Shown: piece after piece, positions 1 through 64,000 of the stretch
How positions within the stretch are numbered: the first letter of the stretch is position 1
Layout of the letters: each line of letters opens with the position of its first letter
DNA from: Paramoeba atlantica
Taxonomy: Eukaryota; Protista; Discosea
Assembly (NCBI GenBank): GCA_977017575.1
Contig: CDRNVI010000155.1
Span: forward strand, 1 to 64,000
Length of the DNA stretch: 64,000 nt
Direction of reading: 5' to 3'
Program-made: the position numbers and the translations under genes
The notes under the pieces: generated by a model
Databases searched by the model: none
What the model was told of the DNA's origin: nothing
Seen by the model: the letters and a program-made list of their open reading frames with translations, nothing else

Positions 1-2
1 AG

Positions 3-668
3 ATGCGTTTGTTGCTTCTTTCGTTGTGTCTTTTGGGGTTTTTCTCCTTCTCTTCTCAACAAGATTGCGTTCATGATGAATGTGAATGTGTCGCTGACTC
101 TAATGCTTGTTTGAATCTTCGATGTTGTGATTTAGCGAGCGCTTTTATTGATGCCCGTACCGAAAAGTTTGGAGCCCACTCTCTCTTATCTCGGTGTATG
201 TGTTGCAGTTGTGCGAATGTCAATTGTACCAATAAGGTTAACTACAATGTCGATTATACTTCTCACAATACCGACGATGGAGATAAAAAGTCTATCAAAC
301 CAGTAGTGGCTGTTGTTGGTCGAGAAATGAAGAAAGACCAAAGAACTATTGCTGATTTGCACCGTGAGTTGTATGAAACAGCTGAAGAAGTTGAAATTCG
401 AGGGGAAGAAGAACAATGTCTTGAATATAATCAAGTTTGTAATTGTGCACTCGATTCCGATTCTTGTTCCTCCAGTCTTTGTTGTGGGATTGATGCGTCT
501 TTCGATTCAAGTGTCTTGAATAAGAGAAAGTTGATTCGTGGAGATGGAGTGACTCGAGGAGATCTCCATTTTGAATGTGATTGTTGTTCTTGTAGTCAAG
601 TTGATTGTACTGATTCTGAATCTTACTCCGAGATTGCTGATATTGATACTGAATTCATAGAGGAATGA
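3..668 (+). CDS. Secreted Cys-rich protein with two internally repeated Cys-rich domains
   Basis: Intronless 221-aa ORF with a hydrophobic signal peptide. Two repeats: CVHDECECVADSNACLNLRCC...CMCCSCANVNC and CLEYNQVCNCALDSDSCSSSLCC...CDCCSCSQVDC. Confidence 0.75.
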   Translation: MRLLLLSLCLLGFFSFSSQQDCVHDECECVADSNACLNLRCCDLASAFIDARTEKFGAHSLLSRCMCCSCANVNCTNKVNYNVDYTSHNTDDGDKKSIKPVVAVVGREMKKDQRTIADLHRELYETAEEVEIRGEEEQCLEYNQVCNCALDSDSCSSSLCCGIDASFDSSVLNKRKLIRGDGVTRGDLHFECDCCSCSQVDCTDSESYSEIADIDTEFIEE

Positions 669-802
669 TTTTTTGAAGAAATAAAAAGTTTCTTCTTTGT
701 TTATTTGAGTTGGGATAAAATAATTTGTCTTTTATTTGAAAATAAAAATCGACTCCAATTTTTCTGATTTTTGCCAAAAAAGCGAGCGAAAAAAAAAAGA
801 AA

Positions 803-1887
803 ATGAACCCATTTTTTTGGGTTTCTCTCTTTCTTTCTTTCTTCTCTCTTTCTTTCTTTCTTCTCTCTTCACACAACACAACACAAAAGAAGAGCTCTTT
901 TCTGAGGGGAAGAGAGAGAGAGGAGAGAATGGGGGGTGGGAAAGAAGAAGAAAATGGAAAAAGAAAGAGAAGAAATGGAATGAAATGGGGAGAAGAGCTG
1001 GAGCTTCTTCACACTCTCGGATTTTCAGATCAAGCAAGAAATTCTTTTTTGTTGAGAGGTTTTTCTTTTTTTTTTCTTTCTTTCTTTCTCTCTCTCTCTC
1101 TCTCTTTTTCTTTCTCTCTTTTCTTCCAAGAATCTTAAGATTGTTTTTTTTTTCAGTTTCGAATGGAGATGTCGATAGAGTCCTTCAAGAATTAATGGAA
1201 GAGAGAGAGGAGGAAGAGAGAGAAAGAAAGGAAAAGGGACAGAGAAAAAAGAGAAAAAAGACGACGCCATTATCACCACTCTCTTCTTCTTCTTCTTCTT
1301 GTCTTTCTCACACTTTTCCTTCTCCCTCTACATCTTCCTCCTCACAACCATCGTCCCCGTCAAAGACAAAGAAAAGAAAAAGAGTTTCTTCTCTCTCTTC
1401 GTCTCACATCCCTTCTTCTCTTCCTCCTGACCTCCGTCAACAATCTCAAAAAAGAAGAAAACATCTCCAAAACCTCCTCTCGAAACAAAGAAGAAAAGAA
1501 CAACAAACAACAACAACAACAACAACTTTCGAAAAAAATATCCCCAGAAAGAGAAAAGTTGTTTTTGGGAGAGAAAAATGGAAAAATGAGATCAAAATTT
1601 TGAGAGAAATTGGTTTTCATGACGATTCTCTCTCTGTTGCTTTGTTGGAAATGTGTGATGGAGATTTAGATCGTTTGTTGTTTTCTCAAATTGAGAGGGA
1701 GAGAGAGGAGGAAAAGAGAAAAGGAGAGAAGAGAGAGTTTTTGTTGGGAGATGGGGGGGAAGAAGAGAGGAGAAGAGTTTTGTTTGGGAATCGGGGTGGT
1801 GGGAGAATGTTTGTTTCTTCTTTGAATTGGAGAAATGGGAGAGGGAGGGGGAGAGGAGGAGGAGAGGTGATTCGAAGAAAGAGATAG
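803..1887 (+). CDS. Protein with two UBA-like domains and a Ser/Lys-rich linker (spliced; exact start and end uncertain)
   Basis: Splicing the GT-AG intron at ~1059-1157 gives KWGEELELLHTLGFSDQARNSFLLRVSNGDVDRVLQEL. A second UBA reads KWKNEIKILREIGFHDDSLSVALLEMCDGDLDRLL. Both have the GF loop and a C-terminal GD-x-DR helix. Confidence 0.65.
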
Positions 1888-2307
1888 AAAGGTAGAGAAA
1901 GGAGAGAGGAGAGAGAGAAAGAGAGGGATATAGAGAGAGAAAGGTGTGGGTGAAAAAAAAATAATCTTTTTTTTTGTTTGTGGAATTGGGATTTTTGGTG
2001 TTTTGGTAAATTTGTATGTTGTGTATGTGTGGACAATTTTGTGTTCTTTTTGTTCCTAGATTTTCATGTAATGAGGAATTTTTGGATTTTTGGATTGAAA
2101 GGAAATTTTTTTAAGAAATCTTATCAAATAAAAAGATCTTTTTTTGAAAAAAAGAATGTTTTTTTCTTTTTTTTCATTCTTCAAAAAATAAATATGTTGA
2201 GATTTTGTCAAAAAAAAAATAATTCTGATCTGTTCTCTCTTTTCTCTTCTCTCTTCTCTCTCTCTCTCTCTCTCTTCAAGTCATCAATATCATCACCGTC
2301 ATTCACA

Positions 2308-3252
2308 TCATAAAGGAAGAAGATTTCTTAGTTGTTCTTCAGGTAAATTCGTTCGAATACAATTGCCCTTAAACTTTGATTCATAGTAATGAACATCATT
2401 TTTGTAATACTTTCCCAACCAATGCCCCGTTTCGTTGAAAGTAAAAGAATAGAGAGTTCTTCTTCTCTTGTTTTTCAAAGTTTGAGTAGGTTCCCTGGCA
2501 ATTACATCGTCCCCCAACAATTTTTTCAGAAGTCGTAGACAATCAGTAAGACAACTCAACCGACAATAGAGAAAAGAATATCCTTTCTCTTCTATACCAG
2601 TTAAGAAAGGAGTTTGCCAAGGAAAATGAATAAAGTAGCGATGCATTTTGGAGAGATGAGCTGCTGTAACATTTCCAGAACGACAAATGGCGGTGAAGTT
2701 CGCGTCGTTGTATCTGACTGGGCTTGAGCAAGCGTGTGACCAAGCAGAATCGAGCCATGTGACAGGGTCTCGCAAAACAGAAAAGAAAAGAAATCTTTGG
2801 GAAAAACATTCTGTTCGATTGACTGTTTTGTTTTGTACAACCACTTCTTCTGTTGGGATATTTTTTAATTGAGCAGCTACTGCTTTAAACTCAATTTCTT
2901 TCGAGAAAACGAGAGTGTGTTTCAGCTTTTCTTGGTCCTTACAAACTTTCTTGAAGTATCCTGGTTCATTTGGGGAATAAGGAGAAGGGTTTTGGACCCG
3001 AGACAACACTGAATTGACTGTATGTCCTCCTGTTTTGGCAATGTGTAAATAGAAAAGAGAGCTTCCTTCTGAAATGTTGACTCGTGGGTTGGGCGGTTCG
3101 ACAAAAGTGAAGGAGAGAGGGGGAGGAGACGGTGATGAGGAGTTGTGTTGGTTTGGTTGGGGGGAATGATTTTCTTTGGGCAGTCTTGGTCGGCGGGATT
3201 GTAAAAGAGAAAAGAACAAGGCGAAGAAGAAAAGCACCTTCAAAAAGTCCAT
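2308..3252 (-). CDS. Membrane-anchored (Golgi-type) sulfotransferase-family protein
   Basis: N-terminal anchor MDFLKVLFFFALFFSLL, 5'-PSB-like motif YLHIAKTGGHT, 3'-PB-like motif SVLRDPVTWLDSAW. Confidence 0.7.
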   Translation of the reverse strand: MDFLKVLFFFALFFSLLQSRRPRLPKENHSPQPNQHNSSSPSPPPLSFTFVEPPNPRVNISEGSSLFYLHIAKTGGHTVNSVLSRVQNPSPYSPNEPGYFKKVCKDQEKLKHTLVFSKEIEFKAVAAQLKNIPTEEVVVQNKTVNRTECFSQRFLFFSVLRDPVTWLDSAWSHACSSPVRYNDANFTAICRSGNVTAAHLSKMHRYFIHFPWQTPFLTGIEEKGYSFLYCRLSCLTDCLRLLKKLLGDDVIAREPTQTLKNKRRRTLYSFTFNETGHWLGKYYKNDVHYYESKFKGNCIRTNLPEEQLRNLLPL

Positions 3253-3456
3253 TTGAAAAGAGAAGAAGAAGAGAAAGAAGGGGTGGGTAACTTGCTGAAG
3301 AAGAGGAAGTAGGAGTAGAAGAAGAAGAGGAAGTGGGAGTAGAAGAAGAGGAAGAAGGAGCCTCAAGCAATTCGCCTGAAATAGCCGCAGCAGAGAACAG
3401 AACAAGGGTCGGAGAAAGGAACAAGAAAAAGAACAAAAAGAAGAAAGGAAAAAAAA

Positions 3457-5326
3457 CACGCAGGGCTAAAGTCAGAGAAATTGTCGCGCTAAATTCAGAA
3501 ATTGTCATTTTCATTTTATTTAATTTCGTGCATTTCTGACACTTCCTTCCTCTCATGTTTTGTCATCTTCCCTTTGTTGGAGGGGACCTTATACCATGCA
3601 GGACACATCCAAAACACATCATAGAACTCACAGCCCCACCAATCACGTCCAATTCGACATGTTTTTTGACATCCAGTCTTACACTCTCGTGTTTTTTGCT
3701 CTCTCTCCTTCTCTCTGAGGGTTCTCTCTCTCAACAATTTTCTTTTCTCTTTCTCTCTTTTTCTCAATTCTTTTTTGCTCTTGCTCTTCTCTTTTCTTTT
3801 GTCTCTCTTGGGCCTTTTTCTCTTTCGCAAGTTTCTTTTCTTTTCCTTTTCTCCTCCTCCATCACATCTGCAGGGTCATACCCACGATTTTTTTTCACAG
3901 CGCTGGTCACCCTCTTAATTTTCTTCCCCTCCTCACTTGCCTTCTCAACTGTCTTTTCAACCACCAAGGTGACTTGTTGTGTCATTTTCTCGACAAAGTA
4001 CTCGTGCTCTGAAGTGGGTGTAAATCCAGCATCATCCCCACCAGGCAGGTGGTTCTCCTTGGCCAACTGAAGGATTTTCTTTTCAGAAAAAGGGAACAAA
4101 CCAGTCTCCTTAAACACTTTGGCAATAGTCTTGGCTGTGAAGGCTTTCTTTGCATCTTGGAGGACAAAGTCAATAAAAGAAAACACATTGGTCCGAGAAA
4201 ACATTTGTAAATAGGCATGCTCCCTCGTGATGTTGGTTACTTGCTGTTTCAGGCTCCAAATAAAAGGTTATCAAGTGGCTGTGACCAGTGTGAGGTGTGG
4301 GTGACTAGAAAACACAAAGAGACCTGTTTTTCAAAAGCCTTTTGGATCACTTGGATCTGATGATGGGAGCCAAGGTTGTCTCCTAAGCATCTTCATTCCA
4401 CTCCAGGGTGCAAAATATTCCATCTTGAGACAAAATCCTCCATAATTTGTTGGAAAACAACATCATTAATATATCCTGACTTAGTAAAGAAGAGAAGAGA
4501 GGGAAGTTGGGCAGATCAAGTTCGTTTTGAGGTGTTTGGAAGATCGAGGTGGACAGTTGCAGTGTCCCCATCACTGAATTTGGCAGCAAACACAAAGTAT
4601 GTCGCAAGGGTCATTCCGTCAGCCCCCACAAAGGGTAGTAGAAAGGTTCCACAGTGTGTCCCCTTGATACTTGACCAATTTTGAGACTTCTTAACTTTCT
4701 TGCTCACCAACTGCTTAATCCGCAATTTACCCTCCTGAGTCAGCAGAATCTGGCACTCATCATAGTTGACAAATGCAAATGAAAGTGGCGTTCACATCAC
4801 AAAAAACTTCTTCATCTTTTCAAGAAAACAGACAGTTTCATCATAAAGATGACCAGAAGCTCAATCCTTCGAGAGAGGGGTGGTATTTCCGAGGCCTAAG
4901 TCGTCTGAATGCTTCTTCAAAAAACGTTGGATTATTGAGCGTGAGATTTCCTTCAAAAACATATCTTCTGCTGCTTTATGCATTTGATCCACTGTCCATG
5001 GTTTCTGAATATTCACCAAAGCAATTGCAATGTAGAGGAGAGACTTCTGTTCTTCCTCTGTCAGGCAGGAATTGCCATGAACTTCACCAGGCTGTTTCCT
5101 CCAGTAATAGGCCTTACTGACCGCATTTTCGCTCTTCCCAATTTCTCTACCATGGATCTTACAGGCCTCACCAACCAAGTGACCCTTTTTGAGAAGCTTT
5201 TGGATGTCCACAACGAGATTGGCGTACGCCATAACCCAGAACAAAACAAGTTGTTGTCCGTTCCAACAAACACGAAAATGACAATTTGTGATTTTAGAGC
5301 GACAATTTCTGACTTTAGCCCGCATG
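3457..5326 (-). mobile_element. Degenerate pogo/Fot1-like (Tc1/mariner superfamily) DNA transposon with ~55-bp TIRs
   Basis: Imperfect TIRs at 3457-3512 and 5271-5326 (cacgcagggctaaagtcagagaaattgtcgc vs revcomp catgcgggctaaagtcagaaattgtcgc), with an internal repeat cagaaattgtc. Frameshifted ORF pieces: CENP-B-like HTH (4861-5358), DDE_1-like pieces (4516-4725; AFTAKTIAKVFKETGLFPFS in 3764-4204), and a C-terminal Cys/Trp PHD-like remnant. TSD not resolved. Confidence 0.8.
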
Positions 5327-5479
5327 AAAAGTTTGTTTTTCGATTTTTCTTTTATCAAAAAGTTTTGGTTTTTTGGTTTTTTTTTTTTTGACTTTCTTTC
5401 AACACAAACTCACAGTCTCGACTTGTGGTTCTTTGAACCTCATTCTCAAGACCAACTCATTCTTGGAATGAAGCTCTGG

Positions 5480-6940
5480 TCAGCAGCTCAGGAAGAGTAA
5501 ATTCGCAAAGTAAAATTCTTGAGGAGATGTTTTGGTATTCATATGATCCTCACAAGCAAGAGAAATGATACGTGAAAGTGAAATAAATAAGGGAGGGGGA
5601 AAGTGGAATCAGGCTCAAAAAAAAGACTGTTTTCCTTTTCGTTTGGCTGGTTTGATATTTGAAATGGGGCGAAAATCCTAAACAACACAACACAATGAAA
5701 AAACAGAATCGAACAAAGAGAAAAGGAAAGAAAACTTTCGAAAGAAAAACAAGGGAAGAAAAAGAAAGGAAAACTTGAATTGCTTTTGCAACATCTGGAT
5801 GACCATACTGGATTGCTTTTTGTTCGGGTGTGCTCCCAAAGAAATCTGTTCAGAAGAAAAAACGATTTCTCTTTTAGTTTGTTGTTTGTTTGATTTTGAG
5901 AAAAATCTTTCCCTCAAAACTACTTCACTTTCACAAAAAAAAAATGTGAAAGAAGAAAAAGAAGAAAAAGAAGAACCGATTATCTTTGGATCTGCGCCAC
6001 TTTGCAGAAGAATTAAAGTAATCTCAACAGACCCACCAAAAGCTGCTTTATGTAAAGGACTCTTTATGTAAAGGAGAAGAGAAAGAGAAGAGAAACAAAT
6101 AAAAAGAGAGAAAAAAAGGAAGAACATCAGAGGGGAAAGAAAAAAGAGAAGAAGGAAAATAAAAATAGAAATAAAAAGAAATACTTGATTAGTATCATCA
6201 AGTACATTGACATCTGCTCCAAATTTTATTAATAATTTTGTTGTCTCAACCAACCCTCGAAGTGCGCTGTGGTGGATTGGTGCCTATCATGTCAAAGAGA
6301 AAAAGGAAAGAGAGAAAGAGAGAGGGGGGGGGAAAGAGATAAAGAGAGGGAGGAGGAGGAATGAAGAGGGGAATATGAGAAAAAGAAGAGAAGAGAAAAA
6401 AGAGAAAAAAGAGAAAAAGAGAAAAGAGAAAAAACCCAACGAATAAAGCCCTCCGTTGGTATTTCATTGACAAGAGCAAGAGAGTTCTCTTCTTTCTGAA
6501 GACGCTCTTCCAATTCCTTCACCCCACCAACTTCAGATTTGGGGTTGAGGTTCTCAATAATCTCCCCAATTGACCGACCATTCATCTCTCTCTTTTCTTC
6601 TTTTCACGCACTTCTCTTTTCTTTCACCCACTCTCTTTTCTTTTTCTTTCTCTTCGTAATAATTTCCCTTTTCGCAAAAGAAACTATTACAAAGCGAACA
6701 ATCCTGCTCTCCTTTCTTCTAAAACCCTTTCCCCCTCAAATCTTTACAAAAGAAAATCAGGCCAAAAAAGTTTAAATTTTAGCGTCAATTCCCTATTCTT
6801 TAAACACAAAAAAAAGGAGGAAAAAAGGAGGAAAAAGAAAAGGAAGAAGAGAAGAGAGACAGGAAACGATGAAAATCTTGTCCTTGTCAATTCATTCAAA
6901 AGTTTTTCAAGGTTTTTCTTGAACCCGAAAACCAGCAAAG
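5480..6940 (-). CDS. Ankyrin-repeat protein (multi-exon; 5' end uncertain)
   Basis: Spliced repeats APIHHSALRGLVETTKLLIKFGADVN, SPLHKAAFGGSVEITLILLQSGADP and DFFGSTPEQKAIQYGHPDVAKAIQ. Putative stop at 5480-5482. Confidence 0.75.
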
Positions 6941-7300
6941 AGACAGCAAAAGTTCAGGCAAAAACTCAACAACCGAGAAGCGGTGAATCGAGATGCCAAG
7001 GGCCAAAAATCGAACAAGAAGAAACAAGAGAGGAAGAACCCGAGACAAAAAAAACAAGTCAGCAAAAAAGAAGGGTCCGCAATACAACAAGAAGAAAACA
7101 AAAATGGAGAAAAGATCTTTTTGAGAATCCCGAATTATCCATTTTTGGGAATTTTTCTTTTCTGGAGTGATACACACGTCATCAAATTTTACACAAATTC
7201 TGTCCCCGCTTTTTTTTTCTCTTTCTTTTTGTTTTTTTGCTTTTTGTTTTTGGTTTCCGAGAGCCCCGAAAGACTAAGCGCTTTTCCTTCCGAGGGGAAA

Positions 7301-10300
7301 ATGTCTCCTTCTCTTTTGTTGTTGTCCTTTTTTTTGTTTTGTGTTTGTGATGTTGTTCTTTGTAATGAAGAAGGCCGCCCAAAGTTAGTCAAGGGAACTT
7401 TGAGTGAAGGAAGAAAGAACTTTTTGGGGGGCGAGTATGAATGGATTCAATCAGCTTTTGAGTTTGATCAACCTCTTTATTTGAACGAACCAATTATTTG
7501 TGCAGATTTAGAACAGAGTTGTCCTCCTCTTGATTGTGTTCCATGTGATTGGACAACACCTGAAAAGGCAACTTCTTGTTGGGATGAGCAGTGTTGTACC
7601 CCTTCTGTTCCAATTCAAGAAAAAGAACGTTGGTGCCCAAATTCAACAACAACGAATCCACCACCACCGTTCACCGCAATCAAAGTGAATGAAAAATCAG
7701 AAATTTTCAAGATGGATGCTCAAGAAGAAAGATCCTTTCGAGTTTTTATTGGCGAGGATTTATATTGTCACCCCATTTTGCTTGCGATGCGATCCTTGTA
7801 TGGGAATCACAATCTCTTCATCTCATCAATAGTTCCCACCCCAAACTTTGGGGATATCTTTGTGGTTCCTGGGACATACTACAGACAAAATCTTTTTAGT
7901 TATGGTCAATCGAATACAGTCCTTTGTCCGGGAACCAGGGGATATACACCTGGAACCTATTCTCTTTTAGTCACAGCTTATGAAGCAACAGAGTTTTATT
8001 TTGAGATTGTTTCTGCTCCTGATCCTCTTCCTCAACCTCCTCCACCTGAAGTTGTGTCATGTGATTCTGTTCCTCCTGAGGTTCTTGTTACACCCGAAGG
8101 AGATCAAGCAATTTGTTTGGAAGATGGAAAAACTGTTACAATTGATACACAAGTTTGTTTTCTTGAAAAGAATTTTTTTTTTTATTCTTCTTTGGTGGGT
8201 GGTGTTTAAACACACTTCAAAATAGGGAAGTGCCTCAAATACCATTAAGGGTTCCTTCATACTCCCTGTTCCTGAAGGATGCCATTCTGTCACATTTTCA
8301 GCACAGAATTTAAAATCAGAGTCTTTTGCAGATCCTGATCCTGTCTGCCTTCCTCCTGATATTGATGAAAATTGGGCAGATACTGGTGCTCTTGCAAGGT
8401 GTGACAACCTTTTTTTTTTCTTGGTTCAAAAAAATAATCCCCTCACTCTTCTTTTTCTCTCTCTCTCTCTCTCTCTTAAAAGATGGACTGCTGGAGATGA
8501 TTATCTTTCTTTCTTTGGATGCTATTCGAAAATAACTTATATTCGTTGCTCTGCTTTCATGTTTCTTGGAGGGAATATTAGTTTTATTTGGTCATCAACC
8601 TCACCTTTCTTGAGAACCCCGATTGTTGATGTATTGCCGATCCCTCTTGCAACAATGTCTGGGCTTAGTGCTTTGGGAACAATCAGAGATGGTACCCCGA
8701 TCTGTGGGGGTTTTACTGGTTGTCCCTCCTGGCTTCTTCCACCTGTCTCTGATCCCCTAACCTTTTGGCCTCCACCTGATCTCCCATTTTTCCCCCTTGG
8801 ACATTATGATCCTTTACCCATGGATTTAATTTCCTTGGAGGTTCTCCAAAATACAGGTTTTTTTTTATTATTCCCCTCTTCTCCCTTCTCCCTCCCCCCC
8901 CCCTTTTTTTTTTTTTTCTATGAGGAGGAAATAATAATCCATATGTCTTCTCTCTCCTTTTGTTTTCTCTTCTTTTTTTGTTTTGTGTAGTGATTTTTAT
9001 GGACACAACTCTCCGAGCTGGACGGACATATGGCTCAAGAGAAGGACAACTTCAAGAAGGATCCATTGCATTTTTCTCTCTCACCAATGCTGATGGCTTA
9101 CCTCCAATCTTCCCACCATCTTCTGCTCCCCCACTTGAAGATGAAGCTGATTTTTTCGATTATATCTCAAATATTCGTTATGCTGACTTAGTCCCAAGAG
9201 AGAAGACTTGTGACCAAGAGAAATTTCAAGGGATGAGGGAGTTAATTGAGGAAATGATTTCTTCAATTACAACTTCTTCTTCAACAAATGCTTCAATGTT
9301 CACGGTTTGTGCCACAGAAAGAACCAGACCAGACAAAAGTCATTATTTTATTTTCTCTTTTTGTCACTTACTCTCTCCTTTCTTCCTTCTTTTTAGTACT
9401 ATGTGGAGTTGTTCAATACACAATTGGTCAATCGAGATTGCATTGAATCACTCATCTCACTCTTCCCAACTGAAATCAGAACAACAACTCTCAGTGGACT
9501 TAGTTGCTTTTTTGAAGAAGGGACAATTGAATGGGAGGAAGATCCTTGTTGTAATCGGTTCCGTCTGGTCTCTTTCTCCATTTTGTCTTAACTTTTTTCT
9601 TCTTTGTAAAAACAATTCTCATCTCCATTTTCTTTCTTTTTTTTTAAGGCAAATCAATGTTGCAGATTCAAAACTTCTTCCATTGAAACAACAGGATTCG
9701 TTTATGAAGAACAAGATGAACTGACTTGTCGAACTGAGGAATGCACCTCTTCTTATTTTTCTGACTTTTTACGATCATACAATGACCAATTTGATCGGGT
9801 GATTGGGTGTTCTCCTTTGTTGCCACCGGTTTCTTTTTCTTATTTTCATATTCGAGTTATTTCTTTTTGTTTTCTCACAATGTGAGATTTTTTTAGAGGG
9901 AACAAACGAATGCTGAATTAAAACTGAAAGTCCCTGAATTGGAAAAAATGCGTTCTTGTCTGAACAAAGTCGGTTTTGGAGGTTTCTTTTTTTTTGGTGT
10001 TCTCTCACACACCCTTCTTCTTCTTCTCCTGCAAAAGATAAATTGAACCCTCCTTTTTTTGTAGACCGATTTTTAGGAGTTCCTTGTACTCAAGATGATG
10101 AGTGTCCTGAAAAATGCAACAAAAGAACAGGGATTTGTGATGTTGGGATGGCTAGTGAACTTGAAGATGCTTTTCTTACTTGTTATATTGAGCAGATTTC
10201 TCCTTTTACTGAGGTAAAACTCCCACCAAAAATAATCAATATTAATATTCCAAATCAAAAATTTTAAGATTATTCAAAGTAATTTTCTATTGGGAACGAA

Positions 10301-13300
10301 ATTAAATTCACACCACACAGGATTACATTCGGAGAAAAATCCTCTCAACTGATGAACAACACTTGTCTCGTGAATCAAAGGAATTCTTTTCTGTATTGAA
10401 GAAATATGCATCAATGAATGATTGTGTGAATCTCCAGTCTCCTCTTGATATTTCTCAGAGAACAAAAATTGTCCTTGATCACAGAGAATTGAGCAGCACA
10501 CCACCATGCCCGAATCCATTACAATTTTGTCTTGCGAATGAAATTTGTATTTATAATCACATCCAATGTTCACCTGCTTTTGTCCCTCGACTTTCTCAAA
10601 ATTTGTTCAAGTTATCAGAATCCTCCCCTGAATCTTGTGCTGCTGTGGCTTGTAGTGGTGAGTGTCTTGCTGAGCCATTTTGTGGTTTCTGTTTTGAGGA
10701 TGGTGCAGAGGATTCATGTCAACATGTTGAAGAAGGAGGTGTTTCTCAAGAGGAATGTGAGAATTCTCCTGGCGCTTGTCGGGCTCCAAATGGGACAATA
10801 TTTTCAAATCTCTCTGAGGAGGAGTGCAATCAAATTCAGGTTTTTGGGCCTTCTCTCTATTTTTTTTTTGGAGAGAGGTGATTTTTTGAATCAAATTTTC
10901 AAAAAAATAATCTTTGATTTTTCAGGGAGAATGTTCGATTCTTTGTCATGATGAGCAATGTGTTTCAGCATCCCAATCTGATGATGGAGTTTGCGAAGTT
11001 TTTGATGCAGAAGGAGAGGGGGAGTGTGATGGTCTTGGTGGGACATGGGTGTCTTCTTCGTGTCTTGTTGGTTCCATCACAAAATCGGAGTGTGAGGTTT
11101 GGGAATTTCTTTTTTTCTTCAAATTTCTTTTTTCTTTTTTTTGACAAGAAAAATATTTGTTTTTTAAAGGCATCTTTCCAATCATCCCAATGGATTCTTT
11201 GTGGAGAACAAGATGAAAGTTCTTGTTCTTCAAGTTCAACAGCTCCTTTCTCTTATTTGGGTTGCCAGTGGAGATCAGTTTCTCGTCCCTGTTCAGGGAA
11301 AGAAGAGTGTGAAAGTGCAGGAGAATGTTCAGATTCACATTTTCTTCATCTTTTGGGGTCGGGGGAGACAGCAGGATGTCTCTCTGCTGGGATTTTCCCT
11401 ATTTCAACATCTGAAAGTCAATTCCCACTTCCAAGTTTTGGGTTTAACGAAACTCTTGATTCCCCACTCGGGTTTCTTCTTTCTTTGGAGGCCATAGACA
11501 ATGAAGAGGATTGTCTTGAGCGGGCAGACTTTGAAGGTGCTTTTATTTGGGTGGAGGGTGCTAAGAGTGAAGAAGAATGTGTGAAGAGAGAGCTTGGGAA
11601 GTATGGTTGTAAACTTCCTCAGAGTATTTTTTCAATTTTGTTTCTCTATGATGAGGAGGAGTGTGAGTGTGCTGGTGGAACATTTTTGCCTGCTTGGAGG
11701 TTTTTATTTTCTTTTTTCGAATATATTTCAAGAAAGAGAAGGATTTAAAATCTTGTTGATGAGGAGGCTCAGCCTCATTCTCATTTTTCTCTCTCTTATT
11801 TTTAGTTGGAGTGTTGGGGAATGGAAAGTGCCAAATTTTTTGCCTCTTCAATGGATTGAAGATGAACCACTTGCTGTGTATGAATATGTTGAGTCTTTGT
11901 CTTATTTTACACTGGAAAGTTGGGTCCTTTCAAGTGTTGAGGAAAGAATTATTCTTTCTACTCTTGCTGCTTTGACCTGTGAACATAATTTTACGTCTGT
12001 GACGGCAGATTGGTTAATTTGTGATTGTTATTCAACTAGTTCAGAAGGTTTTTTGTTTTTAATTTTTTTTACTTCTCTATTTCTTTTTGTCTTAAATGAA
12101 TGATGAGGGGAAAGGCTTTTCTAAAAATTCTCTTCTCCTTAGAATGTTTAGCTCCCTCTGCATCAAAAGTAGGATTTGGGAGAGTTTGTGCAAATCTCTC
12201 ATCAACTTTGATTATTCCTTCTGCTCATATTATCTTCAATGATCAATCTATCAGGTCATATTTTTCTCTTAAGTTTCTATTTCAAAATTTCTCTTGTTGA
12301 GTTGGTTGAAACAGGGAAGGGTGTGTTGACATGGATTTGGCATTCCTTTCTCATGATGGATTCTCATTTTTGAAGAAAAAACCATCAATCACAATCCAAT
12401 TTGCAGTTCGAGAATTTTTTTTTCTTTTCTAAATTTTTTTAGTTTTAATTTTTGGGTTTGTCTCACATTCCTTTGTCTTTTTAGCAACCACAAAACTCAG
12501 GGGTGGTTGTCAATCAAAAAGGTGTGACTGTTGGCACACTTGTGGGTGATGGAGTTGAGATTTCTCTCTCTCTCAGGTTTCGTTGTTTCAATCTCAATTC
12601 ATATTAAATTCAACTCTTTTGTTTACCTCTTTCTTTTTTTCTCTCCTTATAGATCATTTGGAAACGGAATCTCTTCAATTGGAGTATTTGATATTTGTTT
12701 ATATATTCGTGAAGGAACCAATTCTTCTCTTCCAAAAAGACACAATGTTCCTGATTTTGCTCTGCTTACTGGAGAAGATTCAATGGAAGTTCAGTATTTT
12801 GAAATCAATTCTACTGTCAGTTCTGGCTATTTGTTTTGGTGTGTGTCCATTGAAGATGTTTCTGGTTTAATTAACAAGACCAAGAAGACCAAGACCAACA
12901 AAGAGGAGGAGAGCGACGACAACCAGTTCACCCTCTTTCCTGTATATCGAGTAGAAAATGGAGAAGATGAAGATGTTTATTCAACCAGATCAGTCATTTT
13001 AGCATATATTTTGGCTGGAACTTATTTAGTTTTGTTTTGCTTCTACACTTTCCTTCTTCTCTTTAATATTAAGCGATTCCAAACTTTGTTGGGAACTTTT
13101 GTACCATTTCTTTTTGTGGCTGTGTGTGCTTTTCGATCAACATACTTTTTGATGTGGGCTCAAGAGCAATTTGTTGAGCCTGATGAGGTGGTTGAGTTTG
13201 TTCTCTTTGAAACACCTTCTTTCTTTCTTTTATTCCTTTTGTTGGTGTTGATCTATTGTTGGAAATCAATTACAAAGCGAAGGTTTTTTCTTTTTTCAAA

Positions 13301-14093
13301 AGTTTTGGTTTTGGTTTGTTTTTGTCTCACTGTTAACTGAATAATAATAGACATGGAGAAATTGGCAATATCTATCAACGAGAGCTGGTATTCGGGTGTT
13401 TGGTCATTTTGTTGTATGTCGCAATTATTATTGCTGCTGTTGTTTTGGCGGAGAATGATTCTGATGATACATCAGCGTGTCCAGGACGCGCTCCAGTGGA
13501 TGATTCAAGTCTTGAAGATTCCATGAAGACATTGTCTATTGCTTATACATCTATTATTACTTTTATAACCCTTGTGTTGACTGCAATGGCGTTCTATGAA
13601 GCTCGTGATGTTTTGAAGATGATGAGAAAAGGTTCATTTTTGTTGTTGTGGTTTTTCTCTGGTCTCGTCAAAACAAAGAAAATCTAACAGTTAACTGTTC
13701 TCTCTTTCTTGTTCAGGTTTTTTCACGGCCTTCTTTTATGTTCCTGCCTCTCGATTCACCTTCGTCTTCATGATCTTTTTCTTAATCCGATGTATCCTCT
13801 TCCTGGTCATCTACACAGCCGACATCACCTCCGATATCTTCATCTTCGTCCTCCTAATGACATGCGAAGTAATCCCCTGTATTATCTTATGGCTCGAAGT
13901 TGTACGCGTAGCAGTAAAACCAATATCAGAATCACATTCTTCAAGAAGAGCGAGCAAAAATTCATCTTCCATGGGACCTGTTTCTATGGGGGTTCACTCT
14001 TTACCTCCTGTGTCTCCTCGTGCAAGTGCAAGTCATACTTTTGTTCGTAATGGTACAAGTAATCTTGCTGCGTCTCAGGCTACCAGGTTGTGA
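7301..14093 (+). CDS. Very large multi-exon membrane protein: signal peptide, long Cys-rich ectodomain, C-terminal THH1/TOM1/GPR137-like multi-TM domain
   Basis: ATG at 7301 (MSPSLLLLSFFLFCVCDVVLC), then a chain of Cys-rich exons flanked by GT-AG introns. C-terminal helices VILAYILAGTYLVLF..., VCAFRSTYFL, FVLFETPSFFLL, FFLIRCILF, MTCEVIPCIIL, followed by a Ser-rich tail and TGA at 14093. Confidence 0.7.
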
Positions 14094-14256
14094 GAAAAAA
14101 AAAATGTCTCAAAAATTGTTTGCTGTTGAAATAAAATTTTATCTATCTTTTAAAAAAAATTTTTTTTGTCTAATTATTTTATCATTTTTTTTTGACTCTT
14201 GAGAAAAAAGATGATTTTTCTTCACCAACAGTGTCACTTTATTTTTGGTTTCTTTT

Positions 14257-17200
14257 TCATCCTTTCTGTTCTTTCCTTTCATCTCTTTTCTTTCTCAACT
14301 TCCAATACTTTTTAACTGATTTGCCAATTGGAATATCATCTTCGTGTACCCACTCTTTCTCTCCTCCTTTTTTCCCTCCTTCCCAAGTTACTAAATACAA
14401 TCTATTTCCTTCTCTTCCTTTGTGATTGGACACTTTTCTAATTTTTGATTTTTCTTCTTCGAAAAAGGCTTCTTCATCAATAAAGTAACTACTCTCATCT
14501 CCTGTTGTCATATCTGTTGTATTTTCTCTTTCACTTTCTAATTCTTTCAAATCTTCTTCTTCTTCTTCTTCTTCTTCTTCTTCTTGATGTGATTCTTCTT
14601 CTTCTTCTTGATATGATTCTTCTTGATATGACTCTTCTTGAAATGATTCTTCTGGAAATGGATAATGCAGCTTTTTCTTTTTCTTTTTCTTCTTTTTTGG
14701 AGACATTATTGGGCTGTGGTAATGTCTCCTTTCTGTCTTTCTTTGGTCAGATTCTTGGTGAAACTCGTCATCATCATCTCCATCCATTGCCAAAGGATCA
14801 TAACCCCTCCAGTATTGGAGGAGAAATTGAGTATAATCTGAAATCAAAAGGGATTGGTGGGATGAGCGAGAAAAAAGAGAAAAGAAAAGAAAAGTGAACC
14901 TTTTCGAAAATAGATTAACATGAATAAGATAATAAACAACCCAACAGTTCCAAAGACAATGAGTTTCTAAAAGGAGGAGAACAAAAAAGTCAAAAAAAAA
15001 TACAAAAAGGGAAAGAGAAAGGAAAAAGCAAATCACTTGATAAGTAAAGAAGAAAAATGTCCATTCTGCTTTCGAAAGCCCTTTGACACCAGCAGGACAA
15101 GAGGGCTGTGCACACTAAAAAAGAATTTTGAGAAAATAATAATATTAAAAATGATCATCCGAATCTTAACAAGAACTAAAAAGTAATAATAAAATAATTA
15201 AAAGAAAATTATTTCTCACGTTCCTATCTTTCTATCTTTCCTTTTTCTCTCTCTCTCTTCTTTTCAATACAGGAGGAACAAACCTTGACACATTCCTCTT
15301 TATCAAATGAATTATCACAACAACCTTGGCAAAGTCTGTGGATTGAATAAGAAAAAGAGAAGGGAAAAAGAAAGAGAGAAGGGAAAAAGAAAAAGAAAAA
15401 GAAAGAAAAGAAAAAAAACACTCACTTGCATTGATAATTTGCGGTACAGCGACACTCCTTGAATTTGAAAAGTTAGAAAAGAAAAAGAAAAAATGAGAAA
15501 GAAACAAGCCAAAAGGACAGGAATGAAAGAGAAAAGAAAAGAGAAAGAAAAGAAAAGAGAAGGAAAAGAGAAAGGAAAAGAGAAAGAAAGAAGAGAGAGA
15601 GAGAGAACCTCGAGAACACAAGCATTACAAGTCTGAGAATCCTCATAGAGATGATCACAACATGCCCCACAAACATTGCATCCTCCCTCTAGACGTGGGT
15701 CACATTGGTGCTAAAAAAAGAAAGAAGAGAAAAGAGAGAAAGGGGGGAAAGAATGGGAAAGAGAAAGAGAAAGAGAAAGAAGAGAGAAGAAAAAGAGAGA
15801 AAAAGAAAATTAAAAAAAGAAAAATAAAATTATTAAAAAAAAGAATCAAAAAAAAAGAAGAGAAAAAACAAACAGGTTTTTTTCCTTGACAATTTTCTCG
15901 AACACAATCATCACAGCCAGCCTGAAAAAGAAAGAAAAGAGAAATAAGAAGAAAATAGAAAAAGTATTGTTTTCTTAACTTTTTGTTTTTCAAAGTTAAT
16001 TCTAAATTTTGATTGAATTTTGAATGGAAATAAAGAAATAAAAGGGTTTAAATTATTTTCTATTATTATTTTTTTGATTCTATTGGTTTCTTTCTTTCTT
16101 TCTTTCATTCAATTTATTCCACGACATATCATTTTCCTCTCTTCTTTTTTTAAATAAATTAAAAAAAATCAAAATCAAAAACACAACAAAAAACAAGACA
16201 AACAAACAAACAAACAAACAAAAAAAAAAAAAACCACAAACATGAGCAAGAAACCCCTGACAGCACTTATCACAAACATTACAACTCCTAGGCTCACAAA
16301 CATTCCCAACAACCCCCCCATCACCACCAGGACTAGGACTCGGAACACCCCCCAAATTTGGACTCGGACTCGGACTCGGAAACTCCTCAACTAAAAAGGG
16401 AGATGGCGCTGGACTTGGAGAAGGTGTTGGAGTTGGAATTGGTGTAGGAGTGGGAGTTGGAGTCGGAGTTGGAGTTGGTGTTGGAGTTGGTGTTGGTGAG
16501 GGAGATGGGTGGAGGGTCGGGGTCGAGGTCGGGGTCGGGGTCGGGGTCGAGGTCGGGGTCGGGGTCGGGGTTGGTGCTGGAGGCGCTGGGATTTTGGTTT
16601 CTGGGGCGGTGTAGATTGTGAGGGCCAGCTGTTTTTTGGTTGAGAGAGGAGAGAGAGAGAGAGAGAAGGAGAGGAGGGAGAGAGAGGAGGAGGAGAGGAG
16701 AGAGAGAAGGAGAGAGAGAAGGAGAGGGAAGATTTAGATTTTGTGGAAAAAAGAACAAATTTAAAAACAAACATTTTCGACTGAACCAATATCTCCTTGA
16801 ACATCATCAGCAATTTTAACAACCCAATCACCACCTTTCTGTTTTTAAAAAAATGAATCTCCCTCTTTGTAAAAGAGACAGAGAAACGAGAAGAGAAGAG
16901 AGAAAAGAGAAAGAAACAAGTGAGAAAATTCAAACCGTTTCTCCCCAGTGTCTCAGTGTTGTGAAAGTATAACGTGAATACTAGATTTATGAAATTATTT
17001 AGAAAAAGAAAAAGAAATAATATTTGTAAAAAAAAAATTCAATAAAAAATAAAAAATAATTCAATAAAAGAGAAAGAACCAATGGCTGACTAAAATCTTT
17101 TGTGGCCATTCTCTGAAAAGTCACCAAAACTCGCTGTTGGATCATATCAAAAGATTCAAAAGAAGAGAGAGGACACCCAATGATCGGCACCGAAAATTGA

Positions 17201-20200
17201 ATTGGATCAACTTCTTCAAGAGTAAAAAAGAAGACAACTTTGACACCAACAAATTTGAGTCCAATGATTTGCATCTGAGAGAGAGGGAAAGGAAAAAAAT
17301 GAATAATAAATAAATAAAAAAGCTTTTTTGAATCATAAATAAAATAAAAAGAACTTGACGAGAAAAAGAACAAGCTCCACTATTTAAAGCGACAATACCA
17401 TCTTCATTTGTCAGACCATTCACTGCACAACTATTTTTCAAAAATTGAGAAAGAAAGAAAGAGAAAGAGAGGAAGAGAGGAAGATAGAGAAAAGAAAAAG
17501 AAAAAGAAAAAGAAAAAGAAAAGAACGCTTCAGAGGAGAAAGCACAACAATCAGAAATCAAATAAAGCTTTTGAACTTCAATTGAAATTTTCTGTGAAAG
17601 AAGTAAGAAGAGAGGAAGAGAAAGATGAGAAAGAAAAGAGAGAGAGAAATAACTTGATGGTTTTCAAGAGCAGAATATGTTCTTTTATCTAAAGGAAATC
17701 CCGTTTTTTCCCATTTTTCATTTTCATTTTCCACCTTTTGAAGAGGAAGAGGAAGAAAGAAAAGAAAATTTAGAATGAACTTTTTTCTTCTTCTCTCTTT
17801 TCTTTCTCTCTCTTTATTTGAGAACAAACCTTCAAATAACTTCTATGAATATCTGTAAAGTAATATCCTCGTGCCTATTTTCAATGAATTTAATAAAGAA
17901 AGAAAAGTAAGAAGAAAAAGAGAAAGGAGTGAAGATGAGTATGAAGAAAATAAGAAAGAAAGAAAAAGAGAGAAAAGCCTCTGCAAATTGAGAAGGGGTC
18001 CCAAAAGGAGAAGAGAGAAGAAAAGGGAAAATAAGAGAGAAGTGAGAGAAGAGAGAGAGAAAACCTTGGCAAGGTGAGATGGAGTACCAAAAGGAGAATA
18101 AAGAATTACAGATAAATCTGTAATCGCTCGGTGGTCACTTGTCAACTCCACCTGTTTTTATTTATTTTTTATTTATTTTTTATTTATTTTTTATTTATTT
18201 TTTATTTTTTATTTATTCTTTTTCTTTTATTCTTTTTCTTTTATTCTTTTTCCTTTTATTCTTTTAATAAAGAATAAAATAAAAGAGAAAAAAAGTAAAA
18301 TAACCTCCACATGTTGAACATTAAATTCAGAATCACTACAAAAAGCCAATTAAAAATAATTTCAAAATTTAAATTTATCCAATTTGTATTTTTCTTTTTG
18401 TCTCTGTCATCTCTCTCTTTTTGAAAAAAGGATTAAAAATACCGAGCAGAAAATTTGAAAGAAACTCCTTTTTCGCTATCATCCGGAATTAATGTCTTCT
18501 CAGACCTACCAAAAGAGTTAAAATCAAGTGAGAGAGAAAGAGAGAAAGAAAAGAGGGAAAGAAAAGAGAAAAAAGAAAGAAAAGAGAAATAAAAAATAAT
18601 AAAAACAAAAAAAAGTGTTTTCATACCAAGTAAAAGTCTCTTTTCTCCTTTTCGACATGTCAATTGGGATGCATTTTGTTGCGGCGAGAACTGCATTTCT
18701 TCCATTTACTACCCCAAAACTAAATCCATTTTAAATTAATAATTTTAATAATTTTATTAAATAATTAAATTTATTTTGAATTTATTTTTATTTTTTACTT
18801 CCATTTAATTTATTTTTCATTTCTCCTTTTCAATTAACTTTCTTTTAACAACACAAATAAAATATTCAAAAATAAAAATAAAAAAAACAAACCCAAATCG
18901 AGAACTAACCAATCTCCCAGCTCCATTTCTTGTCCATTCATCATCTTCTGATGCACTTAATGGTCGAGCAGTCTCAATTAAAAGGGACTATAAAAGAGAG
19001 AAGAAGAAAGAGGGAAGAGAAGAAGAAAAGAAAAGAAAGAGGAGAAAGGGAGAGAGAGAAGAGAAAGATTATTAACTATTCTATTAAAAACAAAAAATAA
19101 AAGAGATAAAAAAAACCTGAACATCAAGCCAACTCAAATTTGGATTTGCCTTTTTTTTTCAAGTGGTTGAGAAAAAGAAAGGAATAAAAGAAGAGAAAGA
19201 AAAAAATGAAAGAAGAGAAAGAAAAAAATGAAAGAAGAGAAAGAAAGAGAGAAGAAAAGAAAGCAAAAAACTTGAAGCATTAAAGCGACAACTCCACTCA
19301 CCACAGCAGTCGAAGCCTATGTAATAATCAATACAAAGAAAAGAGAGGGAAAAGAAGAGGAGAGAAGAAAAGAGAGAAAAGAGAGAAAGAAAGAAGAACC
19401 TTTGGTCCAGAGAGGATAAAGTCCTCTCCACAATAATCTGTGAAAAAAGAGTGAGTCAATTAAAAAAGAAAAGCGAAGGAGGAAAAAAGTAGAAAAAGAG
19501 AAAGAGAAAAAGAGAGAGAGAGAAAAAGACCATCATAATGAACATAAGGAAGATCAGTAGGGGCAGAAACAAGATAAGCAGCACATTGTGATGTCCCACT
19601 TCCCCCTTCTCCTTTTGTATTCACATCTGATACTGTTTTTTTTTTTTTTTTGATTGGAGGAATGGGAGAGAGGGAAGAGAGGGAGAGAGGGGGAGAGAAA
19701 GAGAAGAAAGGGGAATAGGAAAATGAAAATGAGAAAAGAAAGAAAATGAAAAAAAGAAAGAAAAAAAAAAAAAAAAGAAAAAAAAAAGAAAAAAAAGAAA
19801 ATTTGAACCAGTAATAATTTCAGAAGGATTTTTATATCCATTATAATTACAATTTCCCTCCCACCCTCCTTCCTCTGCTGCAGTCAATATAATCGATCCC
19901 CTTTTTTAGAAAGAGAGCAGAGAAAGAGAGGTGAGAAAAGAAAGAGAATAATGCAAAAGGGAAGAGAGAAAGGAGAGAAAAGAGAGAGAAAAAAAATGAG
20001 TACTTTCCATCTCGTCCCATTTGAGTCATTTCAACAATCTAAAAGAAGAAATGAGATTAAAAAGAAAGGAAAAAAAAAGAAAGAAAGAGAAGAGAAGAGA
20101 GAGAGAACCGTTCTCTTCCAAGCCTCTTCAGGCTCCACTAAAATATTTGAAAAACCTATTTATTTCATAAGAGAGAAGAAAAGGGAGAGAAGAAAGAAAA

Positions 20201-21864
20201 GAGAGGAAAGAGGAGAAAGAGAAAGAGAAAAGAAAACAAACCAATAATCTCAAAATCATGAATATAAACAGAAACTTGATTTTTATGATAACTTTGAATT
20301 GAACACAAATCCAAGAAAAGAAGAAAAGAAAGAAAGAGAAAAAAGAAAGAGAGGAAAAAGAGGAGAAAGAGAAAAGAGAAACAAACCAATAATCTCAAAA
20401 TCATTAATATAAACAGAAATTTGATTTTTGTGATAACTTTGAATTAAACACAAATCATCAATTCTAACACCATCAGGAAAAGAGAGAAGTTCTAAAATCG
20501 CAATTTTTGCTGAAAAAAATAAAAAAAAAGAATCAATAAAGAAAAGGAAAATGAAAGCAACAAAAAAAATTCTTTTCGAAATTGAAAGAAAAATGTTTCT
20601 TTCTTCTTCCTCTCTTTCCTTTTCTCTCCTTCCTCTCTTTCTTCCGAAAAGAGAGAATCCCAAAATAACATTTAATTTCAACATTCTTTTTCCTGAAAAT
20701 TCTATTTTTCTCTTTTCCTTCAAATGATTTTCCTTTTCAAATTACCAGCAATGCAACTCTTTGCTTGTGCAATAGCAGTATTCTTTCCTTCTTCTTTCTC
20801 TCCCTTTTCTTTCTCTCTCTTTTTCATTTCTCACTCTTTTTCCTTTAAAGTAAAATGCAAAATTACCAGCACAATGTCAACAATACAATTTTGATTATTC
20901 TTTGTGCGACAGCAAGACTTTGTCAATGTAGTGTCTTCTTCTCTCTTTCTTTTTCTTTCCTTTTCTCTTTTCTCTCTCTTTTTTCTCCCTTTCCCTCTCT
21001 CTTTCAAAAAATGAAAATTACCAGCAGATGCAACGCCAGCAATATAATTTTGATTATTAGATTAAGCGACAGCAATACTTGTCAATGTAGTGTCTTCTTC
21101 TCTCTTTTCTCTCTTCCTTTCTTTTTCTTTCCTTTTTTCTCTTTTCTCTTTCTTTTCTATTTTTCCTCTCCCCTTCCCCTCTCTCCTTTCAAACATGAAA
21201 ATTACCAGCATACGCAACGCCAGCAATACAATTTTGATTATTAGATTGAGCGACAGCAATACTTGCCAAAGCAGTTCCTTCTTCTAAAACTCCTCCTCTT
21301 TTATTTGTTAGACTTCTCATGGAGTTGGCTTCGTCATATTGGTTTTTTAAATCTGTTTTTTTTTTGTTGAGAGAGAGAGAGAGAGAGAAAAGGGGGTTGG
21401 GAAAGAGAGAAGGTTGGGGAAGAGAAGAGAGTTCTTTGCTTTCTGATTTGATTCTAAAAGTAAGGAATAGAAAAGAAGAGGAAAACAAAGAAAGAAAAGA
21501 AGAATCATAAATTACCAGTTATATTTGAATCAACAAGAGGAGTAATTAAACCAATGACAACACCATTTCCATCATAACCTAAATCCCACGCTCCCTTAAA
21601 AAAAGAGATGAGAGAAAAGAAAGAGAGAAAAGTAAAAGAGAGAAAAGTAAAAGAGGAAAAGCAAAAGAGAAGAGAAGAAGAATAAGAGAAGAAAGAGAAA
21701 AGGAAGAAGAGAAAAACCTCAATTTGAGCAGAAGGGTAAGGAGATCTCATTGGGAGATGCCATTCTTTCTCAACCAAAGGATCATTTGGCAACGAACCAC
21801 AAACAAAACCAAAGAGAAAGAAAAAGAACAAGAGAAAGAAGGAGAAGACAATCCGTGGCCCCAT
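14257..21864 (-). CDS. Type-I membrane protein: signal peptide, inactive kexin/furin-type S8 domain, P domain, Pro/Thr linker, three Cys-rich repeats, TM, cytoplasmic acidic/NLS tail with C-terminal chromodomain
   Basis: Kexin landmarks: [103 protein letters not shown]-domain motifs [12 protein letters not shown] and [19 protein letters not shown]. Phase-consistent exons run ...EECVK|CAQPSC...TYQ|[22 protein letters not shown]|[10 protein letters not shown]... into the 14257-15036 ORF, which carries YLVTWEG...KEWVHEDDI. Confidence 0.75.
20245..20460 (-). repeat. Duplicated 3' part of a kexin-domain exon
   Basis: [24 protein letters not shown] (~20388-20460) is repeated as [24 protein letters not shown] (~20245-20310), with the same donor context. 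Confidence 0.75.
20735..21290 (-). repeat. Tandem degenerate copies of the 3' half of the kexin 'His-motif' exon within an intron
   Basis: The functional exon ends at 21206. Copies lie at ~21022-21095, ~20866-20940 and ~20735-20785 (partial). Each retains GCTG|GTAATTT; one has an in-frame TAA. Confidence 0.75.
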
Positions 21865-22200
21865 TTTCCAAAACCTTTTTTTTTTGTTTTGTTTTTGAAG
21901 AAAGAAGAAGAAAAAAAGGGTTTTTGAGCAAAAGAAAAAAAATCCTTTCTTTTCTCCCTGTCCTCTCTCTTTTCGATCTCTCTCTCTTTTTCTCTTCTTT
22001 TCTCGCGAAAAGAAGGAAAAGAAGAGTTGGGCGTTTTTTTATCCATACCATCACATCTTTTCATTGAGAAAAGGTCCATACCCACCAATTTTTTGAGTTT
22101 TTGGGAAAAGAGAAAAATTTTGGTGATTCTTTGAAAAGAATTTTATTGAAAGATTTTTGTACAACTGTCATAAGAGTCCGACTCATGCGTCCATTTTTGT

Positions 22201-24186
22201 TCAAATTCGAAGAGATCGAGGATTTGGGTCACTGATTTTGGATTGAATATTCTCGGTTGTATTCTCGTCTGCACGAAAGAGAGCAACGTAAAATTTAGGG
22301 ATGAAGATGAAGGAAAGGGTGGCAATGGCACGGTACATTGCTTGGATACACAAAAGGATGGTGCGTCCTTTGTACTGATCCAATTCCATGGTGTAGATAA
22401 GAGGGAGGAAGATCAACTCCAGAATAGCAACATTGTAGAGAGCCAGACTGATCTCAGTTGTTTCACAGAAATACCCATGAAGTCGTCGTGTGAGATATGC
22501 CAAAACAATACCAGCACAAATCCACACACACAAATAACCCCACACTAATCCAATCCACAAGGCTTCATTCGTATCACCACAGTACAAATATTGCTCATCT
22601 ATTTCCAGGTCATCACTGGTTTCACGTGTCGCCTGGTAAGGGTCAGCCACTTGCCATGAAATTAAGATGATTAACATTCCAAGCAGACCAACTCCAATAG
22701 CTCCAAAAAGTTGGGGAATAGGAATGGCTGTGGGGAAAAACTTATGGGTCGTTCTGAACAATTTCCAAAATCGAAAGTTCTTAACCACAATAGCACTCAA
22801 CATCATCACAAATCCCAACATCTCCAGCCAAATAGGGACCATACAGACCGCATCTGTTGGCTTTTGGAGGTATGTGTAAGCCGCAGCAAACTGCATCCAC
22901 CCGCCCACGAAAATGACAACACAAAAAATGGGAGAGGCGGTGCGAATGACGGGTGTGGTGACGAAAAAGAGGAAGAAGGCCAAGTAGATGAAAGATAATA
23001 CCACACACAATGACACAATAACCATCATGGCAATGTAGAGCGCGGAGTCACTTTCCACATACACATCCACAAAATAGAAGTCACCTTCAACTGGAGTCAC
23101 ATAGTCCAGCAAGTAAGGCATGCTATTTAAGACTGATGCACACTCCTCACCCATCTCAGGTTGGTCCTCAGGAGGAATTCCTGCGAGCGCATCTTCACCA
23201 CAAAAAATGACTTCCTCTCCAGGGCCAGCAAGAAGGACACGTTCACGTTCACTGAAAAAAAGGGGCAAGATTTCTTCATCAACAATCTCACTTGGAGGTG
23301 CAATATCAACAGACTCGAAATTATTCAAACCAGCAAGGACACGTCGATCAATTTCATGACCATCAAGATAACGTTGAACAATATCGGTGTAGACCCCACC
23401 AAAGTTGAACATCGAAGATGTCAGAACTGAAGGACCCACTTTTGCACGGAAGTCATCAGTATATCCAGAAGAGTACACCTTCTCTCCTTGAGCATAAAGT
23501 TTTGCAACAATTGTGGAAGGGATAAAGTTGCCTGTGTATCCCATAATATTGTCAGCTCCCAACTGTAACAACTGTTCAGTTCCTTGTTTGTGCATTCGGT
23601 GGTCTGTAAACGAAGGCATAACAACAGTCAGGCACTCAACATTGGGATTGACTTTACGGGCTCCAAGACAGCAAGCATTGATCGACTTTGCATTCGGCAT
23701 CGCTAATGGACCAGTCAAAAATCCAAGTTTTTGAGTCTGAGACATGTGGCCTGCCACAATACCAGCTAAATATGACGCTTGATAGAGCAAGCCATCGATT
23801 GCAATTAAGTTTGGAAGATCTTCATCAAAGACAGTGGCTGGCATCTGGACGAAGAGAATATCGGGATACATTTTAGCCAAAGTGAGTGCCTCAGTGAGGA
23901 AACCAGTCGAGGTCAAAAATATGATCTTATATCCATCATTAATGAACTCTTCTGCTGTGGAGATTGTCATCTCCGGATCCCACTCGTTTGTTGTTACGAC
24001 ACTGGTAAGAATGGAGTTCTTGAGTGCTCTTGCCACATCTTGACGACCCATTTCGTGACGAAAGGACCAGGCGTGCTCCAGGGCACCGTTCAGAAAAAAA
24101 AGAATCTTCGTGATTTGTCTCCCTTCATCCTCCTGGCAGACAACGAAACCAAAACAAAGGATCCCAAACAAGAGCGCAAATTTCAT
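22201..24186 (-). CDS. Class C (family 3)-like GPCR with N-terminal BMP/PnrA-type substrate-binding domain (Dictyostelium Grl-like); intronless
   Basis: Signal peptide MKFALLFGILCFGFVVC. BMP motifs WSFRHEMGR, YQASYLAGIVAG, SSGYTDD. 7tm_3 motifs ASPIFC, IVVKNFRFWKLF, LAYLTR...FCET. Confidence 0.85.
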   Translation of the reverse strand: MKFALLFGILCFGFVVCQEDEGRQITKILFFLNGALEHAWSFRHEMGRQDVARALKNSILTSVVTTNEWDPEMTISTAEEFINDGYKIIFLTSTGFLTEALTLAKMYPDILFVQMPATVFDEDLPNLIAIDGLLYQASYLAGIVAGHMSQTQKLGFLTGPLAMPNAKSINACCLGARKVNPNVECLTVVMPSFTDHRMHKQGTEQLLQLGADNIMGYTGNFIPSTIVAKLYAQGEKVYSSGYTDDFRAKVGPSVLTSSMFNFGGVYTDIVQRYLDGHEIDRRVLAGLNNFESVDIAPPSEIVDEEILPLFFSERERVLLAGPGEEVIFCGEDALAGIPPEDQPEMGEECASVLNSMPYLLDYVTPVEGDFYFVDVYVESDSALYIAMMVIVSLCVVLSFIYLAFFLFFVTTPVIRTASPIFCVVIFVGGWMQFAAAYTYLQKPTDAVCMVPIWLEMLGFVMMLSAIVVKNFRFWKLFRTTHKFFPTAIPIPQLFGAIGVGLLGMLIILISWQVADPYQATRETSDDLEIDEQYLYCGDTNEALWIGLVWGYLCVWICAGIVLAYLTRRLHGYFCETTEISLALYNVAILELIFLPLIYTMELDQYKGRTILLCIQAMYRAIATLSFIFIPKFYVALFRADENTTENIQSKISDPNPRSLRI

Positions 24187-25129
24187 TTCCAAAAAGGAAA
24201 AACGGAAAACGGACAAGCCCGCTGTTCTCGTCCAGGACATAAAACTAAAATAAATTCGGCAATGCTTCCAAAAATGGCCCTTTTGGCTGAAACAAAAGCA
24301 AGCAAAAGTTCCAGAAAAAGGATAAATTCCCAAGTTTAGTTAATTTTTCCAAAAAAGTTTTTCGTGCAATTCTGTTTCTGAAAGAAAAAATTTTGGCAAG
24401 GAAAAGAGTGGTGAAAGAAGGAAGGTCACAAAAAAAAAGATTCCAGAATAAAACACCAATTGTTTGGTGTCGAAGGAACTTGGAGTTCAAGAATTTTTTC
24501 TCTTTTCCATCGATGAGAAAAAAAAAAGCTGGTCGGGATTTTTTCTGTTTATTTTGCGTGAGCGTCTGGCTTTTTTTTTGGTGTTTTCTGAAGGAGACGC
24601 TGGCCCAAAAGCCAAAGATTAAACCTTTTTCACCTGAAAAAGAAAAGACCAGATGAAGCAATCGAAGACTTTTCAAGAGTCGGTCTTCTCCTGTTAAAGT
24701 CTTTTTTTTTGTGACCTTGAGGTTTCATGAAGCTTCCTTATCATCAAATTAATTTTCCTCCTGTTTGCCTCATCTTTTGTTTCCGATCCTGAAGATAATT
24801 TGGTGTTGACGAAGAAAGGGAAAGCAGACGATAGAGGGTGAGATCTCACCAAACAGCTTCGTGGAGGCATTTCGATGAGTTCTTTTCAAACCACGCGATT
24901 TGTTTGAAAAGGTTAGGGTTGTTTTCAAAAAAACTATCCTCGGATCTCATTTTCTTCGTTGGGTTTTCCTTTCAAAATTTTTATTCCATCGCCAAGGGTA
25001 AAGATTGTTTGACCAAAATGTTTTGTTTCGATTGTCAACGATCTGTCTCTCCAGAGGAAGATGAACCCAACAAGAAAAGCAGATTGGAATAAGTTTTGTT
25101 GATTTTTTTGTTACTCGTATTTTTTTAAC

Positions 25130-26420
25130 TTTTTTTTTTAATGAAAGAGATTTTTATTCAAATAGATGGTTGGAGAAGGGAATGGTTGCACATTCGGCAG
25201 AGTATCTCACCCAGTGAGAGGAGGAACTGCAGGAAAAGGGGGTAGTACATGGAAAAGAAGAGGGGGGAATGGAAATGTCATTTGGCGTCTGAGGATGAAG
25301 ATGCTGGAAGGAAGATGACTTCACCTTGGAGATCGGAAAGAGTTATTTGTTTCTCCTCAGGGGTGTCTCTGTCCCTCCCTGCATTAAAGTCTGTTTCGAT
25401 CAGACGTCTGTCCACATATTCTTTGTGTTTCATGATCCTGGCATGGTGTGCAGGTGAGAGGGTGTCGAGGAGAGGGTCAGAGTGGATTTTGGTGGGTGTT
25501 TGGATCACACAGCGAAAGCGTGGGGTTTTGTGGCTGGACGTGACTTGGACATCAATGCACAGATCCTGGTCACCTTGCCACTCACGGATTGTAAGGTCAG
25601 GTTGCTTGTTTGACTTCCCAATTGGCCGGTATACTCCCGTCTTGGATTGTTGTTTTTCCTGCCCAGCTGGCAATGTTCTTGAGCTCATCACGGAGAGCAT
25701 GGTGTCTTCTTGTGATTCCTCTTCCACGACTGGTGCAATCTGAGAGGTGGAGGGAGGATGCAGCACTGAGTTCTTTTTCACAGAATCCACACTTGACAGT
25801 CCCAAGTTTGCAGAGAGCCCCAAGGTGTGGGTCAACTATGTCAAGCCTACATCGGTAGGCTGAACGAAAGTCTTCAACATTTAAGGCTCGATATGGCTTT
25901 GGCCCAGAGGTGTCCTTGTCTGGGTAGGCTGTCATCCACAAGTGGGTGGTGGGGCCAACCTCATTCTCACGGATTGCACGGCAGAGGTTTTCGTCTTGTG
26001 TTGGGTCCATGATCTTCTTTTTGATGTCCCGAAGGGCCAGATCAAGTGAGTCAAAGGATTGAAACTCATCTTGTTCGAGGATTGCTGGTTTCCAGTCAGG
26101 AATTTCGGCTCGATCTGGTGGAGTCCACGCCTGCTCGGATCTTGGGTAGAGGTTCTTTGCAGTTTCACGATTTTCTGGGACTGAGAGATCCCTGAACCCA
26201 CTCTTGGATTGGAGCTTTCTTGCAGCTTTGGAGAGATGTCCTTTTCTGACCTCTTCAATAATCTGGTCTGCCTTGGTTTTCTTTGTGGACTTCTGCCTCC
26301 TCTTTTGCTTGAGTTTGCTGAGCTCGCCCTCAAGTTTTTTGTGGAGTCTCTCCCACTCAAAATTGCGCACCATGGTGCACCGAGATTTCACTTCTTTCAT
26401 TCCTCGGGTACCCCTCCTAA
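25130..26420 (-). mobile_element. Non-LTR retrotransposon remnant with restriction-like endonuclease (CRE/R2-type), RT domain missing
   Basis: N-terminal GHLSKAARKL...KNLYP is followed almost directly by a Zn knuckle CGFC...HLSDC, RRHHAL and, after a frameshift, KQPDLTI...CIDVQVT...ARIMKHKEY. A-rich 3' end near 25130 on the minus strand. Confidence 0.65.
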
Positions 26421-26522
26421 GGCAGCCAAAGATCCTATTTTTTTAACTTTTTTTTGAGAATAAAACCTTTTTTTTTGAAAAAGGAAGGAAAATTGTTGTT
26501 TTTTATTTATTTTCGGGCTGTC

Positions 26523-29500
26523 CTACCGATCCCATCTTGCCATCAATTGAGAGACAGCAGGGTGAGAGGGATCATCTTGCCAAAGAGGGAAAGAGTTACA
26601 ATGCCCATTACGATTTGGAATATCGGAAGGACGATAGCGATGTTGTCTGATGAAAGAAAAACTTAGTAAAAAAATTCAAGAAAAAGAAAAAAAGAAAAAA
26701 TAAAAGAAAAATAAAAATTCAAATGAAAAGAAAAACCCGTCCAACTCATCAAGCAAATCTTCATACTCAGTCTCCTTCAACCGCTCCCGAATCACCGGAC
26801 CATGATGTGGTCCAGCAAGCCAAGGACCACCACCATAAACAACTTCTTCTCCACTTTCAAGATCCTTTCCACCTAACATGACAGCCAATTTTCCCAAACG
26901 TTGAGGAATGAGTTCAAAAGTCTCAGATGGCATAATTTGAGAAACCAATCCCACGTTCACTCCCATCACAAATTGGTCCACTGACTCTAAGTTGTGCAAC
27001 AGGAAAGTGGCATGCTCTTCGCTTTGTTGTGTTGCCAATTGATTGTTCCATTTTTCTTTTCGTTTTCCATTCAACAATCCGTGGATGTATTGGTAGAGCC
27101 GTTCACCTTCCTCAGGATTATCTGGGCGTAAGATTGCTATTTTTTTATCAATCAAGTCTCGGAAACGATCATTTGTTGGCACGAATGCAGCTTGCAAAGA
27201 TTGCCAATCTTCGTATTCTTTCTGTGTCATGTTCTCCAATCCAACAGCTCTTGTTTGAGTGATAAAATATTCCACTGTTTTATAGACTTTGACTTCCTTC
27301 TTCATCTCTTTTGTCATGTCAGCTCTTTCATTTTGGGAAAGGGCTCAAAGTCAGAAAACTTGACAGGAACAAAGTCACCATTTTCTTTCAACTCTGGGGG
27401 AGAATCAACGGTGAGAGGGGCAGATTGAGGGTGATCTCCAGCCACCATACGACGAACCAAGGAAGCATAGGCATCAGGACTGGCATGTTGAATGGAAGCC
27501 TCTCTTGCGAGCTGTCTTCGATAAATCTCAGCAATCAAAATGGGTCCAAAGCCTTCTCCAAGAGTCTCGATTGGTTTTTGAGCAGCAAGAATGGCTCCAT
27601 ACAAAATATCAAGGGTTGGGAGTTCAGATTTTTTGTGAGAGGAAACATCACAAAATTTCTCCAAAATTGTCATTGGACGGAGTTCCTCTGGGACTCTGAG
27701 GGTCTCCAAAAGTTTGGTATCAAACATAATTTCAGTACAAACTTTCCGAAACTCTTCCACAATCATTCGAGAATGATCACTTTTAGCTTGTCTATGCAGA
27801 CGAGCCAACACAGCAAAGAGAGCAGGGATTTGTGGTGGAGCATAAGCAGTTGGAGAAAGAGCAAAAAAGTGACCACAGAGAACAGGAAGCAAGAGACGGA
27901 TACGAGCATAGTGGAACGGAGTACAATACAAAGGAAGTCCAGCATTAATAACTTCTGCATTAATTCCTGTCAAAAGTTTCGAGACTGTTGAGAAATCGAA
28001 TGTTCCGGTGGCTTCCTTGTTTCCTCTTCCAATCTGAAACTGGGCAGCTTGCTCTAAGGTAGTCCAAGATACCATTGTATTTCCAAGGGTCACTCGCAGC
28101 GCGGTAGGTTGGTCAACTGTAATTTCGGCACGTTCAATCATTAACCCAAACATCAAAATGTTTGTCTTGGAACCAGTTAAGATCTCAGGGAGAGTATCTT
28201 CATAAATATCATCTCTCAAGTCACTCATCTCAATCAATTCCTCTCTACCAGCAGGGGCAGCGCCATCTTGAGCTTCTTCTTCTCCTCCACTTTTACTTGG
28301 TGTAACAGGAGGCACAGACATAAATTGATGCTCAAGATCGCTTAACTCTTTTTCAGTAACGTCAGGAAGAGCTCCCAATTTCTTCTCAATACTTCCCATC
28401 AATCCTCGATTGGTAAGTGTTCTCTTATCCAGGTTCTTTTCTCTTCGAGACTTTTTCATCCTCCCCTTAAAGGCCATCGCTTTGAAGCGAGCAACTAATT
28501 CAGACTGATTACAAAGTTTCTTATCAACCTTCATGGCCACCAAATTCCTCATCTCGTGATCTCTCTTTGAATTTCCAACTATTGATGTCCGACTTCCTTT
28601 CTCCTATCTTTTGGCGCACGCTTTCTAATTAACTCAAGTCGTTCCTCCAACTCGATAAGTCTCTCTGACCCATTCGGAGAATACAAATCTCTCTGCAAAA
28701 TAGCGAGATGGTAATCAGTCCCAACCACACCCTTCAAAATATTCGGAATTTCTTTCATTTCAGTCAAAGAAGAATTCAATTGGAGAGAAATTTTCTTTGG
28801 AGCTTGAGAAACCCACATCTCACCAGACATGGTAACTTCATCACTACCACCGCTCTCGTCATCAAGATAAAAGGTCACAAAACGTTCCGGACTATCATCG
28901 ACAAGAACAGGGAGCTCCACAGCCTTCCCAGCAAAGGTTAAAAGTTGTTTTGCTTCAGTGATAATTTGATCGTCATCTTGCTTTCCAGGACGAGAAGAAG
29001 CGAAAACATAGACTCCTTCACCTGTTCCAGAAGTCCGAATCTCTCGACTCGAGATTGTCCGCCAAGCCCAAAACTGTGGCTCTGTGGAGAGAGAGAGAGA
29101 GATTAGAATTTAGGAGGAGGAACCAAAAAAAAAATGGTAATAAAAATCAAAAAAATAAATGAATAAATAAAAATGAATACTTTTTAAATTGAAGAATAGT
29201 AGCTCTCAAATCATGAAGAGAAACACCATGTCCTTTCGGAGCGAAAGGAGCATCAGAAGGAGCTCCGTCAGTCATGAAAACAAAATCAATCGAATCTCCC
29301 CCTCTCCTCTCAATTCCTTCTCTCTCTCCTCCTTCTCTCTTTCCTTTTAATTGGGAAGAAGAAGAAAGAGATTTGAGGTATGAGTTCATGCAGTGGAAAG
29401 CGAGACGAAAGTTTGTGATTCCGTTTTGCCATTTTGAGGTGAGTTCTTTGCCTTGAAAAAACAAATGAAATTAGAAAATAAGAAGGAGAAGAAAAGAAGA

Positions 29501-29850
29501 GAGAAAAGAAAAAGAAAAAGAAAAAGAAAAGAAAGAAGAAAGAAGAAAAAGAAAAGAAAAAGATAAAGATAAAGATACTGAGTCGAGGGTTTGTTCCTGG
29601 CAAGAACTGAGCGGAAGTCGAATAATTAATAATTTTAAATTCCAATCCCTTTGAAAAAAGAAAATGAGTAAAATAGAAATTAAACATAAAAATAAATAAT
29701 AAAATAAGAAATAAAAATAAGAAATAAATCATAATGGAAAAAAAGAAGAAAAGAAAACCTCTTCTTCCAAACTTGCAACAGCTTTCAAGATTTGGTTTTT
29801 TGGAGTTCCAGACATTGATCCGGATGTATCACATCCAAAAATCACTTCCT
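26523..29850 (-). pseudogene. Large VWA-domain protein gene with several frame disruptions
   Basis: MIDAS-like VIFGCDTSGSMSG, GITNFRLAF and IDFVFMTDG. Long downstream ORFs 28579-28920, 27314-28552 and 26676-27317 lie in shifted frames. The last exon reads HRYRPSDIPNRNGHCNSFP...WDR*. Confidence 0.65.
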
Positions 29851-29889
29851 TTCTGAGAAGAGAAAGAGAGGGAAAGAAAGAGTGAGAAA

Positions 29890-31010
29890 GAAAAGAGAGA
29901 AAAGGAAAAGAGGAAAAGCAAAAAGGGAAAAGAGAAGACAAAAAAAAACAAAGGAAAGAAGAGAAGAAGAATAAGAGAAGAAAGAGAAAAGGAAGAAGAG
30001 AAAAACCTCAATTTGAGCAGAAGGGTAAGGAGATCTCATTGGGAGATGCCATTCTCTCTCAACCAAAGGATCATTTGGCAACGAACCACAAACAAAACCA
30101 AAGAGAAAGAAAAAGAACAAGAGAAAGAAGGAGAAGACAATCCGTGGCCCCATTTTCCAAAACCTTTTTTTTTGTTTTGTTTTTGAAGAAAGAAAGAAGA
30201 AGAAAGAAAGGGTTTTTGAGCAAAAGAAAAAAAATCCTTTCTTTTCTCCCTGTCCTCTCTCTTTTCGATCTCTCTCTTTTTCTCTTCTTTTCTCGCGAAA
30301 AGAAGGAAAAGAAGAGAGTTGGGCGTTTTTTTGGTCCATACCATCACATCTTTTCATTGAGAAAAGGTCCATACCCACCAATTTTTTTTTGGGGAAAAGA
30401 GAAAAATTTTGGTGATTCTTTGAAAAGAATTTTATTGAAAGATTTTTGTACAACTGTCATAAGAGTCCGACTCATGCGTCCATTTCTGTTCCAGTTCGAG
30501 GAGATCGAGAATTTGTGTGACTGGTTTTGACTGATCGAACATTCTCAGTTGTATTCTCGTCTGCGTGAAAGAGAGCAACTATTATAATCTTTTGGCAAGG
30601 CAAGAGCGGTGAAAGAAGGAAGGACACACAAAAAAAAGATTCCAGAATAAAAACCAATTGTTTGGAACTTGGAGTTCAAGAATTTTTTTCTCTTTTCCAT
30701 CAATGAGACTAAAAAAAGCTGGTCGGGATTTTTTTTGTTTATTTTAAGTGAGCGTCTGGTTTTTTTTTTTTTTTCGCGTGTTTTCTGAAGGAGGCGCTGC
30801 CCCTGAAAAGCAAAAGATCAAAACTGGTCCTCTGATGAATAAGAAAAGACCAGATGAAATCGAAGACTTCGATTGCAGAGTCGGTCTTCTCCTCTTAAAA
30901 GTCTTTTTTTTGTGACCTTGAGGTTTCATGAAGCTTCCTCATCATCGAATTAATTTTCCTCGGATCTCATTTTCTTCGTTGGGTTTTTGTGTTGTTTGAC
31001 CAAAATGTTA
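29890..31010. repeat. Direct segmental duplicate of ~21640-25025 with internal deletions
   Basis: Kexin exon 1 is near-identical (MGPRIV...SAQIE), as are the intergenic DNA and the GPCR 3' end. The copy jumps at ~30582 from 22287-homologous to ~24390-homologous sequence, removing the GPCR body, and a second deletion corresponds to ~24760-24945. Confidence 0.85.
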
Positions 31011-31158
31011 AAAGAGCCAAAAATACCAAAAAAATAGGACCGAAATAGGGAATTCTTGGGATATTTTTCGGGATGAAAAAGAGTTGCGGTGAAGATATTT
31101 TTCGGTCCAAAAATTCCATTGTTTTTTTTTCCGTTTTGCTTGCTTTTGGTGTGTTGGA

Positions 31159-31877
31159 ATGGGGGTGAACAGCAGCGGTCTTCTTGGACTTGTCTTTCTG
31201 TTTTTGTGTTCAACTGTTGCGGAAGAGGAACAAAAATTGGTCTCCTTTTCAAAATTCCCCTTTTCTTTTTTTTTTCTTTTCAATTTGATTTTTTTGTTGC
31301 AAAAAGCTCTGGGAGATTTGTATCACAACACGAATGGACCGGATTGGGTGGCCAACGATGGATGGATGAGTGGTGATCCATGTCTTAATTCTTGGTTTGG
31401 GATCGAATGTACTGATGATGATACAATTCTTGCCATGTACTTTCAAAAAAAAATCTATTTTATTTCTTGTTTGATTTGAAAGAACACTCACAAATTCTTT
31501 CACACAACAGAGAGTTACCTGAAAACAATCTTCAAGGAACTTTCTCGTCATCAATTGGTCTCTTCTCAGCTCTTGAACAATTGTTTGTATTCTTCTCTTC
31601 TTTCAAAATGCTCTCTTGTGTTTGAAATTAACACGAGTTTGTTTTCAGAGACCTCAAGGGAAATACAATTGCAGGTGAAATTCCGACCAACATTGTGCAG
31701 CTCTCTTCTCTTCTTTGAACTGTTTGTCTTTCTTCTTTTTCACCTCTCAAAAGTAGAAAAGAGAAAAAAACTCACCTCTTCCTTCTTTTTCATTTGACTC
31801 AGAAAATTGAATACAAACTCCTTGATCGGGACCATTCCCACTGAGCTTGGATTGTTTGAGCGACTTGAGGAACTGTA
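31159..31877 (+). pseudogene. Truncated secreted/receptor LRR gene (LRR N-cap plus about three plant-type LRRs)
   Basis: Signal peptide, then ALGDLYHNTNGPDW...DPCLNSWFGIEC, ELPENNLQG, LKGNTIAGEIP and LNTNSLIGTIPTELG. There is a frameshift/stop near 31715, and the gene breaks off where the transposase sequence begins. Confidence 0.75.
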
Positions 31878-31929
31878 ATAGTCTTTTTTTTTTTTTCAAA
31901 TTTCTTTTTTTGATTTTTGATCTCTTTTT

Positions 31930-34460
31930 TCTTGAAAAATGACGTGAACAAAAAAATTCTCTTGATTTTCTCTGCAGATGGAGGAGGGTTTAATAAAAAG
32001 GATGGTGGAATTGAATTGACGTTCAGTCGAGGGGACAAGGATTGGGAGAGAGGGAACCGTTATATGAAACCAATTGTCAATTTTCTGACTGAGAAATGTG
32101 GATCTCTGGAAAAAGAGATGCGGAAGATTTACGAAATGTTTGACAAGGTTTTTTTTGAATTTTTTATCTTTTTAATTTTTTATCTTTTTATCTATTTGTA
32201 TTTCTTTTTCTGGTTTATTTTTTTTTAAAGTTTTTTTTTTGGTTTTGATGATTTTTAAATTTTTTCTTCTTTTTTTTTTTTTTGAAACAACCATTTTAAA
32301 TTTGAAGTTAAAATTCAAACTTTGTGAAAAAAAAACTCTTTCTCTTCCTCTCTTTTCCCACAGAAAAAAATTCAATGTTCGGATGGCGTGGAACGGTGCA
32401 TTGACTTTACTGAGAGTCACATGACATGGTGATGTCATGCATTCTCTTTGGTCATGGCTGTAAATTTTTTAAAAAAAGATCAGTTGGGTCATCATAAATG
32501 TTTCCGATGTACTATCACCAGTGCACATCAAGATTGGGATGATCGTACGAAGGTTATTTTGTTTTGAATATATTCAAACACATTCATATAATTTTAAACA
32601 AACATTTAATTAATTTTATGTTTTGCATATTTGTTAAAAAAATAGCACCATTTTAACGGGTCAATCAATGGGGATGAAACATCTCTCAATATATTTCGTT
32701 CCTTTATCGAGAAAGATGAAGATGAGTTTGCCTTTACTGAGCAGAATTTTACGAATAGCCAAAATTGGTGGACTCTCCAGGAGAAAAAAGAAGGATTTGC
32801 TCGAGTGAAGAAACTCAAAGATGAGGGGAAACCCAAAGCCACGATAAAGCAAGCAAAAATTGATACAGGAATGAGACACCTTCCAATGACCCCTTCAGAA
32901 CCATGGAACCACAATTTGGAAGTAATCCACTTTCTTGTTGGGATCACATCGGGGGTGGTAAAACTTTTTCTGCGATGTGGACTCCAGGTATTTTTTTTTT
33001 AATAGATGTTGAAAAAAATGTAGATGGTTTTTTAATTTCTTTTTCAATTTTTTTATTTTCTTTTTTGATTTAATTTTATTTTCTTTTTTTGAGGATATAC
33101 CCAAAATAATTTTTTTTTTATTTTATCACCTCAGAGGATCTCAAATTTGATTGTGCTATCGGGGATGCGTTTAAACGTGCTGCAGATGTTCCAATTGCAC
33201 CATTATAACGTGAAAGCAACAACACAGAAACCTCTTTGGAAGAGAATCAAAGCTTGCAAACTCAATCGGGTCCAATGGATCAAAATTTTAAGAAGCTTTT
33301 TTCGGCAAAAAGGTTTTTTTGTTTTTTTTTTTTACTTCCCCCCCCCCCAACCATCCATCTGTTTATTGTTCTCCCACTCTCTTTCAAAAAAAGAGGGGGG
33401 GGAGGTAGGACTTCTTTTCTATTCTATAAATTTTAGTTCCTTCCTCCTCCTGAACAACAATCAAAAAGGGAAACAAGAACAAAAAAATTTTGACCAACTA
33501 GTTTCTATGGCCAAAGAAGAATGTCCCAATACATCTTGCAATGAAATGGGAGTACTTCATGATGACGAAAAACCTCTAAGGACTCAGAACTGTTCTCTAA
33601 GTATTTTTTTCTTTGTCTCTTTTTTCTTAAGCTTTTTATTTTTTAAAATTTTTTCATAATACAACCCTAAACCTTTCAGGTTTGGATGGAGGAATTGTTG
33701 ATCTTTTGCTCTCTCGGCCTGGATCAAATGGTCTTTCTAATGAAACACAGAAGGCACAGTATGATTTTCTATGCCTCACATACGATATTCTCCGTTACTC
33801 TGCACTTCCCTGTAAACTACCAGATGAAGAGGTTAATTACGTCCGAAAATGTACTCTCCAGTGGGGAAGGTTATTCAACAAATCTGGGTTCAACAAAAGT
33901 TCTTGGACATTTTATTTTCATGTCCTCCATGACCACTTGCATTGGGAATTATTCCGGTTTTTTTTTTTCAAGAACTTTTTTATTCTCTCATTTTTATTCT
34001 CTCATTTTTTATTCTCTCATTTTTATTCTCTCATTTTTTTATTCTCTAATTTTTTTTTTGTCTCTTCCTCCACACAATTCCCACAAAAACACAAACGTCA
34101 CACAATTGGTTGACACCACCATCAACCCCACCAACCAAACATCTATTTTTCTCTTCTCTTTCTCTCTTTTCTTTCTCTGCTCACCCCCCCCCCCTCCCCA
34201 GACTCACCCCTCTCTTCTTTTTTTTTATTTTAGATATCCACTCCCAAGACGAGGATCATGGGTAGTTGAGACGTTTTTCAAGCTCACAAAACGATATTGT
34301 TCTTCAGCACAACCTTTTGGAAACCCACCACGAAATCAAACCAAGGAGTCAATAGCATCATTCCGGACTCTATCACATCTCAACCTTACGGGTGTTGTAA
34401 AACGCAGAGTTGGAAATGCAGAACTTTCAGCTCTGGAATGGAAAAGTCAAAAAAAAGGGG
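31930..34460 (+). pseudogene. 5'-truncated, intron-containing RAG1/Transib-like DDE transposase
   Basis: Motifs in RAG1 order: ILLIFSADGGG (D at 31977), RYMKPIVNFLTEK, a TGA at 32430 lying 23 codons before CFRC (32499), NLEVIHFLVGITSGVVKLF, YFHVLHDH (33913) and GSWVVE (E at 34268). Exons are separated by T-rich GT-AG introns. Confidence 0.65.
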
Positions 34461-34736
34461 GTGGATTTGTTAGAGGTTTTTGTTTATTATTATTTTGAAA
34501 AGTTAGTAACTTTGTTTTTTGGAAGAAAGATATTCTCAGTGTTCTCAGTTCTCTCAGTTCTCTCAGTTCTCAGTAGAAAATTAATTTTATTATTTTCTCT
34601 TTTTCTTTTATTGTTTCCTTTTCTTTATTTTTAATTTTTTGATTATCTTTTTTTCAAAAGTGTGGTTTTGTGAGTGTTTTTTTAACTCTTCTCTTGCCAC
34701 ATTCACACTCATATATTTTTTTTCACAACAAAAAAG

Positions 34737-36161
34737 GTCAGGTTCTTTCTGCTGGAACTCCACAAACTGAAACCCTTCCACCACGAACTGATTTCGATTT
34801 CTTTGACCCACAGGGTCACTTACCAACATCGTCCATCCCAAAGGCACCTCCTCGGGCTTATGATCCTTTTCTTTCCAAAAAAAGGATTGCTTCAAACACC
34901 ACCACACCACAAAAAGGAGGCTCTTCTTCTGCATCATCAGGCTCTTCTTCTTCCTCTTCCCCTCCATTCTTATTTCAGGACTGGCCTGCTTTGTTTAGTA
35001 AGAAAAGAAAAGGTATCCTTTTTTTTTCAAAAATTTCTTTTTCAGAACTAATAATTGCTTTTTTTTTCTTCTTCTTTTTTTTTTTTCTTACTCCTCTTTT
35101 CTTTCTTCTCCTTCAACTTGTTTCACTCTCCAAGTCTCCCACACTTTTTACATACTCTGATTTTTATTCCTTCTCTCCAAAATAGGCCGGACCCACCAAG
35201 CAACAAAAAGAGAGAAACCTCAGAGAAAAAAGACTCTTTTTCTTCCATTGGGTGATGATGACAAAGTGAAACGAAGGGGAAGATGACAACATCCCCACCA
35301 GCAGGACAACTCCAACCCCAACCCCACCCCAGCAGTGGTGGGAGTGACATTTCTGCCATTGAGACTTCCCTTATTGACAAACAAAAAGCACTTCAAATTC
35401 TTTCACGAAGTGAGTGGATCAACGATATGACATCATAAATTTTTATTGTCAACATACGATTGGCTCCGAAAACTTTGTTTGTTTTTTTTTTTTCCTTTCT
35501 GTTTCTCCTTTTTTTTTTTTGATACTCCGACAAGAAACTTTATTCATCTTTTTTCTCCTCTTTCTAGAATGTAGACGATCTTTGCTACTGCTATTCCTCA
35601 CTACTTCTCACATGTCTTGAATCCAAAACAAAAGCTCCTGAACAGCGAGCATGGAAACCAGAATAAATGGCTCAATATTATATCCTCCCCTACAACATTC
35701 CAAATTGTCATTGGGCTCTTTATATTCTTTCCCATTCTGAAAAGAAATTGTGGTACTTGGATTCATACCAAACCAGTTTTTCTGTGAAGCAAAACGTTGT
35801 TTCTTGTATCGAGAGGTACTTTTCGGTTGTGAGCTTGTTAGAAGTCATCACACCCAAAGTTCCCCAGCAACAAGACGCTGTCAATCGTGGGATTTTTTTG
35901 TTGAGTTTTGTGGAGAAGTTCCTGCAGTGTGAGGACAAGCAGTGTTATTGGGAGAGTATTGAAAATGAAGTAATTGATCCCAGTCAAAAACGAAAAGAAA
36001 TCCATTCTCTCATCCTCCAGAAATCTCTCACCATTCCAAGAGATATCTCTTCTTCCACCACCGATGATGACGAAAGAGAGGGGGGAAGAGAGAAGTTGGG
36101 TGGGTCATTTGATATCTCGATTGGTTTTTGGTGGTCTGGTGTGTCAAAACCTTCCTTGTGA
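34737..36161 (+). pseudogene. Ulp1/SENP (C48) protease domain with Ser/Pro-rich linker; disrupted
   Basis: EWIND-(frameshift)-IINFY, ILPYNIPNCHWAL, WYLDS and PQQQDAVNRGIF, where the catalytic Cys position is Arg. In-frame TAA just before 35667. Confidence 0.75.
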
Positions 36162-36790
36162 TAATAATAATCCTTTCACAAGATCCTTCTTATTTTTCAT
36201 AAATTTTTCTTGTTGTTCCCCAAACACAATTCTTTTTATTTTTCTGCCCTCAAGAATCAAATTTGACCTCTTCAGTCCATTTTCTTCACAAACTGGAACA
36301 ACTTAATTTCCAGCCAGAATTTGATTCCTATTCCAACCCTCCACTCAAAAATGAGAGAAAATATCCCCTCTTCCTAAGATAGGGTCTTTTGCTCCCTTTC
36401 CCTTTTGATTCTCAGAAAATACGGTTGAAAAAAATCTCGGGTTCGTGACTTTGTTGTTGGAAAAAACAGTGCCAAAAGAGGAGAATGCTTCTGTTCTGAA
36501 AAAGACCGTGAGAAGAAAAGAGAGAGTTCCCAAGAAGGAGTCGACTTTTTCCGCGGAAGGGATGATCGAATTGTGCTGATCGAATATATTTGTGCTTTAC
36601 TTTATTTAGATAATGAATTCTTTATTTAGATATTGATCAAATTCGGCGAATATCGCTGGGCGTCCCAGTTTTTTCATGGTCGGGACTTAACCATCCTAAA
36701 ATTAAATGAAAGTCGGATTTTGAATGCAAAGCGTCCCTCGGACGTTTTGCTTTTGGATTAATTTTTTGCGAAGATATTTTGTCCAGGAAA

Positions 36791-39700
36791 ATGTTTGATC
36801 GTTGTATTTTGCTCGTTTTTTTTGTTGCCATCACGACTGCTCAAGTCGAAACCATTGAAGGCAAAGGCCCTTGTTTGGATAATCCTGTACCCGTCACGAA
36901 AAAGCCTGTTGCAAAACTTGATTATTCGGGTTGGGAAGGTAGTTTGATCAATGCCTATGTGGCCGCCATTTTGTTGCGGGAGAGTGGTGGTTTCAATGTC
37001 GAGCTAGGCACAGGACCAGGTGTTTATGACTGGTTAGGAATTGCTGAGGGAAGAAAGGATGTGAATTTGGAGGTATGGACTCACACTGAAACTGAGATTC
37101 CTCCATCAATTTGGTTTGAAAATCGATCGTTGGTTTCGGCTGGGGCGCTTGGGGTGATTGGGAGGAGTGGTTGGTATATGTCGAAGTTTGCGATTGACCA
37201 GAAGCACGATTTTGCTTCTTATCGGGGTTTTCTTGAGTTTGTATTTTTTTTTTGTTGTTGTTGAGTTTGAGTTTTGTTGTCTCTCATTCCCCTCTCTTCT
37301 CAGTTGTGCTAATGTTGCCGGGTTGGACACGAATGTGACGGAGGGGAACAAGGGACATTTCGCAGGTCTTTTTTTCCTTCCCTCTCCCTTCCTCCTCTTC
37401 CCTTTCCTTCCCCTTCCCACATCCTCATTAATTTGGCACAATACAGCCGCAAACCCGGATTGGCCCGACACCCAAACCAATGCCCAAATCATTGAGAATC
37501 TCGGTTTATGTTTGGAGATGGTGAACTACCTTTCCATCTCCGATTATCTTGATATTCTGTGGCCTGAGAAAGTAGAGGCCAGAGAACCTTTTCTGTTTTA
37601 TTACTGGGAACCCACTGCCATATTTGCTCGGTGATCTCTCTCTCTTCTTAAATTTTTTTCTTCTTGAATTCTCTCTTCTTGCTTGAATTCTCTCTTCTTG
37701 CTTGAATTCTCTCTTCTTGAATTCTCTCTTCCTGAATTCTCTCCTCTCTCCTCTCTCCTCTCTTTTCTCTTCTCTTCTCTTCTCTTCTCTTCTCTTCTCT
37801 TCTCTTCTCTTTCTTGAATTCTCTGAATCTCCCCCTCTCCCCCATCTTCACTCAGGTACAAATACATAAACACATCAAATGCTGATGACTATCGTTTGGA
37901 TCGTGTTTCTCTCCCCCGTCGCTCCCCCGATTGTTCAGAACTGGTTTTGTTTTCTCTTTCTCTCCCCTTCTCCCCTCTCATCCCCACAAAGTGTTCTCAT
38001 TCCTCTACAACGCCCGTCCACAAACTCACCACCCTTTTTCTATTGTAGTGGGACAAGGGGTTCAACTGTGATTTCGAATCAAACGTCGTCATAAAGGTCA
38101 TGTCCAACCGCCGAGATCTCGATCCTGAACTCCAACATTTTTACAAATCATTCACAATGCAAAATGAAGACCAAGAGATTTTGCTTGCTGAACTTGCTTA
38201 CACAGGTAACCTCTTCTCTTGAAATCTCTTCGTAACCTCTCTTGGAAACCTAAAGAGTTTTTGTTTTAATTTTTTATTTTCAGAAGATACAACCTTCTAC
38301 AGCTCCGCATGCAAATGGGTGCAACAAAATGAGGCAAAGTGGAAAAAATGGTTCTGGGAATGTCCCAATGATTGTTTCCAGCAAGGTAAGAAAGGAGGGC
38401 GGAAAGAGGGAAAGGGGGGATCTTTCTATATTTTGCCTCATTCTTACCTCTTCCTCCCTTCTCTTTGTTGCTCTCTTTGTTGCTCTCTTTGTTGCTCTCT
38501 TTGTTCTGTTTTATTTTTTTTTGTTGTGTTGTGGTTGTGGTGTGTATTGCATTTGTGTCATAGGGATATGTGAGAATGGAACGTGCGTCTGTTTGCAAGG
38601 CTTTGAGGGAGAATTTTGTGCGTCAAAGATTGAAAATGAGTCTCCTTTTTTTTTCTTCTTTCTTTCTCTACCTCTCTGCTCTCTTTTTCTTCCTTCTTTC
38701 TTCTTTCTTTCTTCTTTCTTTCTTCTTTCTTTCGTCTTCTTTCTTCTTCCTTTCGTCTTCCTTCTTTCCTTCTTTCTTCTCACAGTTCAATCCTAGGTTT
38801 CTGGTCTGTTCAAATGGGACAAAATTTACAGATTTCACTGGACTTGTTGTTGCTCCAGATCTCAAAGACGACCCTCTCTTTATCAAATATGAACTTGGTT
38901 TGTTTTCTCAGAATCTACCCTTCTTAGAACTCTTCCCTGACTTCTTTCCCTCAGTTTGTGATGAAATTATTGATTGTGATAACTGGGAGGATGAGGAGGG
39001 ATGTTCTCCAAGTCTTCCAGTGGGAATCATTGTTTTTGCAGTTCTGATCTCTCTAACATGCTTGTTCGTTATTGTTTCGCTGGTGGTCCTGTTAATGAAG
39101 CAGGCTCGAGGGCGTGTTCGCGCAGCTGGTATTGACTTCATAATACAGATTCATATTGGTACCTTTTGGGGGTTAACGAGGTCTATTCTCTTCCCTTTCC
39201 CCCTTTCCCTTCTTTTTCTTTTTCTATCCCTTTTAACACCACACCACAGTTGCTTCCTCTTCTTTGGAAAAGCCTCCGACGTGAAGTGTGGGATGATGCC
39301 ATGGTGGATTGCCGTCCCCTCAGGAGTTGTCATTGCCTCCCTTGTCTCCAAGCAATATAGGGTTTGGAAGTTGTTCCTACACAGAGGTTTCTTCAGTAGG
39401 GTTTCCACCCACCGATTGAAGGCCATCACGGTTATTGTCATGGCGATCGATTGTATTGTCTTGATCATTTGGAGTGCCATCGATCTCCCAGAAGAGGGTC
39501 TTCGGAAAGTGAATGGAGAGGACCATGCGGTTTGTGTTGCAGATCATTTCTTGCCCTTCTTTCTTGTCTTGATCATTTTCAAATTTGTGATCATTTTTGT
39601 GAGTGCTGTCCTTGCATGGAAATCACGAGAGGTACCCTCCGCATTCTCTGAAGCAAAACACATTGGCTTTGCGTTGTACAATGCTGTGTTCTTGATGGTC

Positions 39701-39943
39701 GTCTTCATCCCCATTATCTTGGCATTAAAGGACCACCCGTTCTTGTTGTGGGTGTTGACTGTATTGGGTCTGTGGTTGTGGTTCTTCACCATTTTTCTCC
39801 TTGTCATTGGTTTTGTTCATGTTGGGTTATTTAAGGATAGAAACAAGTCTGAGGATGACAAGAATCAGCTTCCTGTTTCTCACCTGGGTTCCTCCTCCTC
39901 CCGTTCCAAGGGAACATCATCAGTGGAGCCAATGGATGATTGA
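36791..39943 (+). CDS. Class C-like 7TM receptor with ProX/OpuAC (glycine-betaine-binding, PBP2-type) ectodomain, EGF-like and LDLa-like modules
   Basis: Signal peptide; ProX-like motifs WEGSLINAYVA, DVNLEVW, GALGVIGRSGWY and FLFYYWEP. EGF-like CPNDCFQQG|ICENGTCVCLQGFEGEFC; LDLa-like CDEIIDCDNWEDEEGC; 7tm_3 motifs KQYRVWKLF and AWKSREVPSAFSEAKHIGF. Confidence 0.8.
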
Positions 39944-40054
39944 GTGCTTTTCCCATTTCGGTCCCGTTTTTCTTTCTGTTTTATTTTCCTTTTTCTTATT
40001 TTTGCTCAAAAATAAATTATTGGGTTGAAAAAAAATAGTATGTGGTGAGACTTT

Positions 40055-40696
40055 TGCATATGATCAATGTGCACTACTTTGAAGACACTTGGCTCTCTGC
40101 TCTATTTGTTTGATCCAACTCTTGATCTCCTCCAAGTCAATTCCCAATCTCCTTCAAGTCAACCCTTGGTCTCTTCCAAGTCAACCTTCTGTGAACCCAA
40201 ATAAAGAACACCATTGATGATGTCATCAAAAAGTTTCTCACCTTTTCATGAGACTCCTGAGGACTGCTCTTCAGTTGTCCATTCAACATATTTCTGACAC
40301 ACCTTCTTTAGTCTGTACCAAAGTAGACATGTTCATTGGCAATGCTGGTTTTGATTTTTGGAACTCATGCTCACTTTTGATACTGAGATTGAACATTTGT
40401 TCTTTGAATTGAAACAACAAACAGTGCCTTGTTTTTGTGAACAAACATTCTGGTGAGGTTTTTTCCTGGAGGCCAGGTTTCCTCACAACAACTGATCTTC
40501 TATTTTCTTATCTTGTCAGGTCCATTGATGAAAGTGATGCTTTTTTGAAGATTAATCTTGATGATGATCATGCTTCTGTTATTATCATTCAAAAGAACCA
40601 ATTGATAGCTCTGATGATGATATTAGCTTTGAGGATGACCATGAAGTTAATATAGAATACAAAAACCTGACTCTATTGCACAGAAGCTCTGTGCTC
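40055..40696 (+). mobile_element. 5' LTR (40055-40335, 281 bp), PBS (40337-40347) and truncated leader of a second old-family Gypsy copy
   Basis: Reverse-complement match to 40861-41141. The LTR ends TGTTCA and is followed by TGGCAATGCTG, which is the young-element PBS TGGCGACGCCG with all three CpGs deaminated. Confidence 0.7.
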
Positions 40697-41141
40697 TGAA
40701 CATGTCTACTTTGGTACAGACTAAAGAAGGTGTGTCAGAAATATGTTGAATGGACAACTGAAGAGTGGTCCTCAGAAGTCTCATGAAAAAGCAAGAAACT
40801 TCCTGATGACATCATCAATGGTGTTCTTTATTTGGATTCACAGAAGGTTGACTTGGAGGATGAACATGTCTACTTTGGTACAGACTAAAGAAGGCATGTC
40901 AGAAATATGTTGAATGGACAACTGAAGAGTGGTCCTCAGAAGTTTCACAAAAAAGTGAGAAACTTCCTGATGACATCATCAATGGTGTTCTTTATTTAGA
41001 TTCACAGAAGGTTGACTTGGAGGAGACCAAGGGTCGACTTGAAGGAGATTGGGAATTGACTTGGAGAAGATCAAGAGTTGGATCAAACAAATAGAGCAGA
41101 GAGCCAAGTGTCTTCAGAGTAGTGCACATTGCTCATGTGCA
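40697..41141 (-). repeat. 3' LTR of the old Gypsy (40861-41141) plus a 164-bp partial tandem copy (40697-40860)
   Basis: On the minus strand the PPT GGCAGGGAGAG is followed by TGCACA...TGTTCA. 40697-40860 is a direct repeat of 40861-41024. Confidence 0.75.
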
Positions 41142-41703
41142 CTCTCCCTGCCTGAGAAGTCCTTCGTTTAGAAGAAACGGAGGTGCTCGAAGAAGAGCCC
41201 AAGGAGCTTGAAGAGCTTGAGGACTTGGAAGAGGAAGAAGACTTCTTGGTTGATTTAGAGGTTGATGGTTTGGAGGTTTTCGATGACTTCATTATGGAAT
41301 TTTTGTATGGTGCCAACGTGTCAATATTTGATTGGTTTTGTTTTAATTTAGAAGAAAAAGGGGTTCTTATTTCTAAATACGGGAGAAAAGTTTGAAAAAA
41401 AACCTTGAAATCAAAAAGACATTTGATCCTTTAAAGTGCATAAAAAATTGAATGTACGACTTTTAAAAAAGTGCTTTTTTAATTATAAACTTCAGAGAAC
41501 AATTTAATTTTGAGCAAGCAAAAAGTGGAACCTTTCTCCTTCTTTTGTGGCATCGGTTTTGTTTTTGATTTGTTGAGAGAGTGAAGATGAACGATTTGAT
41601 TTTTGAGTTTGCTCAAGATGAGAATAGTCATGTTCATTTCAAGAAGGAAGAAAAAAGTTGAAAACGAAAACGAAAAAGTGAAAACCAAGGATCAGCTGAA
41701 AAA

Positions 41704-43548
41704 GTGGAGCAGGAACAAACGATCAAAACCCTCGAAAGAGACTTGTTTTGTGTTTCTTCAACATCAGGTTTCCCCAAGAACCCAGCAAATACCTTCTCAT
41801 CTCATTTTTTCCAAGTTAAGGGGAAGATTGAGGCGATTCAAAACTTTCACAAAACTGCTCGTCATCTTGTTTATCAGGAGCTCGACACTCAAGTTCAATC
41901 GACTCTTAAAAACTTGCGATCTCAAAGTGACAGTTACTCATCTCCATTGAAAGAACGAATTCATTTATTGAATATTGAAATTGAAAACAAAAAAAAGATA
42001 TGTTCTCTTCCTGGGATGTTGTCAGAAGAAGAAAAACAGTGTGAACTACTTGCAATTGCTGAAGACGAAGAGTCAATTTCGTTTTTGAAGGACTTTCTCT
42101 TTGAATTTGAAGCTGAAAATCGATATTTTGGAAGGTATTTGGAAGAAGAGCGAAGATTTTTGGAGAGTGGACAAAATATAAGCAAAAAGGATCAATTGCC
42201 TCCAAACCCACCCCAAACCTTGAATGGACAAAAATGGTTGCTGAATATGATGAAAGCTTTTTGTGGCCACGAAACGTTTGATGGAATGAAATTCCTTGAA
42301 TTGTGGATAAATTACGTCATTTTAAAGTGAGGTTTTTTCGAAACAAAATTTGAGACTGCAATGAATATTGTTGAAACTGTTCTTGATGAATTTGCCAAAA
42401 CTCAAATTCAAAATGAATTGAAGGAAAATAAGTGGGTGCCAGAAAAAGTACGCTCTCAGATTGGGGTTGGGGGGAGGTCTCAACAGAAATGCCACGATGA
42501 ACTTAATCTCTTGCTTTTCTATCGATATTCTAACGAGAATACACAATTTCGAGAAGAGGAAAAACGGTTGGAAGGATTGAACAGTGAGTCATTGCGGGAC
42601 GAATGGAAATCAAACTTTTGTAAGTAAAAGATACCGAAGAACTCAGCTCATTTAATCTTGAGAATTGATTTAATGGCAAAGTGGTGGGCTGACTTTCAAG
42701 ATTTCTCTTCACGTTCATCCTCATCGTTGAACTCACCTTCATCTTCCTTACCCTCCTCATCTTCATCCTCTTCCTCTTCCTCTTCCTCTTCCTCTTCATC
42801 TTCTTCTTCTTCACCTTCCTCTTTCCTTTTGTTGAAATCTCGTCTGGAGGAAGAATATGAGAAAAGCTCCACAAAAGAACGATTTGAGAAGAATCACTCA
42901 TTGAAGACCAAATCATTGAAGTTGCTGGTCTTTGCATTTTCTAAATGCAAAATTCCTTTTCGATTCCGAGTTGGTGATGATGGAAATTGGAAATTGGGGC
43001 GATACACGGGCACTCAAATGCGGCAAGTATTGGAGAATGTCGAAAGAATCTTTTGTTGCAATCCAAATCGACCATCCACAACATCATTGTGGGTTACCTT
43101 TCGAGAATGTTTTCAAATGCTGACAAGTGACCCCCCAAAAGGGTCAAATCGTGAAGCAGTCACCATTAAAAATGAAAAAAAAATTGGTTCTTGGAAGGAA
43201 AGCTTCACGGATTGGGGAGGGGAGATGGGTTCCACCTGGCGAATTTATTTCCACATTCTGGAAGCTCACGCAGCGGATACGTATCGTCAGTTTGGGAATT
43301 TGCGACCTTGGGCAGCAGAAGCTGGGGAGCAGGTCCACTACTTGGATCGTATGCACTTCTATCAGAGTAGCCAACGAGGTTCTGCAAATCTGAACGCTAA
43401 AGTCCTCACAACTGGACTTTGTTTTCGATACAGCCATTCTTTAGCAAATCAATATCAAACCTCTTTGGATATCCCACAAGAAATTCGAGCAACCCAAACG
43501 AATTTAAATCAAAGAAGTGAAGTGGTGACGGACCCAAAATTGATTTGA
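41704..43548 (+). pseudogene. RAG1/Transib/Chapaev-like transposase-related ORF interrupted by two in-frame stops
   Basis: Three ORFs in one frame separated by TGA (42328) and TAA (42625). The C-terminus LGRYTGTQMRQVL...YFHILEAHAADTYRQFGNLRPWAAEAGEQVH aligns with RAG1 YFHKTLAH...GSIGAWASEGNESGN. The N-terminal catalytic Asp motifs were not clearly identified. Confidence 0.6.
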
Positions 43549-43709
43549 GCTGCTCAGGAAGACCTTTTCCTCACATGAATGTACGATCTCGAAACTGAAA
43601 TTTCTTTGAAAGAAGATGGTGATGAGAAATAAAATTTACAAGTTTTTTATCAATTTCACTTCAACCAATTTTTTTGAGGGCTTTGGTTTGTGTGTTGCTT
43701 TCCTTTTAT

Positions 43710-44708
43710 TTAGTTTTTCAGAGGGTTTGATTTTTTTTTATGATTAACAAAAGACGCACCCATCATTTTCAACCCTAAATCAAGTGGCAAACTCATGTGA
43801 AAGTAACGACAAGCACGAATGGCCATTGCAGATTCTGGTGAATTTTTCCAAAGGATTCGAAGTTCGGGGAGACCAACACCACAACCACTTTCCCCCCAAT
43901 CGAAACCCAAATATTGGCAAAATGACAAACCGAAGTTTGAAGCATCTTTGTGGAGGAGGGTTCCACGGCCTCCTCCAATCCAAATTTGTTGAGTACATTT
44001 CATTGGAAGTTGAACTCTCATATCTTTTCCTGTTTCCTTCCAAGCTGTTTGAAATTTCTCACACATCCCAATCTGTTCCGCAAAAAAGTTTGAATTCTTT
44101 TTTAATCCAGTTATCCACTTCATCAAGCGATACTCTCTTATCTCATACGCAATTAAAAGGGACAAAAGAATTTTCTTCATGTCGTCCGTTAGATGTTGAG
44201 TTTGAGCCCATTCCATTAAAGAGTTTTGAATTTCGTGAAGCCCAAGAGCTATGAGGTTCCACCCCCGAGCATTCTGCTTACATTTTGGCAGGAGGAGGTT
44301 CAAAGAGAGAAGCAAAGATTGAAGGATTGACATTTTGTAAACCTCCTCTTCTGAAGCCACCTGGGAGCAAAAAAACGTGTCATTATGACCACTCTGAGAC
44401 GAAATGTATAAATCCCCAGAAACGACATTTAAAAGGTTTTCCTCAACCAATAAATCCAAGTGCTTTAAAAACCCACCTGATTGATCTGAAAGTTGTTCCA
44501 AAATTTTGGGTCTGTCATTCAATTCTGGATAGATTCGAAGCCAACCTTTCCGATCCCATTCGTTATTTAACCCCCCTTCTGACTCATCATTGAACTGAAG
44601 GATTTTCAATCCTTTTGTCAAAAAAGCAAAATCAAAGGAGGTGAAGGCCTTTCTTTGAGCTTTGGAGGGAATCTCCTGGAAGTAACGATCCAAGTAGGAT
44701 GCATTCAA
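43710..44708 (-). CDS. TET/JBP-like 2-oxoglutarate/Fe(II) dioxygenase
   Basis: Intact intronless 332-aa ORF. DSBH signature GTLLHKDASNFG (HxD at 43944-43952) ... GCGVGLPEL ... AIRACRYFH (distal His at 43797-43799) ... GLKMMGASF, with Lys at the usual 2OG-binding Arg position. Confidence 0.65.
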   Translation of the reverse strand: MNASYLDRYFQEIPSKAQRKAFTSFDFAFLTKGLKILQFNDESEGGLNNEWDRKGWLRIYPELNDRPKILEQLSDQSGGFLKHLDLLVEENLLNVVSGDLYISSQSGHNDTFFCSQVASEEEVYKMSILQSLLLSLNLLLPKCKQNARGWNLIALGLHEIQNSLMEWAQTQHLTDDMKKILLSLLIAYEIREYRLMKWITGLKKNSNFFAEQIGMCEKFQTAWKETGKDMRVQLPMKCTQQIWIGGGRGTLLHKDASNFGLSFCQYLGFDWGESGCGVGLPELRILWKNSPESAMAIRACRYFHMSLPLDLGLKMMGASFVNHKKKSNPLKN

Positions 44709-44962
44709 CGTGCAATCATGTGATCAGGTGCAAGAGGACAGCCTCGAAAACGAACCCCACTTCCTCCAAACTCAAGAACACCATGGTTCCCTTCACTTCC
44801 CTCAATTTTTAAATCCCAAATTTTCGATTGGATGGATTTGCTTTGATAAGTTTTCCCAAGAAATGTTCAATTCTTGTAAAATCTCACGAGCGTTTTGAAA
44901 GCAGCCCATTTTTCTCAAACTCCTCAAGTTTTTTGCCTTGCCTGCCTGCCCCACAAATTGTG

Positions 44963-45310
44963 TTTGAGATATTTAGCCACCACTCCTTTCTAAAATTTTT
45001 CAACAATAAAAAAATTCAAAAAGTTCCTCAAATTGAACTTTTTGAAGTGTTGAAATAAAAAAAGAGTATTTTTGCTTCCCCACAAAAAAAAAAGTTTTTG
45101 TGGAAAAAGTTTTAAACCTTCAATAAAACTAAAAAATCCTTTTCAGAGGGAGTTTAATTCATTTGAAATATTTAGCCACCACTCCTTTTTAAAATTTTTC
45201 AACAATAAAAAAATTCAAAAAGTTCCTCAAATTGAACTTTTTGAAGTGTTGAAATGAAAAAAGAGTATTTTTGCTTCCCCACAAAAAAAAAAGTTTTTTT
45301 GTGAAAAAGA
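44963..45310. repeat. ~150-bp tandem duplication in the spacer between divergent cargo ORFs
   Basis: 44963-45110 is approximately equal to 45162-45310 (tttgaratatttagccaccactcc...cacaaaaaaaaaagttttt). Confidence 0.8.
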
Positions 45311-45366
45311 TCTTTCAACCCTTTCTTCCCTCAGTTTTCCACTTCTATTTTCTTTTCCTTTCCACA

Positions 45367-47468
45367 ATGAAGTGTTTATATTGCAATTCTGAGATTCAAA
45401 ACGGTTCAGTTCATTATTGGGGTTTCTTGATTGTTGCTCTGGTTGGTTTTCCAGTTTAATTACAAAATCGAAAATTGAAAAAAACACCAAACTCGTCGCC
45501 AATTATCTCGTTGGAGTCTCCGATATTTCCAAGGGGTTCGATTATTTCGATTGCAACACAGCATTTTGCCCAGGTTACGTCGGATACTCAAATTATTGTG
45601 GTGGTTCCTATGTGGATTTTTTGAAGCGAACGTCGTGGTTGGCACGAGTCTCCCCCGCCTTCGAAACCACAATAAAAGTGGACACAAACTCACCCCAAAT
45701 TGACCACGAGAAAAAAAAATATTTCAACCTTAGTGAACAAACAAAAAAGGAGGTTACTTTTTTTTCATCAGTTTGCTGGAAAGTCAGCTCAGGAATTGGT
45801 GAGTCTTCAACTTACCCTCAGTTCTGGATTTGGAAAGAGGTCCTTGAAGAAGGTTCCTTTTGGTATTTGGATCCCGGAAAATTACAGAATTTGCAAAGCA
45901 ACAAAACTTTCCCTCCCCTTTTGAGGCCTCTTATCTTCGACGAAAAGAAACCACTTGTCGGTCGAGTTGAAACCCTCTGTAGTCAGGGGAAACGGGGATA
46001 TTCCTGCTTGCTCCAACTCTGCTTACCCTTTCCAAATCAAGGGGACCTTTTCGTTAGAAGTAATTCTTGTGGTGAACCATGGGATCCATCAACATCACTA
46101 ACTCCGTGCCCACTTTTACTTCTAAAGGATTATTTGCTGGTTCTGAGTAAGAAAGAACTCCTTGATTCATTGCTGAATGAAGTTTTCGTTTTTATTCGAG
46201 AAGACGATTTCCCTGCAACCAACCAAGCGATTTTAGAGAAGTTGAACCCCTCCAAACCACTCAATCCAAGGGATGTTTTTGAACTCGTTCACTCAACGCC
46301 GTTGATTAAAGAAAAGATTCAATTGGACAGAGTGGATTCTCTTTTTCCAAGTTCTGATTACCTCTTCGTCAAGGCCTTGAACACTGATCGTCATCTCCCT
46401 TGGCAAAAATCAACCAACCAAAAAGCCTCAAAGGAGTTTCAGCAAGGAAAGGAAATGCCAAAGCGCAAGAGGAAGGAAAAATCAGCCCGAGAAACCTCTC
46501 CTCTTCCCTCGATGATCCCCAAGCGACCTCAGACTGCACATCCTCAAAATAATAAGAAACAAACTCCAAAACCCTCCCTGCGTCCCACACGACACAACCA
46601 TTCAGAAGATTACATTTTCGATTCCCTCCCAAATGAAAAAAAGCAAAAGAAAGCCAACACGAATAAGGAAACTGATCACTCATTACCAGCGACCTCATCT
46701 CCACGAGGTTCCCCACTTCCCCAATCACCAGAACTTCAACAATCTCCTTCACCAACTGAAACTGACCAATCCTTACAACCTGAAAAACCCGTCTCCAGTC
46801 AATTAATACTCCACTCTCCTTCAACAAAAATGAAACAATCACAATTAAACACCAATCCACTAACTTTTGAGCCAATGATTTCAAACGTACCAACACTTGA
46901 CCACATTCAACAATTCCACTCTAATTCCACTTCCTCCGATCCAATAGATCGAAACAAATCTATAATTCAACAACTGCCACTTCAGTCTTTTCAATCAAAT
47001 TCCACCCCCATTCCATTCAAAGAAGGAGCAACAAACCCCTATCTTTTTATTCAAAATCAACTACCACCAATACCTCAAGTCATTCAAATTCAATCCAACC
47101 CATTTTTTCCTCAACAAGAACCAACTTCTTATGAAACATTTTCAACTCCACAAACAATAATTCAACTCCCACTTCCTCAATCTTCTCAAACCCAACCAAA
47201 TTACAATTTCCGACCAGTTCCACGAAACCAAACTTCCTATCAAATACTTTCTATTCAATCACCCCAACAATTCCAACAAAATTTCAATCCTTCACCCAAA
47301 ATCCGATTTCAACAAAATGGCAATTCACAAATTTATGGATTGGCTCAACAACCAATGTATCAATCAACGGCGGTGGCAAACCCACAACCACTTCGAAATC
47401 CCCAACTATCAACGGTGTGTGGCAATGACACATCCTCACAAACCCAAGTATTTTTTTTTTGGATTTGA
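45367..47468 (+). CDS. Cargo protein of unknown function: Cys-containing N-terminal region and long Pro/Gln/Ser-rich tail
   Basis: 683-aa ORF. An upstream ATG at 45367 (MKCLYC...HYW) joins it through a single frameshift to GFLDCC. Possible extra exon near 47525. Confidence 0.5.
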
Positions 47469-47850
47469 ACATTTCTCTTTTTCAATTAATATTTTTTATT
47501 AATCCATTTTTTTCAAAATTCAGATGAATCAAATTCTTTTACATCAAAGGCAGATGCAGCAAGAACTTGACGAACTGAAAAAGTTAGTTTTTTCATTTAC
47601 TAATTAAATTTTTTCCCCTTTTTTTTTCAACATTTTACTAACAATGGAAATAGATCCAAAAAATAGTTTCATTTTTTTCAAGATTTTTTTGTAAAATAAA
47701 TTTAATTTTGTTTCAAAATAATTCAACAAATAATTTCCTTCAAGTGCAACGAAAGCCAGATGCATTTGTAACTTCAATGATTCCACAGCATTCAAATTGA
47801 CTTTTTTTTTTCGTAAATTTTAAAATCAACTCAGATTCACACTTGATCAT

Positions 47851-48410
47851 TCAATCTTCATCAGTTTGAATAACATCAGATTCAATCCAATGATGAAGAA
47901 CGATATTTACCTCCCCATTTAAAAAAATATTGCCGTGAGAACTTTGCGAGAGAATCTTTTTGGTTCGCCATTCAGAACGGTTCAAAAAGCAAGAATCCAG
48001 TTTTTTTAAATCGTCTTGAGAACAGATTCGAGCACATTGTCCTGATTCATCGACTTGAAACTTCACTTTTTCGAATTTTTTCAATGGTTCCCAAAAAATC
48101 TTACAGAAAATTTGTTTTGGCAACGGTAGCTGAATCCGAAAAGATCGAATTCGTTTCTTCAAGGCAAAATCAAGTCACTTTTCAAATTCAGGAAGAATCA
48201 TGGAGTTCACCCATCACTTTGTCTCATTCAAATTGAAACTCTCTTCATCAACAGGAATGGTCTCCATCAGCAGCGGCTGCTGTGTTTTTTCCACTCCTCT
48301 TTTTCGGCGTTTTCTTCGCTTCTCAACAGTTTTTTGTTTCCTCTTTTTCGTTTGTTGAATTTTCTCAGTAATGAAATCAATCTCCATGATTTCATCTAAT
48401 GAGATTGGAG
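47851..48410 (-). CDS. Small basic cargo ORF(s) just inside the right TIR, interrupted
   Basis: ORFs 48214-48540 (NLS-like KKRKQKTVEKRRKRRKR) and 47851-48162. No recognisable domain. Confidence 0.3.
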
Positions 48411-50210
48411 GTTCTTTTGGTGTTCGTTTTGGCAGTTTCTCATTCCCTTTCATTGCCAGAATCAAAAACGGAGAACAAAACGAAAAAAAGTCCGATTTAT
48501 TTTTTAACCAATCAAATATTGACACGTTGGCACCATACAAAAATTCCGTAATGTAGAGGAAGAGGAAGAGGAAGAAGACTTCTTGGGTGACTTGGAAGTC
48601 GATGATTTGGAGGATGATGACTTAGAGGAAGATGATTTAGAAGGAGGTGGATTCAGAGGGTGTTTCTGATGATACCTTTCGATTTGTTCTGAGGCATCAA
48701 TTTGTGAAACATGGATCCATTCAGTGTTGGCCTTTCAGTAGTGTTTGAAATGCACTTGATAATAAAGTTCTCCATTCGAATACTTATGCTTAAGGATTTC
48801 CTTCACTTCAAAATCATAACCATCATCATCTTCAACAATCTCTTTGGGTGCTGGCTCTGAATTAACAATAGATATTTCATTTGATTCAGGATGCAGAGTA
48901 ATCTTGTACTGAACATGGAGTTTCTTTAAGTTCTGAATGTTTTGGATTTCTGAATTCTTCTCTTGTTTGAGTTCTTGAATCTGGTAACTTCCATTCTTAA
49001 GATCCTCCACAACCACATAAATCTCTTGATAATAATAGGGTCTGTACTTCTTCACAATCTCTTTTCCTTTTGATTTGTTTCTCTTCAACACTTGATCACC
49101 AACCTTCAACACAGTGTATGTTCCTTCATTTGCTTTGTCATATCATTGTTTTTATTTCACAGCCACTTTCTCTCTCTTTTCTCAAACCCAATTAATCATG
49201 CCCTCCCTCTCAGTTTGTAGCTTCTTGACATAGTCATCAATCAGTACCACTGGTTTGTTCACAGAGCCGAAGAGAGAATTGATTGGCATAATTGGATGTC
49301 TCCCAAAGTGAAGATAGAAAGGTGTGTAACCAGTTGAGGAGGAATGAGAAGTATTGAAAGCAAATTCCACAAGAGGTAAGAGAAGGTCCCAATCATCTGC
49401 ATATTTATCAACAAATGAGCAAATGATTGATTCTGTAACTTTGTGGGAACATTCAACATGGCCATTACTTTTGGAGTTGTAGGGGGCAATAAAAGTTTGT
49501 TTCATTCTGAGAAGCTGGGTCAGTTTTGCAAAAATTTGATTTGCAAATTCTGAACCATTATCTGTTACTATCTGCAAAGGCATTGAATTAACACAAACAT
49601 ACTGAAGTAAGGCTTCAGCAGAGGCTTCAGCAGAGGGATCTGGAATTGCATACAGACATATATAGTCACTAAAGTTATCAAGGATAGCCAAAATAAAAGA
49701 ATTCCCATGAGCAGTGACTTTTGGTCCCTTTGTACAATCCAGGTGGAGTAAAATTCCAGGGTAAGAAGCCATGTAAGGATTTAAATCAGATGTCAATGTC
49801 TTTGTTTTTGAGTTGATCACACAATTAAGGCAACAGTGATAGTAACCTTTGATCACAGCACTCATACCAGGAAAATAATAGGAGACAGCAATTGCATCAT
49901 AAAGTTGCTTGAACTTGTGGTGTCCAGAGATTAGATCTGAATGATAAGTGTCAAATACTGTATTCCACAAACTCTGGGGCAGAATTGCAGGTGGGAAACA
50001 ACCAGCAGCTGTAGTTTCATCCACTTTCCTCAAGATTCCAGATTCATCAACCCAGTACTTGTGAGCAGTTTGTTGGAGTGCTCAAAGATAGTGCTTCCTC
50101 TTAGGCAAGAGGCTATTAATCAAGTAGTTAATAATCATTGAGCAAAACTTATCTTTCCTTTGAGCCTGAGCAAGGTAAGGAAGTTCAACTAAAACCTGAT
50201 CAATGTCATC

Positions 50211-53200
50211 TGTGCAGATTAAGTTCTACAGGGGTTGCAAGAGAAAAGGGAAAGCACAAGTTTTTGTCAGGAAAGTTAAAAGTGGTTTACTAAGGAGGTT
50301 AAAGGTCAGGTGTGACGAAAGGAAAGGTCCGTGGAGAATTCTTTCAGGCGTGACCGTTCTGGGAAGCGGTTACTGGATCAATAAAGGTGTCCGAAGACAA
50401 TTTGAGGAATATCTTCTTTAGCGTTCTAGTTTAGCGCGTTATTTTCTTTTTCGCGTTTCTTGTTTTGTTGCGGGAGTTTGGTTGTTTGTTCGTTCGTTTA
50501 GTTTTGTTCAGAAGCAGCTGTGCATCCTCCCGGGGCTCGAAGAACGTCTAGCTTGCGTTATAAGGATTTGTAAAGCAATGGAGATGTTGCTATAAGTTTG
50601 GAATCGCATGGAAAACCCAGTGGGAAAAAAAGCCATGGTTCAGGAGTTGTCCGCAGGAGGGAGCCAATGCCGAGAGCTGGTGTGGAAGGGGCAAAAGCTC
50701 GTTGTGTGAGGAAACCCAAGAGTTCTGGGAGGAAAACCTCACTTTCTTGCAAGAGGAAGGACCATTGGAGTGTAACTCTTGGTCTGTTATTCATAATCAG
50801 CGTAACGAGTACTGGCTCGTAGCCTCCTCCCCCGAGCAGAAAAATTGGGCTGGGGTTGAGTTGGGAGGGTGTTTGTCGAAGCAGCTGCAGCTGCCTGGGG
50901 CTGTGGTAGTGGAGGGGTAACATTGTGATTTCGTTTATAGAATTCAATGAGATCAGGAGCATCGATTTCATCTGCAAGAAACCAGACTGCGTGGTCTGCT
51001 CGGAAATTTTTGTATTGAACTTTGTAATGAAGTCTTCCCTGTGGGTCGAATTTGTGAGCAAGAATTTTCTTTAATTCATAGTCACAATCATCACCCAGGT
51101 CGAAGTCATCAAATTCAATTTGTTCGTCATCCTCAGGGAGACAGACAGGTTGTTCTGTGAGTGCCTGGTTTGCAGGTTCATGATTTAATTCATATCGAAT
51201 TTTTAGTTTTTTTAATCTCATAATGTTTTCAGTTCGCGGAAGTTCTTCCCATTTGAGATCTTGGATCGTATATGTTCCGTTGGAATGGATACCGGTGACC
51301 TTGTAGATTTTTCGGTAGAAAAGTGGTCGGTATTTCTTTCCTATGGAGCTGTCTTTGTCATCCTTTGCGAGGAGGACAAAATCTCCAAGGTTCAGCATTT
51401 TAATCATTGTGTGATGGGTTTCATCATAGCGATCTTTGTAAAGGTTTGCTGCTTTTTGTTTTTGGTCTTTGACCCAAGCAAATACTATATCTTGTTGAGT
51501 TTGTAGTGTTTTAACATACTCATGTGCTGTTGTAACAGGACGGTATGCTGTGTCGTACAAAGCCTCAATGGGTAAGACTGGATGTCTTCCATAGAAAAGA
51601 AAGAATGGCGTATAATTTGTAACTGAGGATTCAGATGTGTTGTATGCGAATTCTAAGAGCGGGATCAGCAGGTTCCAATCATCTTTGAAGTCATTGATGA
51701 AAGCACAGATCATTGTTTTGATCACTCGATGTGTTTCTTCGACTTTTCCATTACTTTGCGAATGGAGAGGGCAAATCAAGGTGTGTTTGATTCCAAGCAA
51801 ATGAATCAGGTCAGCAATTAATTCATTTGCAAATTCTCTTCCATTATCAGTAATGATTTTTAAAGGCATTGAATGTAAGCAAACATATTTGAAGAGCGAT
51901 GATGCAGATGTATTAGCATCAGGTTGAGGGATGGCATATAAGCGGAGATATCCCATAAAGATGTCAACAACTGCAAGGATGTGTGAATTTCCTCGAATTG
52001 TTCTGTTTGGTCCTGGGGTGCAGTCAATCTGGATTACCAGGCCAGGGTATTGTATGTTGCGGGTTGGATTTAATTCTGCGCGCAATTGGGCAGTTCTGGT
52101 TGTTATTTGGCATTCCAAGCAACGGTTACAATATGCTTTAATGTAGGTATACATTTGTTCAAAATAGAATGAATCTCGAATAACTTTGTAAAGTTTTTCG
52201 AATTTTCGGTGTCCTCCTGTGGGAGAGTTATGACTGATGTCAATTACTTCATCCCAGAGAGCTTTGGGGAGAACTGCAGGTGGCAGTCCTTTTTCTATTG
52301 GGAACATCTCATCGATTTTTCGAAGGATGCCTTGGTCGTCAACCCAATATTTGTGAGATTGTGTTTGCAGGTATTTGAGAGCTGATTTTCTTCTAGGAAG
52401 TGTCTCAAATTGAAGATAATTGATTAATTTTAAACAGTGTTTGTCTTCCCGTTGCATTCGAGCAAGTCGTGAAAGATTAACTGGTTGGTCAATTTCTTCT
52501 GAAAAGGTGTCCCCCCCCTCGCTTGTGGAGGCTTCTTGAAGAAGAAGGAGGTCAGGTCCTGAATTTTCAATTGTTCTTATTTCAGGAATATGTGCATTTT
52601 GTTCCTCAAGGAAGTCTAATCTTTGTAAAAGGTCAGATTGTTTGTCCAGAGATTTGTTGGTTTCACTGTTTCCAGTTTTGACTGCTGTCTCAACCATATC
52701 TTTAAAGATGTTTGTTATCTCATCAGTTTCTGTTTCAGTGTCATATGTAGCATAATGACGGCTGAGGGCATCTGGAATTGCCATTAGTTTGCCTGGTTTG
52801 TGTATAACACGGACGTTATACTGCAGGATTCTTGCGATCCAGTCACAGAGCATTTTGTGATTGGGCATGTGTTCAGTTGCGTTTATTATGTCAGAGAGAC
52901 TGCTGCAATCGCAGTATACGATTGGGTCGCGTCCGTAAACATAATATTTGAATGTGTTGAGTGACCAAAGAATTCCAAGACCTTCACGGACTGGATTTGT
53001 GTATTTTCTTTGTGTCTCAGTAAGCGCATGAGATGCATACTCAACAACTCGGTGATTACCATTCTCATCTAGTTGTGTGAGGATGGCTCCAAGGCCAGTT
53101 TTGCTTGCGTCTACATGGATGTAGAATTGTTTTGAGAGATTGGGGTGAGCCATGCATGTCTCATCAGTAAGCATTTCTTTTAACAATTCAATTTCATTGA

Positions 53201-56200
53201 TTGCTTTTTTTGTCAATTTAAATGATTTGTTATCCAGTTGGGCTGCTTTTCGAAGATTTGCGGTTAATGCTGAAAGCCTTGGTATAAATCTTCTGAGCCA
53301 TGATGTCATGCCTAAGAATCTGCTCACCTCTTTTGGTGTTCTTGGCAGTGGATAGTCTTTGATTGCTTTGACTTTTTTGGGATTAGGCGATAATCCATCT
53401 TTTGATGCAACAAACCCAAGTATTTCGAATGTGGGTCTGCAAAAGGAGCATTTTGAGGGTTGTAAGATGAGATTGTGATCTCTCAATCTTGTGAGGATTT
53501 GTTCAAGGTGCTTGATATGATCCTCAAATGATGTACTGAAAGCGAGTATATCATCAAGATAAGCAAAACAGCATATCCATAGGAGACCATTTAGAACAGC
53601 CTCTATGAATCGTTGTTGCGTTGGGGGTGCGTTGCATAACCCGAATGGCATGGAAAGAAATTCCCAGAGGCCGTATTTGCTTGTAAAAGCTGTTTTTTCG
53701 ATGTCATTCGGATGGATTGGAATTGACCAGAATGCGTCAGTGAGATCAATTGTTGAGAAATAAGAAGCATTCCCCAATACTGCAAGTATTTCATCCATTT
53801 TTGGAAGTGGGTATGAATCTTTCTTTGTCACTTTGTTAAGTGCTCTAAAATCAATGCAAAATCTGATTTTTCCATTTTTCTTATCAGCTAATAAAATGGG
53901 TGAAGCCCAAGGCGATTTTGATGGTCTAATAACTTTGCGAAGTGCCATCTTATTGATGTGTTGCCAGATGATATGATCTTCAACTGGACTTGTCCTGCGA
54001 GGATTATGTTTAATTGGTGGACCCTCAACCTCTATTGTATGAGAGGTAGAGGTTGTTCTTTCGAGAGGTCCTTCTCTTTTTTCTTTACTCCAAAGATCTT
54101 TGAAAGAGTGGAGCAGAGTTGCTAATTTTTCTTTTTGAACAGCTGTCAAATTTGTTGAGTCGATTTTGAACTCATCATAAACTTGTTGAAGTTCTGGATT
54201 CCGAGTTTGCGGGGAATCAGATTCATCAGTGGGCTTTTGGGAATCTGCCAGTTTTGCTGCAAGCATTTGAATAACTGGTTCTTCGCCAATGCCATCGAAT
54301 TGTTTGTTTTTAATAAAGGGTTTGTTGTCCTTTTGGAGTTGTTTTGGATAGATTGGTTCTGTTTTCTGCCAATTGCAATTGGGTGTTTTGTGTTTTTGTT
54401 CCGGTTTTTTCGGTGGAGAAGGGGTTTCCTTCTTGAAATTAAATTTTGTTTCCGTAATAGGATTTTTTGTGAGCTCAATGAGCTCTGTATCAGCCACATC
54501 TTGTTCGTTGACCATGTAGACTTTTCCAAGCACGGCTTTGTCTGGTATGGTAACGGTTTGTGCTGTTGGATTTGCTACCAACAGTGTGATTTCTCCATCA
54601 CTGCGGATGTCCACAAGTCCAGGAAAAGCCAGCAGCTTTCCACCTCCAGTGACTATCGGTATAAAGAATCCTTGTGGCGATGTGATAGGTCTAACTAATT
54701 TGAGTGTTATTGTTTTTAAAGCTCTTGGCGGACACTTTGCCCTCACAGCTTGGGCGTGAAGTAATCCTGCATGACCAAAGATCTTTAAATGCTCAAGCGC
54801 AAGTGGATCCATCTGATTAGAGAGATCTGAGGGGGGGTTTGCTTGTGTTTGGAATTTACCCCTGTAAGTTATGGTGTTGTCACTTGGATTATATGCAATT
54901 CGCATGCGATGCGAGGTTGGTCGACCGATTAAGCATTGAACTGGCAAGTGATCAACAATGAGAAACCATAACTTAGCAGTGCATTCCCCAAATTGAAATG
55001 TGGTTGCAATTGCCTGCTTAGCGAGAGTTTGGGTTGAATTTCCCATTGCAATGCGGAATGGAGTTTCAAGTTCTCTGATTTCCTCAGTTTTGAATCCATG
55101 TTTTTGCGTTAATTCTCGGCTAATAGCATTGAGTCCTGCCCCGGTATCAAGGCAGGTGACCGTTTGGAGGCCTCCCACAGTTGCTTGAAATTCCAGCGGC
55201 GACCCAATTATTGCTGTGACCTCATCAGCTTTTTGTGGATGGGCGTTTTGGGTTGGAAGATGCTGCAACAGTTGGAATTCTGCTTCGCAGGGAGCAGATG
55301 CAGGTGCCTGATGGGCTGTTCTCTCAATCATTCCACAGCGCGTTTTGTGTTCTTTGCAAAAAGACGATTTGAGAGATGTTTGAGCGTGAGGGATTTCCTT
55401 TTCTGATTCACAACCGTCAAGTTTGTACGACACGGTCTGACATTGTTTATCACAAGGAGGAATTCTCTCATCAGTCTCAATATTAATAAAAGCAGCGGGG
55501 TAATTTTGGAAAGGTTTATTAGCATTACCTTGTTGAATAGCAGGTTGTGCTTGAGCAACAGTTTGTTGTTGTTGTGGAGGCGAAGCAGCAGGTTGTGTGG
55601 CTGCTTTTTGGAGGTGTGGGGTCAAAGCAGCCAGTAACTTTGGAACAAATGAGTTGATCATTTGCTCTTCAGTTCGTGGTTTCTTTGTGGGGGGTTCCCC
55701 AGTATTGCGAGGAGGTTTGTGAGGATTGTTCCCGCGAGCATTTGGGTTTCCACGTGGATTGTGTGGTGGTTGTTTGTACCTTCTCTTTGATGGAGGTGGT
55801 TCATTACCAGCTCGCAGAGCCGCAATCACTCGACAATCTTTGTCAGCATGGGTGATATTGAATCCATGAATGGAGCAGCAATAGACAAAAGAAGCGTTTG
55901 TCAAGTTTGGAGTTTTGTTAAAACAGGTAAATTGTTCACGGTATCCGAGAACTCGAGGGCAGTTCAGGGAGGAGTGATCAGTACTGGCGCAAGCCAAACA
56001 CATTGTCTGCTGCTGCAGATCTTGTGCCGCATCTCTGAATTCCTGATTGTGAGGGTCCAGGCGGAGTATAGGTGTGGGTGAAGGAGTGGTATTGGAGCGG
56101 ATGAAAGGATATTTTGGTTGGCTCTTGCATGAGATAGCTGTTTCTTCAGGTGGTTGATCAGGTGATAACCTCTTGACCGCTTGCCAGGCTTCTGAGAAAG

Positions 56201-57180
56201 GTGAGGAGAGGATTTTGTCTTGTAGAGTTTGGAAGATTCGGGGGTCAGTCAACCGTATGCCTCTCTCATACTCTCTCTCTGCTGCTTGGCGGAAGATTTG
56301 AAGGTGTTGGGAGAGTTTGATTGAATTGTCAAACACTAACCGCGCGATCCACCTCGTCGATACCAGTGAGCTGTTGGATCCCAGTTCCATGTTAATGGCC
56401 GTCAAGAAATCTTGAAAAGGTTGGAAGGAGGTGGCAACCACGGTGTAGCCCTTCGACTTCAAGTGTTTAGACAACACTTGAGAGAGAAATTTGTAGTTCG
56501 GCCAGAAGTCGCAAGTCCATGTATAGTAGATGTTGGAGAGAAAATGGGTAAAGCGTGTCCGACTGTTTTCACCTGTCGCAGGGGGTGGTGTGAGGCTTGA
56601 GTCCAAGAATGATTCAAAAGATTTTTGAATTGTCTTGTGGGTTTTTGCTTCATACGGGGTAAGGTTCTTTGGGAGAGGAACCTTCTCGTTCGGTTCAGGC
56701 TCGCTGATGATAGTCGAGAGGTCGAGGTTGCCAAAGTTCAAGTTTGGTTGAGGCCGTTGCTGAGTTGCATTCTCATTCACAGCTGTTTGACCAAGGGTGG
56801 TTGGACCCAAGACAGTTTCATCAGTGTTTGTGTTACGGTCCATAAGTTCGAAACGGCGTCGCCAAGTGTGCAGATTAAGTTCTACAGGGGTTGCAAGAGA
56901 AAAGGGAAAGCACAAGTTTTTGTCAGGAAAGTTAAAAGTGGTTTACTAAGGAGGTTAAAGGTCAGGTGTGATGAAAGGAAAGGTCCGTGGAGAATTCTTT
57001 CAGGCGTGACCGTTCTGGGAAGCGGTTACTGGATCAATAAAGGTGTCCGAAGACAATTTGAGGAATATCTTCTTTAGCGTTCTAGTTTAGCACGTTATTT
57101 TCTTTTTCGTGTTTCTTGTTTTGTTGCGGGAGTTTGGTTGTTTGTTCGTTCATTTAGTTTTGTTCAGAAGCAGCTGTGCA
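50211..57180 (-). mobile_element. Young full-length chromodomain Ty3/Gypsy LTR retrotransposon
   Basis: 314-bp LTRs at 50211-50524 and 56867-57180 (TG...CA, 4 mismatches), 4-bp TSD CATC (50207-50210 and 57181-57184), PBS TGGCGACGCCG at 56854-56864 (minus strand), PPT GGGAGGA. Confidence 0.95.
50787..56843 (-). CDS. gag-pol: Single-ORF Gag-Pol: CCHC knuckle, aspartic protease, dUTPase-like segment, RT, RNase H, integrase, chromodomain
   Basis: CLACASTDHSSLNC; CLDTGAG; FAYLDDIL; HVDASKTG; H...H...CNRC with IQIDC/ITDNGREF/GKVEE; YELKKILAH...HAVW. The likely start is MDRNT (56843), downstream of the PBS. Confidence 0.95.
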   Translation of the reverse strand: MDRNTNTDETVLGPTTLGQTAVNENATQQRPQPNLNFGNLDLSTIISEPEPNEKVPLPKNLTPYEAKTHKTIQKSFESFLDSSLTPPPATGENSRTRFTHFLSNIYYTWTCDFWPNYKFLSQVLSKHLKSKGYTVVATSFQPFQDFLTAINMELGSNSSLVSTRWIARLVFDNSIKLSQHLQIFRQAAEREYERGIRLTDPRIFQTLQDKILSSPFSEAWQAVKRLSPDQPPEETAISCKSQPKYPFIRSNTTPSPTPILRLDPHNQEFRDAAQDLQQQTMCLACASTDHSSLNCPRVLGYREQFTCFNKTPNLTNASFVYCCSIHGFNITHADKDCRVIAALRAGNEPPPSKRRYKQPPHNPRGNPNARGNNPHKPPRNTGEPPTKKPRTEEQMINSFVPKLLAALTPHLQKAATQPAASPPQQQQTVAQAQPAIQQGNANKPFQNYPAAFINIETDERIPPCDKQCQTVSYKLDGCESEKEIPHAQTSLKSSFCKEHKTRCGMIERTAHQAPASAPCEAEFQLLQHLPTQNAHPQKADEVTAIIGSPLEFQATVGGLQTVTCLDTGAGLNAISRELTQKHGFKTEEIRELETPFRIAMGNSTQTLAKQAIATTFQFGECTAKLWFLIVDHLPVQCLIGRPTSHRMRIAYNPSDNTITYRGKFQTQANPPSDLSNQMDPLALEHLKIFGHAGLLHAQAVRAKCPPRALKTITLKLVRPITSPQGFFIPIVTGGGKLLAFPGLVDIRSDGEITLLVANPTAQTVTIPDKAVLGKVYMVNEQDVADTELIELTKNPITETKFNFKKETPSPPKKPEQKHKTPNCNWQKTEPIYPKQLQKDNKPFIKNKQFDGIGEEPVIQMLAAKLADSQKPTDESDSPQTRNPELQQVYDEFKIDSTNLTAVQKEKLATLLHSFKDLWSKEKREGPLERTTSTSHTIEVEGPPIKHNPRRTSPVEDHIIWQHINKMALRKVIRPSKSPWASPILLADKKNGKIRFCIDFRALNKVTKKDSYPLPKMDEILAVLGNASYFSTIDLTDAFWSIPIHPNDIEKTAFTSKYGLWEFLSMPFGLCNAPPTQQRFIEAVLNGLLWICCFAYLDDILAFSTSFEDHIKHLEQILTRLRDHNLILQPSKCSFCRPTFEILGFVASKDGLSPNPKKVKAIKDYPLPRTPKEVSRFLGMTSWLRRFIPRLSALTANLRKAAQLDNKSFKLTKKAINEIELLKEMLTDETCMAHPNLSKQFYIHVDASKTGLGAILTQLDENGNHRVVEYASHALTETQRKYTNPVREGLGILWSLNTFKYYVYGRDPIVYCDCSSLSDIINATEHMPNHKMLCDWIARILQYNVRVIHKPGKLMAIPDALSRHYATYDTETETDEITNIFKDMVETAVKTGNSETNKSLDKQSDLLQRLDFLEEQNAHIPEIRTIENSGPDLLLLQEASTSEGGDTFSEEIDQPVNLSRLARMQREDKHCLKLINYLQFETLPRRKSALKYLQTQSHKYWVDDQGILRKIDEMFPIEKGLPPAVLPKALWDEVIDISHNSPTGGHRKFEKLYKVIRDSFYFEQMYTYIKAYCNRCLECQITTRTAQLRAELNPTRNIQYPGLVIQIDCTPGPNRTIRGNSHILAVVDIFMGYLRLYAIPQPDANTSASSLFKYVCLHSMPLKIITDNGREFANELIADLIHLLGIKHTLICPLHSQSNGKVEETHRVIKTMICAFINDFKDDWNLLIPLLEFAYNTSESSVTNYTPFFLFYGRHPVLPIEALYDTAYRPVTTAHEYVKTLQTQQDIVFAWVKDQKQKAANLYKDRYDETHHTMIKMLNLGDFVLLAKDDKDSSIGKKYRPLFYRKIYKVTGIHSNGTYTIQDLKWEELPRTENIMRLKKLKIRYELNHEPANQALTEQPVCLPEDDEQIEFDDFDLGDDCDYELKKILAHKFDPQGRLHYKVQYKNFRADHAVWFLADEIDAPDLIEFYKRNHNVTPPLPQPQAAAAASTNTLPTQPQPNFSARGRRLRASTRYADYE

Positions 57181-58320
57181 CATCCATATCCGCTTCAACA
57201 TTCTCAGAACTTTCTTTTGCTGTGGAAAGTGGCAGAGGCAGTGATCAAATAGGAGGAATGTCACAAATTTCCGGCTCACTGATTAATTCAATTTTTTCCA
57301 AAATGTTGTTTTGTCTTGAGAGGATATGGGTTTTTCCTGAAGAAGATTGTCCCAAATCCACCAACTCTTCAAACCAATGAGTCACATAATCCTTTGAAGT
57401 GGCCTTATCATGATATCCAACATACTGGTGGCTTAGAGCATCAGGGATTGTCATCAACTTTCCAGGTTTGTGAATGACCTTTGAGTGATATTCTAGAATT
57501 CGAGCAACCCAATCACACAGCATATCATGGTTCAGTACTTTCTGTTGACCTGTTTTAAACACAGATTTGAGAGATTCACAATCACAGAACATAATAGGAT
57601 TTCGACCATGGACATAATACTTGAAGTTGTTTAATGCCCACAGGATTCCAAGGCCCTCCTGCAGAGGATTAGTGTACTTCTGCTGTGTCTCTATGAGTGT
57701 TTGAGAAGCATACTCAATAACTTGGTGGTGACCATCTTGATCCATCTGAGTGAGAATCACTCTAAGACCAAGCTTGCTGGCATCAACATGGATAAAAAAT
57801 TCCTTTGAGAAGTCAGGATGGGCCATACAGGTTTCAGATGTCAAGAGCTCCTTTAAGAGATATATCTCCTTGATGGATTCTTGGGATAGCAAAAACTTCT
57901 TTGGATCCATCACTTTGGCTTTTCTCAAGTGTGTTGTTAAACTGAATGAACGAGGGATAAACTGTTTTAACCAAGTAACCATTTTCAAAAATCTCTCAAC
58001 TTCCTTTGGAGTAGTCAGAAGTGGGTAATTCTGAATTGCCTCAACTTTTTTCAGATTTGGCTTCAAACCATCCTTCGTTGTGATAAATCCAAGAATTTCA
58101 AAATTTGGCTTGCAAAACAAGCACTTTGCTGGTTGGAGCATCAAATTATTGTCCCTCAATCTTTGGAAAATTTTTGTCAGATCAGCCAGATGTTGTTCAA
58201 ACATTGAGCTGTAACAAAGGATGTCATCAATGTAGGCAAAACAACATTGCCAAACCAAACTGCTCAAGACCATTTTAATAAACTATTGTTGTGTTGCTGG
58301 AGTGTTACATAACCCAAAAG

Positions 58321-61300
58321 TGTTACAATCCTGTTGGCTCTTGTGTTTTCCATTTGGAGCCATTCTCACTCCCTCTTCTGCCAAACAACTGATCTCTCTC
58401 TCCCTGTTCTCCCCGATTGACACTCTCTCTCTTCCCTCTCTTTTCCTTCTTCTCTTTTCTCTCTCTCTCTCTTCTTTCACTTCCTCTTCTCTCATCCTTC
58501 CTCCCTCCTTCTCTTTCTTTCCTCTTTCCTTCCTTTCCTTTTTCTTTTTCCCCTTTTCTCACTTTTCCTCCCCTCTCTTTTCTCCTGTCTTTTTCCTTTT
58601 CTCTGTGCTTTTCAGGATGTTGATTCATGAATGATCCATCTGTGTTCTATTGCAGTTATCTGCCACTAAAACGCTCTTTTCATGCTGTTTTCACTGTCTT
58701 TCTCTCCTTTGTTTTGTGTTGTTTTCTCCCCTTTTTCTCTGCTGTCACAAATCATTTGTTCCCCCTTTTCTGTTTGTTGATACAAATAAATCATTCTCTT
58801 CAGTTCCTTTCTGTTGTGTTTTTCTTGTCCCTCTCCCTCTTCCCCTTGGCCACACAAATTAAGAGTCGAGGGCTCTGCCCTGGGTGAAGTTGTTAGTGAG
58901 GAAGAGGTCTACTCTCCCATCACACCCCTTTCTTGTTTTGTTTTTGTTTTTGTTTTATTTGTATCCCTCGATCCACAATATCAAATGGCCTTCCCTGATT
59001 ATGAACCCAACATTTCCCAGAACATCCAGTTTGGGCAATTTAAGGAGAAGTTTAATGCAATGGATTTTAAGTCTTGGTTCAATTCACTCAACAGTCACCT
59101 TTACACATTAAGACTTGATCACCATTTAACTATTGATGATGCTGCTGAAGTACCCACTGCACAAGCTAATGAAGAAGTAATCCCTGAGAAATCATTGATA
59201 AGAGTTGAGAATCAGAAAACCAATTGCCTCCAAGTTGCGCAACTCATCTGAAACTGCTTACAACCAGACCTGAAGCAGGTGACACAAAATATGAGATTTC
59301 TTAGAAAACTGTATACTCTAATCAAGTTTTTAAGAGAAATGTATTTGGTGGATGAGGATGAGAAGAAGAAGGTGCTGAGGAAAGAATTTGATGCTTTTCA
59401 AAGATTGCAAGGCGAATCCTTCAAGCAGATGACCACCCGCATATCATTAATAATATTGATGTGTGAAAACAGTGGTGTTGAAATCTCAAATGAAGAAAAA
59501 GTAACCACTCTTCTACATGGAATTGGAAGTCAAACATGGGCCCAAACCGTTTTGACAATTTGACAAATTGCAGAAGGGAAGAATTGAGATTTCAAAAGGA
59601 TGAAAAAAAACCTAGTTGAGAAAGAAAAAGTGATGAAAGAAATAATGAACAAGAGCCACTCAGCTAATGTTGCTCATCAAGCATTTGCCAGCCTGGCATT
59701 TGTTTCTTTGTCCTCTTATTCTCCATCTATTCAAGTTCCTGCATCTTTTCCTTCTCCAGCACCTCCATTCTCTCTTTCTCCCTCTCCCACTCCTGTTCCC
59801 TCTCCTTCCCCTGTCCTGTCCCAATTGCCTATCCAACCCCCTGCTCAATCCCCAGCCCCACCTAATATTCCTCCACAATACAATCAAAATACACCTTATC
59901 AGCAAAATCAACAATCCTATGCTCCTCAGTATCATCAAGATTCGTACTCTGCTCTTTGAACTTGACCTGGTTGGGAAGAACTGCCAAAGATACTATACAA
60001 ATGTTTTAATTGTGGTCTTGGATGCCATACAGCATGAAAATGCTTTCTCTCTAAGGCACCAGCTGGTGAAATTGCTTTTTGTGAGTTCCTTGAATTCCAA
60101 CAACAGTTTGAAGAATGGAAAGTTAAGATGACCAATAAAGGGTTTCCTGTGTGCTTTTTGTCTGTTTTAAAATCTTTCTCTACCCCTGAAACAAAAAGAC
60201 TTCAACTCTTCTCAGATAATGAAGCAATTATTGATTTTGGATGCACAACTTCTATTCTGAAATCAAGAGAATACCTTGTGAACACCTGTAAACCTGATGA
60301 AATTCTTGAAATCTTGCAAGCCAATGGTGATTTGATCCAAGTTGTCCTTCAAATGATTTAAATTTAGCAAAAGATATGAAACTTCTCAAGAATATTTCTG
60401 TTGTGCCAGATTGTACCCTGAACTTGCTCTCTGTATCTCAAATGTGTGAGACTTGGAACACCTTGATTATTTTTGACAAAGATGGTGTCAAAGTGATAAG
60501 AAAGAAAATTCCACTTTCTGAAGCTGAAATGATTTTATCTGGAAGCCAAAGAAATGGACTTTATCACTTGTCACTCCCTAATATGAACCATGTTTATTGT
60601 ACTCAAAAAGTAATTGAAGAAGCTGATGCAGATGAATACATTGCTCCTGATGAAACTGGACCAAAGAAGAGAGTTTGTTGAACCTTGAATCCTGAACATG
60701 AAAAAGAATTGAAGTTATGGCACCAAAGACATGGCCATCTTTCTGGTTTGTGTAGAACAATTGGTGTGAAAGCCATTCATGGGCTGCCTCCCAACTACAA
60801 AGACCTGATTGCTGATTCTGACCAAGTTTGTGATGCCTGCATTTTTGTGAAGAACAAGATGAGACCTCATCATAGTGGTTGCTGCACTTTTCAACACCAT
60901 GGTGAGATGTTACACATTGATTTGCATGAGAAATCTACTCTCTCTTACCATAACAACAAATACTTGATCTTGATTATTGAAAACTACTCTGGCTGTGATT
61001 TATCTCAATTTATTAAAAGAAAATCTGATGCTGGCAATAAGATAATTGATGTAATTCAAAAATTGGAGAGACAAGCTGGTGTGAAAGTGAAGATTTTACA
61101 ATGTGATGGAGCCTCTGAATTTATTGGACAAAAAACCTCTCTCAGTATATACTGTTGCAAGAAAGGAATAGAAATCCACTGTTCCAGCCCTTGCTGCCCT
61201 CAAGAAAATGGTGTTGCTGAAAGAGGAAATCATACCTGATGGAGTACTGTCCAAGTGATTCATCTGGCTGCTGAATTACCTGCTAATTTTTGGGAATTTG

Positions 61301-64000
61301 CTGAAAGAATGGCTGCAAAATTAATCTCTATGACTGTGAAAGAAGGTGAGAAGATTACTCCTCTTGAAAAATTGTATGAGAGAAAACCCTCAATGGATTT
61401 AATTAGAACCTTTGGCTGCCATGCTTTCACTCATATTTCTCAAGAAATGCGCTTCAAAACTGACCCTGTTTCAAGAGCTGGAATTAATTTGGGACCTGCT
61501 GACAATATGCATGGATTTTTGCTATTTGACCTGATCCAACAGAAAACTTTCCAAAGCTCAAGCGTTTTATTTGATGAATATGCTTTTGGGATCCCTGAAT
61601 TGAAGAAGAGAAGTGCCCTGGGAAGATTGCCAAGATATTATGTGGAAGGTGAAAACAAAACAAGTTTAGATGATAGTGATGATGTCACAAGTCGCAAAGT
61701 GAATGATTTTGATTTTTATGATGAAAAAAATTTTATTGAACCCCCTGAATTTGTCTCAAACTCCTGGGAAGAACTTGCTATATCTGATGATGAATTTGTG
61801 GAAACTATTAGTCCAAATGGAGAGCAAATTGAAGCTGGCTCGCAGGATATCTTGCCAATATCCGAATCTCTGAGAAGACATTCCAATGTGCATTTATCTG
61901 ATGATATTGAAAATGAAGAACCTATTCCTGAAGATGAAGAAATTCTAAAGTTAATGAATATCAACTTTGAACCAATTGAAAAGGAAAAAGAAGAATTAAT
62001 TGAATCTTTTGATGTTGAAGAAGCTGATGATGTAGTTATCAATCTTTCTCTATCTAGAACCGACCCAAACTCTCTGAGCACCCCTTTGAAGACTCAAAGA
62101 GCACCTCTACAAGCGAACAAACACCTTGATCCTCTATCCCAATCAAGTGCTCACTCTAGCACTGCTCGTAGAACCCTTTTTAATGACTCTGAACCTGAAT
62201 TTGAACCTGATATTGAATCTAATTCAAAAGATAACTTGAATTCTAATTCTGAGAATAAACATGAATCTGTAAAAGAAGAACCACAACCCTGTTGATCTGG
62301 TAGAATTGCTGCTCCACCTGCACATCACCCTTTGATGGATCCAAATCTTGCTTCTGATCATTTACATGGACACAATTTCCTCTCTCATCTTCACCATGCA
62401 ATGTTTGCTGATACTGTTATCTTGAACAAGAAAACACCTCACTTGTTCTACCAAGCACAAAGAAGTGAACAAAGAAATGAATGGATTGAAGTTTGTTGCT
62501 GTGAAATTGCTGCTCACCATGAAAATAAGACTTGGACACTTGTTCCCTGCCCAAAACCAAACCAAAATGGAAAGAAACATATAATTATGAGAGGTATTTG
62601 GTGCTTTCGAATTAAAACTGAGAATGGAAAAATCAAAAGTTACAAGGCTCATTATTGTGCTGATGGAAGTGGTGTGATAAAGAAATTGAATTCTGACCCT
62701 GAACTTGGCTTTGAAGACAATTACTCTGGATTTGCAACATCCACCTCTCTTAATCTAACCTATGCAGTTGCTGCAATGTATAGCCTTGAAGTTGACTCTG
62801 GTGATGTCTCTGGTGCCTATCTTCAATCAGAAATGCCAAAAGGAAATATTGTTTATTATGTGGAGCAACCAGAAGGATTTAAAGACCCTGCTCATCCTGA
62901 CTGGGTTTGCATGTTGAACAAAGTCTTGTATGAAGTGCTGATTGCTGGACAAAGATGGAATTTGATCTTTCAAAAATTCCTTGTGGAAGAATTAGGATTC
63001 AAATGCAGTAAACCAGACCCCAATCTCTACATCCAACATGATGATGATGGTAATTTCTGCCTATTTCTGACTGTTGTTGATGATACCCTTGATGTATGCT
63101 CCTCTAATGTATTAAGAGAAGAAATCCACACAAAATTGTATGATTGTTTCAAGTGGAAAAATGATGGTAAATGCTCTTGGTTCCTTGAATGCACTGTGAA
63201 ACAAAATGCTAATGAAATAACTGTTGATCAATGTATTTACCTTGAAACTGTGCTGAAATCCTTTGAGAAATATGATATCAAGCTCTCCAATGTGCCTGCA
63301 AATACCAAGCTCCTATCTGCTCTGACTGAAGATGAACCAATTACTGATTTTCCTTACTCAAGCCTTGTTGGATCTTTAAATTGGCTGATGAAAACTAGAC
63401 CTGAAATATCCTTTGCTGTCTCACAATGCTCTCGCTACCTTCACAACCATGCCCAGTGTCATGATGAAGCCACTTTGAAAGTTCTTGGATATTTGAAGAA
63501 AAATCCAAATCTTGGTCTGTGTTTCCTTAAATCTCATTTCAACAAAGAAAAATTATTTGTAGATGTCTATGCTGACTCAAGCAATGCTGATTGCCTTGAT
63601 GATCGAAAATCCTCCTATGGATACACTCTTAGAGCCAATGGAAAACTCCTCTCTTGGCACTCCAAGAAATTCCCACAAGTTTGCTTATCAAGTTGTGAAG
63701 CCAAATACCATGCTATGAGTGAATGTGCCCAGGAAATCAAATTTGCAAGAAACCTATTGAAAGACCTTGAATTACCATCCAATGATGTTATCCCTATGCG
63801 AGTTGATTCCAAACCTGCAACTGCCATTGCTGAAATTCCTAAAGTAACCCAAGGCAACAAACATTTTAATGTTCATGACCATTTCATTCGTGATGCCATT
63901 GATGATAAAGTCCTTAAAATTGACCAAACCCCATCTGCTGAGAATATTGCTGATATATTCACAAAACCTTTGCCTCCAGCGAAATTTATCCCCTTTAGAG
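58321..64000 (+). mobile_element. Decayed Ty1/Copia LTR retrotransposon inserted in the old Gypsy RT; runs off the window
   Basis: Starts TGTTAC at 58321. gag from ~58986 (MAFPDY; CFNCGLGCHTA*KC), protease IIDFGCT, GAG-pre-integrase LWHQRHGH, integrase QCDGASEF/NGVAER, RT YVEQPEGF/VVDD, RNase H YADS...KHF...DHFIRD...ADIFTKPL. Many stops; 3' LTR not in the window. Confidence 0.9.

Follow-up and report, generated by a model that had tools for sequence, protein, structure and literature searches.

The convertases furin and Kex2 are composed of an S8 domain, a P domain, a Cys-rich region (furin) or a Ser/Thr-rich linker (Kex2), one transmembrane (TM) helix and an acidic tail with Tyr motifs. The cytosolic tail of furin directs the cycling between the TGN and the endosomes by means of an acidic cluster and further trafficking signals (PMC1424221). 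Chromodomains that read methyl-lysine (HP1/Polycomb type) are characterized by an aromatic cage, Tyr-Trp-Tyr, and the loss of the first and third aromatics is the pattern described for the group II chromoviral chromodomains (PMC3605345). Proteins such as Notch, SREBP and ATF6 carry a nuclear module on the cytosolic side of a TM anchor, from which regulated proteolysis releases it. Chromodomains function outside chromatin too: cpSRP43, a soluble protein of plastids that also has ankyrin repeats, uses its chromodomains in membrane-protein targeting, where they bind basic peptide tails and not histones. A gene of Paramoeba atlantica is compared here with these systems.

Gene model and kexin/furin-like ectodomain

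The gene was detected in a window of 64,000 nucleotides (contig CDRNVI010000155.1), on the minus strand from position 21864 to position 14257, and all its features are given below on that strand. Its 31 exons, read from the sequence and all joined at GT-AG introns, form one open reading frame of 1039 amino acids, which encodes in this order a signal peptide, an S8 domain, a P domain, a Pro/Thr linker, a region with 23 Cys, one TM helix, the residues RK and a cytosolic tail of 195 amino acids. The start codon and the signal peptide (residues 1-23) lie at 21796-21864, and the hydrophobicity of residues 1-28 peaks at 2.65. The catalytic domain starts, with DPL..EWHL, at most three residues after the signal peptide, which leaves no propeptide.

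The homology of the ectodomain was assessed on individual exons only. The kexin/furin-like S8 domain covers exons 1-13 (18627-21864), as indicated by the best matches of the exons and by Pfam. The top solved relatives are subtilisin-like proteases for exon 2, the yeast Kexin (1ot5) for exon 7 and furin (1p8j) for exon 12, and these matches are colinear; they are individually weak because the exons encode only 26-48 amino acids. The Pfam profile Peptidase_S8 recognizes exon 3 below threshold (E 0.027), and neither exon 3 nor exon 16 retrieved a match from the PDB. The alignments reveal that the catalytic Asp is replaced by Thr in exon 2 (21552-21529) and the oxyanion Asn by Glu in exon 7 (19884-19864). 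The two other positions were located by reading the gene model against HGTRCAG and GTSA, the kexin motifs of the His and Ser residues: His is replaced by Glu (21284-21261) and Ser by Lys (19414-19305). With Asp, His, oxyanion Asn and Ser all replaced, the S8 domain is, as judged from its sequence, catalytically dead, and the dead-kexin ectodomain proposed in the initial annotation is borne out exon by exon. Introns 3 and 4 contain broken pseudo-exons, which are partial copies of the ends of exon 3 and exon 4.

The P domain extends from exon 14 to the beginning of exon 24 (16599-18505). It was recognized by the Pfam profile P_proprotein on exon 16, a piece of 29 amino acids (E 0.005, 17.3 bits, under the cut-off of 21), and by its terminal motifs read in the model, among them GDWVVKI...LALTIY. 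Exons 18-21 (17734-17080) encode an uncertain insert of about 128 amino acids in this domain, found without homology support, and their omission likewise preserves the frame. The model then shows a Pro/Thr/Ser-rich linker within exon 24 (16314-16598) and the Cys-rich region with its 23 Cys (residues 702-816, exons 24-29, 15088-16307).

The succession of S8 domain, P domain, Cys-rich region, TM helix and acidic tail is the ordinary layout of furin and Kex2, to which this protein adds just a lysine run and a chromodomain; the "Notch-like architecture" put forward in the initial annotation is in fact this standard layout (PMC1424221). The likeness to Notch, SREBP and ATF6 is limited to topology: on the cytosolic side of a TM anchor there are a basic run and a module that could be nuclear. 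No cleavage determinants and no DNA-binding or activation domain are present here. Compared with furin and Kex2, the protein differs by the missing propeptide, by the four replaced residues, by the possible insert of 128 amino acids in the P domain and by a tail of about 195 amino acids, in which a lysine run and a poly-Glu run precede the chromodomain at the end. We know of no described convertase with such a tail.

Predicted junction of the TM helix with the cytosolic tail

The TM exon (14900-14966) encodes a single helix (14963-14907, hydrophobicity 2.73) followed by RK and ends in phase 1. The continuation of the helix and RK into the tail exon, in frame, can be read directly from the sequence. 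Consistent splice phases had been claimed from the Cys-rich repeats through the TM helix to the tail, and the three terminal junctions are indeed GT-AG, phase-compatible and situated near the positions proposed. The intron 15283-15106 is preceded by the Cys-rich exon 15335-15284, the intron 15036-14967 by the exon 15105-15037 and the last intron (14899-14838) by the TM exon. For the exon 15105-15037, a second possible acceptor at 15114 also keeps the frame.

A phase match at a single junction is only an event of about 1 in 3; the stronger support for the last junction comes from its typical donor and its pyrimidine-rich spacer of 62 nt, which contains 82% of C+T versus 30% in the last exon. 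With a matrix trained on the homology-supported introns of this same gene, the donor has a score of 8.3, in the upper range among the donors of the gene, and it is one of only two strong donors within 15340-14700; the acceptor is ordinary. If this intron were retained, a stop would follow after 20 further codons. In the last exon (14257-14837, with the TGA stop at 14259-14257), the joined frame is the only open one, the two others containing several stops, with the caveat that GAA-/AAG-rich sequence easily remains open. The signal AATAAA is absent between the TM exon and the tail and present about 17 nt past the final stop, in a short 3' region (14095-14256); the distance from this stop to the last long ORF of a convergent neighbour on the plus strand, a membrane-protein gene, is only 163 nt. 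A 7tm_3/Bmp receptor gene borders the locus on the other side. Among the five sequencing runs found, the one labelled as RNA contains 17% of the sampled words of this stretch. The mRNA is probably spliced as modelled, and the analyses in silico support one continuous frame, in which the dead kexin ectodomain, a single TM helix and a tail with a chromo fold at its end follow one another.

The last exon encodes, as described in the initial annotation, an acidic tail, a proline followed by a lysine run and a C-terminal chromo-like domain in one frame. Two motifs of the YxxPhi type, YTQF (14835-14824) and YDPL (14802-14791), are followed by the acidic cluster DGDDDDE (14784-14764), by a proline and nine lysines resembling an NLS (14700-14668) and by a Glu-rich run of low complexity (14652-14551). 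From the acceptor to Met 14787 the frame stays open over 50 nt, which code for the sorting-motif-like YTQF and YDPL. By analogy with furin, the juxtamembrane part of the tail (YTQF, YDPL and DGDDDDE) would fit a role in trafficking.

Fold, aromatic cage and relatives of the chromodomain

The chromodomain (14287-14451) was identified with Pfam, BLASTP, AlphaFold and Foldseek and displays the strand-strand-strand-helix order of the chromoviral-integrase type. Although its Pfam score is weak (PF00385, E 0.011; 16.1 bits, where the cut-off is 25.1; the match spans positions 4-52 of the 53 in the profile), the three other methods show that the chromodomain called in the initial annotation is real. 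Two bona fide chromodomains are matched by BLASTP with E values of 1e-10 and 3e-12 and identities of 37% and 36%, respectively. The AlphaFold model (mean pLDDT 67) contains strands at 20-27, 34-39 and 48-52 and a helix at 60-78. The 50 PDB matches listed by Foldseek all belong to the chromodomain family, including one chromoshadow domain (probability 0.96-1.00, E 0.02-0.2). The structures 3ui2 and 5e4w of cpSRP43 are among the best fold matches, with scores that do not separate cpSRP43 from HP1/CBX. In the alignment and in the Pfam register, only the central Trp of the cage is conserved; the first aromatic is a Ser and the third a Lys or a Gly. With two of the three cage aromatics missing, the designation of the domain as a chromatin reader is not supported.

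The nearest sequences, detected with HMMER among 1.84 billion cluster representatives, are a fragment of a Ty3/gypsy integrase from Lichtheimia, with the domains rve, Integrase_H2C2, SH3_Tf2-1 and Chromo, and a chromo ORF of 76 amino acids, which begins at residue position 4 of its contig and is therefore probably truncated. Both matches are weak (E about 6e-4). The domain resembles the chromodomains of chromovirus integrases, especially those of group II, by its best sequence relatives (the matches of 37% and 36% identity), by its location at the very end of the protein, immediately ahead of the stop codon, by the loss of cage aromatics 1 and 3 and by the basic NLS-like run upstream (PMC3605345). 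It differs from them in being joined to a membrane protein, without integrase, RT or LTR, and in its distance from the chromovirus of the window. These resemblances suggest that it descends from the C-terminal chromodomain of a Ty3/gypsy (chromovirus) integrase, or at least resembles this domain most, and point to a transposon origin. An intact chromovirus lies within the window (50787-56915), so that source material is present in this genome. A copy of the tail chromodomain from this element was ruled out (22% identity, E 0.12). No remnants of integrase, RT or LTR were detected beside the chromodomain: a tblastn search with a chromoviral pol fragment of 958 amino acids matched only the chromodomain at the locus, and the same query retrieved complete pol copies elsewhere in the window, at 48.6-58.4 kb.

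The tail was then sought in other organisms. With the tail as query, the only orthologue or paralogue retrieved was this very ORF in another assembly of the species. The searches included a word-indexed protein search with 192 amino acids of the tail and a search with the chromo part (80 amino acids), which gave no candidates. The first 60 amino acids of the tail found nothing in a protein search for short transcript-derived fragments, and no transcript-derived protein carrying the tail occurs in the protein collections searched. An exhaustive HMMER search of the 1.84 billion representatives revealed no protein with such a tail elsewhere, the tail was not found in JGI metagenome contigs, and the exact look-up of the unspliced ORF of 259 amino acids of the window returned nothing on record. 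The search for orthologues (S8, P, TM and chromo) suggested by the initial annotation, made with the tail, gave none beyond this second assembly. No relevant literature was found on membrane-tethered chromodomains or on amoebozoan kexin pseudoproteases. In the second assembly the whole ORF is intact, and the tail exon differs by an inserted GAA triplet, which keeps the frame, and a single synonymous SNP. Between the two assemblies, four of the seven exon SNPs are synonymous, versus about a quarter expected by chance.

Possible origin and role of the proposed chimeric gene

We consider, with a probability of roughly 0.55, that the locus is a single lineage-specific chimeric gene, in which the tail of a kexin/furin-like pseudoprotease was extended by a transposon-derived chromodomain. 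The gene body would belong to a catalytically dead kexin/furin-like family that has retained the canonical furin/Kex2 layout, and its tail would have been lengthened by the low-complexity Lys and Glu runs before ending in the chromodomain. The ectodomain may act as a non-catalytic binding module, while the juxtamembrane motifs may ensure trafficking between the endosomes and the Golgi, as in furin. The cage-deficient chromodomain could be a module of protein-protein interaction on the cytosolic face, comparable to those of cpSRP43, or a tolerated passenger.

The chromo ORF could instead be separate from the kexin-like protein, either as a transposon relic in the 3' UTR after retention of the last intron, or as a small gene starting at Met 14787. 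The short tail of 20 codons obtained by retention would be a normal one, the chromodomain is transposon-like and no spliced product is on record in the protein collections searched; we nevertheless judge this separation unlikely, since the spacer has a strong donor, an ordinary acceptor and the intron composition typical of the gene, and the 50 nt before Met 14787 are open and sorting-motif-like. A separate promoter would moreover be confined to the 62-nt intron, and the domain is too diverged from known elements for a recent relic, yet open and predicted to fold. It is more doubtful still that the entire locus belongs to a pseudoprotease family with fast turnover and is decaying or has no function, its intact frame being transient. 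The loss of all the catalytic residues, the pseudo-exon copies in introns 3 and 4 and the unsupported exons 18-21 would agree with such a decay, but the frame of 1039 codons, the 31 exons and the canonical splice sites are intact in two assemblies, the proportion of synonymous exon SNPs exceeds the chance value and the RNA-labelled run contains part (17%) of the sampled words.

The protein could also be a surface receptor of the Notch/SREBP kind, whose tail, with the NLS-like run and the chromodomain, would be cleaved at or in the membrane, enter the nucleus and bind chromatin. The TM helix with its inner RK, the nine lysines and the chromo fold share one frame, and chromoviral integrases, which act in the nucleus, likewise have an NLS-like basic stretch before their chromodomain (PMC3605345). 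This reading is nevertheless very improbable: two of the three cage residues are missing, neither a cleavage motif nor an associated protease appears in the sequence, the layout is already accounted for by furin and Kex2 (PMC1424221), no orthologue was found by HMMER among the 1.84 billion representatives, and a domain with cpSRP43 among its best fold matches may function outside chromatin. The sequence contains nothing for or against a proteolytic release, and a release to chromatin is unlikely. That a dead-protease receptor with a releasable transposon-derived chromodomain and a lysine-run NLS would constitute an independently evolved amoebozoan pathway of the Notch/SREBP type, from the membrane to chromatin, is likewise very improbable.

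Among the 1.84 billion cluster representatives, no other protein was found to combine a furin-like pseudoenzyme with a chromo fold on its cytosolic tail. Without expression as a fusion, the chromodomain would simply be a relic of a transposon in a 3' UTR. Should the fusion be expressed, the gene would clearly illustrate the capture of a retrotransposon chromodomain by a host membrane protein, and it would provide a tractable example both of the recruitment of transposon domains into new contexts and of the binding of a cage-less chromodomain outside chromatin.

Gene model and kexin-like ectodomain

The dead-kexin gene is located on the minus strand, in an intron-rich and low-GC eukaryotic stretch. 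The gene model, built from the sequence, is composed of 31 exons separated by introns that are all GT-AG, and its open frame of 1039 codons starts with the ATG at 21864 and closes with a TGA at 14257. GTT(T/C) is the usual donor, and most introns measure 60-250 nt, with 70-93% C+T on the sense strand. These short pyrimidine-rich introns agree with the description of myxogastrid genes, where numerous short introns consist of pyrimidine-rich repeats bounded by splice signals (PMC4758236). In intron 3 (20780-21290, minus strand), the 3' end of exon 3 and the start of its intron are partially repeated in tandem (period about 184 nt, identity about 79%), in copies interrupted by stops or frameshifts. 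Intron 4 (20230-20345, minus strand) contains a single copy of the exon 4 end with its donor; this copy is open but without an AG acceptor. The copies of both exons are duplicated 5' splice sites within introns. Upstream, a single-exon class C GPCR gene (22201-24333, minus strand; 7tm_3 E 2e-42, Bmp E 7e-24) ends 337 nt before the start codon of the dead-kexin gene; its Bmp region is a bacterial-type Bmp/PnrA-like ligand-binding domain, and the members of its nearest Atlas cluster are mostly Evosea. This cluster and the myxogastrid-like introns suggest an amoebozoan host of this kind.

According to hydrophobicity, residues 1-23 form a signal peptide, and the catalytic domain begins three residues further, which indicates that there is no propeptide. 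The exons being short, the ectodomain was searched exon by exon. Exon 2 matches subtilisin-like proteases (E 0.0018), with a Thr opposite the catalytic Asp. Exon 3 gives a sub-threshold match to Pfam Peptidase_S8 spanning the His motif, where the sequence is EGTALAS and where kexins carry HGTRCAG. The sole match of exon 7 is yeast Kexin, with AEEGG opposite SGNGG; Glu thus occupies the position of the oxyanion Asn. Exons 9-11 contain SGPKAST..., opposite GGTSAAAP...ANPNLTWRDVQ in Kex2, a comparison that places Lys at the catalytic Ser. The best solved relative of exon 12 is furin, and exon 16 matches Pfam P_proprotein. Each match is weak, yet they are colinear and agree on one family, supporting a kexin/furin-like ectodomain whose catalytic residues are replaced, as the initial annotation had proposed. 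Within the P domain, between the motifs HLAK...YLK and YSRYTF, candidate exons 18-21 (17734..17080, minus strand; about 128 aa) have no family match or homology support. They are all in phase 0, so the frame is also kept if they are skipped, and the 65-aa piece 17274..17080 has a composition like coding sequence. Their place in the gene model is uncertain, without effect on the finding. The P domain is followed by a Pro/Thr linker and a region with 23 Cys.

Cytosolic tail and chromodomain

After the TM helix and RK, the cytosolic tail displays successively YTQF and YDPL (both of the YxxPhi form), DGDDDDE, a Pro followed by nine Lys, a Glu-rich run and a chromo-like end, for a net charge of -17. 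In Kex2, the TM helix is accompanied by an acidic tail, and both elements are present in the dead-kexin protein. In furin, trafficking signals of the cytosolic domain, including an acidic cluster, drive cycling between the TGN and endosomes (PMC1424221); the dead-kexin tail opens with YxxPhi motifs and an acidic cluster. From these two tails, the layout S8-P-Cys-TM-acidic tail is the convertase family's own. The order from TM helix to chromodomain described initially is present in the sequence. The novelty is confined to the distal part of the tail.

The Pfam Chromo profile matches the tail below threshold (E 0.011, 16.1 bits), over positions 4-52 of its 53. In 1.84 billion representatives scanned exhaustively with HMMER, only two matches (E about 6e-4) appeared besides the ORF itself; they align pairwise to the tail domain with E 1e-10 and 3e-12. 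One, from Lichtheimia ornata, carries rve, Integrase_H2C2, SH3_Tf2-1 and, at its C-terminus, a Chromo domain, and is therefore a chromoviral integrase. The other, a 76-aa chromo ORF, begins at position 4 of its metagenome contig and is therefore probably truncated. A language-model search gave mostly small clusters of fungal chromo-domain proteins, with scores that serve as leads only. The AlphaFold model, obtained from four sequences, predicts a strand-strand-strand-helix fold (mean pLDDT 67), and the 50 Foldseek PDB matches listed all belong to the chromodomain family (cpSRP43, CBX, SUV39H1, HP1, MPP8, Rhino), one of them being a Rhino chromoshadow domain. Of the Tyr-Trp-Tyr aromatic cage that reads methyl-lysine, both the alignment and the Pfam register show that only the Trp in the middle is kept. 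A chromatin-reader fold had been announced: the fold is predicted, but the cage is reduced to one residue. The tail domain shares this pattern with group II chromoviral chromodomains, and in the integrases of this group the chromodomain is preceded by a basic NLS-like stretch (PMC3605345).

An apparently intact Ty3/gypsy chromovirus (50787-56915, minus strand) encodes a single 2042-aa gag-pol ORF with a C-terminal chromodomain (Pfam 29.9 bits), and older pol fragments are found at 48660-49958 and 57416-58366. A copy from this resident element was considered as the origin of the tail domain and rejected, the two being not close (22% identity, E 0.12). Around the tail domain, no remnant of an integrase or LTR was found. 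This distance and this lack of remnants indicate that a capture, if any, was not recent; the reading frame of the domain is nonetheless open and its fold predicted.

Predicted junction of the tail with the ectodomain

The 3' part of the gene comprises, on the minus strand, a Cys-rich exon (15335..15284), an intron (15283..15106), an exon (15105..15037), an intron (15036..14967), the TM exon (14966..14900), an intron (14899..14838) and the last exon (14837..14257), which encodes the tail. As initially annotated, the phases agree from the Cys-rich region to the tail, and the last exon is open in the joined frame only. On a donor position matrix built from the introns of the gene bracketed by kexin homology, the last donor AAG|GTTCAC reaches 8.3, among the higher values of the gene; only one other donor between 15340 and 14700 is strong, the one at 15283. 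The last intron (62 nt) has 82% C+T versus 30% in the last exon, and its retention would stop the frame after 20 codons. No AATAAA separates the TM exon from the tail; one occurs about 17 nt past the final stop. On the plus strand, convergent ORFs (12531-14093), rich in hydrophobic stretches and without a Pfam family, end 163 nt from the dead-kexin stop, an interval too short for another exon or an LTR.

Alternative readings

The chromo ORF might not be joined to the kexin-like protein. Phase agreement at one junction is by itself a 1-in-3 event, and no transcript-derived protein with this tail was found, at any length, in the protein collections searched. One RNA-labelled run contains 17% of the words sampled from 14100..20050, as partial coverage of the exons could produce. 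The spacer is intron-like and there is no room for a separate promoter, which argues for one mRNA; moreover, the last exon begins like an ordinary convertase tail, which argues that it belongs to the gene. We thus consider an unjoined chromo ORF unlikely, though the most credible of the alternatives. A decaying locus, with its replaced catalytic residues, appears more improbable still: the frame is retained in L001, another assembly of this species (>99% identical), and four of the seven exon SNPs are synonymous (about a quarter expected by chance), the tail exon differing by one synonymous SNP, located in the first chromo strand, and by an in-frame insertion of GAA. This pattern is a weak hint of constraint. 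Least probable is the Notch-like signalling from membrane to chromatin proposed initially. The junction phases and the domains on which it was based are confirmed, and the chromo fold is supported, but the overall layout is not novel, and as an interpretation the initial proposal finds only partial support.

The most likely reading (probability about 0.55) is a lineage-specific chimera, in which the normal sorting tail of a type I membrane protein, furin-like but catalytically dead, would have been lengthened by low-complexity runs and by a cage-deficient chromodomain of transposon type.

Follow-up and report, generated by a model that had tools for sequence, protein, structure and literature searches.

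We wanted to investigate whether a 7,264-bp insert in a contig of Paramoeba atlantica is a mobile element that carries its own base-modifying enzyme, and which protein moves it. The insert is located at positions 41290-48553 (forward strand) of the window, by which we mean the whole 64,000-nucleotide stretch analyzed (contig CDRNVI010000155.1, assembly GCA_977017575.1). An initial annotation, made from the sequence of the window, described a 7.26-kb insert with 48-bp near-perfect terminal inverted repeats (TIRs) that splits an old Gypsy tail precisely. It assigned to this insert a convergent pair of genes, namely a RAG1/Transib-like transposase and a TET/JBP-like dioxygenase. We observed that the insert is a real, recently mobile 7.3-kb TIR transposon with a gene for a TET-type dioxygenase. 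In our judgment it rather probably represents a low-copy, recently moved TIR family of the cut-and-paste type, which carries a highly diverged TET/JBP dioxygenase as cargo together with an orphan 683-aa ORF3 and a long ORF1.

The TIRs occupy positions 41290-41337 (forward strand, beginning with 5'-CATTAYGG) and 48506-48553 (reverse strand). They are 48 bp long with one mismatch, and extension by the aligner gave 51 nt at 96%. The sequences that flank the insert belong to the tail of a multi-copy retroelement, and an integrase fragment (rve) lies upstream of this tail. At least six of the paralogous tails are not interrupted, and in these both flanks abut with exactly one base overlapping; therefore the insertion was precise. 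The ends and the insertion site described by the initial annotation were thus confirmed by the TIR alignment and the empty-site paralogues. The overlapping base is a T (position 41289, repeated at 48554), and it is the sole candidate for a target site duplication (TSD, 1 bp). Within the family, T was present before seven of nine left ends and after five of seven right ends. In six pairs of ends it was the only flanking letter in common, which leaves a TSD of at most 1 bp. The pattern CATTAYGG...CCRTAATG, that is 5'-CA..TG-3' termini, was found at all 16 of the 16 family ends.

We identified at least five full copies at different sites of the 45.7-Mb genome, and ORF1, ORF2 and ORF3 were present together in all of them. 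Besides the copy in the window, full copies with different flanks were located at C209:9266-16529 (99.7% identical), C154:56576-65603, C140:69084-77277 and C140:96899-104131. Two more copies, 98.8-99.7% identical, were detected in another assembly contig. The terminus pattern occurred 22 times in the genome, compared with 0 occurrences of a reversed control pattern; this search revealed no autonomous partner sharing these termini. Segmental duplication is an unlikely origin of the copies, as their flanks are unrelated. The same unrelated flanks bear out the proposal of a mobile TIR-bounded element. In five full copies at unrelated sites the TET gene is enclosed by the terminal repeats, as is required of a TET+ DNA transposon. 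The search with the TIR returned ORF1 and ORF2 linked in every full copy, and ORF1 interrupted in every one; copies with an intact transposase, for which the initial annotation had proposed to search, were not among them.

The convergent pair of open reading frames was present as annotated. ORF1, on the forward strand, contains YFHILEAH...WAAEAGE, and ORF2, on the reverse strand, contains HKD, LPEL, HMS and K. Further, we observed a third open reading frame which the initial annotation had not mentioned. This ORF3 (45417-47468, forward strand, 683 aa) encodes an orphan protein that is rich in Cys in its N-terminal half and has a tail rich in Q, P and S. All young copies keep ORF3 intact, and the open frame has its first ATG at codon 354. 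Positions 46801-46978 within ORF3 are matched by a 178-nt contig from a possibly-RNA run, which is the sole possible RNA trace of the element.

ORF2 (43710-44708, reverse strand, 332 aa, with the frame open to 44723) was assessed by structure prediction and by profile searches. The obtained model had a pLDDT of 79.4 and a pTM of 0.81. The best 21 Foldseek matches of this model were all CcTet, NgTET1 or CMD1 (E = 3.5e-10 to 2e-6), and VIA Z values for the TET family (15.5-19.8) were clearly over those for other 2-oxoglutarate oxygenases. The best structural match in the Atlas (TM 0.73) was an Ascomycota cluster with Tet_JBP, and a language-model search gave Tet_JBP at 0.96. NgTET1 was the sole PDB profile match, with HKD and H aligned and K opposite R. 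The residues H253 (43950-43952), D255 (43944-43946) and H304 (43797-43799), which form the HxD...H triad, were invariant or nearly so in 16 relatives. At the 2-oxoglutarate position ORF2 has a Lys (K315, 43764-43766); this position is K or R across the family and is aligned to the Arg of WRIG in NgTET1. According to the predicted structure and the alignments, ORF2 has a TET fold that contains the HxD...H triad for metal binding and, at the position for 2-oxoglutarate, K/R. Since the best Foldseek matches were all of the TET family and the motif register agreed, the claim of a TET/JBP-like dioxygenase held.

The Pfam model PF12851 (Tet_JBP) did not match ORF2 or ten relatives at E up to 1, while it did match four other, host-type genes in the genome. 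Among 1.84 billion representatives, ORF2 had only 32 relatives at E of 0.001 or better. On the evidence of the predicted fold, the ORF2 family represents a new branch of TET-fold enzymes that has diverged very far. Judged from the sequence, it may differ from canonical TETs in its chemistry. The 5mC dioxygenases NgTET1 of Naegleria and CcTet of Coprinopsis have the HxD...H triad in the same register as ORF2. The identity of ORF2 to them is, however, about 10%, it has a helical insert at residues 163-225, and its Lys replaces the Arg that NgTET1 has in WRIG.

We compared young and old copies of the family in terms of base composition and substitutions. Young copies had a CpG observed/expected ratio of 0.68-0.70, compared with 0.37, 0.15 and 0.03 for older ones. 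In the C140b copy 173 of 338 C/G positions in CpG were changed, compared with 8.0% of other C/G and 0.9% of A/T positions. Across DNA runs, 77 of 86 variants were C>T or G>A. Once inserted, copies decay chiefly through C-to-T changes, which hit CpG first and eliminate it almost entirely. The cytosine-directed decay of old copies is strong and supports the initial annotation, which had noted CpG methylation around the element. Old copies are nearly free of CpG and have few changes at A/T, which shows a cytosine-directed attack on the element and gives a rationale for a TET cargo. The host would methylate copies of the element at cytosines, and the enzyme of the element would oxidize 5-methylcytosine on or near the element. 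Such oxidation could delay silencing and deamination of the element, in line with the role proposed for fungal TET+ transposons, namely escape from methylation-based silencing (PMC12730594). Because old copies are still hypermutated, any protection by the enzyme would be at best temporary.

We considered whether the cargo is alive and whether it oxidizes 5mC. The initial annotation called ORF2 intact. This is correct in that the frame is open across the whole fold, but no ATG was found before codon 130 of the open frame. Upstream of ORF2, an in-frame stretch beginning with the ATG at 44909 (44694-44909, reverse strand) contains four TGA codons, which recur in all copies and also in the older family. 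No AG acceptor was found in the interval from the last TGA to the LDRYF conserved in ORF2. ORF2 and ORF3 both lack a nearby ATG and the four TGA precede ORF2; therefore, as read from the sequence, the cargo of the element may not be translated in this form. The TET-like gene could thus be a dead passenger in all sampled copies, which lost its start region by four CGA-to-TGA changes and whose frame is open only because the copies are young. This would agree with the main route of breakage, as one decayed copy has 13 TGA and 0 TAA or TAG. We consider it unlikely, since a frame of 337 codons is uninterrupted in four to five young copies with all family-invariant residues kept, while ORF1 of the same young copies already has stops. 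Moreover, the upstream stretch does not resemble the N-terminal extensions that paralogues have, and for this reason it may never have been coding. Another possibility is that the predicted enzyme is not a demethylase but makes a hypermodified base, by JBP-like thymine hydroxylation or as CMD1-like glyceryl-5mC, and thereby marks or shields the DNA of the element. The Lys, or K/R in the family, at the 2-oxoglutarate position and a divergence too great for Pfam Tet_JBP would fit such an enzyme, and the same was suggested for diverged fungal types (Kojima 2025, PMC12730594). We find this reading quite doubtful, as the best matches of ORF2 are the 5mC oxidases NgTET1 and CcTet, no glycosyltransferase or other modifying gene was recognized in the element, and the CpG-centered decay indicates 5mC as the relevant mark.

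ORF1 (41587-43548, forward strand) is a putative transposase read in a single frame of approximately 653 codons, which in this AT-rich DNA is interrupted by only three stops. The TGA at 41659-41661 is private to the copy at 41290-48553, the TGA at 42328-42330 is in all copies and the TAA at 42625-42627 is in young copies only. As one stop is common to all copies and a second to the young ones, the present copies probably lack autonomy and owe their movement to help in trans. A (TCCTCT)n microsatellite within ORF1 (42754-42818) encodes a run of Ser. In translation, positions 43246-43329 give the motif YFH-x4-H-x13-W-x2-E-x2-E, with H(4)H and a candidate catalytic E. Upstream of it the stretches FDGM and CHDE or GDDG provide, by eye, candidate Asp residues. 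The full frame cannot be modelled across its stop codons, and the model of the C-terminal 306 aa was unusable (pLDDT 37). The RAG1-like motif reported by the initial annotation was therefore present as H(4)H-13-W-2-E-2-E, but the accompanying C(2)C was absent and ORF1 was interrupted in every copy. ORF1 had no significant sequence match to any transposase in Pfam and PDB searches. We consider ORF1 to be most likely the remnant of the transposase of the family, from the broad EnSpm-Mirage-Chapaev-Transib (CMCT) group, on account of the H(4)H-E motif and the CA..TG termini.

The more specific assignment to RAG1/Transib was not supported. If it were correct, ORF1 would be a genuine DDE transposase of the RAG1/Transib type, and the element would be an autonomous relative of Transib with a captured TET gene. 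Besides the motif and two Asp residues which FDGM and CHDE or GDDG could furnish, the language-model search speaks for it, as RAG1_ZnH2/ZnC2/RAG1_C were the only named Pfam families returned with ORF1 (scores 0.92 and 0.90). ORF1 shared 143 and 165 of 256 features with the RAG1 clusters, however, which is under the level typical of true family members. The RAG1 model PF12940 had no match in the genome, as was also the case for its control, which matched nowhere; Plavaka (PF18759) and Transposase_21 (PF02992) had no match anywhere in the genome either. Searching the PDB, which includes RAG1 and Transib structures, with all ORF1 pieces by phmmer gave no match at E up to 10. ORF1 lacks the C(2)C motif in every forward frame (no CxxC in the ORF1 frame, and only one elsewhere, in a closed frame). 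The TSD is at most 1 bp and not 5 bp, the termini are CAT.. and not CAC.., and stop codons are common to all copies. For these reasons we regard an autonomous Transib relative as very unlikely, even though a fungal counterpart, ESTA, is similar to RAG1 by HHpred and carries TET genes (PMC12730594).

It is also conceivable that ORF1 is not the transposase at all but encodes an accessory protein or is a decayed gene with another function, and that the mover is ORF3, an unlinked enzyme, or a protein whose transcript joins exons of ORF1 and ORF3. Near-identical copies are found at different sites despite the interruption of ORF1 in each, while ORF3 is intact in all young copies; the lack of a start for 354 codons suggests that ORF3 could be a downstream exon. 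A 1-bp TSD fits no CMCT lineage, and the C-terminal model of ORF1, a low-confidence prediction from a single sequence, was almost all helical. On the other hand, ORF3 has no recognizable nuclease motif or family, and the H(4)H-E motif and CA..TG termini are those expected of a CMCT transposase and element. Non-autonomous families mobilized in trans are common. We therefore hold another mover to be possible but not probable, and prefer a CMCT remnant.

The initial annotation knew of no coupling of a RAG1-type transposase with a TET gene, a statement that is out of date, as TET-carrying EnSpm, Plavaka and ESTA elements were described in fungi, ESTA being RAG1-like by HHpred (Kojima 2025, PMC12730594). 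The fungal TET+ transposons of Iyer et al. 2014, as far as they are related in Kojima 2025 (PMC12730594), include Kyakuja/Dileera/Zisupton, Plavaka, EnSpm, ESTA, hAT7, IS3EU, PHISTA and Helitron. Our element resembles them in being a complete TIR element in which a TET/JBP gene is the neighbor of a transposase-like one, frequently accompanied by a third gene of unknown kind, in a host with cytosine-directed hypermutation or methylation of repeats. In contrast to them, its host is outside the three fungal groups, ORF2 is under Pfam detection, the TSD is at most 1 bp, and the transposase-like ORF is unplaced and interrupted. With ESTA and other CMCT elements (EnSpm/CACTA, Mirage, Chapaev, Transib, Plavaka, Lanisha) it shares CA..TG termini and a long ORF in whose C-terminal region an H(3-4)H closely precedes a conserved Glu. 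For ESTA, as for ORF1, the resemblance to RAG1 is seen by remote methods only. Unlike these elements, it has no C(2)C and no detectable DDE core. CMCT elements have 5'-CA..TG-3' termini, a TSD of 2-5 bp and an expected H(4)H-E motif in the transposase (PMC12730594), whereas a TSD of 1 bp or none fits no described lineage.

The novelty may lie in the host lineage, a non-fungal protist. More tentatively, the element could found an undescribed cut-and-paste lineage, characterized by CATTA ends on 48-bp TIRs and by insertion at a T that is either duplicated (1 bp) or not. Its transposase would be remotely related to RAG1/Transib-EnSpm, and a very divergent TET would have been captured independently in a non-fungal protist; this is a possible reading to which we give limited credence. 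If it is true, arming transposons with 5mC oxidases would be a general eukaryotic counter-defence and no peculiarity of fungi. TET/JBP-carrying transposons have so far been documented in three fungal lineages, and the clean, recently mobile case described here broadens this range to an unrelated protist. The copies form an internal age series, from CpG-rich young to CpG-free old ones. They offer a tractable case for asking whether a transposon-borne 5mC oxidase delays methylation-driven silencing and mutation, and whether it acts in cis on its own element.

Two minor features of the element were also observed. Two short, basic-rich open reading frames (48214-48540 and 47851-48162, reverse strand, together spanning 47851-48540) run inward from the right TIR and were assigned to no family. 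The spacer between the divergent ORF2 and ORF3 contains an imperfect duplication (44963-45323) of units of approximately 160 bp (44963-45120 and 45156-45323), at which the C154 copy has an extra unit of 199 bp.

We searched the region between 40.5 and 49.5 kb with a repeat finder and obtained a single outstanding inverted pair, with arms at 41287-41337 and 48506-48556 that were 96% complementary. The ends of the terminal inverted repeats (TIRs) were set by comparison with other copies, at 41290-41337 and 48506-48553. Each TIR is 48 bp long and starts with 5'-CATTAYGG, and the two differ by one mismatch. They bound an insert of 7,264 bp, as the initial annotation had described (48-bp near-perfect TIRs around approximately 7.26 kb). 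Both flanks were the tail of a multi-copy retroelement, preceded by an integrase fragment (rve and Integrase_H2C2; 49182-50033, minus strand) and a chromodomain-like end. In at least six paralogues of this retroelement the last base of the left flank is also the first base of the right flank (among them C170:171001, C194:35354 and C230:8250, on other contigs of the genome; the empty sites were read from coordinates only). Therefore the insertion was precise, with at most one base (T) duplicated, and the proposed clean splitting of an old Gypsy tail was confirmed. An uninterrupted Gypsy/chromovirus polyprotein of 2,042 aa (50787-56915, minus strand), with protease, RT, RNase H, integrase and chromodomain, adjoins the older Gypsy remnant that hosts the element.

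Read in the orientation of the element, 7 of 9 left ends were preceded by T and 5 of 7 right ends were followed by T. T flanked both sides in 5 of 6 complete end pairs. Together with the empty sites this indicates a 1-bp duplication at T, or none. Transib elements, in contrast, make a 5-bp target duplication, and those of the wider EnSpm-Mirage-Chapaev-Transib (CMCT) group are of 2-5 bp (Kojima, PMC12730594).

Seven places in the genome matched the first 411 bases of the element, and sixteen matched the TIR. A terminal 25-base pattern gave 22 matches in the genome, compared with 0 for the reversed control. We stitched five full copies from the fetched loci, and their flanks were unrelated. Relative to the window copy (C155:41290-48553, 7,264 bp), the C209 copy (C209:9266-16529, 7,264 bp) was 99.7% identical with no indels, the C154 copy (C154:56576-65603, 9,028 bp) was 97.2% identical with five insertions, and the two C140 copies were 94.2% (C140:96899-104131, 7,233 bp) and 88.7% identical (C140:69084-77277, 8,194 bp). 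Fragments were present on C178, C153, C218, C206 and C142, and an older family, at 85% DNA identity, on C203 and C207. Two further copies, 98.8-99.7% identical, were found on a contig of another assembly (L062, ENA ERZ24900291). ORF1, ORF2 and ORF3 stand in the same order in all full copies, so the transposase-like gene and the dioxygenase are linked in every one of them, as would be expected if both belong to the element. Besides a structure of approximately 0.72 kb, no element combining these termini with another interior was found in the genome. This structure (C178:106130-106848 and C207:12910-13629) is bounded by diverged forms of the same termini, holds a third terminus inside and may be a MITE-like derivative. 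Three of the insertions in the C154 copy were poly(A)-tailed and of approximately 400 bp (423, 441 and 406 bp, 96-98% alike), at positions equivalent to 42106, 42917 and 48103 of the window, with target duplications of approximately 15 bp; they look like an active SINE-like retroposon.

ORF2 (43710-44708, minus strand) is the gene that had been proposed as a TET/JBP-like dioxygenase. Sequence searches alone did not place it. Pfam gave no match for ORF2 and ten of its relatives, and when 1.84 billion representatives were searched exhaustively with HMMER, only 32 relatives reached E 0.001. The genome contains paralogous families at 35-43% identity. In an alignment of 16 members GT..H.D was invariant, and GLS..Y.G, a distal HMS and [KR]MM.A.FV were also seen; the co-substrate position is Lys in the window copy. 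Searched against PDB, the family profile matched only NgTET1, at an E value (0.16) not significant alone; in this alignment the HKD motifs and the distal His residues of the two coincided, and the K/R fell on the Arg of WRIG. The AlphaFold2 model built with the 16-member alignment had pLDDT 79.4 and pTM 0.81. The 21 best Foldseek matches of this model in PDB were all of the TET family (CcTet, NgTET1 and CMD1; E 3.5e-10 to 2e-6), and other 2OG oxygenases began at 5e-5. The VIA Z score was 19.8 for NgTET1 (223 residues aligned, rmsd 3.3), 19.1 for CcTet, 16.7 for human TET2 and 15.5 for CMD1, compared with 12.8 for AlkBH3 / FTO. The ESM Atlas assigned ORF2 to Tet_JBP by features (0.96), and by shape its best match was an Ascomycota cluster with Tet_JBP (TM 0.73 over 299 residues). 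By its predicted structure ORF2 clearly belongs to the nucleic-acid-modifying (TET/JBP) branch of dioxygenases and not to a branch acting on other substrates.

The identity of ORF1 (41587-43548, plus strand) was less favourable to the initial annotation, which had named it a RAG1/Transib-like transposase. The motif YFH-x4-H-x13-W-x2-E-x2-E was indeed present; the RAG1/Transib assignment was not supported. There was no CxxC in the ORF1 frame, and the Pfam search of all element ORFs returned nothing for ORF1, ORF2 or ORF3. phmmer searches of PDB with pieces of ORF1 and with the 127-aa motif region gave chance matches only, including an acylase that shares WAAEAGE. A word-index homologue search with the C-terminal part, covering proteins of 0.55-1.75 times the query length, returned nothing. 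The genome had no match to the Plavaka family PF18759, nor to RAG1 PF12940 or Transposase_21 PF02992; the last two negatives are weak evidence, since their controls were silent too. Among the 100 nearest clusters of a language-model search, the only named families were RAG1_ZnH2/ZnC2/RAG1_C (0.92 and 0.90), at shared-feature counts of 143 and 165, lower than is usual for true members. An AlphaFold model of the stop-free C-terminal part (306 aa, 42628-43545), built without an alignment, reached pLDDT 37 and was unusable. The CMCT group, with an H(3-4)H motif close ahead of a conserved Glu, includes fungal carriers of TET genes, among them ESTA elements, recognised via HHpred similarity to RAG1 (PMC12730594); the ORF1 motif therefore argues at most for this broad group. 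A second, intron-split gene in the window (31917-36161) holds SSWTFYFHVLHDH, resembling STWRIYFHILEAH of ORF1, and adjoins an Ulp1 protease fragment (PF02902, E 1.5e-4, 35667-36161); this is probably another CMCT-like element.

ORF1 is one frame of approximately 653 codons with three stops in the window. The TGA at 41659 was found in the window copy only and is CGA in C209, the TGA at 42328 was present in all copies, and the TAA at 42625 was seen in the young copies and is GAA or AAA in both C140 copies. The TAA is therefore a derived nonsense mutation and not part of an intron; many GT..AG pairs could be drawn around the stops, none of them compelling. The window copy, the C209 copy and the two L062 copies are near-identical, lie at different sites and share the same two ORF1 stops. 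It follows that they moved after ORF1 was broken, so either their movement was driven in trans or the transposase is a protein other than ORF1.

Both ORF2 and ORF3 were found to lack a start codon close by. ORF2 has an open frame of 337 codons with its first ATG not before codon 130. Upstream of it, 72 codons run from an in-frame ATG at 44909 (44694-44909, minus strand) with four TGA and no TAA or TAG, and these four TGA are shared by all copies and the older family. We rejected an intron joining this ATG to ORF2. Between the last TGA and the conserved LDRYF there is no AG acceptor; the single acceptor in a compatible phase would remove LDRYF, and the single donor does not match in phase. ORF3 (45417-47468, plus strand; 683 aa), intact in the young copies, is rich in Cys over its N-terminal half and ends in a Q/P/S-rich tail. 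Its frame is open without an ATG for 354 codons, for which reason it may be a downstream exon; in the 140 codons upstream all stops are TGA. Neither Pfam, the Atlas nor homologue searches gave a family for it, and the word-index search found just its own decayed copy. The upstream TGAs of ORF2 and ORF3 are either old CGA-to-TGA hits in a master copy or mark unusually made gene starts. Reading TGA as a sense codon in the host was rejected, because the 2,042-codon Gypsy frame and the host TET frames (893-1,048 codons) contain no TGA. No RNA run was found to hold the element; one 178-nt contig within ORF3 came from a run for which an RNA origin is a guess.

The copies differ strongly in decay. 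CpG o/e was 0.68 in the window copy, 0.70 in C209, 0.37 in C154, and 0.15 and 0.03 in C140a and C140b, the two copies on C140. The reference state was taken from positions identical in the two young copies. On this basis, 173 of 338 CpG C/G positions had changed in C140b, which is essentially every CpG; the figure was 8.0% for the remaining C/G positions and just 0.9% for A/T. No strong second sequence context was observed. Of 86 variants across DNA runs, 77 were C>T or G>A. Gene breakage in the element was mostly CGA to TGA, and one decayed copy had 13 TGA and no TAA or TAG. As a result, the gene calls behind the database protein P0037 and a P0002-like product treat TGA as Trp; their 'W' residues are artefacts of table-4 calling on decayed copies. 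P0037 and the TET-like product of L069 (ENA ERZ24900291 ctg3321l, 3295-6530) are both such calls. This pattern bears the hallmark either of heavy cytosine methylation with subsequent deamination or of a CpG-centred RIP-like process. Element copies undergo C-to-T attack from the host side, so that a 5mC oxidase carried by the transposon would have a plausible role. The state of the copies shows that protection by ORF2, if any, does not last.

In the mechanism we propose, ORF2 would oxidise 5mC in the element's DNA, the activity of NgTET1 and CcTet, which are nearest to it in structure, and this might delay silencing and mutation. ORF1 would be a decayed CMCT-like transposase, with current copies depending on transposase supplied in trans. 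TET-carrying DNA transposons comprise eleven lineages in three fungal groups, RAG1-like ESTA included, so that the coupling of a RAG1/Transib-type transposase with TET, regarded initially as undescribed, has a precedent (PMC12730594). With the RAG1/Transib part excepted, the element is a real feature of a known kind, a TET-carrying DNA transposon. It differs from the fungal ones in its extremely diverged TET branch, its target duplication of 1 bp or none, its unplaced transposase and its host. The NgTET1 peptide was absent from the genome, which rules out Naegleria gruberi as that host.

Metagenomic TET-like relatives, on short contigs, had no ORF1-like or ORF3-like neighbour, and scanning metagenome loci with the TET alignment gave no hit. 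Canonical Tet_JBP domains (PF12851) were matched by profile at C3:218187-218660, C30:803409-803882, C39:574702-575160 and C40:275206-275664, with 125-140 bits and uninterrupted frames of 893-1,048 codons. These four are probably TET genes of the host and stand apart from the branch carried by the transposon. At 4847-7941 of L068 (ENA ERZ24900291 ctg2863l) there is a third TET-like paralogue, P0016 (43% identical). It is preceded on its own strand by a broken gene that has DNG...E..GK..D motifs, and the locus resembles a further TET-carrying element family whose transposase is different.
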